DNA from: a virus | Lineage: Duplodnaviria; Heunggongvirae; Uroviricota; Caudoviricetes | Length of the DNA stretch: 20,207 nt | IMG/VR virus record: IMGVR_UViG_2718217714_000002 | Coordinates: 1-20,207 of that record | Strand: one strand, 5' to 3' | Shown: positions 1 through 20,207 of the stretch, piece by piece | How positions within the stretch are numbered: the stretch's first letter is position 1 | How the letters are laid out: each line of letters begins with the position of its first letter | Program-made: the position numbers and the translations under genes | Notes under the pieces: model-generated | Database searches by the model: none | What the model saw: the letters and a program-made list of their open reading frames with translations, nothing else | What the model was told of the DNA's origin: nothing

Positions 1-225
1 ATGAAGATCGTAAAGGCTGAAGTTTTTGTTACCTGTCCGGGGCGTAATTTCGTCACATTAAAAATCACCACTGAGGACGGTATTACGGGCCTTGGGGATG
101 CCACCCTCAATGGACGTGAGCTTTCCGTGGCCTCTTATTTGCAGGATCACCTTTGTCCGCAGCTTATTGGTCGCGATGCGCACCGTATCGAAGATATCTG
201 GCAGTTTTTCTATAAAGGTGCTTAA
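1..225 (+). pseudogene. rspA: 5' fragment (74 codons) of rspA-like enolase-superfamily dehydratase gene, truncated at a prophage/deletion junction
   Basis: Translation [74 protein letters not shown] matches the N-terminus I recall for E. coli RspA (about 400 aa). The frame hits TAA at 223-225 where the native gene would continue (..KGAYW..). Downstream DNA is phage-like. Confidence 0.75.
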
Positions 226-690
226 CACTGTTTTTGGTTTTAACTGTTCCGCGTGCGCTCAGCCGCATTCACCACATCACAAAATTCACTTTAAAAAGGG
301 CGGCAGAGCAGTCACGGAGTAAAACTGATACCGCCAAACGTCACCAGAAAATTGATAACAGAGGGCGTTGCAGCGGGGTTGTCACTTAAGCGTATGGTCA
401 ACCTGACAACCCGGTGTCCTCAACGGGGAAGGAATAGCCCCGCCATACTTACCGCCGCGCCATTTCGCGGATTGCCACAACCGGAAGCGCACGGTCGACG
501 AAAATTTAACAACAGGCTATCTATGAACCAGCTACCTCGCCGTGCGCTTTCGCGTTATGGTCTGACTTTTCAGGGAAATATCCTTTCAGTAAACTGTCAG
601 TGCCGGATGCTCACCCGTGTCCGGCGCACGCACTCCACCTCACCCGTGGAGAACTCCTTAATTACCAACCTTAGCTTCGTTGGTTAGCTA

Positions 691-909
691 TTAACGCGGG
701 TATGTAATCATTCTGGCAATGCTTAATGCCGCTGCTTTTTCCAGATTGGTGATATCCTGCTCCAGAGCGGACAGATTTTCAGCCTGCTTAGCCCTGGCTT
801 CATTGGCCCATTTCAGATCCTGCGCTGCATTAATTTTCTGGTGCATCCACTCATAAAGTTCATCATCGGTATAGTCTGGCGCGATGATGACGGGTTCTCG
901 TTTCTGCAT
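691..909 (-). CDS. Small prophage protein, YdaG-like (Rac early-left region)
   Basis: 72-aa ORF MQKREPVIIAPDYTDDELYEWMHQKINAAQDLKWANEARAKQ..., resembles the small Rac ydaG product as I recall it. Co-directional with and downstream of the repressor. Confidence 0.4.
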   Translation of the reverse strand: MQKREPVIIAPDYTDDELYEWMHQKINAAQDLKWANEARAKQAENLSALEQDITNLEKAAALSIARMITYPR

Positions 910-1068
910 ACTGATTCCTCGCGGTGCTGTTTCGCTTATCAGCCGTTAGATTTTGCCGAACTGGAAAGCGCCTGTTTAAACTCACTGAAGCTGAGAGCTT
1001 CTTCGCCTTCGGCAAGACCTTCGAAGTATTCTTCGTAAGCCTTTTCCATGATTGTGTCGAAATCCATA

Positions 1069-1224
1069 TCACTCACCTGAGTTTCTTTCCAGCCAGCGAC
1101 GGGCACCATTTTCGGTTTTAAACGTTTTGCTTTTGGTATACGTCATCGCGGTGAACGTACCGTCCTGGTTGGGGAACACGCCACATACCAGAGATTCGCT
1201 GTTGTCAAGATCGATAGTATCCAT
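1069..1224 (-). CDS. Small prophage protein, YdaF-like (51 aa)
   Basis: Internal Met of the 1069..1305 track ORF gives MDTIDLDNSESLVCGVFPNQDGTFTAMTYTKSKTFKTENGARRWLERNSGE. GAGGT Shine-Dalgarno about 6 nt upstream of that ATG on the minus strand. Matches my recollection of Rac YdaF. Confidence 0.5.
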   Translation of the reverse strand: MDTIDLDNSESLVCGVFPNQDGTFTAMTYTKSKTFKTENGARRWLERNSGE

Positions 1225-1489
1225 GCTGACCTCATTTCCCCTTAACGCCGGGGTAGCGGAACAAAAACCTGCTGCATAGTTATTAAAGTTGAACCCTGCC
1301 GTCATGTTCTTACGCCTCGGGCTGGCTACTTAACCCCTGACCACTGCCTGGTAACTCGAAGTATTGCCCTGCATTCTGTGGGGCGGGGTGGGTTGGTATG
1401 AAAAGAAGAATACCCATAGGTATTTAAAAAGTAAATACCCATGGGTAACTTTTTGCGGTGTCTTAACTGGTGACTAGTTGTTTGGTGAG

Positions 1490-1909
1490 CTATGATGCGT
1501 TTTGTGCTTTCTTTTTACGGATTTCTTCGTAGATCATATTGTAATACTGTTTTTTCTCTTCAAGAGTTTTTAATAAGTTATCCGCTTCACTTTCTGGCAG
1601 TTCGTCTAAGAGATCTAAAAAAATACGTTGTCGTGGCGTTAGAACCCTTGTTTCATAACTGGAGGCTGTGTTCGTTGATGATGAAACGATACCATCCATC
1701 CATCCCCGGGGTAACCCAAAGGACTCTTCGATAATCTCCACCATATCATCAGCGATCCGTTTTTTTCCCTTTTTCCCCTCTGGGTACAACATTCTTGATA
1801 CATAAGAAGGCTCGCGCCCGATCTTTCTGGCCACGTTAACCGCTTTACCATCGCATTTCTCATCACGAATTTTGATGAGTTGCTGTCGTCTAAATTCATA
1901 TTTGTCCAT
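1490..1909 (-). CDS. Prophage repressor, HTH (XRE/CI-like) DNA-binding protein
   Basis: 139-aa ORF with helix-turn-helix-like segment KAVNVARKIGREPSYVSRML. Divergently transcribed from a Cro-like gene across a 100-bp operator region. Confidence 0.6.
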   Translation of the reverse strand: MDKYEFRRQQLIKIRDEKCDGKAVNVARKIGREPSYVSRMLYPEGKKGKKRIADDMVEIIEESFGLPRGWMDGIVSSSTNTASSYETRVLTPRQRIFLDLLDELPESEADNLLKTLEEKKQYYNMIYEEIRKKKAQNAS

Positions 1910-1927
1910 AGGTAAATAATAGATGCG

Positions 1928-1974
1928 ATTACTGCAAGGTAAACAACCTGCGGGTATTGACTTTTGTTTACCTG
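1928..1974. promoter_or_regulatory. Immunity-region operators and candidate rightward promoter
   Basis: Direct repeat CCTGCGGGTATT at 1937-1948 and 1961-1972. Inverted repeat GGTAAACA (1928-1935) / TGTTTACC (1955-1962). TTGACT (1947-1952), 16-nt spacer, TATTCT (1969-1974), then AAGGAG (1989-1994) before the ATG at 2010. Confidence 0.5.
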
Positions 1975-2009
1975 CGGGTATTCTTTGCTGTGTTTACTAA
2001 GGAGTAGCT

Positions 2010-2291
2010 ATGGAAGAATTAAGAATATTTCTCAATTCTCTTTCGTCAGATGAACAGCGTATGTTTGCATGCGAGTGTGGTACTAGCATCGGTTATCTAA
2101 GAAAGGCATTGAGTAAAGGTCAAGTGTTAGGGGCATCGTTATGTGTCCTTATTGAGCGAGCCAGTAATGGTGAAGTTACACGTCAGCAACTAAGGCCTTT
2201 TGATTGGATGAATATTTGGCCCGAGCTGGAAGATACCAAAATGTTAACACAACCACTTTCTAGGAGCTTGATTCATGAAAATCAAGCATGA
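2010..2291 (+). CDS. Cro-like transcriptional regulator (YdaS-like)
   Basis: 93-aa ORF first rightward of the operator, good SD, motif CECGTSIGYLRKALSKGQ. Position and size fit Rac YdaS / Cro-type proteins. Confidence 0.6.
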   Translation: MEELRIFLNSLSSDEQRMFACECGTSIGYLRKALSKGQVLGASLCVLIERASNGEVTRQQLRPFDWMNIWPELEDTKMLTQPLSRSLIHENQA

Positions 2292-2700
2292 ACACATCCG
2301 CATGGCGATGAATGCCTGGGCGCATCCGGACGGTGAAAAAGTTCCGGCAGCTGAAATAACCAGGGCTTATTTTGAACTGGGTATGACGTTCCCAGAACTG
2401 TATGACGACAGCCATCCGGAAGCCCTGGCTCGCAATACCCAGAAAATTTTCCGCTGGGTAGAGAAAGACACCCCTGATGCAGTTGAAAAAATTCAGGCGT
2501 TGTTACCAGCTATCGAAAAAGCAATGCCACCTCTGCTGGTGGCCCGAATGCGCAGCCATAGCTCAGCCTATTTTCGGGAACTAGTGGAGACGCGGGAACG
2601 ACTGGTGAGAGACGCTGATGATTTTGTCGCAGTGGCGATCGCTGGTTTCAACCAGATGAATCGTGGTGGCCCTGCAGGAAATATTGTGGCTGTGCATTGA
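2275..2700 (+). CDS. YdaT-like prophage protein (CII-like position)
   Basis: 141 aa, begins MKIKHEHI as I recall for Rac YdaT. Start overlaps the end of the Cro-like gene (translational coupling). Confidence 0.5.
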   Translation: MKIKHEHIRMAMNAWAHPDGEKVPAAEITRAYFELGMTFPELYDDSHPEALARNTQKIFRWVEKDTPDAVEKIQALLPAIEKAMPPLLVARMRSHSSAYFRELVETRERLVRDADDFVAVAIAGFNQMNRGGPAGNIVAVH

Positions 2701-2765
2701 CTCGCAATATTCATACCGGATCACTTCCGGCAATTTGTGAGTAAAAAGATTCGGTATCAAAAGAG

Positions 2766-3842
2766 GTGAGTATGGCTAACGCCTGGCTCAGATTATGGCA
2801 TGACATGCCAAATGACCCTAAGTGGCGAACAATTGCCAGGGTGTCAGGGCAGCCAATTGCAACAGTGATGGCAGTGTATATCCACCTCCTGGTGAGCGCG
2901 TCACGAAATGTCACGCGAGGTCACATTGATGTCACGACAGAAGATTTGGCAAGTGCGCTCGACGTGACAGAAGAGGTAATTGATTCAATTTTGCAGACGA
3001 TGCAGGGGCGGGTACTTGATGGTGATTTAATCACTGGATGGGAAAAACGCCAGGTGCTTAAAGAGGACAACGGCAATATTTCGCAAACCGCAAAATCTCC
3101 TGCAGAGCGCAAGAGGGCGCAGCGAGAGAGGGAAAGAAAGCGGGAACAAAATGGCGATTGTCACGGCGCGTCACGAAATGTCACGCACATGTCACGACGA
3201 GTCACGACAGATAAAGATACAGATAAAGATACAGATCAAGAAGATCAAAACACTATGGTCCATGGCGTAAAAAACGCCACGAACCAGGCAGGGGATGTTC
3301 AGACCGTCAATCTTGGTCAGCCAGCAGGCACGACACCGGAAGCCGATTCAGCGTATGCGCTGAAAGCCGATTCGGGCGCTGTGCAGCAGGTGATGACCGC
3401 AAGGGCGGAGCAATCACACCAACTGCAGCAGCCTGAAGCCGATTCCGCCATTCAGCGGGAAGCCGATCGGGTAGTCCCGGAAAACACCGGGCAGTCTGTG
3501 GGACGAGTGGATTATCCGGATGTGTTCGAACAGGTCTGGCGGGAGTACCCGTTGCGTGCTGGGGCAAACCCGAAGAAATCCGCTTTCAGTGCCTGGAAGG
3601 CCAGATTACGCGAGGGGGTGCCACCAGAGGCCATGCTGGATGGCGTGAGGCGTTACGCAAGATACTTGGCGGCTACCGGGAAAACGGGAACGGAATTTGT
3701 TCAGCGAGCGACGACGTTTTTTGGACCGGACCGGAATTTTGAGAACCCCTGGTTGCTCCCGGTAAGCGGCACGAACAACCAGCGTTGTGTGAATCATATT
3801 TCTGAACCGGATAACGAAATTCCGCCGGGCTTCAGGGGGTAA
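2766..3842 (+). CDS. Phage replication initiation protein (replisome organiser, YdaU/O-like) containing origin iterons
   Basis: 358-aa ORF in the replication position. Contains two clusters of 10-bp-phased GTCACG repeats inside the coding sequence, as in lambda O / ori. Acidic DKDTDKDTDQEDQ linker between domains. Confidence 0.6.
   Translation: MSMANAWLRLWHDMPNDPKWRTIARVSGQPIATVMAVYIHLLVSASRNVTRGHIDVTTEDLASALDVTEEVIDSILQTMQGRVLDGDLITGWEKRQVLKEDNGNISQTAKSPAERKRAQRERERKREQNGDCHGASRNVTHMSRRVTTDKDTDKDTDQEDQNTMVHGVKNATNQAGDVQTVNLGQPAGTTPEADSAYALKADSGAVQQVMTARAEQSHQLQQPEADSAIQREADRVVPENTGQSVGRVDYPDVFEQVWREYPLRAGANPKKSAFSAWKARLREGVPPEAMLDGVRRYARYLAATGKTGTEFVQRATTFFGPDRNFENPWLLPVSGTNNQRCVNHISEPDNEIPPGFRG
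2898..2940. repeat. Iteron cluster 1 (four GTCAC[G/A] copies at about 10-bp phasing)
   Basis: GTCACG at 2900, 2910, 2931 and GTCACA at 2920. The 19-mer GCGTCACGAAATGTCACGC (2898-2916) recurs exactly at 3168-3186. Confidence 0.6.
3160..3250. repeat. Iteron cluster 2 (five GTCACG copies) plus adjacent GATAAAGATACA tandem repeat
   Basis: GTCACG at 3160, 3170, 3180, 3191, 3201. Immediately followed by GATAAAGATACA x2 and GATCAAGAAGATCAA. Confidence 0.6.
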
Positions 3843-3882
3843 GTGTTAATTTCTGGTCATGAGGTAATTTTCAGGAGGGCTT

Positions 3883-4305
3883 GTGGCAAAAGTTTTTACA
3901 CAAGAAGAGCGGGAAAAAATTAAAGGGCAGGTTCTTGAACTCGTACGCCAGAGTGGGCGCGAGACGTTACGACAACTGGAAGCTAAAACTGGGGCAACAA
4001 GATATCTGATGAGCGTTCTGGCCAGAGAGCTGGTTGCCAGTGGCGATGTATACAATTCTGGCTACGGGTTATTCCCGTCTGAACAGGCTCGTAAAGACTG
4101 GCAAAATGCCCGCAAAAAATTATCGAGGGCAAAGCTGAAGAAACCGGTTGTGGTTGATCCGGACCTTATCTGGTCATTACCTGACGGAGAAATACGTCGC
4201 TACGACAGTCGCCTAAACATAATCTGTCGCGAGTGCCGGAAGAGCGAAGTTATGCAGCGCATATTGTCGTTTTATCAGGGGGATGTTCGGTATTTATTGA
4301 AGTGA
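3883..4305 (+). CDS. Hypothetical protein, possible winged-helix DNA-binding; replication-module accessory
   Basis: 140-aa ORF with GTG start 3 nt after AGGAGG. No family recognised. Confidence 0.4.
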   Translation: MAKVFTQEEREKIKGQVLELVRQSGRETLRQLEAKTGATRYLMSVLARELVASGDVYNSGYGLFPSEQARKDWQNARKKLSRAKLKKPVVVDPDLIWSLPDGEIRRYDSRLNIICRECRKSEVMQRILSFYQGDVRYLLK

Positions 4306-4639
4306 CGAGATTAAAGTGCATTAGTTCAGATGCAAATTGACATTTTGTGGCACAGGGTAGAGCTAGCGTGGTTGTCCGCTTTGTGCCAAGAGCAGACGCT
4401 GGTAATTCGTGCCTAATATACTTCACTTAACTTATATCCCAGCTTTGATACAGATCATACAAATTAAATGCCCCAGTAATTGGCAGGCTGAGTAACTTAA
4501 AACTCCTTAGAATATAGGATGATTTGTATCGGCACTCATTCCACCATGCATTCCGATTAATCCCGCATAGCCAGTTGAACTTTGCTACTCTGTGAGAGGT
4601 AGTACCTTCTATCCAGTGCGGATTTAATTAATGGAATAA

Positions 4640-6643
4640 ATGATTATGAGTGAAAATGATACAACCCCAAAGAAGTCTACAAGCCAGGTTAACAAAGCGG
4701 TATTCTTTACATCTGCTTTGCTAATTTTCCTTCTTGTCGCCTTTGCCGCCGTATTCCCGGATGTCGCCGACAAAAATTTTAAACTACTTCAGCAACAAAT
4801 CTTCACGAATGCCAGCTGGTTCTACATACTTGCTGTGGCCCTGATTTTACTGAGCGTCACGTTCCTTGGACTCTCACGTTACGGTGATATAAAGCTGGGC
4901 CCAGACCATGCGCAGCCTGATTTCAGCTACCACTCCTGGTTCGCGATGCTTTTTTCGGCAGGGATGGGGATCGGCCTGATGTTCTTTGGCGTTGCCGAAC
5001 CTGTGATGCATTATCTTTCGCCACCTGTCGGCACTCCAGAGACCGTTGCGGCAGCGAAGGAAGCCATGCGCCTGACGTTCTTCCACTGGGGTCTGCACGC
5101 ATGGGCAATTTATGCCATCGTGGCGCTGATTCTGGCCTTTTTCAGTTACCGTCACGGTCTGCCTTTAACGCTGCGTTCTGCGCTCTATCCCATTATCGGC
5201 GATCGCATTTACGGGCCTATAGGCCACGCGGTTGATATCTTCGCCGTGATAGGCACTGTCTTTGGCGTTGCAACATCGCTGGGTTACGGTGTATTGCAGG
5301 TGAATGCCGGTTTGAACCATCTTTTCGGCGTGCCCATCAATGAAACGGTACAGGTCATTTTGATCGTGGTCATCACGGGGTTAGCGACGATTTCGGTGGT
5401 GTCCGGCCTGGACAAGGGAATACGCATCCTGTCTGAGCTTAATCTGGGCCTGGCGGTGTTGCTCCTGGCGCTGGTCTTGTGCCTGGGTCCCACTGTGCTT
5501 CTGCTGAAGTCATTTGTGGAAAATACGGGTGGTTATCTGTCGGAACTGGTGAGTAAAACGTTCAACCTTTACGCGTATGAACCCAAGTCGAGCAACTGGC
5601 TGGGGGGCTGGACATTATTATACTGGGGATGGTGGCTTTCATGGTCGCCGTTTGTAGGTATGTTCATTGCACGCGTTTCCCGCGGCAGGACAATTCGTGA
5701 GTTCGTGACTGGCGTGTTGTTTGTTCCCGCCGGCTTTACGCTCATGTGGATGACGGTGTTTGGAAACAGCGCCATCTATCTCATCATGAACCAGGGCGCC
5801 ACTGACCTCGCCAATACCGTTCAGCAGGATGTTGCGCTTGCCCTGTTTAATTTCCTGGAGCATTTCCCGTTCTCTTCCGTGCTGTCATTCATTGCAATGG
5901 CGATGGTCATCGTCTTCTTTGTAACGTCTGCTGATTCGGGGGCAATGGTTGTGGATACTCTGGCATCAGGTGGGGTGGCAAACACGCCCGTCTGGCAGCG
6001 AATTTTCTGGGCATTGCTCATGGGCGTTGTTGCTATTGCCCTGCTGATCGCAGGGGGGCTGAGTGCGTTGCAAACCGTAACGATAGCGAGTGCATTGCCC
6101 TTCTCAGTTATCTTATTAATATCCATATACGGACTGTTAAAAGCCCTGCGTCGGGATTTGACCAAGCGTGAAAGCCTTAGCATGGCGACTATTGCTCCTA
6201 CGGCTGCACGTAACCCAATTCCCTGGCAGAGAAGGTTACGCAATATCGCGTATTTGCCGAAGCGCTCTCTTGTGAAACGTTTTATGGACGACATTATCCA
6301 ACCCGCCATGACGCTGGTTCAGGAGGAACTTAACAAGCAGGGAACGATAAGCCACATCAGTGACGCCGCCGAGGATCGTATTCGCCTTGAAGTCGATTTG
6401 GGCAACGAGCTGAATTATATATATGAAGTGAGGCTTCGCGGGTATAACTCACCGACCTTCGCGCTCGCTGCGCTGGATAATGATGAGCAGCAGAGTGAAC
6501 AACATCGATATTATCGCGCTGAAGTCTATCTCAAAGAGGGCGGCCAAAATTATGATGTAATGGGCTGGAATCAGGAACAGCTGATTAATGACATACTGGA
6601 CCAGTACGAAAAACACCTGCACTTCCTGCATCTGGTTCGTTAA
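4640..6643 (+). CDS. BCCT-family transporter, BetT-like (choline/betaine/carnitine type) with C-terminal cytoplasmic domain
   Basis: 667 aa. Multiple TM segments and BCCT signature region WTLLYWGWWLSWSPFVGMFIARVSRGRTIREF. Overall collinear with E. coli BetT as recalled, including the C-terminal ...ILDQYEKHLHFLHL tail. Confidence 0.85.
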   Translation: MIMSENDTTPKKSTSQVNKAVFFTSALLIFLLVAFAAVFPDVADKNFKLLQQQIFTNASWFYILAVALILLSVTFLGLSRYGDIKLGPDHAQPDFSYHSWFAMLFSAGMGIGLMFFGVAEPVMHYLSPPVGTPETVAAAKEAMRLTFFHWGLHAWAIYAIVALILAFFSYRHGLPLTLRSALYPIIGDRIYGPIGHAVDIFAVIGTVFGVATSLGYGVLQVNAGLNHLFGVPINETVQVILIVVITGLATISVVSGLDKGIRILSELNLGLAVLLLALVLCLGPTVLLLKSFVENTGGYLSELVSKTFNLYAYEPKSSNWLGGWTLLYWGWWLSWSPFVGMFIARVSRGRTIREFVTGVLFVPAGFTLMWMTVFGNSAIYLIMNQGATDLANTVQQDVALALFNFLEHFPFSSVLSFIAMAMVIVFFVTSADSGAMVVDTLASGGVANTPVWQRIFWALLMGVVAIALLIAGGLSALQTVTIASALPFSVILLISIYGLLKALRRDLTKRESLSMATIAPTAARNPIPWQRRLRNIAYLPKRSLVKRFMDDIIQPAMTLVQEELNKQGTISHISDAAEDRIRLEVDLGNELNYIYEVRLRGYNSPTFALAALDNDEQQSEQHRYYRAEVYLKEGGQNYDVMGWNQEQLINDILDQYEKHLHFLHLVR

Positions 6644-6650
6644 CAGCAAC

Positions 6651-6679
6651 ATGCCGCCACAGAGGCGGCATTTATTTAT
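6651..6679 (+). terminator. Rho-independent terminator after the BCCT gene
   Basis: Stem ATGCCGCC (6651-6658) / GGCGGCAT (6664-6671) followed by TTTATTTAT. Confidence 0.6.
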
Positions 6680-6691
6680 CCCGGCTGCAAT

Positions 6692-7984
6692 ATGAGGGAA
6701 TGCAGAATGATTTCACGCTGGAAATGGATGCTGAAGCAGACATTTAAAAAACTATGGTTCAGGGCAACGTTATTCGCAATTGTCGCAATAATAACGGCCC
6801 TTTTATCAATTCTTTTTAAATCAATGATACCTGAGTCGGTTTCCGTGAAGGTTGGTGCGGAAGCAGTCGATAACATTCTGAACATACTGGCATCGAGTAT
6901 GCTGGCAGTGACCACATTTTCGCTGAGCATCATGGTCACAGCCTACGGTTCAGCCACTACTAATGTGACTCCCAGAGCTACTCGTTTAGTCGTTGAAGAC
7001 GTCACCACACAAAATGTACTGGCCACCTTCATCGGTTCTTTTCTCTTCAGTCTGGTAGGGATTATTGCCCTCAATATGGGAGCTTATGGAGAAAGGGGGA
7101 GAGTCATTTTATTCATTGTAACACTGGTTGTCATTGCCTTAATCCTCATCACATTGCTTCGCTGGATACAGCATTTGACCTCTCTGGGGAGGGTTGGTGA
7201 GACAACGGCAAAAGTAGAACAGGCGGCCATCGAAACATTTATTGCGAGAGCAAGAAATCCCTGTCTCGGCGGATATCCATGGCTTGAGAACAATGAACAG
7301 CCGAAAGGAACGGTTGCAGTTTATCCGAAAAAGATTGGCTATGTTGAATATGTTGATATGGTGAAACTCAGCAAGCTGCTGACCAATGATCCCCGTCATG
7401 TATACCTCGTGGCGCAGCCGGGCAGTTTCATACATCCGTCCACGCCAGTTTTGTACCTGAGTCAGGGCCAGGAGTCATCAATCAGCACCGATTTACTTGA
7501 GACGATTATTGTCTCGGATGTACGTTCATTTGCTCAGGACCCCCGATTTTGTCTTAGCGTCATGGCCGAAATAGCCTGCCGAGCCCTTTCCCCCGCAGTG
7601 AACGATCCTGGAACCGCCATTGATGTCATTGGCAGAGGTGTACGTATACTTTCCGCTTACGCGCAGAATAAATCTGATGAAATAGAAGTGAAATATCCTT
7701 CTGTACATGTTGCACCACTTCAGAATAACGATCTACTTGAAGACTTTTTCTCACCTGTTGCGCGCGATGGTGCCAGTATGAGGGAAATTCAGATAAGGGT
7801 CCTTAAAGGACTGTCGATGCTGAGTAAGGGTTGGCCTGGAATTTTTGCTGAAGCCGCACAAACCCTAGCATTTGAAACATTAGAGCATGCTACTCGTGCT
7901 GACCATATAGATTCTGACAGATATCTAATAAAATCAATTTATTATAATTTATTTAGTGGCGAAGATTCTAATAAAAAACCATAG
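6692..7984 (+). CDS. Membrane protein with N-terminal TM helices and large C-terminal soluble domain (possibly DUF2254-like)
   Basis: 430-aa ORF. Hydrophobic helices in the first about 160 aa, then a soluble domain. Likely true start at ATG 6707 (GAGGGA SD 7 nt upstream). Family assignment is from memory of the architecture and is unverified. Confidence 0.55.
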   Translation: MRECRMISRWKWMLKQTFKKLWFRATLFAIVAIITALLSILFKSMIPESVSVKVGAEAVDNILNILASSMLAVTTFSLSIMVTAYGSATTNVTPRATRLVVEDVTTQNVLATFIGSFLFSLVGIIALNMGAYGERGRVILFIVTLVVIALILITLLRWIQHLTSLGRVGETTAKVEQAAIETFIARARNPCLGGYPWLENNEQPKGTVAVYPKKIGYVEYVDMVKLSKLLTNDPRHVYLVAQPGSFIHPSTPVLYLSQGQESSISTDLLETIIVSDVRSFAQDPRFCLSVMAEIACRALSPAVNDPGTAIDVIGRGVRILSAYAQNKSDEIEVKYPSVHVAPLQNNDLLEDFFSPVARDGASMREIQIRVLKGLSMLSKGWPGIFAEAAQTLAFETLEHATRADHIDSDRYLIKSIYYNLFSGEDSNKKP

Positions 7985-8266
7985 TTGCGGAGCAAGCGAT
8001 ACGGTTGTTGGCAAGTCAAGGGCAAAGCATTCGCGTGAGAGTGGGCGTCTGCTTTGTGCCAGGAGCGGAAGTTGCCAAGAGAACTCTTGCAAAGGTATGA
8101 TAACGTAGGTGCTAAATAATCATGAACCATAATAAATTAAAGGTTTTTAAGTTGACTCTATGGCGTTTCTTTTGCATGATGATTTTTTATTTATTATATA
8201 AAGCTTAAATATACATAATATTTAGCTTCATTTTTTTAGGTATTTTAAAGATTTAGAGGAATGTGA

Positions 8267-9610
8267 ATGGCTACTTATGCTTCTTATTTACCAGAATCAC
8301 AAATTATCACTTTGTGCAAGGATTTCCCAGCGTTTACTGATCCTGAAAAATTAGATGGATTCATTAATCCAGAACAGTTTGGCGTGTTTTTTCATGAGTG
8401 GATTCATTTTCTTCACAATATTTCCACAATTAATGGGTTTTCTATTTTTTGCACGCAAAACATCCTGTGGTCTAATTTTCGCTGGGCAATGGACAATCAG
8501 GATGTATGTCTTGGTTCAAATGACATGGATCCAGCACATATCGAATCAAACAAAAATTTTCTCAGTTACATTCGTTCCAATAGGAGTCCGCATAAATGTA
8601 ACTTACCTTATTATGTAAAAGTAAACGACTTGTATTTTGAGGATGCAATAATCCATGACATGGAGGTTGCTGACGGTAGTGTTATATGTACATCATTAAT
8701 AAAGTGTAGAATTTCTCATTCTGAAAACAAATACGATCTAGATTTAGGCGTGCTTGAAATACTTGAATCCGCAGCTTTTATGCTTGAATGTAAGTGTATT
8801 AATGCGATGAATGGCTTCCCTCAAGAGGCACCCTTTTATCCGTATCATACTATCAAGGGCTTAGCAGCGAAAATTGCTCCGTCATTAAATGATGAAGATA
8901 TTATTTGTTGTATGTTAGCTTCTTTGCAATCTAATAACCCTCCCCAAGTATTATTCAATCTACTACATAAATGTGAATTATTACATTCTGATTGTAGGTA
9001 TGAACATCTAGTGGCGGAGGTGAAAAAACAATTAAGCGAACAAGATCAAATAATAAGCGAGTCACTTAATCAAATAATTCAAATGATTCCTGTTGATGAA
9101 CCGATGGGAAACTTTATCAAGCTTACTCTTAACAGAATAAGTAACAATTTGAACTATAGAAAGCAAAAACCGTTTTTTGAGTTAGATATAATAAAAAAAA
9201 TAGCAGAAAAAACTGAGTTTATGAATGAAGTAATACAGAAATTCGGTGGTTGCACTATCATCCAGGTAAGACATGGAGATGATAATGAACCACAGCGTGA
9301 TATTATGTATGACTTTTGCTTACCTGAAAATAATGATTCAATTTTATTTGGTTCGAAAATGCTACGCGCTTGTTTTCACTTTATATTTATTCACTTTAAA
9401 CTTTCTGGTGAAATCATGAAGACAGAAGAATTAAATATTTCGCCGCGTAATAAATGCCCATTTTATACTGTTTGCTGTGCATCAATTCGAGCTAATAATA
9501 GTAATATCTGCGCTGAATCCCCTTGGAAATCAATGTCTATTGATGACAACAAAGGTTGTTATTATGCAGCAGCGATTAAAGCTACTAACCCACCAGTTTT
9601 GCCGGATTAA
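8267..9610 (+). CDS. Hypothetical 447-aa protein with N-terminal HExxH motif (possible zinc metallopeptidase-like), in an AT-rich island
   Basis: Long ORF with AGAGGA SD. FFHEWIHFLHN at residues about 41-51. Cys-rich C-terminal part. Markedly AT-rich by eye relative to neighbours. No family recognised. Confidence 0.6.
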   Translation: MATYASYLPESQIITLCKDFPAFTDPEKLDGFINPEQFGVFFHEWIHFLHNISTINGFSIFCTQNILWSNFRWAMDNQDVCLGSNDMDPAHIESNKNFLSYIRSNRSPHKCNLPYYVKVNDLYFEDAIIHDMEVADGSVICTSLIKCRISHSENKYDLDLGVLEILESAAFMLECKCINAMNGFPQEAPFYPYHTIKGLAAKIAPSLNDEDIICCMLASLQSNNPPQVLFNLLHKCELLHSDCRYEHLVAEVKKQLSEQDQIISESLNQIIQMIPVDEPMGNFIKLTLNRISNNLNYRKQKPFFELDIIKKIAEKTEFMNEVIQKFGGCTIIQVRHGDDNEPQRDIMYDFCLPENNDSILFGSKMLRACFHFIFIHFKLSGEIMKTEELNISPRNKCPFYTVCCASIRANNSNICAESPWKSMSIDDNKGCYYAAAIKATNPPVLPD

Positions 9611-10156
9611 GAATAGTGTTCTATCTGATAAATATAAAATATTTAAGGTCAGGTCTGCTTATCGCTCAAAGCGGACTAGAAGGTTAGCTTGCGTCGGACT
9701 TGGCGTATTTAAAGAAGTACTGGTGGTGACTGGTTGTTGTGTTCCATTTCTACAGAACAAAATCACAGAAACTATACCCAATAGTTGTATCTCATCAATG
9801 ATGAGACAGCCTCATATTTATCAGGACTGGTGTACGTCCAATACAGGAGGTTGTCGTGCTGGTTCTCAAATGTGCGCTGGCTATTGCAGCTGTAATGGCA
9901 ATTTATTGTCTTGCTGTTGTTCTTATGGATCGCCTTTCTGATTGATTTTATATTGGCGAGGTAACGGGAGTTAAGTAGAATGGCTGCGGGTGCTTGAGGC
10001 TATCTGTCTCAGGCATGAACACCAAAGGCAGATAGAGAAAAGCCCCAGTTAACATTACGCGTCCTGCAAGACGCTTAACATTAATCTGAGGCTCAATCTA
10101 TGAACGGCAAATCTAGGTTAGCCTCTTACGTGCCGAAAGGCAAGGAGAAGCAGGCT

Positions 10157-10312
10157 ATGAAGCAGCAAAAGGCGATGTTAATCGCCCTGATCGTCATCTG
10201 TTTAACCGTCATAGTGACGGCACTGGTAACGAGGAAAGACCTCTGCGAGGTACGAATCCGAACCGGCCAGACGGAGGTCGCTGTCTTCACAGCTTACGAA
10301 CCTGAGGAGTAA
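10157..10312 (+). CDS. hokD: Hok/Gef-family type I toxin (HokD/RelF-like, 51 aa)
   Basis: MKQQKAMLIALIVICLTVIVTALVTRKDLCEVRIRTGQTEVAVFTAYEPEE matches Hok-family sequence as recalled. AAGGAG SD upstream. Overlapping upstream mok-like frame from 10100. 5' tac-like (about 9985-10000) and 3' fbi-like (about 10350-10376) complementary elements. Confidence 0.85.
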   Translation: MKQQKAMLIALIVICLTVIVTALVTRKDLCEVRIRTGQTEVAVFTAYEPEE

Positions 10313-10379
10313 GAGACCAGGCGGGGGAGAATCCCTCGCCACCTCTGATGTGTCAGGCATCCTCAACGCACCCGCACTT

Positions 10380-10406
10380 AACCCGCTTCGGCGGGTTTTG
10401 TTTTTT
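10380..10406 (+). terminator. Rho-independent terminator of the hok mRNA
   Basis: AACCCGC-TTCG-GCGGGTT stem-loop followed by TTGTTTTTT. Confidence 0.65.
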
Positions 10407-10478
10407 CCTAGCATTCTGGTTTACAATTCGCACGCCAGCCTGAACAACTGGCACCTGCTGCGCCAGCAGAGACAACCG

Positions 10479-10757
10479 ATGGCGCACGATACCAAATTAC
10501 ACAATTCTGATGATTCTGCCGTCTTTGCCAGCAGGCACGGGCGGCGTTCCCGCACTTTCAAATCTGACTGGTTCCAGCATCCCCCATGCACTGAAGAACA
10601 GGCCGAGTGGCTAATTCAGTGCTACCGCAGACACGGATACGAGATTAAGAAAGCCCTCAGCCTCGATTATCGTCACTGGATAATCTCCGTCAGGCTTCCT
10701 TACTCCGAACGCCCACCGCGTCCGTCCCGCACATTCCAGCAACGCATCTGGAGGTAA
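10479..10757 (+). CDS. Hypothetical prophage protein (92 aa)
   Basis: The track ORF from 10350 is trimmed to the Met after the hok terminator. Stop overlaps the SD/GTG start of the next gene. No family recognised. Confidence 0.35.
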   Translation: MAHDTKLHNSDDSAVFASRHGRRSRTFKSDWFQHPPCTEEQAEWLIQCYRRHGYEIKKALSLDYRHWIISVRLPYSERPPRPSRTFQQRIWR

Positions 10758-10758
10758 C

Positions 10759-11805
10759 GTGCGGGTATTACTTCGACCTGTTCTGGTACCGAAACTCGGG
10801 CTGGTGATCGTTAAGCCGGGCCGGGAATCCATGCCGGTATTCCACAATACCCGGGTACTGGTGGAGCCGGAACCGAAAAGCATGCGTAATCTGCCGTCCG
10901 GGGTCGTTCCTGCCGTTCGCCAGCCGCTAGTGGAAGACAAAACATTGCTGCCGTTTTTCAGTAACGCACGGGTGATTCGTGCTGCTGGTGGTGCTGGTGC
11001 ATTGTCTGACTGGCTGTTGCGCCATATTAAATCCTGCCAGTGGCCTCATGGTGATTACCATCACAGCGAAACCGTCATACATCGTTACGGTGCTGGCGCG
11101 ATGGTGTTGTGCTGGCACTGTGACAACCAGTTGCGTGACCAGTCCTCCGAATCACTTGAGCAACTTGCTCACCAAAACCTGTCAGCATGGATGATTGACG
11201 TCATGCGCCATGCAATGAATGGCACACAGGAGCGGGAATTATCGCTGGCTGAATTATCCTGGTGGGCTGTCTGCAATCAGGTGGCGGACGCACTACCGGA
11301 GGTAGTATTACGTCGTTCTCTGGGGTTACGTGCGGAAAAAATTCGCTCGGTGTACCGCGAAAGCGACATCGTACCGGGAGAGCAGACCGCCACCAGCATA
11401 CTGAAGCAGCGCACAAAAAATCTTGCGCCGCTGCCTCACGCCCACCAGCAAAATCCACCACAGGAAAAGACGGTGGTCAGCATTGCTGTTGATCCGGAGT
11501 CTCCGGAATCTTTCATGAAGCGACCTAAACGTCGCCGTTGGGTAAATGAGAAATATACGCGCTGGGTAAAGACACAGCCGTGTGCGTGTTGTGGTAAGCC
11601 AGCCGACGATCCCCATCACCTGATTGGTCATGGTCAGGGCGGAATAGGGACAAAATCCCACGATATTTTCACGCTACCGCTGTGTCGGGAGCATCACAAC
11701 GAGCTTCATGCGGATCCGCTGGCGTTCGAAGAAAAGCATGGTTCCCAGATTGATTTAATTTTTCGTTTTCTTGATCGCGCCTTTGCAACCGGCGTGCTCG
11801 GGTAA
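10759..11805 (+). CDS. DUF968-containing prophage protein (YdfU-like), C-terminal HNH/zinc-binding-like motif
   Basis: 348 aa, GTG start after GGAGG. C-terminus CACCGKPADDPHHL...LCREHHNELH, a Cys/His cluster typical of DUF968 proteins found upstream of Q in Qin-type prophages. Confidence 0.7.
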   Translation: MRVLLRPVLVPKLGLVIVKPGRESMPVFHNTRVLVEPEPKSMRNLPSGVVPAVRQPLVEDKTLLPFFSNARVIRAAGGAGALSDWLLRHIKSCQWPHGDYHHSETVIHRYGAGAMVLCWHCDNQLRDQSSESLEQLAHQNLSAWMIDVMRHAMNGTQERELSLAELSWWAVCNQVADALPEVVLRRSLGLRAEKIRSVYRESDIVPGEQTATSILKQRTKNLAPLPHAHQQNPPQEKTVVSIAVDPESPESFMKRPKRRRWVNEKYTRWVKTQPCACCGKPADDPHHLIGHGQGGIGTKSHDIFTLPLCREHHNELHADPLAFEEKHGSQIDLIFRFLDRAFATGVLG

Positions 11806-11817
11806 AAGAGGTTACTG

Positions 11818-12189
11818 ATGCGTATAGAGTTTGTTTTGCCTTACCCGCCGACGGTGAACACCTACTGGCGTCGTCGTGGCAGCACATATTTTGTATCAAA
11901 AGCCGGTGAGCGTTATCGCCGGGATGTGGCACTTATTGTCCGCCAGCAGCGGCTGAAATTAAACCTGTCCGGAAGGCTGGCAATAAAAATTACTGCAGAG
12001 CCGCCGGATAAGCGCCGTCGGGACCTGGACAATATCCTGAAAGCACCGCTGGATGCACTGACGCATGCGGGGCTTCTCATAGACGACGAGCAGTTTGATG
12101 AAATCAATATTGTGCGCGGTAAGCTCGTTCCTGGTGGTCGGCTGGGCGTGAAGATTTGCGAAATTAGAGGTGATAGTAATGGGGCGTGA
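11818..12189 (+). CDS. rusA: Crossover junction endodeoxyribonuclease RusA (Holliday junction resolvase)
   Basis: 123 aa with the RusA-family core RRRDLDN and surrounding pattern. Located in the nin region before Q. Confidence 0.8.
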   Translation: MRIEFVLPYPPTVNTYWRRRGSTYFVSKAGERYRRDVALIVRQQRLKLNLSGRLAIKITAEPPDKRRRDLDNILKAPLDALTHAGLLIDDEQFDEINIVRGKLVPGGRLGVKICEIRGDSNGA

Positions 12190-12532
12190 TATGTATGAGG
12201 TTTTAGACCGCTGGGGGGCATGGGCTGCAGCAGAAAATAGTGGTGTCGATTGGCAACCGATAGCAGCGGGCTTCAAGGGGCTTTTACCTCATGGCAAAAA
12301 GTCACGGATTCAGTGTGATGATGACGAAGGCATTATGATAGACAGTTGTGTGGCTCGGTTGAGAAGGTATAAACCAGAGGAATATGAGCTCATCATAGCC
12401 CACTTTGTTATTGGTATCTCATTACGCACTATTGCCAAAAAGAGAAGGTGTTCAGATGGCACGATTAGAAAGGAATTACAAACTGCAATTGGTTTTGTAG
12501 AGGGTATTACGAGCGTTATTGCATGTAAATAA
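12179..12532 (+). CDS. Late-gene antitermination protein Q (short Q, quuD/quuQ-like)
   Basis: MGRDMYEVLDRWGAWAA...IAAGFKGL... aligns with the N-terminus of DLP12 QuuD as recalled (MRDIQMVLERWGAW...AAGFKGL). Start chosen at ATG 12179 (AGAGG SD 9 nt upstream); the track ORF starts at 12170. Confidence 0.7.
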   Translation: MGRDMYEVLDRWGAWAAAENSGVDWQPIAAGFKGLLPHGKKSRIQCDDDEGIMIDSCVARLRRYKPEEYELIIAHFVIGISLRTIAKKRRCSDGTIRKELQTAIGFVEGITSVIACK

Positions 12533-12537
12533 AAGCT

Positions 12538-12559
12538 AAAAGCCACCGTAGTGGCTTTT
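12538..12559. terminator. Bidirectional rho-independent terminator between Q (+) and the converging minus-strand cargo operon
   Basis: AAAAGCCAC-CGTA-GTGGCTTTT. T-rich 3' flank on both strands (AGCATTTT on plus, AGCTTTTATTT on minus). Confidence 0.6.
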
Positions 12560-12565
12560 AGCATT

Positions 12566-12715
12566 TTAGGATTGTGCAGGTAATGTTTTGTTCAATTTAG
12601 TAAAGAAGTTAGATTGGCTTGTTACAGTACGTCGACTCTTTCCAGAAGTACTCAACTGAAAGAAATCATTGATGCTTTTGGGTTGAGTTCTTTCATAGGC
12701 TTGCTTAAGTGACAT
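12566..12715 (-). CDS. Candidate small ORF (49 aa) immediately downstream of the proteasome-like gene
   Basis: My own translation of the reverse complement: MSLKQAYERTQPKSINDFFQLSTSGKSRRTVTSQSNFFTKLNKTLPAQS. Possible GGGGA SD about 5 nt upstream. Below the ORF-track size cut-off. Coding status unproven. Confidence 0.25.
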   Translation of the reverse strand: MSLKQAYERTQPKSINDFFQLSTSGKSRRTVTSQSNFFTKLNKTLPAQS

Positions 12716-12738
12716 GTGTTCCCCTTGTCTATTTGTTG

Positions 12739-14022
12739 CTATGACCGTGAAAAGTAGTGATGGTTCAGTTCTTTTGCAAAATAGTGCTTACGTTTAACCC
12801 AGATAAAACCATCAGCTTTAGAAATGATTGCAACATCTATGGGGCCTCCCACTGTTTCAGTATCATCGGAGACCTTGCGCTTGAAAGCGGTTAAATTTAC
12901 TAATGATTCAGCCATATAAGCTAAATCTTGCTTGGGTAAAAACTCGATCATATTTACGACTTTGTCAACATAGTTTTCTCGGACAAAGCTATCAATACGC
13001 CCCTTGCAATCGGAAACAGTTCTGCGCACTACATCAACTATAGCATCCTTGGCTCCTTCGATATCTGAAGTGGGCACCAAATCTGTGATTACTGAATCAA
13101 TACCATCAAGTAAATCGCCGATAGAACGTTGATACTCAGCATGAAGATTTTGGATAAGATGTGAACTAGCTCCTTGCATGAAAGCAGAAACTTCATCCTC
13201 TTGCGCAAAGGGAGTCACGCCGCAATTAGGAGTGATGCAGCACTTGTCAGCATCTGTGGTTTTCCTTATTTTATCATTAAAGAAGCCACAAACTTCATAT
13301 GATAATACTTTAGGGTAATAGTCTTTATCGCCATAACCTGCAATCACAATCCCAGAGACGGAACCAATATCACTTTGCTTGCATATCATAGCTGCCAATA
13401 CATCACTAACTGCTTTTGTCAACTGTGGAGTTATGGATATTGAATCAAAGTCACTAAACTTTTGAGCAATGATGCGTTGGGTAATTGATGAAGCATAGGT
13501 TTGGGCTGCTTGTTCATCATCCGGAGTAAAACCATCAAAGTAATTAATATCAGATAATTTTGTAAGGAGATCGTTGCAATAATTCGTGAGGTCTGTAACA
13601 AATTGATTCTTATCGAAGTTAACGAGATATGTTGGTTCGAGACCTTCAGAAAAAGCATCAACAAGCATGCTGAATACAATCTCGCTCAGGAAGTGATAAA
13701 GATGAGCCTCACGCATACCTGGTGTGATGATTGATTTAGCTGACTGTAGATAATTGAAGAAATCCTCAGCATATTCCTCCAAAGAGTCAAAACATTTAGA
13801 GCCTAAATCCTTTCTATAAGCCTTAATGATAAGCTCCCATGGAGCTGTGCAGAGATCACCAGTTCCATATACCATCAAACCTACAGGATGATGTTTAGTG
13901 AGAGCGAAAAGCTTTTCAGCGCCATTATAGATTTTATGTTTGCCGCCTCCAGAAATCGTTACAGCTGAATCTGCGGCTAAAGCTACTGCGGTCTTGTTAA
14001 ATACGGCTATTTCTGCTGTCAT
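12739..14022 (-). CDS. Enlarged proteasome beta-subunit/HslV-like (Ntn-hydrolase fold) protein, 427 aa
   Basis: N-terminus M-TAEIAVFNKTAVALAADSAVT...EKLFAL...GLMVYGTGD aligns by eye with HslV and archaeal 20S beta (Thr1, Asp17, Lys about 33-36). C-terminus VGGPIDVAIISKADGFIWV matches the beta-subunit SGGMIDVAVITRKDGYV motif. About 200 extra residues lie between. AT-rich, no canonical SD. Confidence 0.7.
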   Translation of the reverse strand: MTAEIAVFNKTAVALAADSAVTISGGGKHKIYNGAEKLFALTKHHPVGLMVYGTGDLCTAPWELIIKAYRKDLGSKCFDSLEEYAEDFFNYLQSAKSIITPGMREAHLYHFLSEIVFSMLVDAFSEGLEPTYLVNFDKNQFVTDLTNYCNDLLTKLSDINYFDGFTPDDEQAAQTYASSITQRIIAQKFSDFDSISITPQLTKAVSDVLAAMICKQSDIGSVSGIVIAGYGDKDYYPKVLSYEVCGFFNDKIRKTTDADKCCITPNCGVTPFAQEDEVSAFMQGASSHLIQNLHAEYQRSIGDLLDGIDSVITDLVPTSDIEGAKDAIVDVVRRTVSDCKGRIDSFVRENYVDKVVNMIEFLPKQDLAYMAESLVNLTAFKRKVSDDTETVGGPIDVAIISKADGFIWVKRKHYFAKELNHHYFSRS

Positions 14023-14132
14023 TTTTTACATAGGGTTTATATGTTGTGTAATGAGAAAAATACAAAAAAATTAACGCGTACGCAAAAATTCTTGTAATCT
14101 GTTAAGAGTGGTTACTTCGCCACACAGCTTAA

Positions 14133-14157
14133 ACCCGCCGTCGAGCGGGTTTTTTTG
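14133..14157 (+). terminator. Plus-strand intrinsic terminator-like hairpin in the divergent promoter region
   Basis: ACCCGC-CGTCGA-GCGGGT followed by TTTTTTTG. No plus-strand gene lies upstream of it. Confidence 0.45.
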
Positions 14158-14254
14158 TACCTGTAAACTTGGTGCAGTACGGTAAACACGCTGGTGGTAG
14201 TGAATACTGACTTTTTATCTTGCTGGCTTTTTAGACAAGAGTTATTGGTATGTC

Positions 14255-14473
14255 ATGTTAACCAGAAGGGAAAAAGACATGCTAAAACAGCAAGATATGA
14301 CAGAAACGGCGAAAGTTGTTTTTAATGAATTAAGCATCGAACCGGCAACAGTCGGGGAGATTGCACAAAACACATACCTTTCACGCGAACGCTGTCAGTT
14401 AATACTGACCCAGTTGGTTATGGCGGGGCTGGCAGATTACCAGTTCGGCTGTTACAGACGTCTTCAGCAATGA
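14255..14473 (+). CDS. Small hypothetical protein (72 aa), possible DNA-binding
   Basis: ORF upstream of and co-directional with the methyltransferase. Helix-rich segment ATVGEIAQNTYLSRERCQLILTQL. Start uncertain (alternative Mets at 14279 and 14297). Confidence 0.4.
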   Translation: MLTRREKDMLKQQDMTETAKVVFNELSIEPATVGEIAQNTYLSRERCQLILTQLVMAGLADYQFGCYRRLQQ

Positions 14474-14622
14474 AGGGCTTTTAATTTGTGAAAATGGGCG
14501 GCTGGTGGGTGTTGGTAGCACCTGCCAGCCATTCGCTCATGCTTACTGGTCACAAGCGAACCACGGCCCACTGCTTTAGCGCAAAAGCAGAGTGAGCCTA
14601 CCAGAGTTACGCTTACTGATCC

Positions 14623-15669
14623 ATGAAAAATACTGTAAAAATAAACAGTGTTGATTTAATCAACGCTGATTGCCTGCATTTTATTCAGTCCCTGCCTGAT
14701 GATTCCATTGACCTGATTGTTACCGATCCGCCTTACTTCAAGGTGAAACCCAACGGTTGGGACAATCAGTGGAAAGGGGACGAAGATTACCTTAAGTGGC
14801 TGGACCACTGTTTGGCCCAGTTCTGGCGGGTGTTGAAACCTGCCGGAAGCCTTTACCTGTTCTGTGGGCATCGCCTGGCATCTGATATCGAAATCATGAT
14901 GCGTGAACGCTTTAATGTGCTGAACCACATTATCTGGGCGAAGCCGTCCGGACGCTGGAACGGATGCAACAAGGAAAGCCTGCGGGCGTATTTCCCGGCA
15001 ACAGAGCGCATTCTGTTTGCTGAACATTATCAGGGGCCATACCAGCCCAAAAATGACGGCTATGCGGCAAAGGGGCGCGAGCTTAAACAGTGCGTCATGG
15101 CCCCGCTGATTTCTTACTTTCGTGATGCGCGAGAATCTCTGGGGATAACATCAAAACAGATAGCGGAAGCCACCGGAAAGAAAAACATGGCGTCACACTG
15201 GTTTGGTGCCAGTCAGTGGCAGTTGCCGAACGAGGCTGATTACAAAAAACTTCAGGCGCTGTTCGCGCGTGTTGCAGCAGAAAAACACCAGCGCGGGGAG
15301 CTGGAAAAGCCGCACCACCAGCTGGTCAGCACATACAGTGAACTGAACCGGCAATATGCCAGCCTGCAGGAGGAGTATAAATCCCTGCGGCGTTATTTTT
15401 CCGTATCAGCTGCTGTTCCGTATACGGATGTCTGGACGCACAAGCCTGTGCAGTATTATCCAGGCAAACATCCCTGTGAAAAACCGGCAGATATGTTGCG
15501 TCAGATAATTACTGCCAGCAGTCGCCCCGGTGATTTGGTCGCTGATTTTTTTATGGGGTCTGGCTCAACAATAAAAGCAGCACTTTCACTGGGACGTCGC
15601 GCAATTGGCGTGGAACTGGAAGAAGAGAGATTTAATCAGACTGTAACTGAAATAAAAAATAATCGTTAA
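14623..15669 (+). CDS. DNA methyltransferase, beta-class (N6-adenine or N4-cytosine), orphan
   Basis: DLIVTDPPY (motif IV) near the N-terminus and FFMGSGST (motif I, SAM-binding) near the C-terminus. No restriction endonuclease candidate nearby. Confidence 0.8.
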   Translation: MKNTVKINSVDLINADCLHFIQSLPDDSIDLIVTDPPYFKVKPNGWDNQWKGDEDYLKWLDHCLAQFWRVLKPAGSLYLFCGHRLASDIEIMMRERFNVLNHIIWAKPSGRWNGCNKESLRAYFPATERILFAEHYQGPYQPKNDGYAAKGRELKQCVMAPLISYFRDARESLGITSKQIAEATGKKNMASHWFGASQWQLPNEADYKKLQALFARVAAEKHQRGELEKPHHQLVSTYSELNRQYASLQEEYKSLRRYFSVSAAVPYTDVWTHKPVQYYPGKHPCEKPADMLRQIITASSRPGDLVADFFMGSGSTIKAALSLGRRAIGVELEEERFNQTVTEIKNNR

Positions 15670-15739
15670 ATATGCATTTAATAATTTCTTTATTTCATAA
15701 AAAATAAAAATATATACGTATATTTACAAATCTTGATAT

Positions 15740-15767
15740 GATTTTCCATTGAAAAGAGAGCTGGCAT
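15740..15767 (+). promoter_or_regulatory. Candidate sigma70 promoter for the tRNA pair
   Basis: TTGAAA (15740-15745), 16-nt spacer, TAATAT (15762-15767), about 70 nt upstream of the first tRNA. Pattern match only. Confidence 0.3.
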
Positions 15768-15837
15768 TATTAATATCGGTACCCGGTTCCGAAGGGGATG
15801 TAAGCGCGGTCATTTTTATTTCTCTTGAGGAACCTGT

Positions 15838-15913
<76 letters not shown>

Positions 15914-15916
15914 TAT

Positions 15917-15991
<75 letters not shown>

Positions 15992-16349
15992 GAGAAACAA
16001 GCCTTATTGTATCGTTGCACTGGCGTATTTTTTATTGCGTGGGAGCAGGTTGTTTTTAAAAGGCATTCTGTTTTCTGGCTGTGATTTGAGGTCGGTTATA
16101 GCCACAGTGCTGTTTTTTACACCACTGGAATGGTGCATTATCGGTGGAAATTGAGCATTTCCTGACAGGGGCCGATGATGCACTATCCCGGTGTTGTAAA
16201 TAACACTACAGAGGTGTTCCTCAGTGCGAGGGTGGTTTATGTAACTGTTTAGCGGGAAACCACAGTATTCATGGAGAGATGGATACTTCGGGGGGCACCC
16301 GACACCTCTGTTTTTCTACTACAAAAATGATTCATCTCTGGCATTTTTC

Positions 16350-16376
16350 AACCGCCGTTCCGGGCGGTTTTTTTTA
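16350..16376 (+). terminator. Intrinsic terminator in the tRNA-to-lysis intergenic region
   Basis: AACCGCC-GTTCCG-GGCGGTT followed by a T9 run. Confidence 0.5.
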
Positions 16377-16697
16377 TTCTGAACTCAGAAAAGAATACAC
16401 GGGCATTGATATTACCCGTGTGGCAAGGCCATGAAAGCCAATAATGAACTGAGCGCAAAAAAAGCGCGGCTGTCGGATTAACGCCGCGGGACAAAGTCCG
16501 TGAAGAAGAATAAGCATCAGTCTCCTCCAGGAGACGATTTGATATTACTAAGCTTTAAAAATGGTTTAAACCCCCGGATTAACCTTAATTTCAGATAAGC
16601 TTTATTTCATTTTCTCCGAGCCACGTCAGGCGCATATCACATCAGATAACACCACATAAAAGGTATCTGCGGGTGCCTTTCACGGGGTGTTTTTTTA

Positions 16698-16720
16698 CGG
16701 GCCGCTGGTGGCCCTTTTTT
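16698..16720 (+). terminator. Intrinsic terminator immediately upstream of the holin gene (tR'-like position)
   Basis: GGGCC-GCTGGT-GGCCC followed by TTTTTT, then AGGAG SD and ATG at 16739. A second T-run hairpin-like element lies just upstream (about 16680-16696). Confidence 0.5.
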
Positions 16721-16738
16721 ATTTACAGGAGAAAAAGT

Positions 16739-17130
16739 ATGTCTGAACCCTTATCCGGTTCCGGCACGGCTGCAGCGCTCGGCGGGGCGACGGTGTACGG
16801 GCTGTTTACCGGAACGGATTTCGGGATTGTGTTTGGTGCCTTTGCCGGGGCGTTATTTGTGGCAACGATGCCGCAGGCGCTTTCAGCCTGGCGTGTGCGG
16901 CACATTTTCTGGTGTCGTTCATTGTTGGTGTGCTGGGGGCAGAAGTTCTGGCATCCTGGCTGGTAAAGCATACAGAGTTTGACGGTGCACCTGTCGACGC
17001 ATTGTGTGCAGTACTGGTGTCAGTGGTGTCGGTGAAGATTCTCTCGTTCATCCACCAGCAGGATATTGCATCACTGGTGTCCGGTCTGTTCTCCCGTCTG
17101 CGGGGCGGAGGAGGCGGCAATGTTAAGTAA
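16739..17130 (+). pseudogene. Holin-like gene split by an apparent frameshift at a T4 homopolymer (16905-16908)
   Basis: Frame A (16739..16966) encodes a Gly-rich TM N-terminus and then W/C/R-rich nonsense. Frame B (16912..17130) encodes a TM-rich continuation SFIVGVLGAEVLASWLV.... Adding one T to the T4 run joins them as ...RVRHIFLVSFIVGVLG... into one holin of about 130 aa. Confidence 0.5.
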
Positions 17131-17398
17131 CCTTCCCGGATTGCTGAATGTGGCGTTATGCACGGTTATCGTGCTGACGCTCTTTTTTTATCGTCGTCGT
17201 GATTCCAGACATAAACCGTTGATGTCATGGCTGGCCTGGCTGCTGATGCTGCTTTATGCCTTTGCACCACTCAGTTATCTGTGCGGTCGCCCGTTAGCGG
17301 CGAACTGGCTGGCGGTGGGGCTTAATCTGCTGTTCTGCGTGTTGGTTATTCGCGCACGCGGGAACGTTTCAAAAATCTTTGTATTACGAAGACGCTGA
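17120..17398 (+). CDS. Small membrane protein of the lysis cassette (holin/antiholin-like)
   Basis: 92 aa, MLSNLPGLLNVALCTVIVLTLFFYRRRD... with at least two hydrophobic helices. GGAGG SD. Start overlaps the upstream stop and its stop abuts the endolysin ATG. Confidence 0.5.
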   Translation: MLSNLPGLLNVALCTVIVLTLFFYRRRDSRHKPLMSWLAWLLMLLYAFAPLSYLCGRPLAANWLAVGLNLLFCVLVIRARGNVSKIFVLRRR

Positions 17399-17399
17399 T

Positions 17400-17528
17400 A
17401 TGAAGTCGAAAGATGAAATTTTTGACGAAGTTCTGGGAAAAGAGGGCGGTTACGTCAATCACCCGGATGATAAAGGCGGACCGACAAAATGGGGTATTAC
17501 GGAAAAAGTCGCCCGCGCTCACGGATAA
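17400..17528 (+). pseudogene. Endolysin 5' fragment (glycoside hydrolase family 108-type N-terminus), truncated after 42 codons
   Basis: MKSKDEIFDEVLGKEGGYVNHPDDKGGPTKWGITEKVARAHG then TAA. The GGYVNHPDDKGGPTKWGIT signature is the conserved start of GH108-type phage lysozymes. The downstream sequence switches to tail-fibre coding DNA. Confidence 0.65.
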
Positions 17529-18129
17529 CGGGAAATACACCGCACAGAATGCAACGACAGCACAGAAAGGGATAGTACAACTCAGCAGTGCGACAAACAG
17601 TACTTCCGAGTCACTGGCGGCAACGCCAAAAGCAGTTAAGGCCGCGTATGACCTGGCTAACGGGAAATACACCGCACAGAATGCAACGACAGCACAGAAA
17701 GGGATAGTACAACTCAGTAGTGCGACAAACAGCACTTCCGAGTCACTGGCGGCAACCCCAAAAGCGGTCAAAGTGGTAATGGATGAGGCTCAGAGCAAAT
17801 TATCAAAGGATGAATTTTTAAGAAGTATCAGTTCGCCGAAACCGGATATCGGCAGTGTGGTTATGGCAGCTTTTTTGGGAGTAGCGGAAGGTGGAGTTTT
17901 AATGCGCCTGAGTCGTGGACAACCATGCCCGGGAAAAGCACTTGCGCCGGTGGAAATAGTAGTGGGAGGCGTGACAGGAGCAGGCACAATGAAAGGGGAG
18001 GCAACGTTTGTCATTGGCAGAACGAATACATCGGCATTTCCCGGAGTGTATCAGTCTCTGGGGGGAGATGGTCTTTATACCACCAACGGAAAGGAAGCGT
18101 ATATAGGATTATTTGTGCGGGTCGGGTGA
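17521..18129 (+). pseudogene. 3' fragment of side tail-fibre gene (tail-fibre repeat region plus C-terminal domain)
   Basis: Contains two copies of the tail-fibre repeat GKYTAQNATTAQKGIVQLSSATNSTSESLAATPKAVK, as in Stf proteins. The first about 36 codons of the 17413 track ORF are out-of-frame overlap with the endolysin fragment. Confidence 0.65.
17527..17769 (+). repeat. Tandem direct repeat, 132-bp unit, about 1.8 copies (coding tail-fibre repeat)
   Basis: AACGGGAAATACACCGCACAGAATGCAACGACAGCACAGAAAGGGATAGTACAACTCAG... at 17527 and again at 17659. Also produces the mirrored minus-strand ORF 17346..17771. Confidence 0.8.
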
Positions 18130-18135
18130 CAGAGT

Positions 18136-18702
18136 ATGCAGATAAAAAATATAAGAAATGCCATGTTTCTGGAGGATGGTGCTGTATATTGTGAAGTGCT
18201 TTTGGAGGGGCAGGAGGTACATCTACCTTATACCGCTGTTGAGAATGATGTTGCGGAAATGGGTAAACAGGTCTGGCAGGAACTGCAAAGCGGGAAGTGG
18301 GGCGGAATAGCCCGGTTTACCGTTACGCCTGAACTTATTGCCGCAGAAAAAGAGGCTAAAGTGCGTGAGATCGAAGTATGGCGTCAGGAACAGGAGTCCA
18401 TGTCGTTCATGCTGGAATGGAAAGGTCACAAATGGAATGCTGGTCCGGTTTCGCTGTCCCGCCTCTTACCAGTGGTAATGGCGGCGAAATCAGGAGCTGG
18501 CAGAGAAACAATTGTTTGGGGAGATGGAGAGAATACGCCAATCGTCCTGACGATGCAGGAACTGGAAGAACTTGCGGCAGTAATGGCACGGGCACAGGCC
18601 GATCGCAATGACGAGATTTATCGTCGTCAGCGGGAGATGAAGGAAGAGCTGAATAATCTTGATGATTTACGCTCAATCCGAGCGTTTGACGTTACGCAAT
18701 AA
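18136..18702 (+). CDS. Putative tail-fibre assembly / chaperone-like protein
   Basis: 188-aa ORF immediately downstream of the tail-fibre fragment, the usual Tfa position. Sequence not confidently matched to a specific Tfa family. Confidence 0.4.
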   Translation: MQIKNIRNAMFLEDGAVYCEVLLEGQEVHLPYTAVENDVAEMGKQVWQELQSGKWGGIARFTVTPELIAAEKEAKVREIEVWRQEQESMSFMLEWKGHKWNAGPVSLSRLLPVVMAAKSGAGRETIVWGDGENTPIVLTMQELEELAAVMARAQADRNDEIYRRQREMKEELNNLDDLRSIRAFDVTQ

Positions 18703-18923
18703 AAAAAACACTGATATGCAAGCCCCTTGTAAAAATATTGAACAGGGATGCTTTGAGTTGAATTGGATTTACATGGGGGCACCTTGGGGCATATATGGGA
18801 CATAAAAAGGCCTCAGACAAACAGCAAAATCGAGATCAGGAGTTTTTAGAAAAAATACAACTATCTGAAAAAACTTAGAAAACGCCCAAAAATCCATAGG
18901 ATGGTAAAAAATATCTATGAATT

Positions 18924-20207
18924 ATGGATTTCCAGTTATATTCGCTCGGCGCAGCGTTGGTGTTTCATGAAATATTTTTTCCTGAATCATCAACGGCAAT
19001 GGCGTTAATTTTGGCAATGGGAACCTACGGTGCAGGTTATGTGGCGCGTATTGTCGGAGCATTTATTTTCGGCAAAATGGGCGACAGAATAGGGCGTAAA
19101 AAAGTGCTCTTTATTACCATCACCATGATGGGGATCTGTACCACCTTAATTGGTGTGTTACCGACCTATGCACAGATTGGTGTTTTTGCCCCCATCTTGC
19201 TGGTGACGCTGCGTATTATTCAGGGGTTGGGTGCAGGTGCGGAAATTTCCGGTGCCGGTACGATGCTGGCGGAATATGCACCAAAAGGTAAGCGCGGAAT
19301 TATCTCCTCATTTGTAGCTATGGGAACTAACTGCGGAACCTTGAGCGCAACGGCAATCTGGGCCTTTATGTTCTTCATTCTCAGTAAAGAGGAACTGCTG
19401 GCGTGGGGATGGCGTATACCGTTCCTGGCGAGCGTTGTCGTGATGGTCTTTGCTATCTGGTTACGTATGAATCTGAAAGAAAGCCCGGTCTTTGAGAAGG
19501 TTAATGACAGCAACCAACCCACAGCAAAACCTGCACCTGCTGGTAGCATGTTCCAGAGCAAATCCTTCTGGCTGGCAACAGGGCTGCGTTTTGGTCAGGC
19601 GGGTAACTCCGGGTTAATTCAGACTTTCCTTGCAGGCTATTTAGTGCAGACGTTATTGTTTAACAAAGCAATTCCAACAGATGCATTGATGATTAGTTCG
19701 ATTCTCGGCTTTATGACCATTCCGTTCCTTGGTTGGTTATCCGATAAAATTGGTCGCCGGATCCCGTATATTATTATGAATACCTCCGCGATTGTGCTGG
19801 CATGGCCAATGCTTTCTATCATTGTAGATAAAAGCTATGCCCCGAGCACCATTATGGTTGCACTGATTGTGATTCATAACTGTGCGGTGCTGGGATTATT
19901 TGCTCTGGAAAACATTACCATGGCAGAAATGTTCGGCTGTAAAAACCGCTTTACCCGGATGGCCATTTCTAAAGAAATTGGTGGTCTTATCGCTTCCGGT
20001 TTTGGTCCTATCCTGGCGGGTATTTTCTGCACCATGACGGAATCCTGGTATCCGATCGCCATTATGATCATGGCATATTCAGTGATTGGTTTAATCTCTG
20101 CGCTGAAAATGCCAGAAGTGAAAGACCGTGATTTAAGTGCGCTGGAAGACGCTGCGGAAGATCAACCGCGTGTTGTAAGAGCTGCGCAACCTTCCAGAAG
20201 TCTGTAA
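18924..20207 (+). pseudogene. ydfJ: MFS (metabolite:H+ symporter family) transporter gene lacking its 5' end; ydfJ-like prophage-interrupted gene
   Basis: 427-aa ORF begins MDFQLYSLGAALVFHEIFFP..., i.e. inside the conserved (E)W(Y)DF region that normally follows TM1. In-frame TGA three codons upstream. Matches what I recall of E. coli ydfJ, which is interrupted by Qin. Confidence 0.7.

Follow-up and report, generated by a model that had tools for sequence, protein, structure and literature searches.

A truncated rspA gene at the left boundary of a Qin-like prophage remnant: probable scar of a single deletion across the integration end

INTRODUCTION

The window analyzed here, the whole stretch of 20,207 nucleotides of the Caudoviricetes record IMGVR_UViG_2718217714_000002 in IMG/VR (positions 1 to 20,207), opens on a bacterial gene, rspA, whose reading frame ends after 74 codons where prophage DNA begins. 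This raises the question of what kind of event set the two sequences side by side, and what it left of the prophage and of the host genes next to it. We find that this left boundary very probably marks where one deletion of 6.9 kb cut into a lambdoid prophage that lies in the 5′ end of ydfJ beside rspAB, the site of Qin. The coordinates of the features on which this rests are collected in Table 1.

TABLE 1 Features of the left boundary and of the right prophage end (window coordinates; a dot marks features without strand)
Feature	Position	Strand	Basis or remark
rspA′ pseudogene	1-225	+	Codons 1-74 of the 404-codon starvation-sensing/D-mannonate dehydratase-family gene, plus a TAA made by the junction
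Deletion junction	223-224	.	TA present in both parents (2-bp microhomology); direct comparison of the window with loci L002 and L003 (ETEC-2265)
dicF-dicB spacer remnant, 73 nt	225-297	-	On the 3′ side of dicF as transcribed; same sequence in K-12 and ETEC-2265
dicF sRNA gene with Rho-independent terminator (GGCGG...CCGCCC, then U-run)	298-349	-	Rfam RF00039
Conserved RNA element, predicted four-way junction	363-485	-	Immediately upstream of dicF; conservation, minimum free energy (MFE) fold, covariance model
Rest of the untranslated ydfC-dicF spacer of the dicBF transcript	486-690	-	No supported ORF; indels among homologues not multiples of three
ydfC	691-909	-	RefSeq annotation of matching DNA; the promoter-proximal dicBF genes ydfC/ydfB/ydfA are PHROGs 1744, 2061, and 751
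ydfB	939-1109 (RefSeq-style start, 939-1067)	-	RefSeq annotation of matching DNA
ydfA/DUF1391	1069-1305 (RefSeq-style, 1069-1224)	-	RefSeq annotation; Pfam DUF1391
Prophage repressor, distant DicA relative, 139 aa	1490-1909	-	phrog_5736 transcriptional regulator, E 4e-70
attR core (TGAATTATGGATTTCCAG)	18918-18935	.	Right prophage end; compared with the empty rspB-ydfJ site of contig L007 and attL of ETEC-2265
ydfJ′, truncated ORF	18924-20207		Starts inside the attR core; N-terminally shortened; MFS transporter domains

RESULTS

Breakpoint and rspA fragment

The window starts at the rspA start codon, and its first 224 nt are 100% identical to nt 1 to 224 of rspA in K-12, ETEC-2265, and CP66-6. 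After GGT GCT the native gene continues with TAC TGG CGT, whereas the window reads TAA CAC TGT. With the break marked by a slash, the parental sequences are GGTGCTTA / CTGG in rspA and CCACCCATA / ACACTG in the prophage, and rspA sequence abuts that of the dicF spacer directly, with zero extra bases. The TAA at 223-225 is therefore itself a product of the join, with bases from both sides, and it closes an ORF of 74 codons. A sequence-only reading of this DNA had placed the truncation at codon 74 and the divergence at about 222-225, and had taken the site for a junction rather than a point mutation. Both claims hold: the breakpoint lies between 222/223 and 224/225, which fixes it to 2 bp, and past nt 224 the window continues as prophage DNA, with no more rspA.

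A nonsense mutation at codon 75 of an otherwise complete rspA would give the same 74-aa product, and such alleles are real, as six contigs (L004 to L009, of which L007 is prophage-free) have TAC changed to TAG at this codon, with the remainder of rspA and rspB intact behind it. For the window we give this explanation next to no chance, because its stop codon is TAA and prophage DNA follows nt 224; the sequence itself refutes it. The same peptide arises from the TAG allele, so the peptide alone does not identify the junction.

A member of the RspA family is expected to be about 404 aa in full length, to score above the curated cutoff, and to have both an N-terminal capping domain and a C-terminal barrel domain. 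The 74-codon ORF matches RspA/ManD models at positions 1 to 74 of 404 only, with 145.5 bits against a cutoff of 430 for NCBIfam PRK15072/ManD and 135 against 550 for NF043051; in Pfam, MR_MLE_N is matched in part and MR_MLE_C is absent. The ORF is a gene fragment and no functional member of the family.

Extent of the deletion and the right prophage end

The intact arrangement is found in ETEC-2265 (NZ_CP023346.1), in the order rspA-rspB-int-xis-exo-DUF1482-dicB-[dicF]-ydfCBA. Measured against it, exactly 6,895 bp are missing from the window (positions 3225 to 10119 of the ETEC-2265 locus, L003); measured against K-12 Qin, the gap is 5,410 bp, from rspA nt 224 to the dicB-dicF spacer. The lost segment comprises rspA nt 225 to 1215, rspB, a 5′ stub of ydfJ with attL, int, xis, exo (2.5 kb in ETEC-2265), a ydfD-like DUF1482 gene, dicB, and 101 bp of spacer, and none of these pieces is similar to anything in the whole window. 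On the prophage side the deletion ends inside the 174-bp dicB-dicF spacer, 73 to 75 bp past the dicF terminator.

The earlier proposal that a deletion had removed the int end of the prophage along with the 3′ part of rspA, and presumably rspB, is borne out by these alignments, one to a strain with intact rspAB and one to K-12 Qin: int, xis, attL, the 3′ part of rspA, and rspB are all absent from the window, and attR is normal in ydfJ. That account of the boundary was incomplete in extent, since exo, the ydfD-like gene, and dicB were lost too. It had also stated that no integrase or att module was present, which is right for int, xis, and attL but not for attR, which survives at the far end.

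The right end, with attR and a truncated ydfJ, is that of a Qin-type prophage in ydfJ, and the attL, int, and xis that would make the left end excision competent are missing. At the empty site, in contig L007, rspB is followed directly by a 455-aa ydfJ, and the attR core of the window matches this site. The window thus holds the whole 18.7-kb remnant between rspA′ and ydfJ′. Given a normal attR in ydfJ, the simplest history is one deletion across the left prophage-chromosome boundary. The presence of attR and ydfJ′ in their places rules out an insertion of the phage into rspA, and an inversion is excluded because it would have set dicB in reverse orientation beside rspA′.

Occurrence of the junction and of a related scar

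The junction, sought with a 211-nt probe, was covered in none of the 5,426 complete E. coli genomes, and a 30-mer across it was absent from species-representative genomes, JGI metagenomes, and IMG/VR. The only search that found a further copy was an exact look-up of the 74-aa product, which is recorded in 96 blocks of an assembly index. The contigs examined form two unrelated groups, one being the TAG alleles described above. The other comprises L010 (Logan ERR1790128), L011, and L012. L010 has the window junction plus 27 nt before the contig ends. Its junction lies in the native ynfE-ynfA context, and the flank from ynfE to rspA′ matches E24377A, among other strains, at 100% over 6.2 kb, up to rspA nt 224, where the match stops. 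In L011 and L012 (GCA_044915045.1 and GCA_017759905.1), as in 13 similar places, contigs end at rspA nt 223; such a break fits the junction, without being proof of it, because a multicopy prophage repeat would begin there.

The same repeats could be taken to suggest an assembly artifact, in which a mis-join at a repeat edge hides an rspA that is really intact. The dicF-ydfC DNA is multicopy (the 211-nt probe was found at a median of 2 and up to 10 places per E. coli genome), the draft contigs L011 and L012 end exactly at this point, and no complete genome has the junction. We nonetheless consider an artifact very improbable: an independent assembly made from different reads, L010, has the identical junction and continues past it, an intact single-copy rspA would not break contigs at nt 223, and the window runs to a proper attR/ydfJ′ end without any sequence from the 3′ part of rspA or from rspB. 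We conclude that the junction is real and common to a lineage known so far from draft data only.

A related scar, here called the CP66-6 type, occurs in 18 of the 5,426 complete genomes, and the window could have been derived from it in a second step, had a further 682 bp (rspA nt 225 to 890 and 16 bp of prophage DNA) been deleted. Both scars have their left end in rspA, their prophage-side breakpoints lie 16 bp apart, and the second step would again involve a TA microhomology; moreover, L010 matches CP66-6 and other B1-like strains, e.g., E24377A, at 100% over 6.2 kb of chromosomal flank. That flank, however, is common to many strains and not diagnostic. The retained prophage DNA is far nearer to the intact ETEC-2265 (2 mismatches in 1,178 nt) than to CP66-6 (17 in 1,166), and from an ETEC-2265-like prophage one event suffices instead of two, which makes a two-step origin unlikely. 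Because of this difference in the prophage DNA, the two scars most likely represent independent events.

Formation of the join

As a single deletion, the event would have had one end in rspA after nt 224 and the other in the dicB-dicF spacer past the dicF terminator. The join was most likely made by illegitimate recombination, either microhomology mediated or end-joining-like, because the ends share only TA and no mobile element lies there. A 2-base microhomology is about what chance would give, and it lends weak support to any one recombination pathway.

IS copies do occur in the relatives (IS2, IS3, and IS100 in K-12 Qin and the ETEC-2265 prophage), and IS elements often generate flanking deletions, so an IS-mediated adjacent deletion has to be weighed, as does an aberrant Int/Xis excision. 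We found no IS element, IS sequence, or terminal repeat at or near 223-224, and no IS or terminal inverted repeat abuts the breakpoint. The att core TGAATT(T)ATGGATTTC is at neither of the parental breakpoints, and an aberrant excision would normally take the prophage body, not leave 18.7 kb of it. Either mechanism is extremely improbable here.

The retained part of the dicBF operon

The prophage DNA next to the scar had been described as early-left, and the comparison confirms this, placing it in the early-left (dicBF) operon of a Qin-like lambdoid prophage. The sequence-only reading had further found no convincing ORF in 226-690, which stands, but the segment is not featureless, as an intact dicF had been missed; the sieB- or kil-like genes that had been suggested were not found in the searches run, and the segment holds dicF instead. 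The match to the Rfam family covers its full length (1-52 of 52) at 76.7 bits, against a gathering threshold of 48, with an E value of 1e-15. The gene also has the expected context, with ydfC, ydfB, and ydfA upstream on the same strand and a terminator stem followed by a U-run; downstream, dicB is absent because of the deletion. Of the operon, ydfABC and dicF remain intact, as do the dicF terminator, the conserved flanks to either side, and the 73 nt of downstream spacer.

A block within that spacer (237-276) is conserved in all DicF-type cassettes and in phage P7, where 40 nt beyond the P7 tRNAs (1150-1189 of locus L013) are 95% identical to it. A duplex between DicF (347-299) and 267-234 is predicted at -32.7 kcal/mol, a marginal value that 8% of shuffles equal.

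In the published description, dicF lies inside a long untranslated region of the dicBF operon, and DicF receives its 5′ end from RNase E and its 3′ end either from intrinsic termination (53 nt) or from RNase III cleavage of a read-through RNA (72 nt); DicF is an Hfq-dependent repressor of ftsZ, xylR, and pykA (PMC5069750). This organization and processing, compared with the sequence of the window, fit the deletion reading. Upstream, the 139-aa repressor has a weak match to the NCBIfam DicA model in its C-terminal part and, by analogy with DicA (PMC5069750), presumably keeps the dicBF-type operon silent. The interval from the repressor gene to ydfA gave no consensus sigma-70 site in a promoter scan.

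Protein-coding readings of 226-690

Three plus-strand ORFs (111, 54, and 51 aa) are without a match in Pfam, PHROG, or NCBIfam, and ORFs of 29 and 30 aa on the minus strand have none in PHROG. Homologous copies of the segment vary by indels of 1, 2, 7, 9, and 17 nt. One further minus-strand ORF (36 aa, 382-492) matches phrog_8854 with an HMM E value of 2e-12; we rejected it as a gene because its reading frame is not conserved among homologues. Common variants are set apart by a 1-nt indel within it, CCCCG versus CCCCCG (15 and 9 distinct sequences), and others swap the stretch for compensatory stem sequences of different length. The family phrog_8854 is probably a translation of the RNA element described below. 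PADLOC gave no defense-system match for the unannotated ORFs of the prophage.

A conserved RNA element upstream of dicF

Among diverged prophage copies, which are about 84 to 87% identical to the region overall, positions 361-481 are conserved more than dicF itself. The MFE fold of the single sequence and a model built by hand predict the same four-way junction. It consists of a closing helix (480-473/374-367), a hairpin (470-455), a compound arm that carries a hairpin with a variable stem (442-424), and a hairpin (411-377) whose apical sequence is invariant; the loop of the variable-stem hairpin is pyrimidine rich (UCCUU). Covariance model R1 recovered 100 copies. In the alignment to this model 96.4% of cells are paired, against 33 to 61% with slid partners, and 9 pairs are changed on both sides, a number reached by 1 of 500 shuffles, although an alignment fitted to a covariance model leans towards the structure it was given.

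The clearest evidence for the predicted fold is the compensatory change in the stem of the variable hairpin, which reads CGGGG/CCCCG, CGAGG/CCUCG, CCAGGUG/CACCUG, CCCGGG/CCCGGG, CUGGG/CCCAG, or GGGU/ACCC in different copies around a loop that keeps UCCUU/CUCC. RNAalifold on the raw MAFFT alignment returned a partly different and poorly supported fold, in which the variable hairpin was misaligned, and the model-based realignment was used instead. A long-range duplex of the far-upstream with the downstream flank, a candidate RNase III stem, was no better than shuffles and was dropped.

The element occurs well beyond Qin-like prophages. It is found at 79 to 81% identity in phages P1 and P7, a few tens of nucleotides after the C1-controlled operator Op(ban) and ahead of tRNA-Asn and tRNA-Thr. 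It is also found near the start of the 2H10 early-left operon (within about 350 nt downstream of the repressor gene), in Stx2c phages, in one Salmonella phage, and in more than 120 IMG/VR contigs. In all copies examined it is followed by a variable stretch and then, within about 10 to 60 nt of the element, by a hairpin and U-run resembling an intrinsic terminator. This terminator belongs to a canonical DicF in some copies and to DicF variants with other 5′ sequences in others, and in P1 and P7 it is a separate one. A search of 226-700 against Rfam gave no family besides DicF, even at E values up to 10, and a scan of genome contigs with a 16-mer of the element gave mostly chance matches in unrelated phyla. 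In the literature we found no link between dicF and the P1 ban leader.

DISCUSSION

Consequences of the deletion

The earlier claim that the element had been fixed in place is supported: lacking int, xis, and attL, the remnant should be unable to excise. The host would be deprived of the sugar-acid functions of RspAB, the loss of which is seen within the window. Upon derepression, the prophage would no longer make the toxic DicB and YdfD, and DicF should still be made, its transcript stopping at its own terminator; transcripts that read through this terminator would now run antisense into rspA′.

Taken by itself, the scar is ordinary prophage decay and a new allele of a well-known event, the fixation of a Qin-type cryptic prophage by a deletion across its integration end. 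It adds a further example of a cryptic prophage locked in by loss of the integration module, with the host rspAB lost collaterally. The exact junction can serve as a lineage marker, being absent from the 5,426 complete genomes and present in draft data. Deletion and amber mutation, two unrelated routes, lead to the same 74-aa RspA fragment, and clustering at the protein level would wrongly merge them.

The scar splits the two division inhibitors of the dicBF operon, as DicB is gone together with the lysis protein YdfD and the sRNA DicF is kept together with its conserved flanks. An independent deletion elsewhere made the same split, and if this pattern holds widely, it would suggest that hosts keep DicF for regulation while shedding DicB. 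There may be selection for loss of dicB, but two events are too few to decide.

The RNA element is a more interesting by-product of this analysis than the scar, as it offers a concrete, testable starting point for the question of how cells make DicF-type sRNAs or bypass their terminator; together with the recurrent retention of the dicF module, this unannotated structured RNA slightly raises the value of an otherwise unsurprising scar. Tentatively, the observations can be joined in one reading. The undescribed but widely conserved element may form a fixed module with DicF-type sRNAs, composed of the element, a variable single-stranded "seed," an intrinsic terminator, and a conserved downstream block, and may likewise head the C1-controlled ban/tRNA leader of P1 and P7 and other lambdoid early-left operons. 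It might act in cis in read-through, as a put-like antiterminator or a riboswitch-like attenuator, or in sRNA processing. Selection to keep the complete dicF module, with dicB dispensable or harmful, could then explain why both deletions between rspA and the prophage stop within the 174-bp dicB-dicF spacer.

Comparison with known systems

The known analogue considered for the element is the put RNAs of HK022, which are cis-acting processive antiterminators (PMC9378689). The put RNAs and the element alike are structured RNAs of about 70 to 120 nt that lie early in an early-left operon, ahead of terminators that need to be read through; on this similarity of context we offer terminator read-through, and alongside it sRNA processing, as hypotheses for what the element does. 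The put RNAs differ in having two stem-loops (about 70 nt) instead of a four-way junction, and the element of Qin-like prophages, placed behind ydfABC, is not promoter proximal. Membership in the put family was considered and rejected, since the HK022 immunity region gave at best a match of 11 nt (E 0.14) and the fold differs.

Compared with the known dicBF operon, the window has the same full-length dicF with its terminator, downstream of ydfABC in a long untranslated region. It differs in that dicB and ydfD are gone, so that only the sRNA half of this division-inhibition operon is left.

K-12 Qin (Kim) has the left-end order rspA-rspB-intQ′-IS2-ydfE′ (exo′)-ydfD-dicB-[dicF]-ydfC-ydfB-ydfA-dicA-dicC. 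It shares with the window the attachment site in ydfJ next to rspAB, the orientation, and the ydfABC-dicF operon, and both prophages are defective; window positions 226-436, with dicF and its flanks, are identical in K-12, and 223-1262 are 97.8% identical. K-12 differs in its immunity region and in keeping rspA, rspB, a truncated int, a broken exo, ydfD, and dicB.

The ETEC-2265 prophage, which occupies the same site and has an intact left arm, is 99.6% identical over the 75% of the window that the two share, with 100% identity in 226-700 (0 differences in 475) and 99.83% in 223-1400 (2 in 1,178). The two also share the BCCT/DUF2254 cargo and the hok/sok, Q, methylase, and tRNA-Thr/Gly genes. 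In contrast to the window, ETEC-2265 has complete rspAB, attL, int, xis, exo, DUF1482, and dicB, and it also differs in a repressor/cro module of its own, in extra IS3 and IS100 copies, and in a ParA-type module where the window has a 447-aa ORF.

The closest parallel to the scar itself is the CP66-6 type, in which a truncated rspA, annotated by RefSeq as a partial pseudogene, likewise runs directly into the dicB-dicF spacer across a TA overlap. In that scar the rspA part ends at about nt 890 instead of 224, the prophage breakpoint is 16 bp nearer to dicB, and the prophage sequence is unlike that of the window at 17 of 1,166 positions, but in both scars the DNA from rspB through dicB has been lost and dicF has been kept.

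A conserved RNA element upstream of dicF

Covariation supports a four-way-junction fold for the conserved RNA element upstream of dicF (see table), which no Rfam family matches and which is also carried by the leader of the P1/P7 ban operon and by other lambdoid early-left operons. In every copy examined, a variable stretch follows on the 3' side, and then a terminator-like hairpin with a U-run. The 36-aa ORF lying over the element was ruled out as a real protein by frameshifting and compensatory variants, and on account of these variants we consider that the phrog_8854 family, which it matches, is probably no true protein family and was derived by translating the conserved RNA. Past the dicF terminator, a 40-nt block (window 237-276) is 95% identical to a stretch of phage P7 (L013 1150-1189) that sits beyond tRNA-Asn and tRNA-Thr, so that common conserved flanks surround different contents: dicF in the Qin-like prophages, tRNA genes in P1/P7.

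Features of the window and of comparison loci (L handles; L013 is phage P7, L001 is CP66-6_Sichuan)
Feature	Location	Strand	Remarks
Four-way-junction RNA element, conserved	window 363-485	minus	upstream of dicF; covariation
Further copies of the element	L013 2491-2610; L139 1491-1607; L141 1505-1627; L016 1998-2124
36-aa ORF	window 382-492	minus	phrog_8854, E 2e-12
Inverted repeat, 16-bp arms	window 1411-1447		TACCCATAGGTATTTA...TAAATACCCATGGGTA; T-run after repeat on minus strand
Immunity module	window 1401-2268		139-aa repressor; 93-aa Cro/YdaS-like protein
BCCT betaine/carnitine/choline-family transporter and DUF2254 membrane protein	window 4640-7984		667 aa; 430 aa
447-aa ORF	window 8267-9610		phrog_15354
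hok/sok type I toxin-antitoxin locus	window 9988-10312		sok RNA 110 bits; Hok/Gef ORF 10100-10312
Phage-borne tRNA-Thr(UGU) and tRNA-Gly(UCC) genes	window 15838-15991		downstream of DNA methylase gene
Second internal deletion scar	window about 17413-18702		homology to ETEC-2265 stops at 17527
Second rspA-prophage deletion	L001 6880-6910		CP66-6_Sichuan and 17 other complete genomes

Other rspA alleles and a second scar

In other E. coli strains (L004-L009, locus position 10223-10225), a point mutation has turned rspA codon 75 from TAC into the amber stop TAG. The window's deletion junction makes TAA at this very codon; with both stops at one codon, these two unrelated alleles yield an identical 74-aa product. 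In the CP66-6-type scar, rspA is cut after nt ~890 and followed by the dicB-dicF spacer, where the breakpoint is 16 bp from that of the window, and the 'TA' overlap seen in the window is present at this junction too. Judged from the sequences, this deletion is most likely an event independent of the window's.

Homology to ETEC-2265, an E. coli strain with a nearly identical prophage at the same site, breaks off within the endolysin gene. The region is a second internal deletion scar: ORF 17413-18129 runs on into tail-fibre repeats, with a tail-fibre-assembly-like gene (DUF4376) after it, so that the prophage lacks its genes for lysis, packaging, head and tail.

Cargo and immunity region

The BCCT transporter and DUF2254 protein genes are cargo within the prophage; in ETEC-2265, copies of IS3 and IS100 lie ahead of these two genes, and the window is without them. 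ETEC-2265 lacks segment 8070-9653, which carries the 447-aa ORF, and has a ParA-type module in its place; the ORF has no match in Pfam or PADLOC. The inverted repeat, which lies between the repressor gene and ydfA, may act as the repressor gene's terminator or as an operator for the dicBF-type promoter. The immunity module itself differs from that of ETEC-2265 although the two prophages are otherwise nearly identical, which indicates an exchange of the immunity region by mosaic swap.

Follow-up and report, generated by a model that had tools for sequence, protein, structure and literature searches.

The window, the whole 20,207-nucleotide stretch of DNA that we analyzed, is a chromosomal segment of E. 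coli/Shigella. It opens with the truncated start of rspA, which is followed by the DicF RNA, ydfC/ydfB-like genes, an immunity region, and the gene for a putative phage replication initiator, as listed in Table 1. Helix-turn-helix proteins are encoded on either side of the initiator gene. Downstream lie the cargo genes (a BCCT transporter and DUF2254), hok/sok, DUF968, RusA, antiterminator Q, a DNA methylase, two tRNAs, and tail-fibre fragments; a host MFS transporter gene comes after the tail-fibre fragments.

The module also occurs in other strains of E. coli, as part of a full prophage beside rspAB that has integrase, excisionase, and exonuclease genes. In the window, we found no genes for integrase, excisionase, exonuclease, lysis, terminase, or head proteins. 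Because the integrase, lysis, terminase, and head genes are missing from the window, the prophage is a remnant, and "structurally dead" is a fair description of it.

Table 1. Features of the locus, with coordinates in the window
Feature	Coordinates	Strand	Details
rspA start	first 225 bases		cut at codon 74
DicF RNA	298-349	minus	Rfam match
ydfC/ydfB-like genes	after DicF		named by position relative to an annotated locus (L001)
Repressor, immunity region	1490-1909	minus	139 aa
Cro/YdaS-like gene, immunity region	2010-2291		
YdaT/CII-like gene, immunity region	2275-2700		
Initiator ("phage replisome organizer") gene	2772-3842	plus	356 aa from ATG at 2772; in-frame GTG at 2766
N-terminal winged-helix domain, coding region	2799-3056	plus	about aa 10-95; proposed iteron reader
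Iteron cluster 1	2898-2939	plus	GTCACG at 2900, GTCACG at 2910, GTCACA at 2920, GTCACG at 2931; spacing 10, 10, 11 bp
Lone inverted GTCACG	2963-2968	minus	27 bp downstream of cluster 1
Iteron cluster 2	3159-3209	plus	five GTCACG, at 3160, 3170, 3180, 3191, 3201; spacing 10, 10, 11, 10 bp
A-rich, purine-skewed tract	3207-3250		GATAAAGATACA x2.9, then GATCAAGAAGATCAAAA; proposed DNA-unwinding element (DUE)
Imperfect palindrome	3256-3286		13-pair stem (terminator-like scan); possible origin element, weakly indicated
DnaT-like C-terminal tail	3768-3842	plus	aa 333-356, ending in VNHISEPDNEIPPGFRG
DUF977/Ren-like gene	3883-4305		3' of the initiator ORF

The initiator protein

The predicted initiator matched phrog_3729, a "replication initiation protein" family, from end to end (E = 2e-257), and residues 122 to 356 matched phrog_1701, a "DnaD-like helicase loader" family (8e-63). 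Weaker PHROG matches were to the "replisome organizer" families phrog_4880 (E = 6e-6) and phrog_5968 (E = 2e-4), and homologues of the N-terminal part are named "phage replisome organizer" by NCBI. The fold of the N-terminal domain is a winged helix that is closest to the N-terminal domain of DnaD, and the initiator belongs with the DnaD-like replisome organizers. No Pfam family, including PF09681, DnaD, and Phage_rep_O, matched the 356-aa protein at E ≤ 0.01, which ruled out membership in the lambda O family or in a Pfam replisome-organizer family. The name "DNA replication protein O" was found only as a depositors' label in some phage records. At the DNA level, the gene was 98 to 99.5% identical to its counterparts in phages Tritos, Evi, and vB_EcoS-689R5. 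When complete E. coli genomes were searched for the origin segment, the six close matches among the eight matches listed carried the RefSeq label "hypothetical protein" for this gene.

In a phmmer search against PDB sequences, the last 22 to 24 residues matched entries 6aep, 2ru8, and 9zbt ("Primosomal protein 1 / DnaT") with E values of 0.003 to 0.07. The NCBIfam DnaT equivalog model gave a score of 19.2 bits against a cut-off of 201, with only residues 333 to 356 aligned, and this ruled out a DnaT orthologue. Thus, the likeness to E. coli DnaT is confined to the tail; moreover, DnaT differs in having neither a sequence-specific duplex-binding domain nor an origin. Many relatives of the initiator carry the Pfam DnaT-like ssDNA-binding domain PF17948, and several terminate in IPxGFRG. 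At the site of helicase loading, the C-terminal domain of DnaT is known to assemble into filaments on ssDNA (PMC13377028).

In the E. coli versions of the module, including that in the complete genome of phage Tritos, the gene after the initiator gene is neither a loader nor a helicase gene. A DnaC-like gene is located downstream in an Aeromonas phage and likewise in Shigella phage 75/02 Stx. Because no phage loader gene follows the initiator gene, the E. coli version presumably recruits the host DnaB-DnaC.

Repeat arrays and the A-rich tract

The first-pass annotation of this DNA had described nine GTCAC(G/A) repeats at intervals of about 10 bp, four from position 2900 and five from position 3160. 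We found the same two clusters, which are 260 bp apart, with spacings of 10 to 11 bp. The sixth base is G in eight of the nine direct copies and A in the copy at 2920. A tenth copy, which is inverted, had been missed. The exact word that had been reported as common to both clusters does exist, and it is 21 nt long (2896-2916 = 3166-3186, GCGCGTCACGAAATGTCACGC) instead of 19. Tandem Repeats Finder detected the period-10 array and also a period-12 array of ACAGATAAAGAT (2.9 copies, 3207-3241), in agreement with the earlier claim that a tandem repeat follows cluster 2. All of these elements lie inside the ORF at 2766/2772-3842, again as claimed.

The density of the repeats is far above that expected by chance. 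GTCACG was observed 17 times in the window versus an expected 6.3 ± 2.5, a count that no shuffle reached, and 9 of the 17 copies are in a 310-bp stretch (2900-3206). The densest 50 nt contain five same-strand copies of GTCAC, and the maximum in 2,000 first-order Markov simulations was three.

The tract directly after cluster 2 includes the least stable 40-mer of the ORF, which starts at 3211 and has a dG of -43.4 compared to a mean of -53.9 across the window, which places it among the least stable 1.7%. The top strand of the tract is 75% purine. A comparable tract, with an AT content of 60 to 82%, was found 3' of the last iteron in 25/25 related loci. In the relatives, it takes the form of 30 to 40 nt of (GATAAA/GATACA)n directly after cluster 2, with a purine-rich top strand.

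The codons in the tract are strongly biased. The GAT:GAC ratio was 83:4 and the AAA:AAG ratio was 66:5, compared to 248:271 and 182:190, respectively, in the remaining parts of these genes, and the bias persisted in hosts with a GC3 of 0.64 or higher. Because GAT and AAA are used almost exclusively in the tract but not elsewhere in these genes, the codon counts indicate that the tract is under selection as DNA.

Downstream of the tract is an imperfect palindrome, which had a folding energy of -8.7 kcal/mol as DNA (z = -2.85). Inverted repeats of unrelated sequence were modestly enriched at the matching place in relatives, where a crude stem counter found 7.0 versus 6.0 pairs (p = 0.003); in 11 of 25 loci, the stem count after the tract was at least as high as the highest control value. 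These comparisons of sequence are suggestive only, and a conserved hairpin is at most a possible origin element.

The DnaA box (TTATNCACA, one mismatch or fewer) was not found within 2890-3260, and its count in the window was that expected by chance; a DnaA-dependent origin was thus ruled out. In consensus scans, internal sigma-70 promoters were at chance level, with three found versus 4.1 expected. One sigma-70 consensus match (3184-3157, minus strand) falls within cluster 2.

Constraint on the repeats and the co-inherited N-terminal domain

Relatives were gathered by protein; the N-terminal 165 aa yielded 952 homologues. We fetched 39 genomic loci with degenerate back-translated peptide patterns, which left codon choice unbiased, and added annotated Pseudomonas and Aeromonas phages to the locus set. 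The relatives span gamma- and betaproteobacterial prophages as well as Pseudomonas and Aeromonas phages.

The arrays hold their positions in the genes of Escherichia, Pseudomonas, Aeromonas, Bordetella, Acidovorax, and other genera. Specifically, four copies are located at about nt 129 to 160 and three to five at about nt 387 to 430, and the inverted copy is located at about nt 193 in most GTCAC-class loci. Cluster 2 was present in 25/25 related loci, with three to five copies at a spacing of 10 bp or, occasionally, 11 bp. The unit consensus is roughly (A/G)TGTCACG(A/C), of which only GTCAC(G) is tightly fixed. Copy number changes by in-frame insertions; cluster 1 of E. albertii, for example, has six copies due to a 21-nt insertion that added two copies and seven residues.

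Codon usage was compared in 24 GTCAC-class genes with a mean nucleotide identity of 69% (minimum, 61%) over the first 300 nt. Codons that overlap the repeats were nearly invariant: S44 was TCA in 23/24 genes, V47 was GTC in 24/24, T48 was ACG in 24/24, G50 was GGT in 24/24, H51 was CAC in 23/23, and V54 was GTC in 24/24. In the case of the inverted copy, V65 was GTG in all 20 sequences that have Val at this position. Residues elsewhere that are just as conserved varied freely among their synonymous codons. The mean codon entropy was 0.11 bit for residues with the third base in a copy (n = 7) and 1.44 bit for other conserved residues (n = 47), a difference with a Mann-Whitney p value of 3e-5. 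Because synonymous sites are fixed where codons overlap the hexamers, the codon comparison indicates that the repeats are constrained as DNA and not merely via the encoded protein. Recent common ancestry was ruled out, given the mean identity of 69% (minimum, 61%) and the presence of variable spacers between constant hexamers.

The first-pass annotation had allowed that the repeats might reflect protein-level repeats with no conservation as DNA; the frozen synonymous codons, the use of three frames, and the kept positions contradict this. The idea that the protein needs a repeated peptide motif (SRNVT or VT) and that the DNA itself is meaningless has almost no chance of being correct. The peptides SRNVT, RGH, and DVT are indeed highly conserved in the alignment. 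However, the hexamer is read in all three frames (offsets of 2, 0, 1, and 0 for the direct copies in cluster 1 and 1, 2, 0, 2, and 0 for those in cluster 2), synonymous positions are fixed inside the hexamers only, and the predicted disordered linker that contains cluster 2 is otherwise unconserved in sequence. Because the nine copies are distributed over three frames, a single peptide motif cannot explain them, and frame usage together with the frozen synonymous sites ruled out a peptide repeat.

Cluster 1 encodes aa 43 to 55, where a helix ends and gives way to a loop, and cluster 2 encodes aa 130 to 146 in the predicted disordered linker (pLDDT below 50). Since both arrays are in permissive coding segments, the structural model indicates that the DNA code is placed where the protein tolerates it, namely, in a loop and a disordered linker.

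We also considered that the repeats might act in the RNA, through mRNA structure, by pausing ribosomes, or as the target of a small RNA, and that they might be a functionless repeat that is prone to slippage. The repeats are transcribed and their copy number shifts by whole units, as these ideas would have it, but we judge them to be very improbable. The only matches above the Rfam gathering threshold in the window were DicF, sok, and two tRNAs, all of which are outside the initiator gene, and a known RNA element was ruled out on this basis. Moreover, the inverted copy is conserved, the period of 10 to 11 bp fits the helical repeat of duplex DNA, and the bases of the hexamer are invariant across genes that are 69% identical, whereas the spacers are variable. 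Neutral slippage would also leave the codons unfrozen.

In relatives with about 50 to 60% identity, GTCAC is absent and another phased hexamer occupies the same two positions in the gene. We observed a GTAACG class (L027, L029, L037, and L039), a CGAACGC class (L034, L036, L038, and L042), and a locus with dense CGTCACG (L031). An ACG core is common to all of the hexamer classes, and each alternative class still precedes a GATAAA-type tract. The peptide that cluster 1 encodes differs in step with the hexamer: it is SRNVTRGHxDVT in the GTCACG class, NATERGRTQNV in the CGAACGC class, and NPVTDEAGVTLHIVTVT in the GTAACG class. The hexamer thus differs by N-domain subgroup at fixed positions, and the class-specific hexamers look like the sites of cognate initiator/iteron pairs, an association that is partly automatic because cluster 1 is intragenic.

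A survey of 3 kb on either side of 25 GTCAC-class loci found the N-domain in 25/25, and this was the sole segment that was always present. In the same survey, DUF977 was found in 2 of the 25 loci, a YdaT-like gene in 3, a Cro-like gene in 4, a repressor in 2, and the C-domain of the window's initiator in 2. The C-terminal domains are swapped freely among relatives and include DnaT-like, DnaD-like, and other types. Shigella phage 75/02 Stx has the C-terminal half alone in common with the window's protein, and the array is absent from it. In addition, we performed an unbiased scan of IMG/VR viral contigs with the pattern GTCAC-N5-GTCAC-N5-GTCAC, which identified 120 loci, and 60 of these are inside N-domain homologues at the expected offsets. 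Eleven other multi-copy arrays were inspected, and visual inspection of the translations suggested a similar ORF layout for seven of them, in which a possible DNA-binding domain at the N terminus is followed by a basic helix and then the array, with a purine-rich tract after it in at least two.

These surveys bear on whether the hexamers might be read by another protein, such as a host factor or a Cro-like, YdaT/CII-like, or DUF977/Ren-like regulator. Genes for helix-turn-helix proteins do flank the initiator gene on both sides; however, those neighbors were found in just 2 to 4 of the 25 GTCAC-class loci, compared to 25/25 for the N-domain. A fixed host factor fits poorly with hosts that range from Escherichia to Bordetella and Acidovorax and with closely related initiators that differ in hexamer, and the DnaA box is absent from the region. 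We therefore consider a reader other than the initiator to be quite unlikely.

A candidate replication origin and its known counterparts

The anatomy of the region, the selection on the hexamers and the tract, the change of hexamer at fixed positions, the exclusive co-inheritance of the arrays with the N-domain, the fold of that domain, and the low duplex stability of the tract point in the same direction. We think it probable that, in a family of replication modules from temperate phages, this region is where vegetative replication starts and that the origin is overprinted on the module's own initiator gene. The proposed origin is two-part, which corrects the earlier description.

From these features, we infer a course of binding, looping, melting, helicase recruitment, and replication. 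The initiator would be produced from the early rightward operon, and its N-terminal DnaD-like winged helix would bind the 6-bp core GTCACG. Because the copies recur every 10 to 11 bp, four or five protomers would be arranged along the same side of the duplex in each array, and the two distant arrays might be bridged by oligomerization of the protein. The resulting distortion would be transmitted to the adjacent weak, purine-skewed (GATAAA)n tract, which would melt. The variable C-terminal domain would then recruit the helicase. In the E. coli version, where this DnaD-like domain ends in a DnaT-like tail, it presumably brings the host DnaB-DnaC.

Two other observations bear on how the sites and the tract might be used: the loop of aa 43 to 55 changes together with the hexamer class, and the GATAAA periodicity is strictly conserved. 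It is conceivable, although not likely, that the loop itself reads DNA, so that the site is also part of the reader, and/or that GATAAA is a sequence-specific single-strand track. If the loop helps to read DNA, then one mutation would alter both the site and its reader and could give rise to new origin specificities. If the track exists, then it would be comparable to DnaA-trios or Rep-DUE contacts; the initiator would assemble along it as a filament, and the DnaT-like tail would allow the host DnaB-DnaC to be loaded without a phage loader.

The arrays might instead be initiator sites that serve mainly for control, either through autorepression or through handcuffing or looping that limits firing. 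In a variant of this idea, only cluster 2 and the tract make up the origin, with cluster 1 acting as a regulator. The separation of the two arrays by 260 bp and the presence of an extra inverted copy would suit such a role, and some distant relatives (L033, L035, and L040) apparently keep a cluster-2-like element alone. Second site clusters are also used by iteron plasmids and by P4 (ori and crr). On the other hand, every iteron class that we examined keeps both clusters, and the strongly selected low-stability tract that adjoins cluster 2 would be needless for a pure operator. We regard a role mainly in control as unlikely. It overlaps with a role as an origin, and the two are not mutually exclusive.

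The layout of an origin inside an initiator gene is a textbook one, and here it is found, in what is very probably an origin, in a family that is uncharacterised but very common. The iterons of lambda are about 19 bp long and have internal inverted symmetry, and in ori-lambda a flanking palindrome is located to the right of the AT-rich region. The repeats described here differ in having 6-bp cores, a period of 10 to 11 bp, weakly constrained flanks, and no obvious dyad in the aligned units. They also differ in their arrangement, which consists of two arrays separated by 260 bp, one of them in the coding region of the DNA-binding domain, and an additional inverted copy. Furthermore, the E. coli version has no P-like loader gene, and the initiator has no sequence relation to O. 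The proposed division of labor resembles that in lambda, where recognition of the repeats falls to the N-terminal part of the initiator and its C-terminal part handles the helicase loader. The lambda origin is in the middle of the initiator ORF, and its direct repeats precede an AT-rich tract for unwinding (PMC7466680). The earlier description of the locus as a "lambda O/ori arrangement" thus holds as an analogy, given the iterons and AT-rich tract inside the ORF, but not as homology, given the lack of a Pfam O match, the DnaD-like fold, and the 6-bp cores. In the O/ori regions of Stx phages (P27 and 933W variants), two extra iterons correspond to 13 aa gained in frame (PMC7466680), which is similar to the gain of two copies and seven residues in E. 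albertii. The Eru replication types are other modules, and origins were not discussed in that work (Llarena et al., PMC8044961).

Gram-positive replisome organizers (SPP1 G38P, lactococcal organizers, and PF09681) are similar in having the winged helix of the DnaD N-terminal domain. In SPP1, the origin repeats are also inside the gene of the organizer itself (G38P, with oriL in gene 38) (PMC6316719, PMC5737612). The hosts in the present case are Proteobacteria, and the repeat type and two-part layout are different.

The candidate origin also shares properties with iteron plasmids, which have a winged-helix initiator and direct repeats beside a DUE. For RK2 TrfA and F RepE, the Rep protein also binds one strand of the AT-rich region, and the DUE is sequence specific (PMC4081077), which may be compared with the conserved GATAAA periodicity here. 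The plasmid iterons differ in that they are about 17 to 22 bp long, are outside the rep ORF, and are usually accompanied by DnaA boxes, none of which are present here. In the searchable literature on GTCACG/TGTCACG iterons, the origins of replisome organizers, and the replication regions of non-lambdoid Stx phages, we found no description of this origin.

An origin paired with its cognate reader would make it possible to map which replication modules of these phages are compatible, in a form that can be tested, and three putative specificity classes are on hand for swap experiments. The locus is also a clean natural example of dual coding, in which a protein-coding sequence appears to be constrained base by base by a DNA-binding code. 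The presence of a DnaT-like tail without a phage loader hints at hijacking of the host helicase-loading machinery.

Finally, the first-pass annotation had stated that the origin is intact even though the phage is structurally dead, and the sequence of the remnant agrees with this. The 2890-3260 segment is 100% identical to the origin segment of the complete phage genome Tritos, and the initiator ORF differs from that of Tritos at 11 positions, every one of which is beyond 3400. Given the identity of 2890-3260 to Tritos, the origin and initiator look intact in a prophage that is unable to make particles. It is plausible, by analogy, that the remnant origin could still fire or titrate the initiator of a superinfecting phage; in lambda, ectopic copies of the origin can inhibit a superinfecting phage (PMC4488673, PMC3349717). 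Remnants such as that in the window are possible sites of in situ over-replication or decoys against related superinfecting phages. Of 5,426 complete E. coli genomes, 2,076 contain the 431-bp origin segment (2860-3290), and a single genome may have as many as four copies.

Iteron number and the reach of the array design

The first cluster of GTCAC(G/A) iterons in the initiator gene was not fixed in copy number among relatives. In the Escherichia albertii locus (L007), cluster 1 contained six GTCAC copies (gene nt 129-181) versus the four in the window. The additional copies came from a 21-nt insertion, and the corresponding loop of the protein gained seven residues (TTCHGVS-like). This comparison provided evidence from nature that the number of iterons is able to change at the protein's expense.

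The N-domain, the DnaD-like winged-helix domain of the initiator, was also found in a different setting. In Serratia and Pantoea loci (L041 and L043), the same N-domain was followed, after about aa 100, by an insertion (YVYYVxxxxGxxxxVGISxNPWAR...) resembling a GIY-YIG/T5orf172-type motif. Neither of these two genes showed hexamer arrays, and their N-domain may have been co-opted for a different role.

ORFs on seven IMG/VR contigs (L146, L198, L235, L208, L242, L213, and L138) contained 4-8 GTCAC copies in phased arrays, and tblastn detected no similarity to the window's N-domain in these array ORFs. When the seven ORFs were compared by eye, a similar layout was apparent, in which an N-terminal domain was followed by a basic helix and then by the array. 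In L146 and L235, the GTCAC array ran on into an ACAG/ACAA-type purine-rich tract. The putative origin design may reach well past the initiator family studied here.

Dam sites, a promoter-like match, and the linker repeat

The A-rich tract that follows cluster 2 contained two GATC sites (see the table below), and GATC was also present in the A-rich tract of several, mostly enterobacterial, relatives (L004, L011, L018, L026, L030, and L039). These sites could place the putative origin under Dam/SeqA control. The complement of cluster 2 makes up a sigma-70-like match on the minus strand; this match is probably meaningless because promoter-like matches across the region overall did not exceed the chance level.

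The linker joining the two halves of the initiator contained a further repeat (3336-3467), whose 36-nt units were 75% alike (family D2). Four in-frame copies of GAAGCCGAT(T/C) were identified, at 3339, 3363 (AAAGCCGAT), 3435, and 3459, and they encoded PEADS, KADS, PEADS, and EADR, respectively. Because a single reading frame holds all of the copies, the repeat may be a peptide repeat. The PEADS peptide was common to the window's initiator and the protein of Shigella phage 75/02 Stx.

Left end of the remnant and downstream cargo

Only about 70 bases separated the rspA fragment from the DicF RNA in the window. In strain JNEC-KY178, the interval between the rspA cut point and DicF contained rspA, rspB, integrase, excisionase, exonuclease, ydfD, and dicB, which indicates that a deletion in the window's genome took the prophage left arm and part of rspA.

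Further features of the window
Feature	Position	Strand	Remarks
rspA start (ORF)	1-225		cut after codon 74
DicF RNA	298-349	minus	Rfam, 76.7 bits
Sigma-70-like match	3157-3184	minus	GTGACA-16-GACAAT, 9/12 consensus match
GATC (Dam) sites, two	3234-3237, 3243-3246		distal end of A-rich tract
BCCT-family transporter	4640-6643		
DUF2254	6692-7984		
447-aa ORF	8267-9610		no Pfam match
sok antitoxin RNA	9988-10162		110 bits
tRNA genes, two adjacent	15838-15988		between methylase and tail-fibre fragments

Between the replication module and hok/sok, the window carried a cargo block that did not look phage-derived (4640-9610), made up of the BCCT-family transporter, DUF2254, and the 447-aa ORF. In a related strain, an S1 peptidase was annotated at about the place of the 447-aa ORF, and Tritos, a complete phage genome with a near-identical initiator gene, had a different gene at this position. 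In both the related strain and Tritos, hokD was annotated at the place corresponding to the window's sok.

Follow-up and report, generated by a model that had tools for sequence, protein, structure and literature searches.

The stretch of viral DNA analysed here (20,207 nt, IMG/VR record IMGVR_UViG_2718217714_000002, referred to as the window) comes from a Rac-like lambdoid prophage. A preliminary description had noticed a nearly identical 16-bp motif on both sides of a BetT-like BCCT transporter gene and an adjoining membrane protein gene, and had suggested either the boundaries of an acquired cassette or an operator shared by the BCCT gene and a downstream HExxH gene. The question is therefore what these repeats do. 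The best explanation, to which a probability of about 0.6 is assigned, is that they are recombination sites, of two types named L and R, which bracket a phage cargo slot and at whose core cassettes are exchanged.

Structure of the repeats

The two copies of the motif, GCTTTGTGCCAAGAGC at 4378-4393 and GCTTTGTGCCAGGAGC at 8051-8066, lie exactly where they had been placed, on the same strand, and match at 15 of 16 positions. The wider similarity is shorter than the "about 45 bp" first indicated, being an ungapped stretch of 37 nt with 78% identity (4365-4401 versus 8038-8074); the partial internal inverted repeat near the second copy is present (GGCAAAGCA, 8021-8029; TGCTTTGTGCC, 8050-8060). Taken alone, the 16-bp pair exceeds chance only weakly: at least 2 matches, with up to 3 mismatches, were found in 4 of 100 shuffles. 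The motif forms the middle of a longer, 24-bp site (L prototype GTCCGCTTT-GTGCCA-AAAGCGGAC), and the real repeat unit is a 24-nt inverted repeat, GTCYGCTY-N8-RAGCRGAC. As such, it does lie beyond chance: three units are seen in the window (4374-4397, 8047-8070 and 9653-9676), 0.11 being expected, and no shuffle contained as many. Non-randomness is settled by the recurrence of the sites in external genomes.

Each site consists of two inverted arms of 7-9 bp, GTCCGCT(TT) and (AA)AGCGGAC, around a core of 6-7 bp. Two versions with identical arms exist: the L core is GTGCCA, while the R core is TCGCTC, close to the reverse complement of L. The third site of the window, an R site, had been overlooked because its centre differs; its reverse complement matches the first site at 20 of 24 positions. 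Composition was computed position by position on 160 L and 140 R sites. Conservation in the arms concerns the sequence, and not the pairing alone: positions 4/21 of L read CG in 101 cases, CA in 29, TG in 22 and TA in 0. Single-strand folding of the window copies is weak (-1.5 to -5.3 kcal/mol), and only the third site, on the + strand, folds better than its shuffles (z -2.5). An intrinsic terminator was considered and rejected, since the terminator scan is blank at all three sites, a T tract is missing and the hairpins fold only weakly. No Rfam family matches the three sites, sok being the only one found in the window, and a literature search by exact site sequence returned no relevant paper.

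Other copies of the motif had been proposed as a check. L-type sites are present in 3565 of 5426 complete E. coli genomes, where they are not spread genome-wide: the median is one place per genome, the maximum 7. Among the matches listed, all E. coli L-type sites fall outside annotated genes, with the exception of K-12's ydfV.

Organization of the locus

The three sites, all given on the + strand, divide the DUF977-to-hokD interval of this Rac-like prophage into two cassettes, in the order L-BCCT/DUF2254-L-HExxH-R. The preliminary description was correct in its gene calls, and also in placing the cargo after the replication module (DUF977/lygF) and ahead of the hok region. The last backbone gene on the left is the DUF977 gene (lygF/ydaW-like; 3883-4305, + strand; Pfam DUF977, 2.2e-28), which about 45 Rac-like loci retain ahead of their first L site. 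Site A, of L type (GTCCGCT-TTGTGCCAAG-AGCAGAC, 4374-4397), contains the first copy of the 16-bp motif and is followed by cassette 1 (4398-8046, + strand). This includes the BCCT ORF (4640-6643, + strand), a terminator-like hairpin (6651-6671) and a membrane protein ORF (6692-7984, + strand), assigned to DUF2254 by family search. The BCCT ORF scores 751.8 bits with the NCBIfam BetT subfamily, above its cut-off of 695, and shares 42% identity with K-12 BetT along the full length. On the explanation favoured here, the pair is one cargo like any other; its transporter, a BetT paralogue, probably imports choline or betaine.

Site B, again of L type (GTCTGCT-TTGTGCCAGG-AGCGGAA, 8047-8070), contains the second copy of the motif. 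Cassette 2 (8071-9652, + strand), which is low in G+C (31-39%), is composed of a promoter-like site (8072-8101), whose hexamer pair starts 2 nt past site B, and of an orphan gene of 447 aa (8267-9610, + strand) with HEWIH at residues 43-47, for which no family was found in Pfam, NCBIfam or PADLOC. Site C, of R type (GTCTGCT-TATCGCTCAA-AGCGGAC, 9653-9676), has the centre TCGCTC between the same arms. To its right, the first backbone module (9988-10312, + strand) is formed by the sok antisense RNA (9988-10162; Rfam, 110 bits) and a hokD-like gene (10100-10312; Pfam HOK_GEF), and about 45 loci retain it beyond their last R site. No integrase or transposase domain, Phage_integrase included, was found in the 20 larger ORFs of the window. 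The analogy that had been drawn with trkG does not hold: K-12 Rac has no such site near trkG, the sole match there having 3 mismatches, at chance level.

Breakpoints and sharing of the two cassettes

When the window is aligned to related prophages, similarity breaks at the sites. In phages Tritos and 204576 it stops at 4397; in Tritos and related Rac-like phages another gene occupies the interval, and similarity starts again at the R site that precedes hokD. Across 318 complete E. coli genomes, BCCT and DUF2254 are shared up to window position 8069, with divergence beyond, and each of the 10 copies of cassette 1 sampled is the same 3.65-kb interval with an L site at either end. The HExxH module, where present in other genomes, spans 8047-9677, while the hok module common to many genomes begins at 9653. 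The proposal that the repeats bound an acquired cassette is thus borne out by the breakpoints, and has to be amended in that the second copy also opens a second cassette (8071-9652). Site B is a hybrid: its 5' half, GTCTGCTT, belongs with cassette 1 and is constant after BCCT; its 3' half belongs with cassette 2, positions 16-24 differing with each of 5 downstream cassettes.

Cassette 2 recurs at 99.7% identity in P2-like prophages, where it sits between the tail-fibre assembly gene G and the sheath gene FI, bounded by L and R. The two L sites around cassette 1 are direct repeats, yet its precise L x L deletion, searched for as the corresponding joint in the common BCCT-LysR arrangement, was found in 0 of 5426 complete E. 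coli genomes; the sites, therefore, are rarely active or do not delete.

Cargo diversity and distribution of half-sites

At least about 230 viral loci carrying the sites were surveyed in IMG/VR. Among the loci listed, the dominant layout is L-cargo-R, together with arrays in which two such L-cargo-R units are separated by about 18 nt; among the matches listed, 172 intervals fall into 122 unrelated clusters. In two phage families that are themselves unrelated, no fewer than 100 unrelated cargos are found between L and R, and many of these cargos are anti-phage defence genes. Of 109 cargo families, 39 have their longest ORF on the opposite strand, and integrases or recombinases are not among the families enriched in the 109 cargo representatives. 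Empty slots are absent from the 83 loci having both flanks.

Half-sites were counted once for every context and cargo family (16 Rac and 25 P2 families for the left side). On the left, positions 1-8 read GTCCGCTT, the outer half of site A, in 15 of the 16 Rac cassette families; in the P2 context they end in C in 22 of 25 families, and never in T. On the right, positions 17-24 read AAGCGGAC, the outer half of site C, in 19 of 22 Rac cassette families, and AAGCAGAC in 23 of 25 P2 families. The inner halves (left positions 16-24, right positions 1-9) vary with the cargo. Three cargo families are seen in both contexts: their inner halves are kept, their outer halves swapped, and all six informative joints across contexts (6/6) fall inside the central 7 nt. 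"Wrong" joints, namely a Rac flank with C at position 8 or a P2 flank with T, number 0 in all IMG/VR, to be compared with 39 and 34 canonical joints in the sample.

As read from the sequences compared, these counts establish that the outer half-site stays with the phage backbone while the inner one moves with the cargo, which places the exchange within the central 6-7 bp. They likewise establish, on the same basis, that cargo passes between phage genomes, from Rac-like to P2-like or the reverse included, by breakage and joining inside the core. Direct information on where the crossover falls, when cargo passes from one context to the other, comes only from the six joints of three cargo families. 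Inside a single phage family no special site would be needed, since the conserved flanks could let ordinary homologous recombination replace the cargo.

The idea that the outermost sites are each one half of a decayed R-spacer-L unit found no proof: an nhmmer profile built from 19 such units recovered nothing beyond the half units in the window.

Relation to the Z region of P2

According to a review, Nilsson, Karlsson and Haggard-Ljungquist (2004, Mol Biol Evol 21:1) reported inverted repeats around the Z/fun region of P2-like coliphages, with variable cargo between them, and proposed site-specific recombination. Judged by sequence, the window sites are the same element as the fun(Z) inverted repeats of P2, and the window is a new instance of a known system. 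With patterns derived from the window, fun(Z) of P2 is found bracketed by L (GTCCACTCTGTGCCAAAAGCGGAC, 15335-15358) and R (TTCCGCTTCTCGCTCAAAGGAAAC, 17432-17455), and BLAST with the L consensus matches P2, P2-EC48 and Peduovirus P22H4. In the P2-EC48 record (AJ512681.1), the annotated "left inverted repeat" (repeat_region 3..115) ends exactly at an L site (92-115), while the coordinates of the "right inverted repeat" coincide with no R site. The TO region of P2 (tin/old) is without such sites, and the P2 attP core is unrelated to them in sequence. Both systems hold unrelated cargo between identical borders in related phages. They differ in that the slot of the window lies in a Rac-like lambdoid prophage, between DUF977 and hokD rather than between G and FI, holds two cassettes parted by an internal L site, and includes as one cargo a metabolic transporter instead of an exclusion gene.

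Proposed mechanism and alternative explanations

On this explanation, the cargo slot of temperate enterobacterial phages has an L site as its left border and an R site as its right border. The exchange would be catalysed in trans by a putative site-specific recombinase, most likely of the tyrosine type because the layout is arm-core-arm. Since the cores differ, the anatomy suggests that L pairs with L alone and R with R alone; with such heterospecific sites, the slot would be refilled by a double exchange, as in recombinase-mediated cassette exchange (RMCE), and not emptied. A broader possibility, less likely than not, is that L and R are a natural heterospecific pair for one putative trans-acting recombinase, and that the same system, or its ancestor, spreads the 24-mer elsewhere. 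That joint reading would make the exchange a natural RMCE among unrelated temperate phages, and would take in the spread of the identical 24-mer, as co-oriented intergenic repeats in multiple copies, in Alphaproteobacteria, Nitrosomonadaceae and other phyla.

Somewhat less probable, and on the whole unlikely, is that the sites are REP-like intergenic palindromes which mainly serve another purpose (transcript insulation or stabilisation, for example, or the binding of a nucleoid protein), cargo exchange being a by-product of short homology: RecA, or annealing by phage RecET/Red, would then recombine the conserved 24-bp stretches. Rac-like prophages do encode RecET, and homologous recombination was the mechanism put forward for the analogous sopE cassette by Mirold et al. 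(2001; cited in PMC4042001). Moreover, Xanthobacteraceae, Hyphomicrobiales, Nitrosomonadaceae and other genomes carry the identical 24-mer in multiple intergenic copies, placed between ordinary housekeeping genes, often as clusters of 2-3 hairpins with the same stem and different loops; the loci of the three named groups appear to have the multi-copy intergenic state of REP/BIME elements. No relevant tRNA or tmRNA was found beside the Nitrosomonadaceae copies. In E. coli, in contrast, the tens to hundreds of copies per genome expected of REP/BIME are replaced by a median of 1 and a maximum of 7. A T tract and strong folding are lacking. All joints map to the central 7 nt and none to the arms, although these are just as long; moreover, RecA or annealing pathways would have to work on very little identity, a block of 7 bp.

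It is improbable that the sites act as single-stranded hairpins, recognised by a HUH enzyme (RAYT/IS200-type Y1 transposase or rolling-circle Rep) which nicks in or beside the loop and moves the segment between two hairpins. The layout of a stem with a conserved loop would suit such an enzyme, as would some pairing covariation at positions 8/17 (CG 50, TA 39 versus TG 21, CA 19), the resemblance of R-spacer-L doublets to REP doublets, and the REP-like, co-oriented arrangement in other phyla, all sites being on one strand in 24 of 35 loci with at least 3 sites. Yet hybrid sites fold poorly, and mismatches of the CA/TG kind are frequent. Because Y1 transposases make their cuts outside the hairpin, the element should take whole hairpins along, while every site here is split. 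The nick site of P2 gpA is unrelated to L and R, and phmmer with K-12 RayT as query, a weak test confined to the loci themselves, found no homologue in the ORFs of about 350 loci.

Finally, the operator or promoter element shared by the BCCT and HExxH genes, as first suggested, is very improbable: both L copies of the window do precede a + strand gene, and the promoter-like hexamers follow site B closely, but that promoter belongs to cassette 2 and moves with it into P2-like phages, site A is separated from the BCCT start codon, downstream of it, by ~240 nt and adjoins no promoter match, and sites lie on either side of the cargo, whatever its orientation (one of them downstream of the HExxH gene), bracketing the unrelated cargos counted above. 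The sites are not regulatory elements of BCCT/DUF2254.

Comparison with other recombination systems

On Acinetobacter plasmids, resistance modules are flanked by pdif sites, on which XerC/XerD act: discrete modules lie between short arm-6 bp-arm sites in opposite orientation, occur in different replicons and do not encode the recombinase. The arm-6-arm layout, the opposite orientation of the bounding sites, the presence of modules across replicons and the lack of a recombinase in the module are shared by the L/R system, which is found in phages, whereas pdif is found in plasmids. When compared by eye, the L/R arms show no likeness to E. coli dif.

Integrons, too, feature arrays of promoter-independent units with very diverse cargo, set between imperfect palindromes (attC), and a crossover inside the site, so that every unit carries part of it. 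The 160 L and 140 R sites, in contrast, are without the RYYYAAC/GTTRRRY consensus, no intI, attI or Pc is adjacent, cargo is in either orientation with its own promoters, and each unit is flanked by sites of two types. A similar logic is found in engineered RMCE, which uses heterospecific lox or FRT sites: identical arms with different spacers would allow replacement but not excision, which fits slots that are always occupied. Those systems are artificial; the natural L/R equivalent is deduced.

The R64 shufflon is kept merely as a lead, because its core is identical and its arms are not. The crossover core of its sfx sites, on which the Rci tyrosine recombinase acts, is 5'-GTGCCAA-3' (PMC4176322), identical to the centre of site A (T-GTGCCAA-G), site B having GTGCCAG. 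The conserved 12-bp right arm of sfx, TCCGGTACGTGG, is unrelated to the right arm AAGCGGAC, the sequence after the core being here (A/G)AGCGGAC; sfx sites are asymmetric, no rci gene lies near L/R sites, and the window has no integrase-family ORF. The match of cores may be a coincidence.

The sopE cassette (Mirold et al. 2001) is common to the P2-like SopEPhi and to lambdoid Gifsy-like prophages. It is likewise a moron moving between unrelated phage families, and in SopEPhi it occupies the G-FI slot; SopEPhi, however, has no canonical flanking L/R sites, just a degenerate TTTTCGCTCA stretch near 27778.

Implications

The variable slots of P2-like phages and of other prophages are major reservoirs of anti-phage defence genes, and the mechanism of rapid gene turnover in such defence hotspots was stated to be unknown by Rousset et al. 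(2022; PMC9122126). The same bordering sites are at work in a lambdoid prophage, with the same cargo across phage families, and the BetT-like transporter indicates that the slots carry metabolic genes as well. A rule can be formulated: exchange takes place in the 6-7-bp core, the backbone fixes the outer half-site and the cargo carries the inner one, with two cores between identical arms. The "hotspot" becomes, in this way, a defined substrate with which the recombinase could be sought by genetic screening, and the sites provide a simple sequence signature for locating cargo slots and new defence genes. If the reading of a natural RMCE is true, the enzyme would explain the turnover of defence hotspots, and could provide a new recombinase tool.

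Repeated sites and gene content of the window

The two 16-mers, noticed in the preliminary description on either side of the BetT-like cargo, are confirmed at exactly the same positions (4378-4393 and 8051-8066) and form the middle of a longer inverted repeat, 24 nt in length and of the form GTCYGCTY-N8-RAGCRGAC. Three copies are present in the window (A, 4374-4397; B, 8047-8070; C, 9653-9676), against 0.11 expected by chance. The centre of A and B is TGTGCCA, defining the L type; C features the same arms around the centre TCGCTCA, defining the R type, and its reverse complement matches site A at 20 of 24 positions. Site C had been overlooked at first, since only the arms are common to all three copies.

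The window is a degraded Rac/Qin-like prophage. Its left part contains a cI/cro-like switch, YdaS and YdaT homologues, a replication gene and DUF977 (3883-4305), while hok/sok, DUF968, RusA and Q are found farther right. Three genes sit between DUF977 and hok: a BCCT transporter and a DUF2254 membrane protein, forming cassette 1 (4398-8046), and an orphan carrying the HExxH motif HEWIH, which alone forms cassette 2 (8071-9652). The score of the transporter (667 aa) exceeds the NCBIfam cut-off for the BetT subfamily, and its full-length identity to K-12 BetT is 42%. The orphan (447 aa) is low in G+C and has no family in Pfam, NCBIfam or PADLOC; for these reasons it is regarded as a candidate defence gene. 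It features a promoter-like site of its own. The idea that the repeats are a shared operator, in front of the transporter and HExxH genes, is not supported, and neither is the analogy with trkG.

Beyond the Q gene (12532-20207), lysis and head genes are missing. On the minus strand lies a 427-aa orphan (12739-14022); a DNA methylase (14623-15669) comes next, then fragments of tail-fibre repeats and of DUF4376 (17413-18702), and finally an MFS metabolite/H+ symporter (18924-20207), continuing past the window end.

Sites as boundaries of gene modules

The alternative reading of the repeats in the preliminary description, as cassette boundaries, is borne out: similarity to other genomes breaks at the sites. 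In Tritos and other Rac-like phages, similarity to the window extends to 4397, a different gene follows, and similarity is back from the R site before hokD. In 318 complete E. coli genomes, BCCT and DUF2254 are found up to window position 8069, followed by a module of LysR, gamma-glutamylcyclotransferase (GGCT) and MFS genes, which ends at an R site before hokD. The HExxH module (8047-9677) is found, 99.7% identical, in P2-like prophages, with L on one side and R on the other, in the slot between the tail-fibre assembly gene G and the sheath gene FI.

The BCCT-HExxH joint is present in none of the complete E. coli genomes of the collection, which marks site B as a rare recombinant joint. The LysR-GGCT-MFS cassette, in turn, is never located directly after DUF977 in complete E. 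coli genomes, so that it appears to travel together with the BCCT cassette. Cassette 1 is flanked by two direct L sites. Precise L x L deletion in the common BCCT-LysR arrangement would leave a predictable joint, which none of the 5426 genomes has: this is evidence against frequent activity. The BCCT cassette is frequently disrupted by IS elements (IS100, IS3, ISKpn26, IS903B, ISVsa5).

Survey of phage loci

Two exact-pattern scans of IMG/VR gave about 230 loci among the matches listed. L-cargo-R is the commonest layout, found in 76 of them; arrays of the type [L cargo R]-about 18 nt-[L cargo R] are also present, as are L-L-R arrangements resembling that of the window. The 172 inter-site intervals in these loci, among the matches listed, fall into 122 unrelated clusters. 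Two contexts dominate among the matches listed: Rac-like (DUF977 ... hokD; about 45 loci) and P2-like (G ... FI; about 45-49 loci). Minor contexts adjoin umuC-like genes, tail-fibre genes, DUF968 or ddrB-ParB genes. Cargo representatives include PD-T7-1, PD-T7-5, mad3, PDC-S06, PDC-S15, reverse transcriptases (UG17 among them), CBASS cyclases, GmrSD, HEPN proteins and TIR proteins. None of the 83 loci with both flanks has an empty slot, the smallest gap being 894 nt in the P2 context and 1491 nt in the Rac context.

Site structure and point of exchange

The prototype site has a 9-6-9 organization: GTCCGCTTT-GTGCCA-AAAGCGGAC for L and GTCCGCTTT-TCGCTC-AAAGCGGAC for R. Half-sites were tabulated with one count per combination of context and cargo family. 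The outer half-site is set by the phage backbone, while the inner one differs by cargo. At the left junction, GTCCGCTT occupies positions 1-8 in 15 of 16 families in the Rac context; among the 25 P2-context families, 22 have C at position 8 and none has T. Positions 16-24 take 11-13 distinct forms per context. At the right junction, 19 of 22 Rac families have AAGCGGAC at positions 17-24, 23 of 25 P2 families have AAGCAGAC there, and positions 1-9 vary widely. The three cargo families found in both contexts retain their inner halves, and carry the outer halves of the new backbone. Behind BCCT, the 5' half GTCTGCTT is constant, and the 3' half differs with each of five downstream cassettes.

A crossover in the outer arm would join a Rac flank to C at position 8, or a P2 flank to T; no such joint occurs anywhere in IMG/VR, while the sample contains 39 canonical left joints with the Rac flank and 34 with the P2 flank; on the R side, canonical joints outnumber outer-arm ones 44 to 0 and 42 to 0. 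As outer halves stay with the backbone, inner halves with the cargo, and outer-arm joints are absent, the compared sequences place the exchange within the central 6-7 bp of the site.

We favour, with a probability of roughly 0.6, a mechanism in which a putative recombinase carries out site-specific exchange within the core of two heterospecific sites. With identical arms and different cores, L would recombine with L only and R with R only; from such heterospecific pairing we infer a replacement of cargo without excision. Short-homology recombination at REP-like palindromes is the main rival, and a less probable one. Single-stranded folding of the window copies is weak, and a T tract follows none of the three. 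Transitions giving C.A or T.G oppositions are common in the arms and uncompensated (for L positions 4/21: CG 101, CA 29, TG 22, TA 0), some covariation being seen at position 8/17 only: the arms are conserved as sequence. For these reasons, the sites are better matched by a duplex arm-core-arm recombinase site than by a terminator or stable hairpin.

Copies in E. coli chromosomes and plasmids

In E. coli the site occurs about once per genome. In the K-12 Qin prophage, flxA lies between an L-like and an R-like site. The two are at 1645981-1646004 and 1646972-1646995, corresponding to 5982-6005 and 6973-6996 in the examined locus L350; the L-like one is within the annotated ORF ydfV, and their order relative to hokD is inverted with respect to the window. 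L-type sites are also found on E. coli plasmids, in 186 places of the collection. On pDETEC13 (NZ_CP116116.1; locus L355, 5001-5030), one adjoins a DUF1778/GNAT toxin-antitoxin pair and hok/gef genes.

Copies outside enterobacteria

When 185,579 species-representative genomes were scanned with the L pattern, at least 120 loci matched (L230-L349); the pattern carries about 40 bits, so that roughly one chance match is expected per 1.2e12 positions. Besides Enterobacterales, the matches listed include Xanthobacteraceae, Pseudolabrys, Hyphomicrobiales, Methyloceanibacter, Nitrosomonadaceae, Acidobacteriota and others, and the exact 24-mer GTCCGCTTTGTGCCAAAAGCGGAC is frequent among the non-enterobacterial ones. 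These sites are intergenic, between ordinary or housekeeping genes, such as those for a P-type ATPase, an ABC binding protein or NadA (e.g. loci L245, L325, L306, L275), with several sites per 8 kb. They are mostly co-oriented: in 24 of the 35 loci with three or more sites, all lie on one strand. Neither a RayT homologue in the fetched loci nor a matching Rfam family for the site was found. This distribution suggests that a conserved protein may recognise the site.

One Xanthobacteraceae MAG (loci L241, L257, L293, L305) contains a three-hairpin composite repeat. Its hairpins are spaced by about 45 nt and share the stem ATGTCCGCTTT...AAAGCGGACAT; their loops follow a constant order, GGGTCA, ACCCCC, GTGCCA. 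Several contigs of this MAG terminate at composite repeats. Nitrosomonadaceae and a Roseivirgaceae MAG share about 130 nt immediately 5' of the hairpin (...GGGGGTATTATTGGGGGTAC...TTCGATTYCYGCCGCCCAAGATTGAGT), located at 3272 in L249 (- strand), 1954 and 7794 in L275, and 482 in L282 (- strand). This stretch is not a tRNA and has no Rfam match; it may be where an element targeting the hairpin ends.

Relation to known systems

L and R flank fun(Z) in P2, as found independently here. In the GenBank record of the P2-EC48 Z-region (AJ512681.1, Nilsson laboratory), the annotated 'left inverted repeat' has its end exactly at the L site, and ORF1, ORF2 and ORF3 are each followed by an R site. The region contains three cassettes, each with an R site at its end (1402, 2713 and 3777); the annotated 'right inverted repeat' (3166-3256, within ORF3) coincides with none of them, and its coordinates look misplaced. 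A review summary credits Nilsson et al. (2004) with inverted repeats and the idea of site-specific recombination in the P2 Z-region: judging from that summary and the P2-EC48 annotation, neither the element nor the idea is new. Of the two variable P2 loci mentioned by Rousset et al. (2022), the one adjoining cos is analysed there, and the paper describes the exchange mechanism as open (PMC9122126).

The sopE cassette of SopEPhi occupies the same G-FI slot as the P2-like cassettes, with a DNA-invertase gene fragment behind it (locus L354, 25968-28139); it lacks canonical L and R sites, however, featuring only a degenerate R-like stretch, TTTTCGCTCA, at about 27778. In the R64 shufflon, sfx sites cross over in a 7-bp core, GTGCCAA (PMC4176322), that is found unchanged at the centre of site A (window 4380-4388), but the arms on either side are unrelated. 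Nor are the P2 attP core and the gpA nick site related in sequence to the sites.

The window adds one more example to the cargo slots bounded by inverted repeats, known first from P2 fun(Z), here in a Rac-like prophage and with a BetT-like transporter as cargo. Given the many defence families among their cargo representatives, the L/R slots are defence-gene hotspots, in which genes of other kinds, like that for this transporter, are found as well.

Follow-up and report, generated by a model that had tools for sequence, protein, structure and literature searches.

A 1631-bp unit that carries a single gene, is limited on either side by a 24-bp element and occurs almost unchanged in two unrelated types of prophage accounts for the AT-rich island in the 20,207-nt stretch of phage DNA analysed here (the window). 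Our preferred reading, held tentatively, is that this unit is a mobile defence cassette whose 447-aa product would be a latent abortive-infection (Abi) or defence protein of the metallopeptidase type, working like Lit. A single-gene Abi candidate in a prophage hotspot is of a known kind; what is new is the family to which the protein belongs, together with its architecture and the fact that no library contains it. If the cassette proves protective, current detectors (PADLOC, Pfam-based tools) miss a defence family, and the 447-aa protein would offer a clean single-gene model for infection sensing by a latent protease-like effector.

The window corresponds, in reverse complement, to chromosomal sequence of E. 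coli strain H3 (NZ_CP010167.1), and contains a defective Qin-like lambdoid prophage bracketed by ynfA and ydfJ. The prophage genes include DicF, ydfABC, a replication module, hokD/sok, DUF968, RusA and Q; the holin gene is frameshifted and the lysozyme and tail-fibre genes are truncated, so that no virions can be produced. The GC content of positions 8070-9652 is 0.329 (0.342 in the ORF, with a GC3 of 0.284), the minimum of the whole window, in which windows of equal length average 0.466 with a standard deviation of 0.048. The AT-richness noted in the original prediction was therefore confirmed, but its limits, 8100 and 9960, had to be moved. Since the backbone of the sister prophages runs to 8069 and restarts at 9649-9654, the acquired unit is 8047-9677, and the DNA from 9678 to 9960, with a GC content of 0.42, is prophage backbone common to sister prophages that carry different cargo. 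As had been described, the island encodes one long ORF with a good SD sequence and lies upstream of hok, with sok placed by Rfam at 9988-10162 and hokD at 10157-10312. RefSeq annotates the product as a hypothetical protein (WP_073520295.1), and its public names are "hypothetical" throughout. The features of the cassette are collected in Table 1.

Table 1. Features of the single-gene cassette and of the element preceding it (positions in the window).
Feature	Position	Strand	Remarks
447-aa ORF	8267-9610	+	ATG start, GAGG 7 nt upstream; PHROG 15354 (function unknown)
N-terminal domain, residues 1-240	8267-8986	+	Predicted beta-hairpin, HExxH helix, two helices, five-stranded sheet, helix with E167; probably zincin/gluzincin-like
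HExxH codons, H43-E44-W45-I46-H47	8393-8407	+	Followed by N51 and T54
E167 codon, candidate third metal ligand	8765-8767	+	Helix G161-x-x-E-I-x-E167-x-x-A170
C-terminal Cys4 module	9455-9559	+	C397-P-F-Y-x2-C403...R408...C415-x3-P-W420...C431-x-Y433
Left boundary element, A type, 24-bp imperfect palindrome GTCTGCTTTGTGCCAGGAGCGGAA	8047-8070		P2-type similarity begins here
Right boundary element, B type, GTCTGCTTATCGCTCAAAGCGGAC	9653-9676		P2-type similarity stops at 9677
Additional A-type element	4374-4397		Opens the preceding BCCT transporter + DUF2254 cassette (genes ~4646-7984)
Candidate own promoter region, cassette-internal	8072-8180	+	Two sigma-70-like sites

Separate acquisition of the island, which had been proposed from its composition, is strongly supported by its distribution. 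The gene is present in 13 of 5426 complete E. coli genomes, every copy with at least 99.6% nucleotide identity, and the carriers include avian-pathogenic and ETEC strains. The three other carriers that we inspected have it in a P2-type prophage, where it is flanked by the genes for tail-fibre assembly (G) and for the tail sheath (FI), and the window cassette differs from these P2-type copies at only 5 of 1631 bp, with one amino-acid change (P108L). Cassette homology and backbone homology overlap within the two 24-bp elements, where 3 of the 5 differences fall; at these three the outer arm in the window has the backbone-type base and the inner part the P2-type sequence, which places the crossovers inside the A and B elements. 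As we read it, the cassette was exchanged recently with the P2-type G/FI slot, by recombination inside the elements.

The window's lambdoid slot lies after replication/DUF977 genes and before hok/DUF968-HNH, an arrangement also seen in the IMG/VR loci L080, L123, L061 and L082. A comparison of slot occupants in related prophages, which the original prediction had called for, revealed varied cargo: sister Qin-like prophages carry ParA with two hypothetical proteins, an S1/trypsin-like peptidase, or two separate single genes, and IMG/VR phages with the same flanks carry, among the matches listed, type II CBASS (L080) and PDC-S06 (L123). The second host slot of cassettes with A and B elements, among the matches listed, is P2 G/FI (L055, L117). 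This position is the site of fun(Z), annotated as blocking T5, which in P2 encodes 528 aa on the minus strand at a GC content of 0.328 and has degenerate A and B copies on its flanks. The G/FI region of P2-type phages is known as a horizontally acquired "Z-region" (PMC3091744) and moron position (PMC3091744, PMC3573123), Fun/Z is a broad Abi system (PMC8594841), and the same slot of CFT073 holds neaT, a bacteraemia fitness gene (PMC3573123). The P2-type copies of our cassette thus share the position of Fun(Z), but Fun(Z) differs from the 447-aa protein in length, in strand and in having no HExxH, and homology between the two was rejected by both blastp and tblastn, which found no similarity.

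The region upstream of the gene is a candidate promoter moving with it, on the evidence of two sigma-70-like sites, TTGCCA-18-TATGAT at 8072-8101 (10/12 consensus matches) and TTGACT-17-CATGAT at 8152-8180, which are consensus matches only and not above chance in number. Both sites lie inside the shared 1631-bp unit. On our reading the island is a self-contained moron cassette, with its own upstream region and one gene, in a variable prophage cargo slot.

The 447-aa protein had no match in Pfam, NCBIfam or PADLOC, and PHROGs assigned it to a family of unknown function only. At E ≤1 no family of PADLOC-DB v2 (0, Lit (U49) included) and none of the NCBIfam HEXXH-modification families was matched, and the PDB, searched with sequence profiles built from 36 and from 146 sequences, yielded coiled-coil noise only. 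Matches to Pfam among 103 relatives (E ≤1), including a lone Peptidase_M85 at E 0.0097, were scattered and were set aside as chance. Relatives were found in number: a word-index search gave 36 full-length homologue clusters, a contig profile scan with the 36-sequence alignment gave 9 loci, and an exhaustive profile search gave 1028 representatives (50% identity) at E ≤1e-3, 275 of them at E ≤1e-30, nearly all of 440-500 aa and aligned from end to end.

Conservation was analysed in 163 full-length members with a median identity of 24%. Among proteins this long, a few percent would contain an HExxH by chance alone, and the one seen here is meaningful because it is kept across all these divergent relatives. 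It is part of FFHEWIHFLHN, the motif singled out in the original prediction, which occupies residues 41-51 and in which H43 and E44 are present in 163/163 members and H47 in 162. Also invariant are Y193, R298, C397, C415, W420 and C431, with N51, E167, C403 and P419 kept in 162/163; H376 (158/163) and C329 (146/163), both upstream of the Cys4 module, are less strictly conserved. The "nearby third His" that had been pointed out, H50, fared less well: 117 of the 163 relatives have H at this position and 30 have Q, and it is E167 that is the conserved candidate for this role.

Structure prediction, proposed as a check, gave a confident AlphaFold2 model both for the full length (pLDDT 92.4, pTM 0.92) and for residues 1-240 (pLDDT 91.2, pTM 0.89), with HExxH inside helix 35-53 (in models with pLDDT >90) and E167 on helix 162-180, 120 residues downstream. 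Foldseek found nothing in the PDB for the full model (best E 0.73). For the N-terminal domain, gluzincin peptidases made up 12 of the top 20 structural neighbours and were the sole coherent group, the nearest being M1 aminopeptidases/LTA4H, M4 thermolysin and M30 lugdulysin; ArdC and MATCAP also appeared. The alignments extend over 110-127 residues at 10-19% identity, a clear enrichment with weak scores. Like the gluzincins (clan MA(E)), the protein has HExxH on a helix and a near-invariant Glu on a later one. It matches no curated peptidase family model in Pfam or NCBIfam. The fold of this domain is probably zincin-like, as modelled, and E167 is the probable third metal ligand. The N-terminal half could form a divergent gluzincin-like site, in which H43 and H47 would be metal ligands and E44 the general base, with Y193, R298 and H376 as further active-site candidates; such a site would bind metal and might act as a peptidase. 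The folds originally suggested, metzincin or ImmA/IrrE-like, found no support: the sequence HEWIHFLHNIS lacks HExxHxxGxxH and has no Gly at +3, which together with the variable H50 speaks against a metzincin, and no Pfam M78 match or adjacent HTH partner was seen.

The C-terminal half would contribute a Cys4 metal module. Its cysteines are spaced C-x5-C-x11-C-x15-C, within CPFY and PW contexts. We consider the 447-aa protein cytoplasmic because it has neither a signal peptide nor a membrane segment, and with this location the Cys4 pattern points to a structural Zn site or to an Fe-S site, which is the probable nature of this module.

The product is thus predicted to be a soluble single-chain protein, and the closest functional parallel is Lit. 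Lit of the defective prophage e14 (family U49) is a single cytoplasmic protein with an essential HExxH, a latent protease that a phage product triggers, resulting in abortive infection. The 447-aa protein is likewise a single prophage-encoded cytoplasmic HExxH protein, and the logic that we propose is borrowed from Lit; it differs in having no sequence relationship to Lit (PADLOC, Pfam) and in its added helical region and Cys4 module. We propose that it works alone as an anti-phage system: made by the prophage in a latent state, it would be activated by a component of an infecting phage, cut a protein essential to the host or to the phage and thereby halt the infection.

A defence or exclusion gene need not encode a peptidase, and the HExxH...E site could instead belong to a hydrolase, an oxygenase or a sensor, each metal-dependent, the enzymes having a nucleic acid, nucleotide or small molecule as substrate; the working part could then be the Cys4 module (possibly Fe-S). 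We judge this unlikely, given that gluzincin peptidases alone form a coherent group among the structural neighbours and that the NCBIfam HEXXH-modification families failed to match at E ≤1.

The case for defence, with or without peptidase activity, comes mainly from the genomic context. The distant homologues are single genes, and a conserved partner was rejected, as the up- and downstream ORFs of seven contexts have no mutual similarity. Within 8 kb of the homologues, however diverse the hosts, genes of defence type recur. The Enterobacter homologue has a retron-type RT and an AAA_15 ATPase nearby, that of a satellite-like element has GajA/GajB-like genes and a RES protein (Gabija-like genes were found beside homologues twice), and that of a Cupriavidus plasmid has an AAA ATPase and a helicase, followed by QueC-like and nuclease genes. 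Other neighbours are E1/E2/JAB, a STAND-like ATPase, pPIWI-RE with a MukB-like protein, LmuA with PDC-S71, PDC-S39 and an integrase. The Rheinheimera homologue lies directly adjacent to a tnsABCD(E) module, which suggests that it is Tn7-like cargo, and another is located at the end of a DUF5906 integrative element. Relatives are also present on a few plasmids. The family thus recurs in defence islands and MGE hotspots, namely P2 G/FI, the lambdoid slot and the vicinity of defence genes. The proposal that the gene is an abortive-infection or defence candidate is accordingly well supported by its hotspots, its neighbours and the defence cargo of similar cassettes, but not by family membership, as no known defence family matches it. 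The enzyme-like pattern of conservation in the 163 members also speaks for our reading.

About as unlikely as a non-peptidase defence enzyme is a moron with no anti-phage role, that is, a lysogenic-conversion or fitness gene. Cassettes of the same kind carry BCCT/DUF2254, the G/FI slot of CFT073 holds neaT (PMC3573123), defence genes are missing beside the Aeromonas homologues and the gene itself occurs in avian-pathogenic and ETEC strains, all of which would suit such a role. Against it stand the cytoplasmic nature of the protein, with no signal peptide or membrane segment, the recurrence of defence-gene co-location across unrelated taxa and a slot common to Fun(Z), CBASS and PDC-S06. At the two Aeromonas loci (L008, L010) the surrounding genes are of the housekeeping type, and none was recognisable as a defence gene. 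We counted these loci against the defence reading, along with the non-defence cargo in like slots and cassettes and the absence of the family from deposited phage genomes, 0 of 50,697 of which encode a relative.

Improbable, in our view, is a counter-defence function or inter-phage weapon, for example a protease that would destroy the repressor of a rival prophage or a protein of host defence. In favour are its location in a prophage and the occurrence of anti-defence genes at variable phage loci (PMC9122126), but the gene has stayed intact inside a defective prophage unable to make virions, and its homologues are found on chromosomes, on plasmids and in a Tn7-like element near defence genes, with none in deposited phages. 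Least probable by far is an ImmA/IrrE-type metalloprotease cleaving the prophage repressor: an HExxH motif in a prophage invites the idea, but the protein matches neither Peptidase_M78 nor any other Pfam family (M78 was absent from the matches of 103 relatives at E ≤1 as well), is 447 aa long with extra domains, has no adjacent HTH/XRE partner in ~20 contexts and is encoded far from the immunity region.

The boundary elements follow the pattern GTCYGCT-N10-AGCRGAC, with a GTGCCA core in the A type and a TCGCTCAA core in the B type. The A element at 8047 is GTCTGCT-TTGTGCCAGG-AGCGGAA and the B element at 9653 is GTCTGCT-TATCGCTCAA-AGCGGAC, an inverted and diverged A. The window has 3 sites of the pattern where 0.03 would be expected by chance, and they form the array A-[BCCT, DUF2254]-A-[447-aa gene]-B. 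Reading the elements as a structured RNA or stable hairpin was rejected, as they fold at -2 to -5 kcal/mol and their z-scores are unremarkable; an RNA stem was likewise rejected in the absence of a compensatory pattern (stem position 4/21 is CG 38, CA 11, TG 15, TA 1), and Rfam holds no match to them. A dyad-symmetric protein-binding or recombination site fits them better than an RNA hairpin.

An exact-pattern scan of IMG/VR found the elements in >119 stretches, with <1 expected by chance. Cargo with A at one end and B at the other, as in the window, was also seen in L002-L004, and among the matches listed there are ~30 A...B pairs enclosing 0.5-5.8 kb, in which the GC content of the enclosed DNA is usually below that of the flanks. 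Consecutive cassettes, among the same matches, are joined as B-15 to 18 bp-A, and the cargo is highly varied, with 48 clusters of proteins of at least 100 aa. In the small sample formed by the 10 largest cargo proteins among the matches listed, 6 match PADLOC: a CBASS cyclase and E1-E2 (two proteins), DRT RT_UG17, PDC-S06 (AAA_13), PDC-S15 (FRG) and, weakly, a RelA_SpoT protein (PDC-S33, E 1.5e-8).

The A/B cassettes are low-GC units of one or a few genes, swapped at one locus and limited by short, conserved, dyad-symmetric elements. They differ from integrons in having no evident linked integrase gene and no attC R/L boxes, and in that two element types bracket each cassette, with B-~18 bp-A between neighbours. 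Our literature searches found no description of the 447-aa protein or of the element sequences. Repeats of this kind were reportedly noted for the P2 Z-region by Nilsson et al. in 2004 (cited in PMC9122126), to judge by the title, so that the elements may have been partly described already; their part in carrying modern defence systems across phage lineages seems to have received too little attention.

A wider claim, which joins the protein to its vehicle and which we regard as doubtful, would have two parts. The first is that the 447-aa protein represents an unnamed and widespread family of single-chain defence enzymes (~1000 clusters at 50% identity, mostly Pseudomonadota), in which a divergent zincin site would be coupled to an infection-sensing Cys4 module, possibly Fe-S. 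The second is that the A/B elements form an integron-like exchange system with no linked integrase, which would have moved defence genes between P2-like myoviruses and lambdoid phages and would explain how hotspots are refilled. A 2026 NAR study of P2/P4 hotspots left the swapping mechanism open (PMC13586616). The boundary elements provide a sequence-level handle on the long-standing problem of defence-gene swapping in prophage hotspots and between unrelated phage types, and A...B pairs are a simple search key for mining unannotated cargo.

The BCCT/DUF2254 cassette beside the 447-aa gene is non-defence cargo of a like cassette type. This 3.65-kb unit was also found between two A elements in L038, L060, L069 and L076.

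The 24-bp dyad-symmetric A and B elements, which possibly correspond to the repeats in Nilsson et al. 2004, flank cassettes of one to a few genes that are mostly low in GC and are present in P2-type as well as lambdoid prophages. Two adjoining cassettes meet at a characteristic junction, in which a B element is followed after about 18 bp by an A element. Among the cargo of these cassettes were CBASS, DRT, PDC-S06, PDC-S15 and a RelA/SpoT protein. Next to the cassette of the 447-aa gene, the BCCT and DUF2254 genes form a separate 3.65-kb cassette with an A element at each end, and the identical cassette was seen again in several IMG/VR contigs (L038, L060, L069 and L076); a defence role for this cargo is not obvious.

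Coordinates of the features in the window and in the other loci inspected
Feature	Position	Strand	Source or context
DicF RNA	window 298-349	-	Rfam
24-bp dyad-symmetric element GTCYGCT-N10-AGCRGAC (types A, B)	window 4374-4397, 8047-8070, 9653-9676		
BCCT-family transporter and DUF2254 membrane-protein genes	window 4646-7984	+	
sok antitoxin RNA, hokD locus	window 9988-10162	+	Rfam
427-aa 'hypothetical protein' gene	window 12739-14022	-	inside low-GC stretch, about 12250-14250
Prophage-borne tRNAs (two; annotation Thr, Gly)	window 15838-15910, 15917-15988	+	Rfam
24-bp A/B-type elements	L002 5848/7454; L018 3548/4707/5987		other loci
24-bp A/B-type elements	L151, around 940 and 3030		phage P2
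24-bp A/B-type elements	L022-L140		IMG/VR, among the matches listed
A-type element	L005 9565-9588		Enterobacter
330-aa trypsin-like S1 peptidase gene	L017 2580-3572		E. coli JNEC-KY178, in the window's slot
Bacteroidota protein gene	L149 7899-9197		Odoribacter laneus

The S1 peptidase of E. coli JNEC-KY178 occupies the window's slot as alternative cargo, and is a second protease-type single-gene candidate for that position. Its protease domain matches PADLOC RT-Protease_XI, LmuA and HamA (E 1e-7 to 1e-13), resembling the protease domains fused to defence proteins.

Outside prophages, the homologue P0011 (62% identical to the 447-aa protein) lies in an Enterobacter defence island with a retron-type RT, AAA_15 and IS elements. 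Since an A-type element stands about 220 bp downstream of the gene, the arrangement suggests that P0011 entered the island as a cassette of the same kind. The Odoribacter laneus protein aligns with the N-terminal domain of the query only (residues 33-235, 25% identity), its gene adjoins that of a 1932-aa RHS/TcdB-type toxin, and in this protein the zincin-like domain may have been put to a separate use.

In the P2-type prophage carrying the 447-aa gene between G and FI (L002), a 12-bp inverted repeat of the P2 backbone (AATCTGACAGTC ... GACTGTCAGATT) is immediately external to the A and B elements (5830-5847 and 7479-7490); a degenerate copy surrounds fun(Z) in P2.

The Rfam matches to DicF, sok and the two tRNAs confirm that the window derives from a Qin-type cryptic prophage. 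Its second AT-rich stretch (GC 0.37-0.41) holds the 427-aa gene, whose product is possibly another moron or defence protein; this gene is flanked by those for the Q antiterminator and a DNA methyltransferase.

Follow-up and report, generated by a model that had tools for sequence, protein, structure and literature searches.

A conserved small gene beside a prophage-borne proteasome-like protease, and its probable role as the partner of the enzyme

Here we describe a two-gene cassette in a lambdoid prophage of E. coli, found within a 20,207-nt stretch of DNA (the window). The first gene of the cassette encodes a 427-aa protein related to proteasome beta subunits and the second is an ORF of 49 codons (Table 1). 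The cassette lies between the Q antiterminator gene and the late-gene region and is read from the opposite strand, with DUF968, RusA and Q on its left and genes for a DNA methyltransferase, tRNA-Thr and tRNA-Gly on its right. Over its two minus-strand genes the G+C content falls from about 0.52 to about 0.38-0.41. The 1.5-kb segment that contains it (12533-14060) is present in 8 of 5,426 complete E. coli genomes, at 99.9% identity or more in every case; at least two of the eight are labelled ETEC (ETEC-2265; TW10722) and seven came from humans. Because the flanking sequence is common and the segment is rare, the segment is cargo.

Table 1. Features of the protease cassette and the adjoining Q gene, with positions in the window
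Feature	Position	Strand	Basis	Remarks
Small gene (49 codons + stop)	12715..12566	minus	ORF call and translation	MSLKQAYERTQPKSINDFFQLSTSGKSRRTVTSQSNFFTKLNKTLPAQS
Shine-Dalgarno-like AAGGGG	12721..12726	minus	read from sequence	5 nt 5' of the small-gene ATG
427-aa proteasome beta-like Ntn hydrolase with helical insertions	14022..12739	minus		first gene of the operon
Bidirectional intrinsic terminator	12535..12562	both	terminator scan	closes the two-gene operon (minus) and the Q gene (plus)
Q antiterminator gene	12170-12532	plus		convergent to the cassette, shares the terminator
Candidate weak operon promoter (TTGTAT, 18 nt, TATAAA)	14036..14065	minus	by-eye reading	low confidence

The ATG of the small ORF lies 23 nt beyond the stop codon of the protease gene, on the same strand, and its own stop codon (12568-12566) is followed after 3 nt by a 12-bp G+C-rich hairpin and a T-run, with a computed RNA fold of -25.2 kcal/mol (z = -6.6 against shuffles). 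Place, strand, sequence and spacing are all as the original prediction gave them, and its remark that the frame ends just before a bidirectional terminator held as well, the hairpin being common to the convergent Q gene. Homologous loci have GGAG, AAGG or GGGG motifs at the same spacing before the small ORF, and in related loci equivalent hairpins are found 3' of it. From the Shine-Dalgarno (SD) motif, the spacing, the single downstream terminator and the codon-level selection described below, we infer that the small ORF is translated and that it is co-transcribed with the protease gene. The candidate operon promoter in Table 1 would imply a very short leader and is not among the promoter-scan predictions; its TTGTAT hexamer is kept in the loci of the window's own clade.

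A conserved non-coding block upstream of the protease gene (14056-14155, plus strand) was considered as the protease promoter or operator and rejected, since about 2,960 E. coli genomes without the cassette also have it. A phage late promoter region on the other strand accounts for it better. The block is found at 83-96% identity in about 2,960 of the 5,426 complete E. coli genomes, K-12 derivatives included, and at all loci of the window's clade. It contains a late-promoter-like TTAACG, 16 nt, TGTAAT arrangement with a strong terminator (14131-14152) about 50 nt later, and is probably a Q-dependent pR'/qut/tR' unit, in which case the cassette would have been inserted between Q and its target promoter.

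The product of the first gene is annotated by PGAP as hypothetical (WP_000123148.1). It matches no Pfam, NCBIfam or PADLOC model and corresponds to PHROG 5990, a family whose function is not known. The original prediction had called this gene proteasome-like, and a proteasome beta fold was indeed found: the protein has the alpha-beta-beta-alpha Ntn sandwich of 20S beta, HslV or Anbu, together with equivalents of the N-terminal nucleophile Thr1, of Asp/Glu17 and of Lys33. In an HMM alignment to the beta subunit of T. acidophilum, D18 falls on Glu17, K37 on Lys33, and GGPIDVAII aligns with GGMIDVAVI. M1-T2, D18 and K37 are invariant in 119 homologs, as are the N-terminus Met-Thr-Ala-Glu and a GGxxD motif, and the catalytic residues thus appear to be intact. 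Over-long database entries for the protease are upstream mis-starts, and since all of these contain an internal MTAEIA, the threonine would be exposed by removal of the methionine alone, with no propeptide. In the structural model, the core is interrupted by two long helical insertions, at approximately residues 100-214 and 287-360. The family is large, with more than 6,000 database clusters.

A bioinformatic catalogue of proteasome homologs includes widely distributed, uncharacterised proteins with multiple insertions (PMI) and no propeptide, in which long insertions follow H1/H2 and lie between H3/H4 (Fuchs, Alva and Lupas 2021, PMC8665760). In secondary-structure layout, the window protease with its two helical insertions fits this description, and it may belong to the PMI-3 or PMI-4 subfamily. 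The insertions may preclude the formation of rings (PMC8665760). Unlike the present analysis, the PMI study deals with neither gene neighbourhoods nor a small partner gene (PMC8665760).

The small ORF encodes a hydrophilic protein of 49 aa with a net charge of +6. As had been predicted, it is missed by default annotation: PGAP places no CDS there in the RefSeq record of an identical E. coli locus, and the protein is nearly absent from protein databases. In a set of 5.8 billion proteins the peptide matched 5 clusters, and a profile of the peptides of the window's clade, run against 1.84 billion representatives, recovered 6 true ones, all from that same clade. There is no match in Pfam or NCBIfam and one non-significant match in PHROGs (E = 0.045). 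Rfam gave no credible match for the ORF region, and the possibility that the region is a known RNA was rejected for that reason.

To judge whether so short a frame is a gene, homologous loci were drawn from reference genomes, IMG/VR, metagenomes, annotated phages and plasmids, and exact-protein look-ups. A small basic ORF of 30-75 aa occupies the same position in about 95 of 100 distinct homologous loci. In 84 of the 100 distinct downstream contexts it is ATG-initiated, preceded by an SD motif and on the strand of the protease gene (30-75 codons, with the start -30 to +45 nt from the protease stop), and 11 further contexts have a clearly related small ORF with a weaker SD. These loci belong to Enterobacteria, Vibrio, Alteromonas, Stenotrophomonas, Streptococcus, Enterococcus, Bacillus and Porphyromonas phages. 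Beside distant homologs the small ORF is in some cases already annotated or called, as in the Streptococcus satellite Javan103, a Porphyromonas phage, an Enterococcus faecium plasmid, B. thuringiensis prophages, and Vibrio and Klebsiella loci. Under a stricter definition (an SD-preceded ORF of at least 34 aa whose start lies within -20 to +32 nt of the protease stop), 75 of 84 distinct loci are positive, whereas dinucleotide shuffles give 2.2% and reverse-complement controls 8 of 84, so that the small ORF occurs far more often than chance would allow.

Selection at the codon level could be assessed in class A, the window's clade, which is represented in Escherichia, Klebsiella, Enterobacter, Citrobacter, Buttiauxella and Symbiopectobacterium and in which protease identity ranges from 58 to 100%. 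The 16 distinct class-A peptides align over their full length, and all indels are of whole codons. Throughout that range of protease identity, the motifs M-x-[LM]-[KR]-Q, D-F-[FL] and, beyond a linker of some 17 residues that does vary, [NS]-F-F-x-x-L remain unchanged; in the window peptide they read M-S-L-K-Q-x-Y, DFF and NFFxKL. Between class-A pairs whose proteases are 85-89% identical, pS of the small ORF is 0.33-0.84 and pN 0.07-0.19, and dN/dS is about 0.07-0.17 where dS is not saturated. Variability is greatest at the third codon position (25.7, against 17.3 at the first and 15.8 at the second).

Position, frame and motifs are thus conserved and purifying selection acts on the codons, in keeping with a real small gene. 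The original prediction had made conservation across homologous loci its test, and the ORF is lacking in only 3-4 of 100, with a nonsense codon in one. It could still be argued that the ORF is no functional protein gene, being either a chance frame or one translated only for the sake of termination or mRNA stability, so that its amino-acid sequence would be irrelevant. The frame is, after all, short, hydrophilic and passed over by PGAP, just 5 database clusters match it, and one related contig carries a nonsense codon at position 5. This reading is very improbable, and we consider it effectively refuted by the sequence comparisons: synonymous changes greatly outnumber non-synonymous ones in class A, the third position varies most while the motifs stay invariant, the ORF is kept across phyla where shuffles yield it in 2.2% of cases, and the region matches no Rfam family. 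On the evidence of these comparisons, the 49-codon ORF is a genuine gene: selection acts on its protein product, and across phyla it keeps its link to the protease.

The exceptions are few. The nonsense codon is a CAA-to-TAA change at codon 5 in one of two viral contigs that are otherwise identical (L074, about 670-690, compared with L043); it is the only disrupted copy seen and could be a sequencing error or a recent loss. At three Vibrio/Photobacterium loci (L011, L012 and L015), a terminator stands directly 3' of an intact, catalytically complete protease gene and there is no credible small ORF, L015 having only a dubious TTG frame after the protease gene. Because these three loci keep an intact protease, the small partner is dispensable in some lineages. 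At the two Photobacterium loci (L012 and L015, upstream of 4001), the operon is arranged differently, with the protease gene directly after a conserved gene; the products of that gene have similar C-terminal ends, ...GRVVMTMAKA and ...GKVISN. A homolog on a Mesorhizobium plasmid (L147 3001-4437, NZ_AP023255.1) has a basic, low-complexity C-terminal extension of 57 aa and no separate downstream ORF. This extension may be a fused or replaced partner; it is suggestive, but since the tail is without the N-terminal motif it was not counted as a true protease-peptide fusion. The Mesorhizobium protease gene adjoins ThiF-family and multiubiquitin-domain genes. Other over-long homologs were also inspected as natural fusions, and all proved to be N-terminal mis-starts or to have slightly longer tails.

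In more distant protease clades the sequence of the peptide differs and its design is the same. Class B peptides contain ...LELREWQKKFNP..., a linker and then a C-terminal F-[STCN]-[WLIM]; class C peptides have MSLQQVVDNAYKALAAAKFP... and related forms, and class D peptides MSLANHMKKLRVLANQKRF.... Those of Gram-positive and Bacteroidota loci are 52-62 aa long, and some are annotated as hypothetical proteins (QBX07025.1, DBA55723.1, WP_002347084.1). The 68 distinct peptides have a median length of 49 aa and a median net charge of +5, the charge being positive in 98.5% of them; 99% carry an aromatic residue at positions 6-28, and 88% carry one among their last 15 residues. Position and architecture are what classes A-D and the Gram-positive forms have in common, the class-A profile search having recovered peptides of class A only. 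The peptide diverges alongside the protease clades about two to three times faster than the enzyme, with identities to the window pair (protease/peptide) of 89/71, 66/39-43 and 58/31%.

The N-terminal helical segment of the window peptide ends in the conserved aromatic residue of DFF, and the second aromatic motif lies near the C-terminus, 8-10 residues from the end in class A. Modelled alone with AlphaFold2, the peptide forms two short N-terminal helices at 3-10 and 15-24 (pLDDT about 84 for both) and a third at 37-41, a helical turn over NFFTK, with low confidence elsewhere, a pTM of 0.30 and no stable fold. This predicted profile is that of a binding peptide and not of a domain. Neither the Pfam, NCBIfam and PHROG searches nor the model, with its short helices and disorder, revealed a DNA-binding domain of the kind usual in type II antitoxins, and nothing in the peptide, such as a signal sequence, recalls the processed signalling peptides that are known.

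The cassette is carried by phages, satellites, plasmids and defence islands in both Gram-negative and Gram-positive hosts. In Klebsiella, Enterobacter and Citrobacter prophages it sits in the slot between Q and the lysis genes on the opposite strand, a group in which we place the window, and once lies beside HicAB. In Klebsiella pneumoniae prophages it is directly downstream of a cI-like repressor gene on the same strand; the position after cI is that of rexAB in lambda. It follows a Toprim/VapE primase in a Serratia P4-like integrative element, stands at the end of streptococcal satellites, and in B. thuringiensis prophages comes after the endolysin gene, near SocA_Panacea and HNH/SRA genes. 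In Vibrio parahaemolyticus it adjoins an integrase and a type I R-M system, and on a Streptococcus chromosome (OZ186764.1, L148 6001-7390) the protease gene and a 62-aa small ORF are flanked by hsdR on one side and two hsdS genes on the other, within a type I R-M system, much as the prrC anticodon nuclease gene is embedded in a type I R-M locus (EcoprrI). The same streptococcal locus also holds a Gp49/HTH toxin-antitoxin pair. Such a distribution is the usual signature of defence or addiction cargo, and as evidence it is circumstantial. Both proteins gave zero matches in PADLOC-DB 2.0.0 at E <= 1, and it is therefore the neighbourhood by itself that points to a defence role. In the literature on proteasome-like/Ntn proteins and phage defence, we found no defence system built on a proteasome-fold enzyme.

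A probable relative of the window protease has been studied in S. pneumoniae TIGR4, in the only experimental work that we found. Rrp (SP_1145), the 'ribosome rescue protease', is a 44.8-kDa proteasome/Anbu-like enzyme with additional domains, and its gene lies on a phage-like element that has int, rep, xis, dnaD/I and terS (bioRxiv 10.64898/2026.08.10.744006). In the absence of Prp, Rrp trims bL27 at its N-terminal extension; it is active in vitro without a partner, cleaves with relaxed specificity, mostly after Met and Leu, and co-purifies with ribosomes; expressed alone, it markedly slows the growth of E. coli (10.64898/2026.08.10.744006). That paper treats the protease as a single gene and mentions no downstream small ORF (10.64898/2026.08.10.744006). 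The streptococcal members of the window protease family are proteins of 396-404 aa and 45.0-46.3 kDa, are 28-30% identical to the E. coli protein over its full length, and are encoded on satellites beside terS and regulator genes. Rrp resembles the family in size, in its described fold, in its extra helical domains and in its phage-like or satellite carriage. Because these streptococcal homologs match it in size, fold and element type, Rrp is probably a member of the family, a placement made on those traits; a pneumococcal label was sought among the homology-search matches, the cluster members and the phage collection, and none was seen. The bL27 of E. coli does not have the N-terminal extension that Rrp trims, and the physiological target of the window protease must therefore differ from that of Rrp.

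Since the small gene travels with the protease across bacterial phyla, the two probably work as a pair, which agrees with the original prediction that the small product could be a partner, substrate or regulator of the protease. In the mechanism that we propose, the peptide would bind its cognate protease through its two aromatic motifs and, once bound, would restrain, limit or tune the activity of the enzyme as a pseudosubstrate, inhibitor or antitoxin-like partner. The pair, with the small gene as second cistron behind the proteasome beta-like N-terminal-threonine hydrolase, would be mobile-element cargo, and when expressed from the prophage it would act as a toxin-antitoxin-like/addiction or abortive-infection-type module. 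This model is the most economical one because it brings together a promiscuous and harmful protease (from the Rrp data), a basic, disordered and fast-evolving peptide with two aromatic motifs, strict co-inheritance of the two genes, and the occupation of defence-type genomic slots. The toxicity and poor specificity of Rrp on its own are as expected for an enzyme expressed without its cognate regulator. We infer binding, inhibition and the defence role alike, and hold the model as a tentative one whose likelihood falls somewhat short of even.

Several observations restrict the form that such a gate could take. In TIGR4 the native protease has sufficient activity for bL27 processing, which means that inhibition, if any, would be partial; L011, L012 and L015 keep the protease without a partner. 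The peptide-less intact proteases and the apparent native activity of Rrp in TIGR4 argue that the partner is not universally required for the enzyme to be tolerated. As for an antitoxin, the peptide lacks a DNA-binding domain and the enzyme-first gene order is atypical of classical type II toxin-antitoxin pairs. The type II traits that were observed are adjacency and a shared terminator, growth inhibition having been reported only for Rrp alone in E. coli.

A second way of relating the two proteins is to regard the peptide, which the original prediction had also offered as a possible substrate, as a dedicated substrate or pro-peptide, cleaved for example after a conserved Phe so as either to release an active fragment or to be consumed as a bait or decoy that reports protease activity. 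The conserved aromatic motifs from which such a site would be drawn differ between the sequence classes, however, and Rrp is relaxed in specificity and cuts mainly after Met and Leu, not Phe. The peptide, moreover, is without a signal sequence or the features of processed signalling peptides, and we regard this role as unlikely.

The peptide might instead be a positive factor: an assembly chaperone (Ump1/POMP-like), an activator docking by its C-terminus (HslU tail/HbYX-like), or an adaptor for ribosomes or phage proteins. Activators of the proteasome and of HslV dock by C-terminal tails (HslU, HbYX), which the class B ending resembles, with its F-[STCN]-[WLIM] at the extreme C-terminus; the peptide shares small size, basic charge and disorder with assembly factors, and Rrp co-purified with ribosomes. 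Yet Rrp needs no partner for the in vitro activity and the toxicity in E. coli that are reported for it, the second motif of class A stops 8-10 residues short of the C-terminus, and some lineages do without the ORF altogether. A positive role of any of these kinds seems quite improbable to us.

Known regulators of proteasomes offer functional analogies for a peptide that binds and gates its protease. PI31/Fub1 are disordered inhibitors of the 20S proteasome, and Ump1/POMP is an assembly factor that is degraded on maturation. Like the window peptide, for which disorder is predicted, these are small or disordered polypeptides, and they act directly on the active sites or the assembly of proteasome-fold enzymes; they differ from it in being eukaryotic, in acting on ring assemblies and in having no sequence similarity to it. 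With modules of the rexAB/prrC type, the cassette shares a compact operon, the same genomic slots and a fast-evolving small partner, and harm by the enzyme is reported for Rrp. Unlike toxin-antitoxin and abortive-infection modules, the cassette has no PADLOC match and its peptide no DNA-binding domain. We know of no toxin-antitoxin or defence family that uses a proteasome-fold enzyme.

A bolder form of the proposal, which we consider speculative and rather doubtful, is that the pair is a phylum-spanning immune or addiction module of mobile elements that has so far gone unrecognised, in which the protease is held in check by, or senses infection through, the fast-evolving disordered peptide. 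Phage infection or loss of the element would then release the protease, which would cleave ribosomal proteins or other essential targets. If this were true, bacterial anti-phage defence would have its first effector of the proteasome family, and a peptide missing from annotation would be the switch.

What was already known is that the protease family had been noted bioinformatically and, probably, met once in experiments as Rrp. No description of the small gene, or of a two-gene cassette spanning Enterobacteria to Firmicutes and Bacteroidota, was found in the literature searched. The companion gene of a widespread protease is thus invisible in standard annotation, being skipped by PGAP and represented by 5 clusters in 5.8 billion proteins. 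Once the cassette is seen as a two-gene unit, the protease has to be studied differently, and there is a concrete, inexpensive way to ask whether enzymes of the proteasome fold take part in bacterial immunity or in element addiction. The small gene also adds a well-supported case to the under-annotated small proteins of prophages in pathogenic (ETEC) E. coli.

The remainder of the window gives some further detail on the prophage. Genes for tRNA-Thr(TGT) and tRNA-Gly(TCC) lie at 15838-15991. In 16673-20207, beginning within about 1.4 kb of the tRNAs, there are tail-fibre-repeat and DUF4376 fragments and then an ORF at 18924-20207, also of 427 aa, which was considered as a paralogue of the protease and rejected: it encodes an MFS transporter, and the equal length is a coincidence. 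Lysis and head genes were not seen, unlike in the related locus NZ_CP025916.1, and the prophage therefore looks like a remnant that still keeps the cassette. Upstream of the early region of the prophage, a 447-aa ORF at 8267-9610 (plus strand), with a G+C content of 0.31-0.34 and no match in Pfam or PADLOC, may be another piece of uncharacterised cargo.

Follow-up and report, generated by a model that had tools for sequence, protein, structure and literature searches.

Two adjoining holin genes followed by an endolysin gene have been described in the Stx2e phage phiP27 (L28 holin, L29 holin, L30 endolysin) and in the LT-II prophages Rac-SA53 and SerU-LTIIb (holin1, holin2, endolysin), with the holin pair in each lying downstream of a DNA methyltransferase gene and tRNA genes; phage pPE4 has the same lysis cassette. 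The first holin (L28 of phiP27, holin1 of Rac-SA53 and SerU-LTIIb, and the unbroken gp36 of pPE4) is in every case one ORF. An orthologue, WP_032083190 (130 aa), was tested in porcine Stx2e STEC, where, once it was deleted, fluoroquinolone no longer raised extracellular Stx2e, and where its expression from a plasmid raised Stx2e release in unresponsive strains (PMC12571312). For membrane-permeabilising (holin) activity the evidence comes from this orthologue, whose deletion and complementation alter Stx2e release (PMC12571312).

We examined a stretch of 20,207 nt (the window; positions 1 to 20,207 of IMG/VR record IMGVR_UViG_2718217714_000002), which derives from a defective Qin-type lambdoid E. 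coli prophage situated between rspA and ydfJ. The order and overlap of holin1 and holin2 in the window are those of phiP27 and of the LT-II prophages, as is the position of the pair after methyltransferase and tRNA genes, and its holin1 is 95% identical to that of phiP27 and 83–94% identical to those of the LT-II prophages. The cloning primers used for the tested orthologue (PMC12571312) map to window positions 16739-16758 (one substitution) and 17111-17130 (exact). The holin1, holin2 and GH108 endolysin genes lie directly next to one another, both in the window and in every relative. In phiP27, stx2e lies between the tRNAs and the holin and the endolysin is of the peptidase type, whereas the window has no toxin operon and its GH108 endolysin is truncated; and holin1, intact in phiP27 and the LT-II prophages, is broken in the window. 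The gene encoding WP_001398932.1 is identical to the window's in DNA except for one G missing from the window, and the two have in common the upstream terminator, the Shine-Dalgarno sequence, an 11-nt overlap with holin2, and placement after the methyltransferase and tRNA genes.

Table 1. Features of the window, numbered from its first nucleotide.
Feature	Position	Strand	Remarks
DicF sRNA	298-349	-	76.7 bits; looks intact
BCCT-family transporter (667 aa) and DUF2254 membrane protein (430 aa)	4640-7984		cargo, as in related ETEC prophages
Divergent 1.6-kb segment	8070-9653		differs from both nearest prophages (ETEC-2265, F9792)
447-aa ORF	8267-9610	+	phrog_15354 (unknown function)
sok antitoxin RNA of hokD locus	9988-10162	+	110 bits; looks intact
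Q-family antiterminator gene	12170..12532	+	intact, PF06530 1.3e-43; upstream of late region
427-aa ORF	12739-14022	-	phrog_5990; WP_000123148.1 "hypothetical protein"
Prophage tRNA-Thr(TGT) and tRNA-Gly(TCC)	15838-15991	+	look intact
Second terminator-like hairpin	16350-16377		consensus scan only
Terminator-like hairpin and T-run	16699..16720	+	just upstream of holin SD; consensus scan only
ORF1 (holin1 5' part)	16739..16966	+	ATG 16739, TAA stop 16964-16966; 75 aa
Lesion site	16896..16898	+	single G at 16897, GG in intact alleles
holin1 codons 54-130, shifted frame	16898..17130	+	includes ORF2
T4 run	16905..16908	+	same in intact alleles; not the lesion
ORF2	16912..17130	+	GTG start; 72 aa
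holin2 (92 aa, Phage_holin_3_7, PF05449)	17120..17398	+	intact; 100% identical to WP_001398933.1
GH108 endolysin remnant	17400..17528	+	42/181 codons, then TAA formed at the deletion junction
Deletion junction	17523..17527	.	endolysin 5' end to tail-fibre repeat region; CACGGATA joined to ACGGG

A preliminary description of this DNA, made from its letters, had noted two overlapping ORFs at the holin locus and a run of four T residues within the overlap, and both are present exactly as given there (Table 1). ORF1 is preceded by a good Shine-Dalgarno sequence (AGGAG at 16727-16731; anti-SD duplex of -7.4 kcal/mol) and consists of native holin1 codons 1-53 (MSEPL...SAWRV) followed by 22 out-of-frame residues (RHIFWCRSLLVCWGQKFWHPGW). 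ORF2 lies in a frame one base behind that of ORF1 and overlaps it by 55 nt. The 3' part of ORF1 is rich in W, C and R and ORF2 is a hydrophobic continuation, so that the translations and the hydrophobicity agree with the earlier impression of nonsense in the one and a TM-rich continuation in the other. ORF1 matches positions 1-54 of phrog_198 and ORF2 matches positions 59-123, and a single base inserted anywhere in their overlap gives a protein of 130 aa. The repaired protein matched Pfam family Phage_holin_8 (PF16931) over residues 1-124 with an E-value of 3e-22 and 79.5 bits (curated cutoff, 26.4 bits; 1-121 of the 121 profile positions spanned) and phrog_198 "holin" at 3e-43, and the proposed identity of the gene as a holin was thereby confirmed.

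A single ORF is the norm for this gene among close relatives. The 771-nt holin region was present in 374 of 5,426 complete E. coli genomes; the eight closest matches span 772 nt and carry a single 393-nt gene for the 130-aa "putative holin" WP_001398932.1 (in ETEC genomes). When the intact protein was used as tblastn query on 34 fetched loci (32 of them homologous), close relatives had residues 1-130 in one frame, the exceptions being one locus that matched only to residue 96 and the distant loci. The exact holin2 protein, with 2,171 indexed blocks in the collection, is accompanied at all ten of the places listed by consecutive genes of 130, 92 and 181 aa. In a collection of 5.8 billion proteins the large clusters (623, 350 and 201 members) are all of 130 aa. 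The comparison with homologues had been set in advance as the test of a disrupted gene: the close relatives all had one ORF, an arrangement of two proteins conserved among them was not found, and the idea of one gene of 130 aa split by a single-base frameshift was upheld by the intact relatives. Databases do contain occasional split alleles, whose breakpoints differ from this one and among themselves; these are taken up below.

The two ORFs are one gene disrupted by a single-base frameshift at codons 53/54. In a DNA alignment with the intact alleles of four E. coli genomes (L001, L002, L003, L007) the missing base was a G of a GG doublet: the relatives have GTGTGGCGGC where the window has GTGTGCGGC at 16897, or, in other excerpts of the same alignment, GTGTGGCGGCAC against GTGTGCGGCAC and, at greater length, ...CGTGTGGCGGCACATTTT... 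against ...CGTGTGCGGCACATTTT..., the native sequence around the site being ...SAWRVAAHFLVSFIVG... The base lost is the third of codon 53 or the first of codon 54. The preliminary description had placed the lesion in the T4 homopolymer; that position is ruled out, since TTTT is unchanged in the aligned intact alleles and the lesion lies 8 nt upstream of it, in a 2-nt run and not in a homopolymer tract. With the lesion in the GG doublet and the T4 run intact, the homopolymer sequencing error offered there as an alternative is weakened in the form in which it was first framed. The protein sequence had likewise been read as plausible up to ...WRVRHIF, four residues of which are out of frame, the native sequence of ORF1 stopping at V53 (...SAWRV) and the native protein continuing as ...WRVAAHFLVSF... 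The fused product suggested earlier (...RVRHIFLVSF...) was right in its length of 130 aa and wrong at A54, A55 and H56, where the intact protein has ...RVAAHFLVSF... Among 22 diverse full-length family members, F57 never varies, and conservation reaches at least 90% at each of W51, R52, V53, A54, A55 and H56.

Because of the 1-nt deletion at 16897 the reading frame changes after V53, which makes the window copy a pseudogene within Phage_holin_8. As we picture the event, holin1 would have lost one G of the doublet at codons 53/54 in a prophage already short of integration, excision and morphogenesis genes and of most of its endolysin, losses that would have left no selection for an intact holin; translation from the ATG at 16739 would then add 22 wrong-frame residues to the 53 native ones before reaching the stop. 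It would be an ordinary frameshifted pseudogene of a prophage holin that is already known and experimentally studied.

We asked if the missing G could be an error of sequencing or assembly, the true genome having an intact 130-aa holin1. One miscalled base would suffice, the surrounding 2.4 kb match genomes with an unbroken gene at 100% identity in every other position (15145-17527 matches ETEC-2265 in full apart from the lesion), and the allele was unique among all collections searched. An exact 61-mer of the deletion allele was found in 0 of 5,426 complete E. coli genomes; a 35-mer across the deletion had 0 matches in GTDB representative genomes, JGI metagenomes and IMG/VR (as positive control, the intact 36-mer had 20 IMG/VR matches); a protein search with the out-of-frame tail found the allele nowhere else; and the 75-aa, 97-aa and 72-aa ORF products and the 238-aa ORF formed at the deletion junction had no record in the assembly index. 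The absence of these truncated and junction products from the record means that there is no independent sighting of this strain's sequence, and the allele, found nowhere else, is private to this genome.

Against an error stands the site itself, a 2-nt run. Over the roughly 16.6 kb that run collinear with the nearest relatives no other indel occurs, and the missing G is likewise the only gap column in 7.9 kb aligned with ETEC-2265; the same 16.6 kb of the same assembly contains about 100 homopolymers of at least 5 nt (nine of at least 7 nt, the longest 8), and these show no length difference from the relatives, which argues against systematic homopolymer error. Large deletions private to this prophage are also present, and base-calling errors could not have produced them. 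Further, loss of a single nucleotide from the same GGCGGC hexamer is inherited in another lineage: the protein cluster P0001, a clearly different allele, has an independent 1-nt deletion there and is represented on 8 contigs (NCBI and Logan assemblies), which shows frameshifts of this kind to be real and inherited. In the window the G was lost from the first GG of the hexamer; in the P0001 lineage a base is gone from the second. Taking these points together, a miscalled base seems rather unlikely to us, and we think it probable that the missing G is a real mutation, an ordinary inactivating frameshift of holin1. The frameshift is probably recent.

The other disrupted holin1 alleles in databases form small clusters with heterogeneous breakpoints, as compared with hundreds of members for the 130-aa forms. 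The frame is shifted at a G5 run in P0002 and P0003 and elsewhere in P0004, P0005, P0084 and P0105; in P0011 (ETEC E24377A) the holin breaks off after V53, where a large deletion has joined it to head genes (gpW and portal); and in P0075 the holin is fused to a tail-fibre assembly gene. In P0001, P0002, P0003 and P0011, as in the window, the same gene has been inactivated in degraded prophages, but by separate events in different alleles; the exact lesion of the window and its tail were absent from these four.

Several independent lesions cluster at window positions 16893-16901 (GTGGCGGCA in intact alleles; loci L045, L046, L047), and the P0007 protein diverges at V53, the residue at which E24377A P0011 is broken. 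This cluster at GGCGGC may represent a small mutational hotspot, or it may be a coincidence. A more elaborate possibility is that the hexamer (codons 53-55) is a recurrent single-base deletion hotspot by which the holin is switched off, and that rare -1 slippage at UUU-UC, 8 nt downstream, might then bring back a trace of a 130-aa AAH-to-RHI variant, so that prophages keeping Q and holin2 would have a leaky or attenuated holin. The hotspot part draws on the two independent 1-nt hexamer deletions (window and P0001) and on the two breakpoints after V53; as a whole we regard the proposal as very unlikely. If it were true it would matter, as the orthologue controls toxin release in STEC.

We also considered if the two frames might be joined during expression, by programmed -1 ribosomal frameshifting or by transcriptional slippage near the T4 run, so that a full-length holin is made. 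Any -1 shift within the overlap would bring the two frames together, and the sequence CAC-AUU-UUC would allow a tRNA-Phe paired to UUC to re-pair with UUU. The X XXY YYZ heptamer is absent, however: the ORF1 frame reads CAC ATT TTC TGG, and C-AUU-UUC fails at the P site. The 81 nt downstream (16910-16990) had an MFE of -20.3 kcal/mol, where shuffled sequences averaged -21.9 kcal/mol (z = +0.59), with 145 of 200 shuffles folding as well as the native segment, and four T residues are far too short a run for transcriptional slippage. The homologues are one continuous ORF and hence have no conserved frameshift signal, and the product would have AAH changed to RHI at three conserved positions. Programmed frameshifting was thus rejected for the absence of heptamer, downstream structure and conservation, and we consider it extremely unlikely; the preliminary description, which had called it remote, was correct in this.

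Dual-start and paired holin/antiholin arrangements are known in other phages, and this precedent could be taken to favor two real, separately translated small membrane proteins, e.g., a holin/antiholin pair made from the two halves. Each half also has its own small PHROG family (phrog_21855, residues 1-46; phrog_16047, residues 58-130). Yet the GTG of ORF2 at 16912 has no Shine-Dalgarno sequence before it (anti-SD, -1.9 kcal/mol), which makes independent translation unlikely, and most likely no ORF2 product is synthesized. In ORF1, a third of the residues are read out of frame. The N-terminal PHROG has a length of 48 aa, as against 75 aa for ORF1, which points to different lesions; the database splits have heterogeneous breakpoints and tiny clusters compared with hundreds of members for the 130-aa forms; and the shared C-terminal boundary is a gene-caller effect, as any frameshift upstream of V59 causes the caller to start the C-terminal fragment at the same GTG. 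Two real genes were rejected on the translation signals and the heterogeneous breakpoints, and this reading appears scarcely credible to us. The heterogeneous split alleles also account for the small PHROG families matching each half: phrog_16047 and phrog_21855 ("unknown function") appear to be C- and N-terminal fragments of frameshifted Phage_holin_8 genes, and look like annotation artefacts rather than true families.

In Kyte-Doolittle plots the intact protein has strong hydrophobic segments at residues 26-45, 51-76 and 83-107 and a weaker, Gly/Ala-rich one at 8-24, and its C-terminal tail is charged and basic (R120, R122, K130). An AlphaFold model, used for helix positions only because of its low confidence (pLDDT 52), places helices at 8-24, 27-42, 50-79 and 84-122, in agreement with the hydrophobic segments. 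By this predicted topology the intact form has the several membrane segments and charged C-terminal tail expected of the family. The 75-aa product retains the N-terminal Gly/Ala-rich segment and the first strong hydrophobic segment (26-45) and is without segments 51-76 and 83-107 and the basic tail, its native part ending at V53, the start of the third helix in the low-confidence model. Through loss of two membrane segments and of the basic tail, the 75-aa product is most likely inactive as a holin, as judged from the topology. Compared with WP_001398932.1, then, the window copy with its codon 53/54 frameshift encodes only 53 native residues and a 22-residue aberrant tail, and a strain with this allele is predicted to be without holin1 function. 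Some membrane activity could still come from the intact holin2. As the orthologue drives antibiotic-induced release of Stx2e (PMC12571312), the status of this holin can affect toxin release or lysis phenotypes; beyond that, the finding has little importance other than for annotation, where the two ORFs should be entered as one frameshifted holin pseudogene with its lesion at 16897 and not at the T4 run.

The neighboring genes of the cassette are in different states. The preliminary description had spoken of decay in the other lysis genes, which holds for the endolysin (42 of 181 aa remain) and fails for holin2, which is intact and identical to the reference. The holin2 gene has a strong Shine-Dalgarno sequence (-12.1 kcal/mol), and its first 11 nt are shared with the end of holin1. 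The terminator-like hairpins, at 16350-16369 and 16699-16714, would fit with a Q-antiterminated late operon; a late promoter and a qut site were not identified alongside the Q gene and the hairpins. From the tRNAs to the holin, window positions 15992-16738 (~750 nt) contain two terminator-like hairpins and no sizeable ORF. The equivalent interval of phiP27 holds the stx2e operon, by which the interval in the window would be a toxin/moron insertion slot, empty here.

The prophage as a whole is heavily decayed. The window begins at the start codon of rspA and after 224 nt jumps to prophage DNA just beyond dicB (junction 223/224), so that rspA is cut to 74 codons (window 1-225); by comparison with ETEC-2265 and F9792, the window lacks the remainder of rspA together with rspB, int, xis, exo and dicB. 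There was no IS element at the rspA/prophage junction. At the other end, homology to intact prophages stops at 17527, at a junction of endolysin and tail-fibre sequence that is shared by no complete E. coli genome, and the deletion there has removed all packaging, head and tail genes. It leaves a fibre fragment (17526-17765; a 132-nt unit repeated 1.8 times with 97% match, giving two Phage_fiber_2 repeats), which is followed by a tail-fibre assembly gene and then by the 3' part of ydfJ. Retained between these ends are the DicF RNA, the immunity region, hok/sok, DUF968 and RusA genes, and the intact Q antiterminator gene.

Several other parts of the window deserve mention. The transporter and DUF2254 genes and the two RNA and tRNA loci are listed in Table 1. 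The 427-aa ORF lies between Q and the DNA methyltransferase gene, a position that is a typical moron/cargo slot; neither it nor the 447-aa ORF had a Pfam or PADLOC match. The divergent 1.6-kb segment that includes the 447-aa ORF has a 99.7% identical copy in APEC and other E. coli genomes.

Follow-up and report, generated by a model that had tools for sequence, protein, structure and literature searches.

The locus raises the question why a phage endolysin ORF stops after 42 codons and is followed, in another reading frame, by the end of a side tail-fibre (Stf) gene. The original prediction took this as the mark of a deletion of the whole structural module of a prophage. We report that a genuine deletion of that module after integration is the best explanation (probability approximately 0.9), the main residual doubt being that one assembly is the sole source of the junction. 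The window, i.e., the whole stretch of DNA that was analysed (20.2 kb), extends from the start codon of the chromosomal rspA gene to the stop codon of ydfJ with a lambdoid prophage in between, and the element is a lambda-like prophage in E. coli ydfJ, the site held by Qin in E. coli K-12. The ydfJ copy in the window is truncated at its 5' end (Table 1); unoccupied ydfJ (L022) has 455 codons, the match to this empty site begins at window position 18918, and ydfJ in the matching genomes is annotated as 'missing N-terminus'. Qin sits at the ydfJ 5' end and cuts off 28 codons (PMC6379469).

Table 1. Features at the two deletion junctions and in the adjoining lysis, tail-fibre and chromosomal genes (window coordinates; a slash within a sequence marks the point of joining).
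Feature	Position	Strand	Description
rspA, first 224 nt	1-224	+	Joined at 223/224 (shared TA) to prophage sequence immediately after dicB; 6,893 bp gone
Holin 1 (Phage_holin_8 type, 130 codons in relatives)	16739-17130	+	Frameshifted; relatives annotated 'putative holin' / PF16931
Holin 2 (Phage_holin_3_7)	17120-17398	+	Intact; Pfam PF05449, E = 2.9e-21; stop TGA 17396-17398
Endolysin remnant	17400-17528	+	ATG 17400, 42 sense codons (17400-17525), TAA 17526-17528; 42/181 codons of a GH108 muramidase
Chimeric ORF, 238 codons	17413-18129	+	38 out-of-frame endolysin codons and Stf remnant (ORF list)
132-bp tandem repeat encoding Stf repeats	17526-17765	+	Tandem Repeats Finder: period 132, 1.8 copies, 97% matches, score 459
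Deletion junction	17526-17527		Dinucleotide TA common to both parents; endolysin ...CACGGATA/TCAGGG, Stf ...CCTGGCTA/ACGGGA
Side tail-fibre (Stf) remnant	17527-18129	+	Last 200 codons, residues 497-696 of the three-repeat allele; two 44-residue repeats and C-terminal tip
DUF4376 gene	18136-18702	+	Intact; slot of tail-fibre assembly/partner gene; Pfam DUF4376 E = 7.1e-14
ydfJ, 3' part	18924-20207	+	427/455 codons; chromosomal host gene of the prophage; annotated in 120899 and ETEC-2265

The immunity region, Q, hokD, a methyltransferase gene, two tRNAs and cargo genes are kept, in line with the original prediction that regulatory and cargo genes had been retained. Terminase, head and tail genes are missing altogether, and none of the approximately 25 late-block genes of the ETEC-2265 prophage (see below) has a counterpart in the window. 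The cargo at 4640-7984, between the replication genes and hokD, comprises two genes, one for a transporter of the BCCT family (667 aa) and one for a membrane protein with DUF2254. In ETEC-2265 an IS3 and an IS100 separate the DUF977 gene from the BCCT gene, directly upstream of the pair; the window has neither. Another cassette (8047-9677, with an ORF of 447 aa at 8267-9610) is 99.7% identical in P2-like prophages (L006, L009-L012), where it lies between the genes for tail-fibre assembly and for the sheath; sister lambdoid prophages have Mrr_cat, OLD-like AAA_15/TOPRIM, DUF3800, ParA or an 834-aa protein in this slot, upstream of hokD. The 447-aa protein gave no match in Pfam, NCBIfam, PADLOC or PDB and falls in PHROG 15354 (unknown function), and its gene is a candidate anti-phage gene moving between unrelated phages. 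An ORF on the minus strand (12739-14022, 427 aa), located between the Q antiterminator and the methyltransferase gene, is kept in all sister prophages; its product had no Pfam, NCBIfam, PADLOC or PDB match either and belongs to PHROG 5990 (unknown function).

All the coordinates given in the original prediction were right. By profile search the 42-aa peptide was confirmed as a GH108 lysozyme N-terminus, matching positions 1-34 of 85 of Pfam Glyco_hydro_108 (PF05838; E = 5.4e-13, 49.7 bits, cut-off 21.2) and positions 3-36 of 200 of NCBIfam NF040573 ('holin-associated N-acetylmuramidase'). The DNA of the remnant has zero differences to codons 1-42 of the ETEC-2265 GH108 gene (181 codons; WP_000836754.1), and throughout window 15144-17527 there are zero mismatches to this genome except an indel in a holin gene. 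The N-terminal homology to GH108 is thus present, the ORF stops at codon 43 before the catalytic domain (85 positions) is complete, and the PG_binding_3 domain (PF09374) of the 181-aa relatives is replaced here by tail-fibre sequence. Judged by its sequence, the endolysin ORF is a gene remnant and not a functional member of the GH108 family. An exact-match look-up of the 42-aa peptide gave three short metagenome/SRA contigs (L016-L018), which were rejected as carriers of the junction and have only 80-91% DNA identity to the window. These are diverged endolysin copies on contigs that end exactly at the window equivalent of 17526/17527; this common end point is most likely an artefact of the exact-match look-up, and it may also represent a mosaic boundary.

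Upstream of the endolysin remnant, holin 2 has the same length as the annotated 92-codon gene of ETEC-2265. Relative to four relatives (in an alignment including L003, L008 and L013), holin 1 is one G short at 16897, and its ORF is split in two (16673-16966 and 16912-17130; ORF list). The missing G may be a true frameshift mutation or an error of sequencing, and the frameshifted product was not on record in an exact-sequence look-up.

Downstream of the endolysin remnant the sequence continues from 17527 in the +1 frame relative to the endolysin, and the claim that it runs on there as the repeats and the C-terminal domain of Stf held (two Phage_fiber_2 matches, E = 1.5e-40, Pfam). After the repeats follow about 105 residues, and residues 104-199 match the C-terminal end of phrog_2636 (PHROG tail-fibre family). 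The remnant is colinear with the last 200 residues of the Stf proteins of ETEC-2265 (652 aa) and CH4793 (696 aa), both encoded downstream of J and lom, and the gene order in relatives is J-lom-stf-DUF4376. The repeats and the tip colinear with full-length Stf place the remnant in this family; the N-terminal tail-attachment domain and the Ala/Ser-rich shaft (the first ~496 residues) are missing, and endolysin sequence stands upstream of 17527 instead. The relatives are annotated as 'prophage tail fiber N-terminal domain-containing protein', and when the tail-fibre frame was followed upstream in homologues, 496 further Stf codons were found that are absent from the window. The original prediction thus withstood both of the checks that had been named as able to refute it, on the lysozyme N-terminus and on the tail-fibre frame. 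On its 3' side the remnant is followed by the DUF4376 gene, a dinI remnant and the 3' part of ydfJ. The DUF4376 gene, which matches PHROG 1141 'tail fiber protein' (E = 3.3e-75), is also located after stf in ETEC-2265, 120899 and CH4793.

The join also generates a chimeric ORF (Table 1), the 238-aa product of which was not on record in an exact-sequence look-up in the protein collection. A promoter scan of 16400-19000 revealed no promoter-like site to drive it, and we treat this ORF as a probable reading-frame accident.

The number of Stf repeats varies among the relatives, with two in ETEC-2265 (652 residues) and three in CH4793 (696 residues). Since the window retains NGKYTAQNATTAQ plus repeat twice over, the cut was possible only from a three-repeat allele, at the boundary of repeats 1 and 2 (residue 497 of 696). 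Hence, the deleted ancestor most likely carried the three-repeat, 696-codon Stf gene and not the two-repeat allele of ETEC-2265; this ancestry is deduced from the more distant CH4793 (97.6%), and the closest relatives of the right flank have two repeats.

Checking other isolates for the undeleted form, as had been proposed, identified it at the same ydfJ site in eight complete ETEC genomes with 99.5-99.9% identity (whole-window search), i.e., ETEC-2265 (NZ_CP023346.1), 504237, 602354, TW10722, 120899, 103605, 204446 and LR883006. The left half (window 9654-17527) is 99.886% identical to ETEC-2265, with eight substitutions and one indel, and the right half (17566-20207) 99.659% identical. A draft genome, L008, matches window 223-17527 in one block with 99.85% identity and continues with the intact endolysin gene, bor and beyond. 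Alignment to the intact relatives mapped the deletion end points, which in ETEC-2265 are 25,954 bp apart including a 2.7-kb ISCro1. From the lysis end, this interval comprises the remaining 139 codons of the endolysin gene, which include the peptidoglycan-binding domain, then two small ORFs with no assigned function, iss (bor) and ylcI; the genes for the small terminase subunit and for the large one, which is split by the 2.7-kb ISCro1; the head genes (head-tail joining protein, portal, S49 protease, decoration protein, major capsid protein and FI); the tail genes as far as the tape measure gene, followed by L, K, I, J and lom; and codons 1-496 of stf, its 5' part. Subtracting the IS (2,699 bp) and adding the extra repeat (132 bp) gives approximately 23.4 kb of lost phage DNA. 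The original prediction that everything between the endolysin and the end of the tail fibre is missing therefore stands for the rest of the endolysin, the terminase, head and tail genes and the 5' part of stf. It does not stand for Rz, which is not annotated in the intact relative, where the two small ORFs and bor/iss come after the endolysin.

The ETEC-2265-type prophage has in common with the window the integration site, early region, Q, methyltransferase, tRNAs, the holin-holin-GH108 order, Stf C-terminus, DUF4376 gene and dinI remnant. It differs in that it keeps the late block, int, xis, exo, dicB and an intact rspAB, in its two Stf repeats, in its immunity region and in the set of cargo genes that precedes hokD. 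Look-ups with the DUF4376 and methyltransferase genes recovered sister loci, and most loci with the same methyltransferase retain an intact late region (eight of the ten listed). The sequenced free phages are partial relatives of one side each (SerU-LTIIb, phiP27 and Rac-SA53 for the lysis cassette; mEp460 and P2 for the fibre repeats), and none covers both end points.

These data bear on whether the structural genes were ever present. The element could be a satellite or a mosaic island that gained a fragment of a tail-fibre gene by recombination, for which the absence of structural genes is the one argument. However, a complete prophage at this attachment site matches the flanks with 99.7-99.9% identity, both end points lie inside genes, and the window carries no integrase, primase or capsid-redirecting genes of its own. 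A satellite origin is contradicted by the undeleted allele, and we consider it extremely improbable.

The junction was compared base by base with L001 and L002. The parental sequences read ...GCTCACGGATA/TCAGGGCG (endolysin) and ...GACCTGGCTA/ACGGGAAA (Stf), and the window reads ...GCTCACGGATA/ACGGGAAA. Homology to the left parent stops at 17527 and homology to the right parent begins at 17526 (17523 if one mismatch is allowed), and the TAA that terminates the endolysin remnant was created by the join itself. The suggested inspection of 17520-17530 for microhomology showed that TA is shared and nothing longer is exact; the wider GGaTA and GGcTA agree at four of five bases. No IS or repeat was detected at the right junction and this, together with an overlap of just TA, is the signature of illegitimate recombination; IS-mediated deletion was rejected because there is no IS sequence at the junction. 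A 2-bp overlap is expected by chance in one junction in 16, and microhomology is therefore a description and not proof of a mechanism. Most probably, the prophage integrated in ydfJ and afterwards underwent a homology-independent deletion that fused the GH108 endolysin gene, at codon 42, to an Stf gene of three repeats and 696 codons, at codon 497. The likely cause would be replication slippage or end-joining at microhomology, and not homologous, site-specific or IS-mediated recombination; support for a 'microhomology-mediated' route as such is weak.

A second deletion is present at the left end of the window, where the start of rspA is fused to prophage DNA (Table 1). Window 1-224 is the start of rspA, with 100% identity (ETEC-2265; L003 3001-3224), and window 223-1400 is 99.8% identical to L003 10118-11295. 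The deletion spans rspA nt 225 (codon 75) to just past dicB, and it took away the remainder of rspA, the whole of rspB, the 5' stub of ydfJ together with attL, and the genes int, xis, exo (exonuclease), DUF1482 and dicB. With attL, int and xis removed the element cannot excise. The left junction reads GCTTA/ACACTG with TA alone shared and a new in-frame TAA, and the exact 37-40-mer across it was absent from the GTDB representative genomes. A look-up of the 74-aa rspA' product returned genomes with a TAC-to-TAG nonsense change at rspA codon 75 and was rejected as a source of the left junction. This change is present in many E. coli genomes (L019-L024, locus position 10223-10225), at the same codon where the left deletion begins, such that nonsense change and deletion are two routes to one 74-aa product.

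Both junctions in the window have the form TA/AC with TA as the sole shared bases, which might speak for a stepwise or IS-assisted origin, i.e., that the right junction is the last of several nested deletions or arose by recombination between two copies of a TA-duplicating IS followed by excision. In the ETEC sister prophages, ISCro1 is indeed present in the terminase gene and IS3/IS100 elsewhere, and alleles in sister genomes look nested. The preferred target of IS630 is CTAG. The bases beside the junctions do not form CTAG, however, no IS sequence or footprint is left at either junction beyond TA, and the repeated TA/AC pattern may be a coincidence. Taken together we regard a stepwise or IS-assisted route as unlikely, noting that one-step deletion and several successive deletions give the same end product.

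Is the join a product of the assembly? A 2.4-kb query across the right junction was spanned by none of the complete E. coli genomes (n=5,426). The left-side matches (holin, holin, GH108) all ended at 17527 and the right-side matches (tail fibre, DUF4376, DinI remnant) began at 17523 or 17566. The exact 37-40-mer was also absent from the GTDB representative genomes and the JGI metagenomes. The junction accordingly rests on one assembly, and this deletion allele appears to be private. Its uniqueness is what would be seen if a contig ending in the endolysin gene had been joined to a repeated tail-fibre contig and the isolate really carried an intact prophage. Moreover, short-read contigs identical to the window begin inside the Stf repeat (17688 or 17719), so the region does break assemblies, and the single-base indel in holin 1 could be a sequencing error. 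Set against this, 2 bp in common at the join provide no overlap for an assembler, and order and orientation fit a simple deletion at the proper locus. The second clean deletion in the window and comparable deletions in other genomes also favour a real event as the simpler explanation, and an assembly artefact is therefore in our judgement improbable.

Comparable deletions were found in several sister genomes. In L013-L015, L029 and L035, holin 1 (window equivalent 17079) is joined to the DUF4376 gene (18203), and in L007 holin 2 (17167) is joined to ydfI. F9792 and other O169:H41 ETEC carry a related ydfJ prophage with a different lysis cassette (essD-rrrD-rzpD), and in F9792 the region just after iss is joined to a truncated tail protein gene followed by tfaQ. 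Like the window, the L013 type, L007 and F9792 have lost the lysis-to-tail block and retain the early region, and short imperfect microhomology is seen at their junctions (TGGtG/TGGaG in L013). Between the L013 type and the window there are 2 substitutions in the 9.3-kb prophage and 22 in the 1.3-kb ydfJ, which suggests separate host backgrounds and independent deletions, i.e., that the same phage entered different chromosomes and was deleted independently in each; the ydfJ differences may also stem from recombination in ydfJ. In the contig L027 (1-3624), a stretch 100% identical to window 17688-18932 is followed by int-xis-exo of another prophage copy instead of ydfJ, which suggests that some strain has prophages in tandem at ydfJ.

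The cryptic prophages of K-12 (Qin, DLP12, Rac and e14) have no head or tail genes and carry tail-fibre and assembly remnants beside lysis or terminase remnants, e.g. nohD beside tfaD' in DLP12 and stfQ'/tfaQ in Qin. Qin shares the ydfJ site with the window element, but all four differ from it with respect to immunity, lysis cassette (K-12 lysozyme types compared with GH108 here), cargo and end points. In comparison with these the window element arose by a far more recent deletion, in a phage of which intact copies are still in circulation.

Of the muramidase, terminase, head, tail and tail-fibre genes, the window retains none in complete form. In lambda, cos adjoins the gene for the small terminase subunit, and by analogy we infer that cos is also lost; the DNA would then not be packageable even by a helper using the same cos. 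From the gene content, derepression is predicted to give neither lysis nor virions, and with int, xis, exo and dicB deleted and holin 1 frameshifted the element would be a fixed passenger. Between the element and its sisters, whether intact or carrying other deletions, there are 2-25 substitutions in 9-17 kb. The deletion is thus recent, too little time has passed for the other genes to decay, and their retention is no evidence of selection.

At least four alleles remove a block that starts in or just after the lysis cassette, and the lineage of the window has lost three host-killing functions (endolysin, holin 1 and dicB) as against 2-3 substitutions in 9 kb. It is conceivable, though we regard it as doubtful, that the deletion is one of a series of independent, selected events by which this prophage family is disarmed. 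If so, positive selection would act against the lysis and killing genes, and the surviving Stf tip with its partner gene would constitute raw material for recombination with incoming lambdoid phages.

In conclusion, the deletion scar is real, and as an instance of prophage decay it is ordinary. The principle is already well established from the K-12 cryptic prophages and the literature on 'grounded prophages' and domestication, which covers loss of the morphogenetic block (PMC6379469). The specific allele was not found in the genomes and metagenomes searched and represents a new instance of this known type of event. For annotation, the element is a defective prophage, the ORFs at 17400-17528 and 17413-18129 are gene remnants and not a small protein and a tail-fibre gene, respectively, and the strain is not expected to release this phage. 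Finally, near-identical intact and several deleted alleles at one site provide a natural series for the rate and place of prophage disarming.
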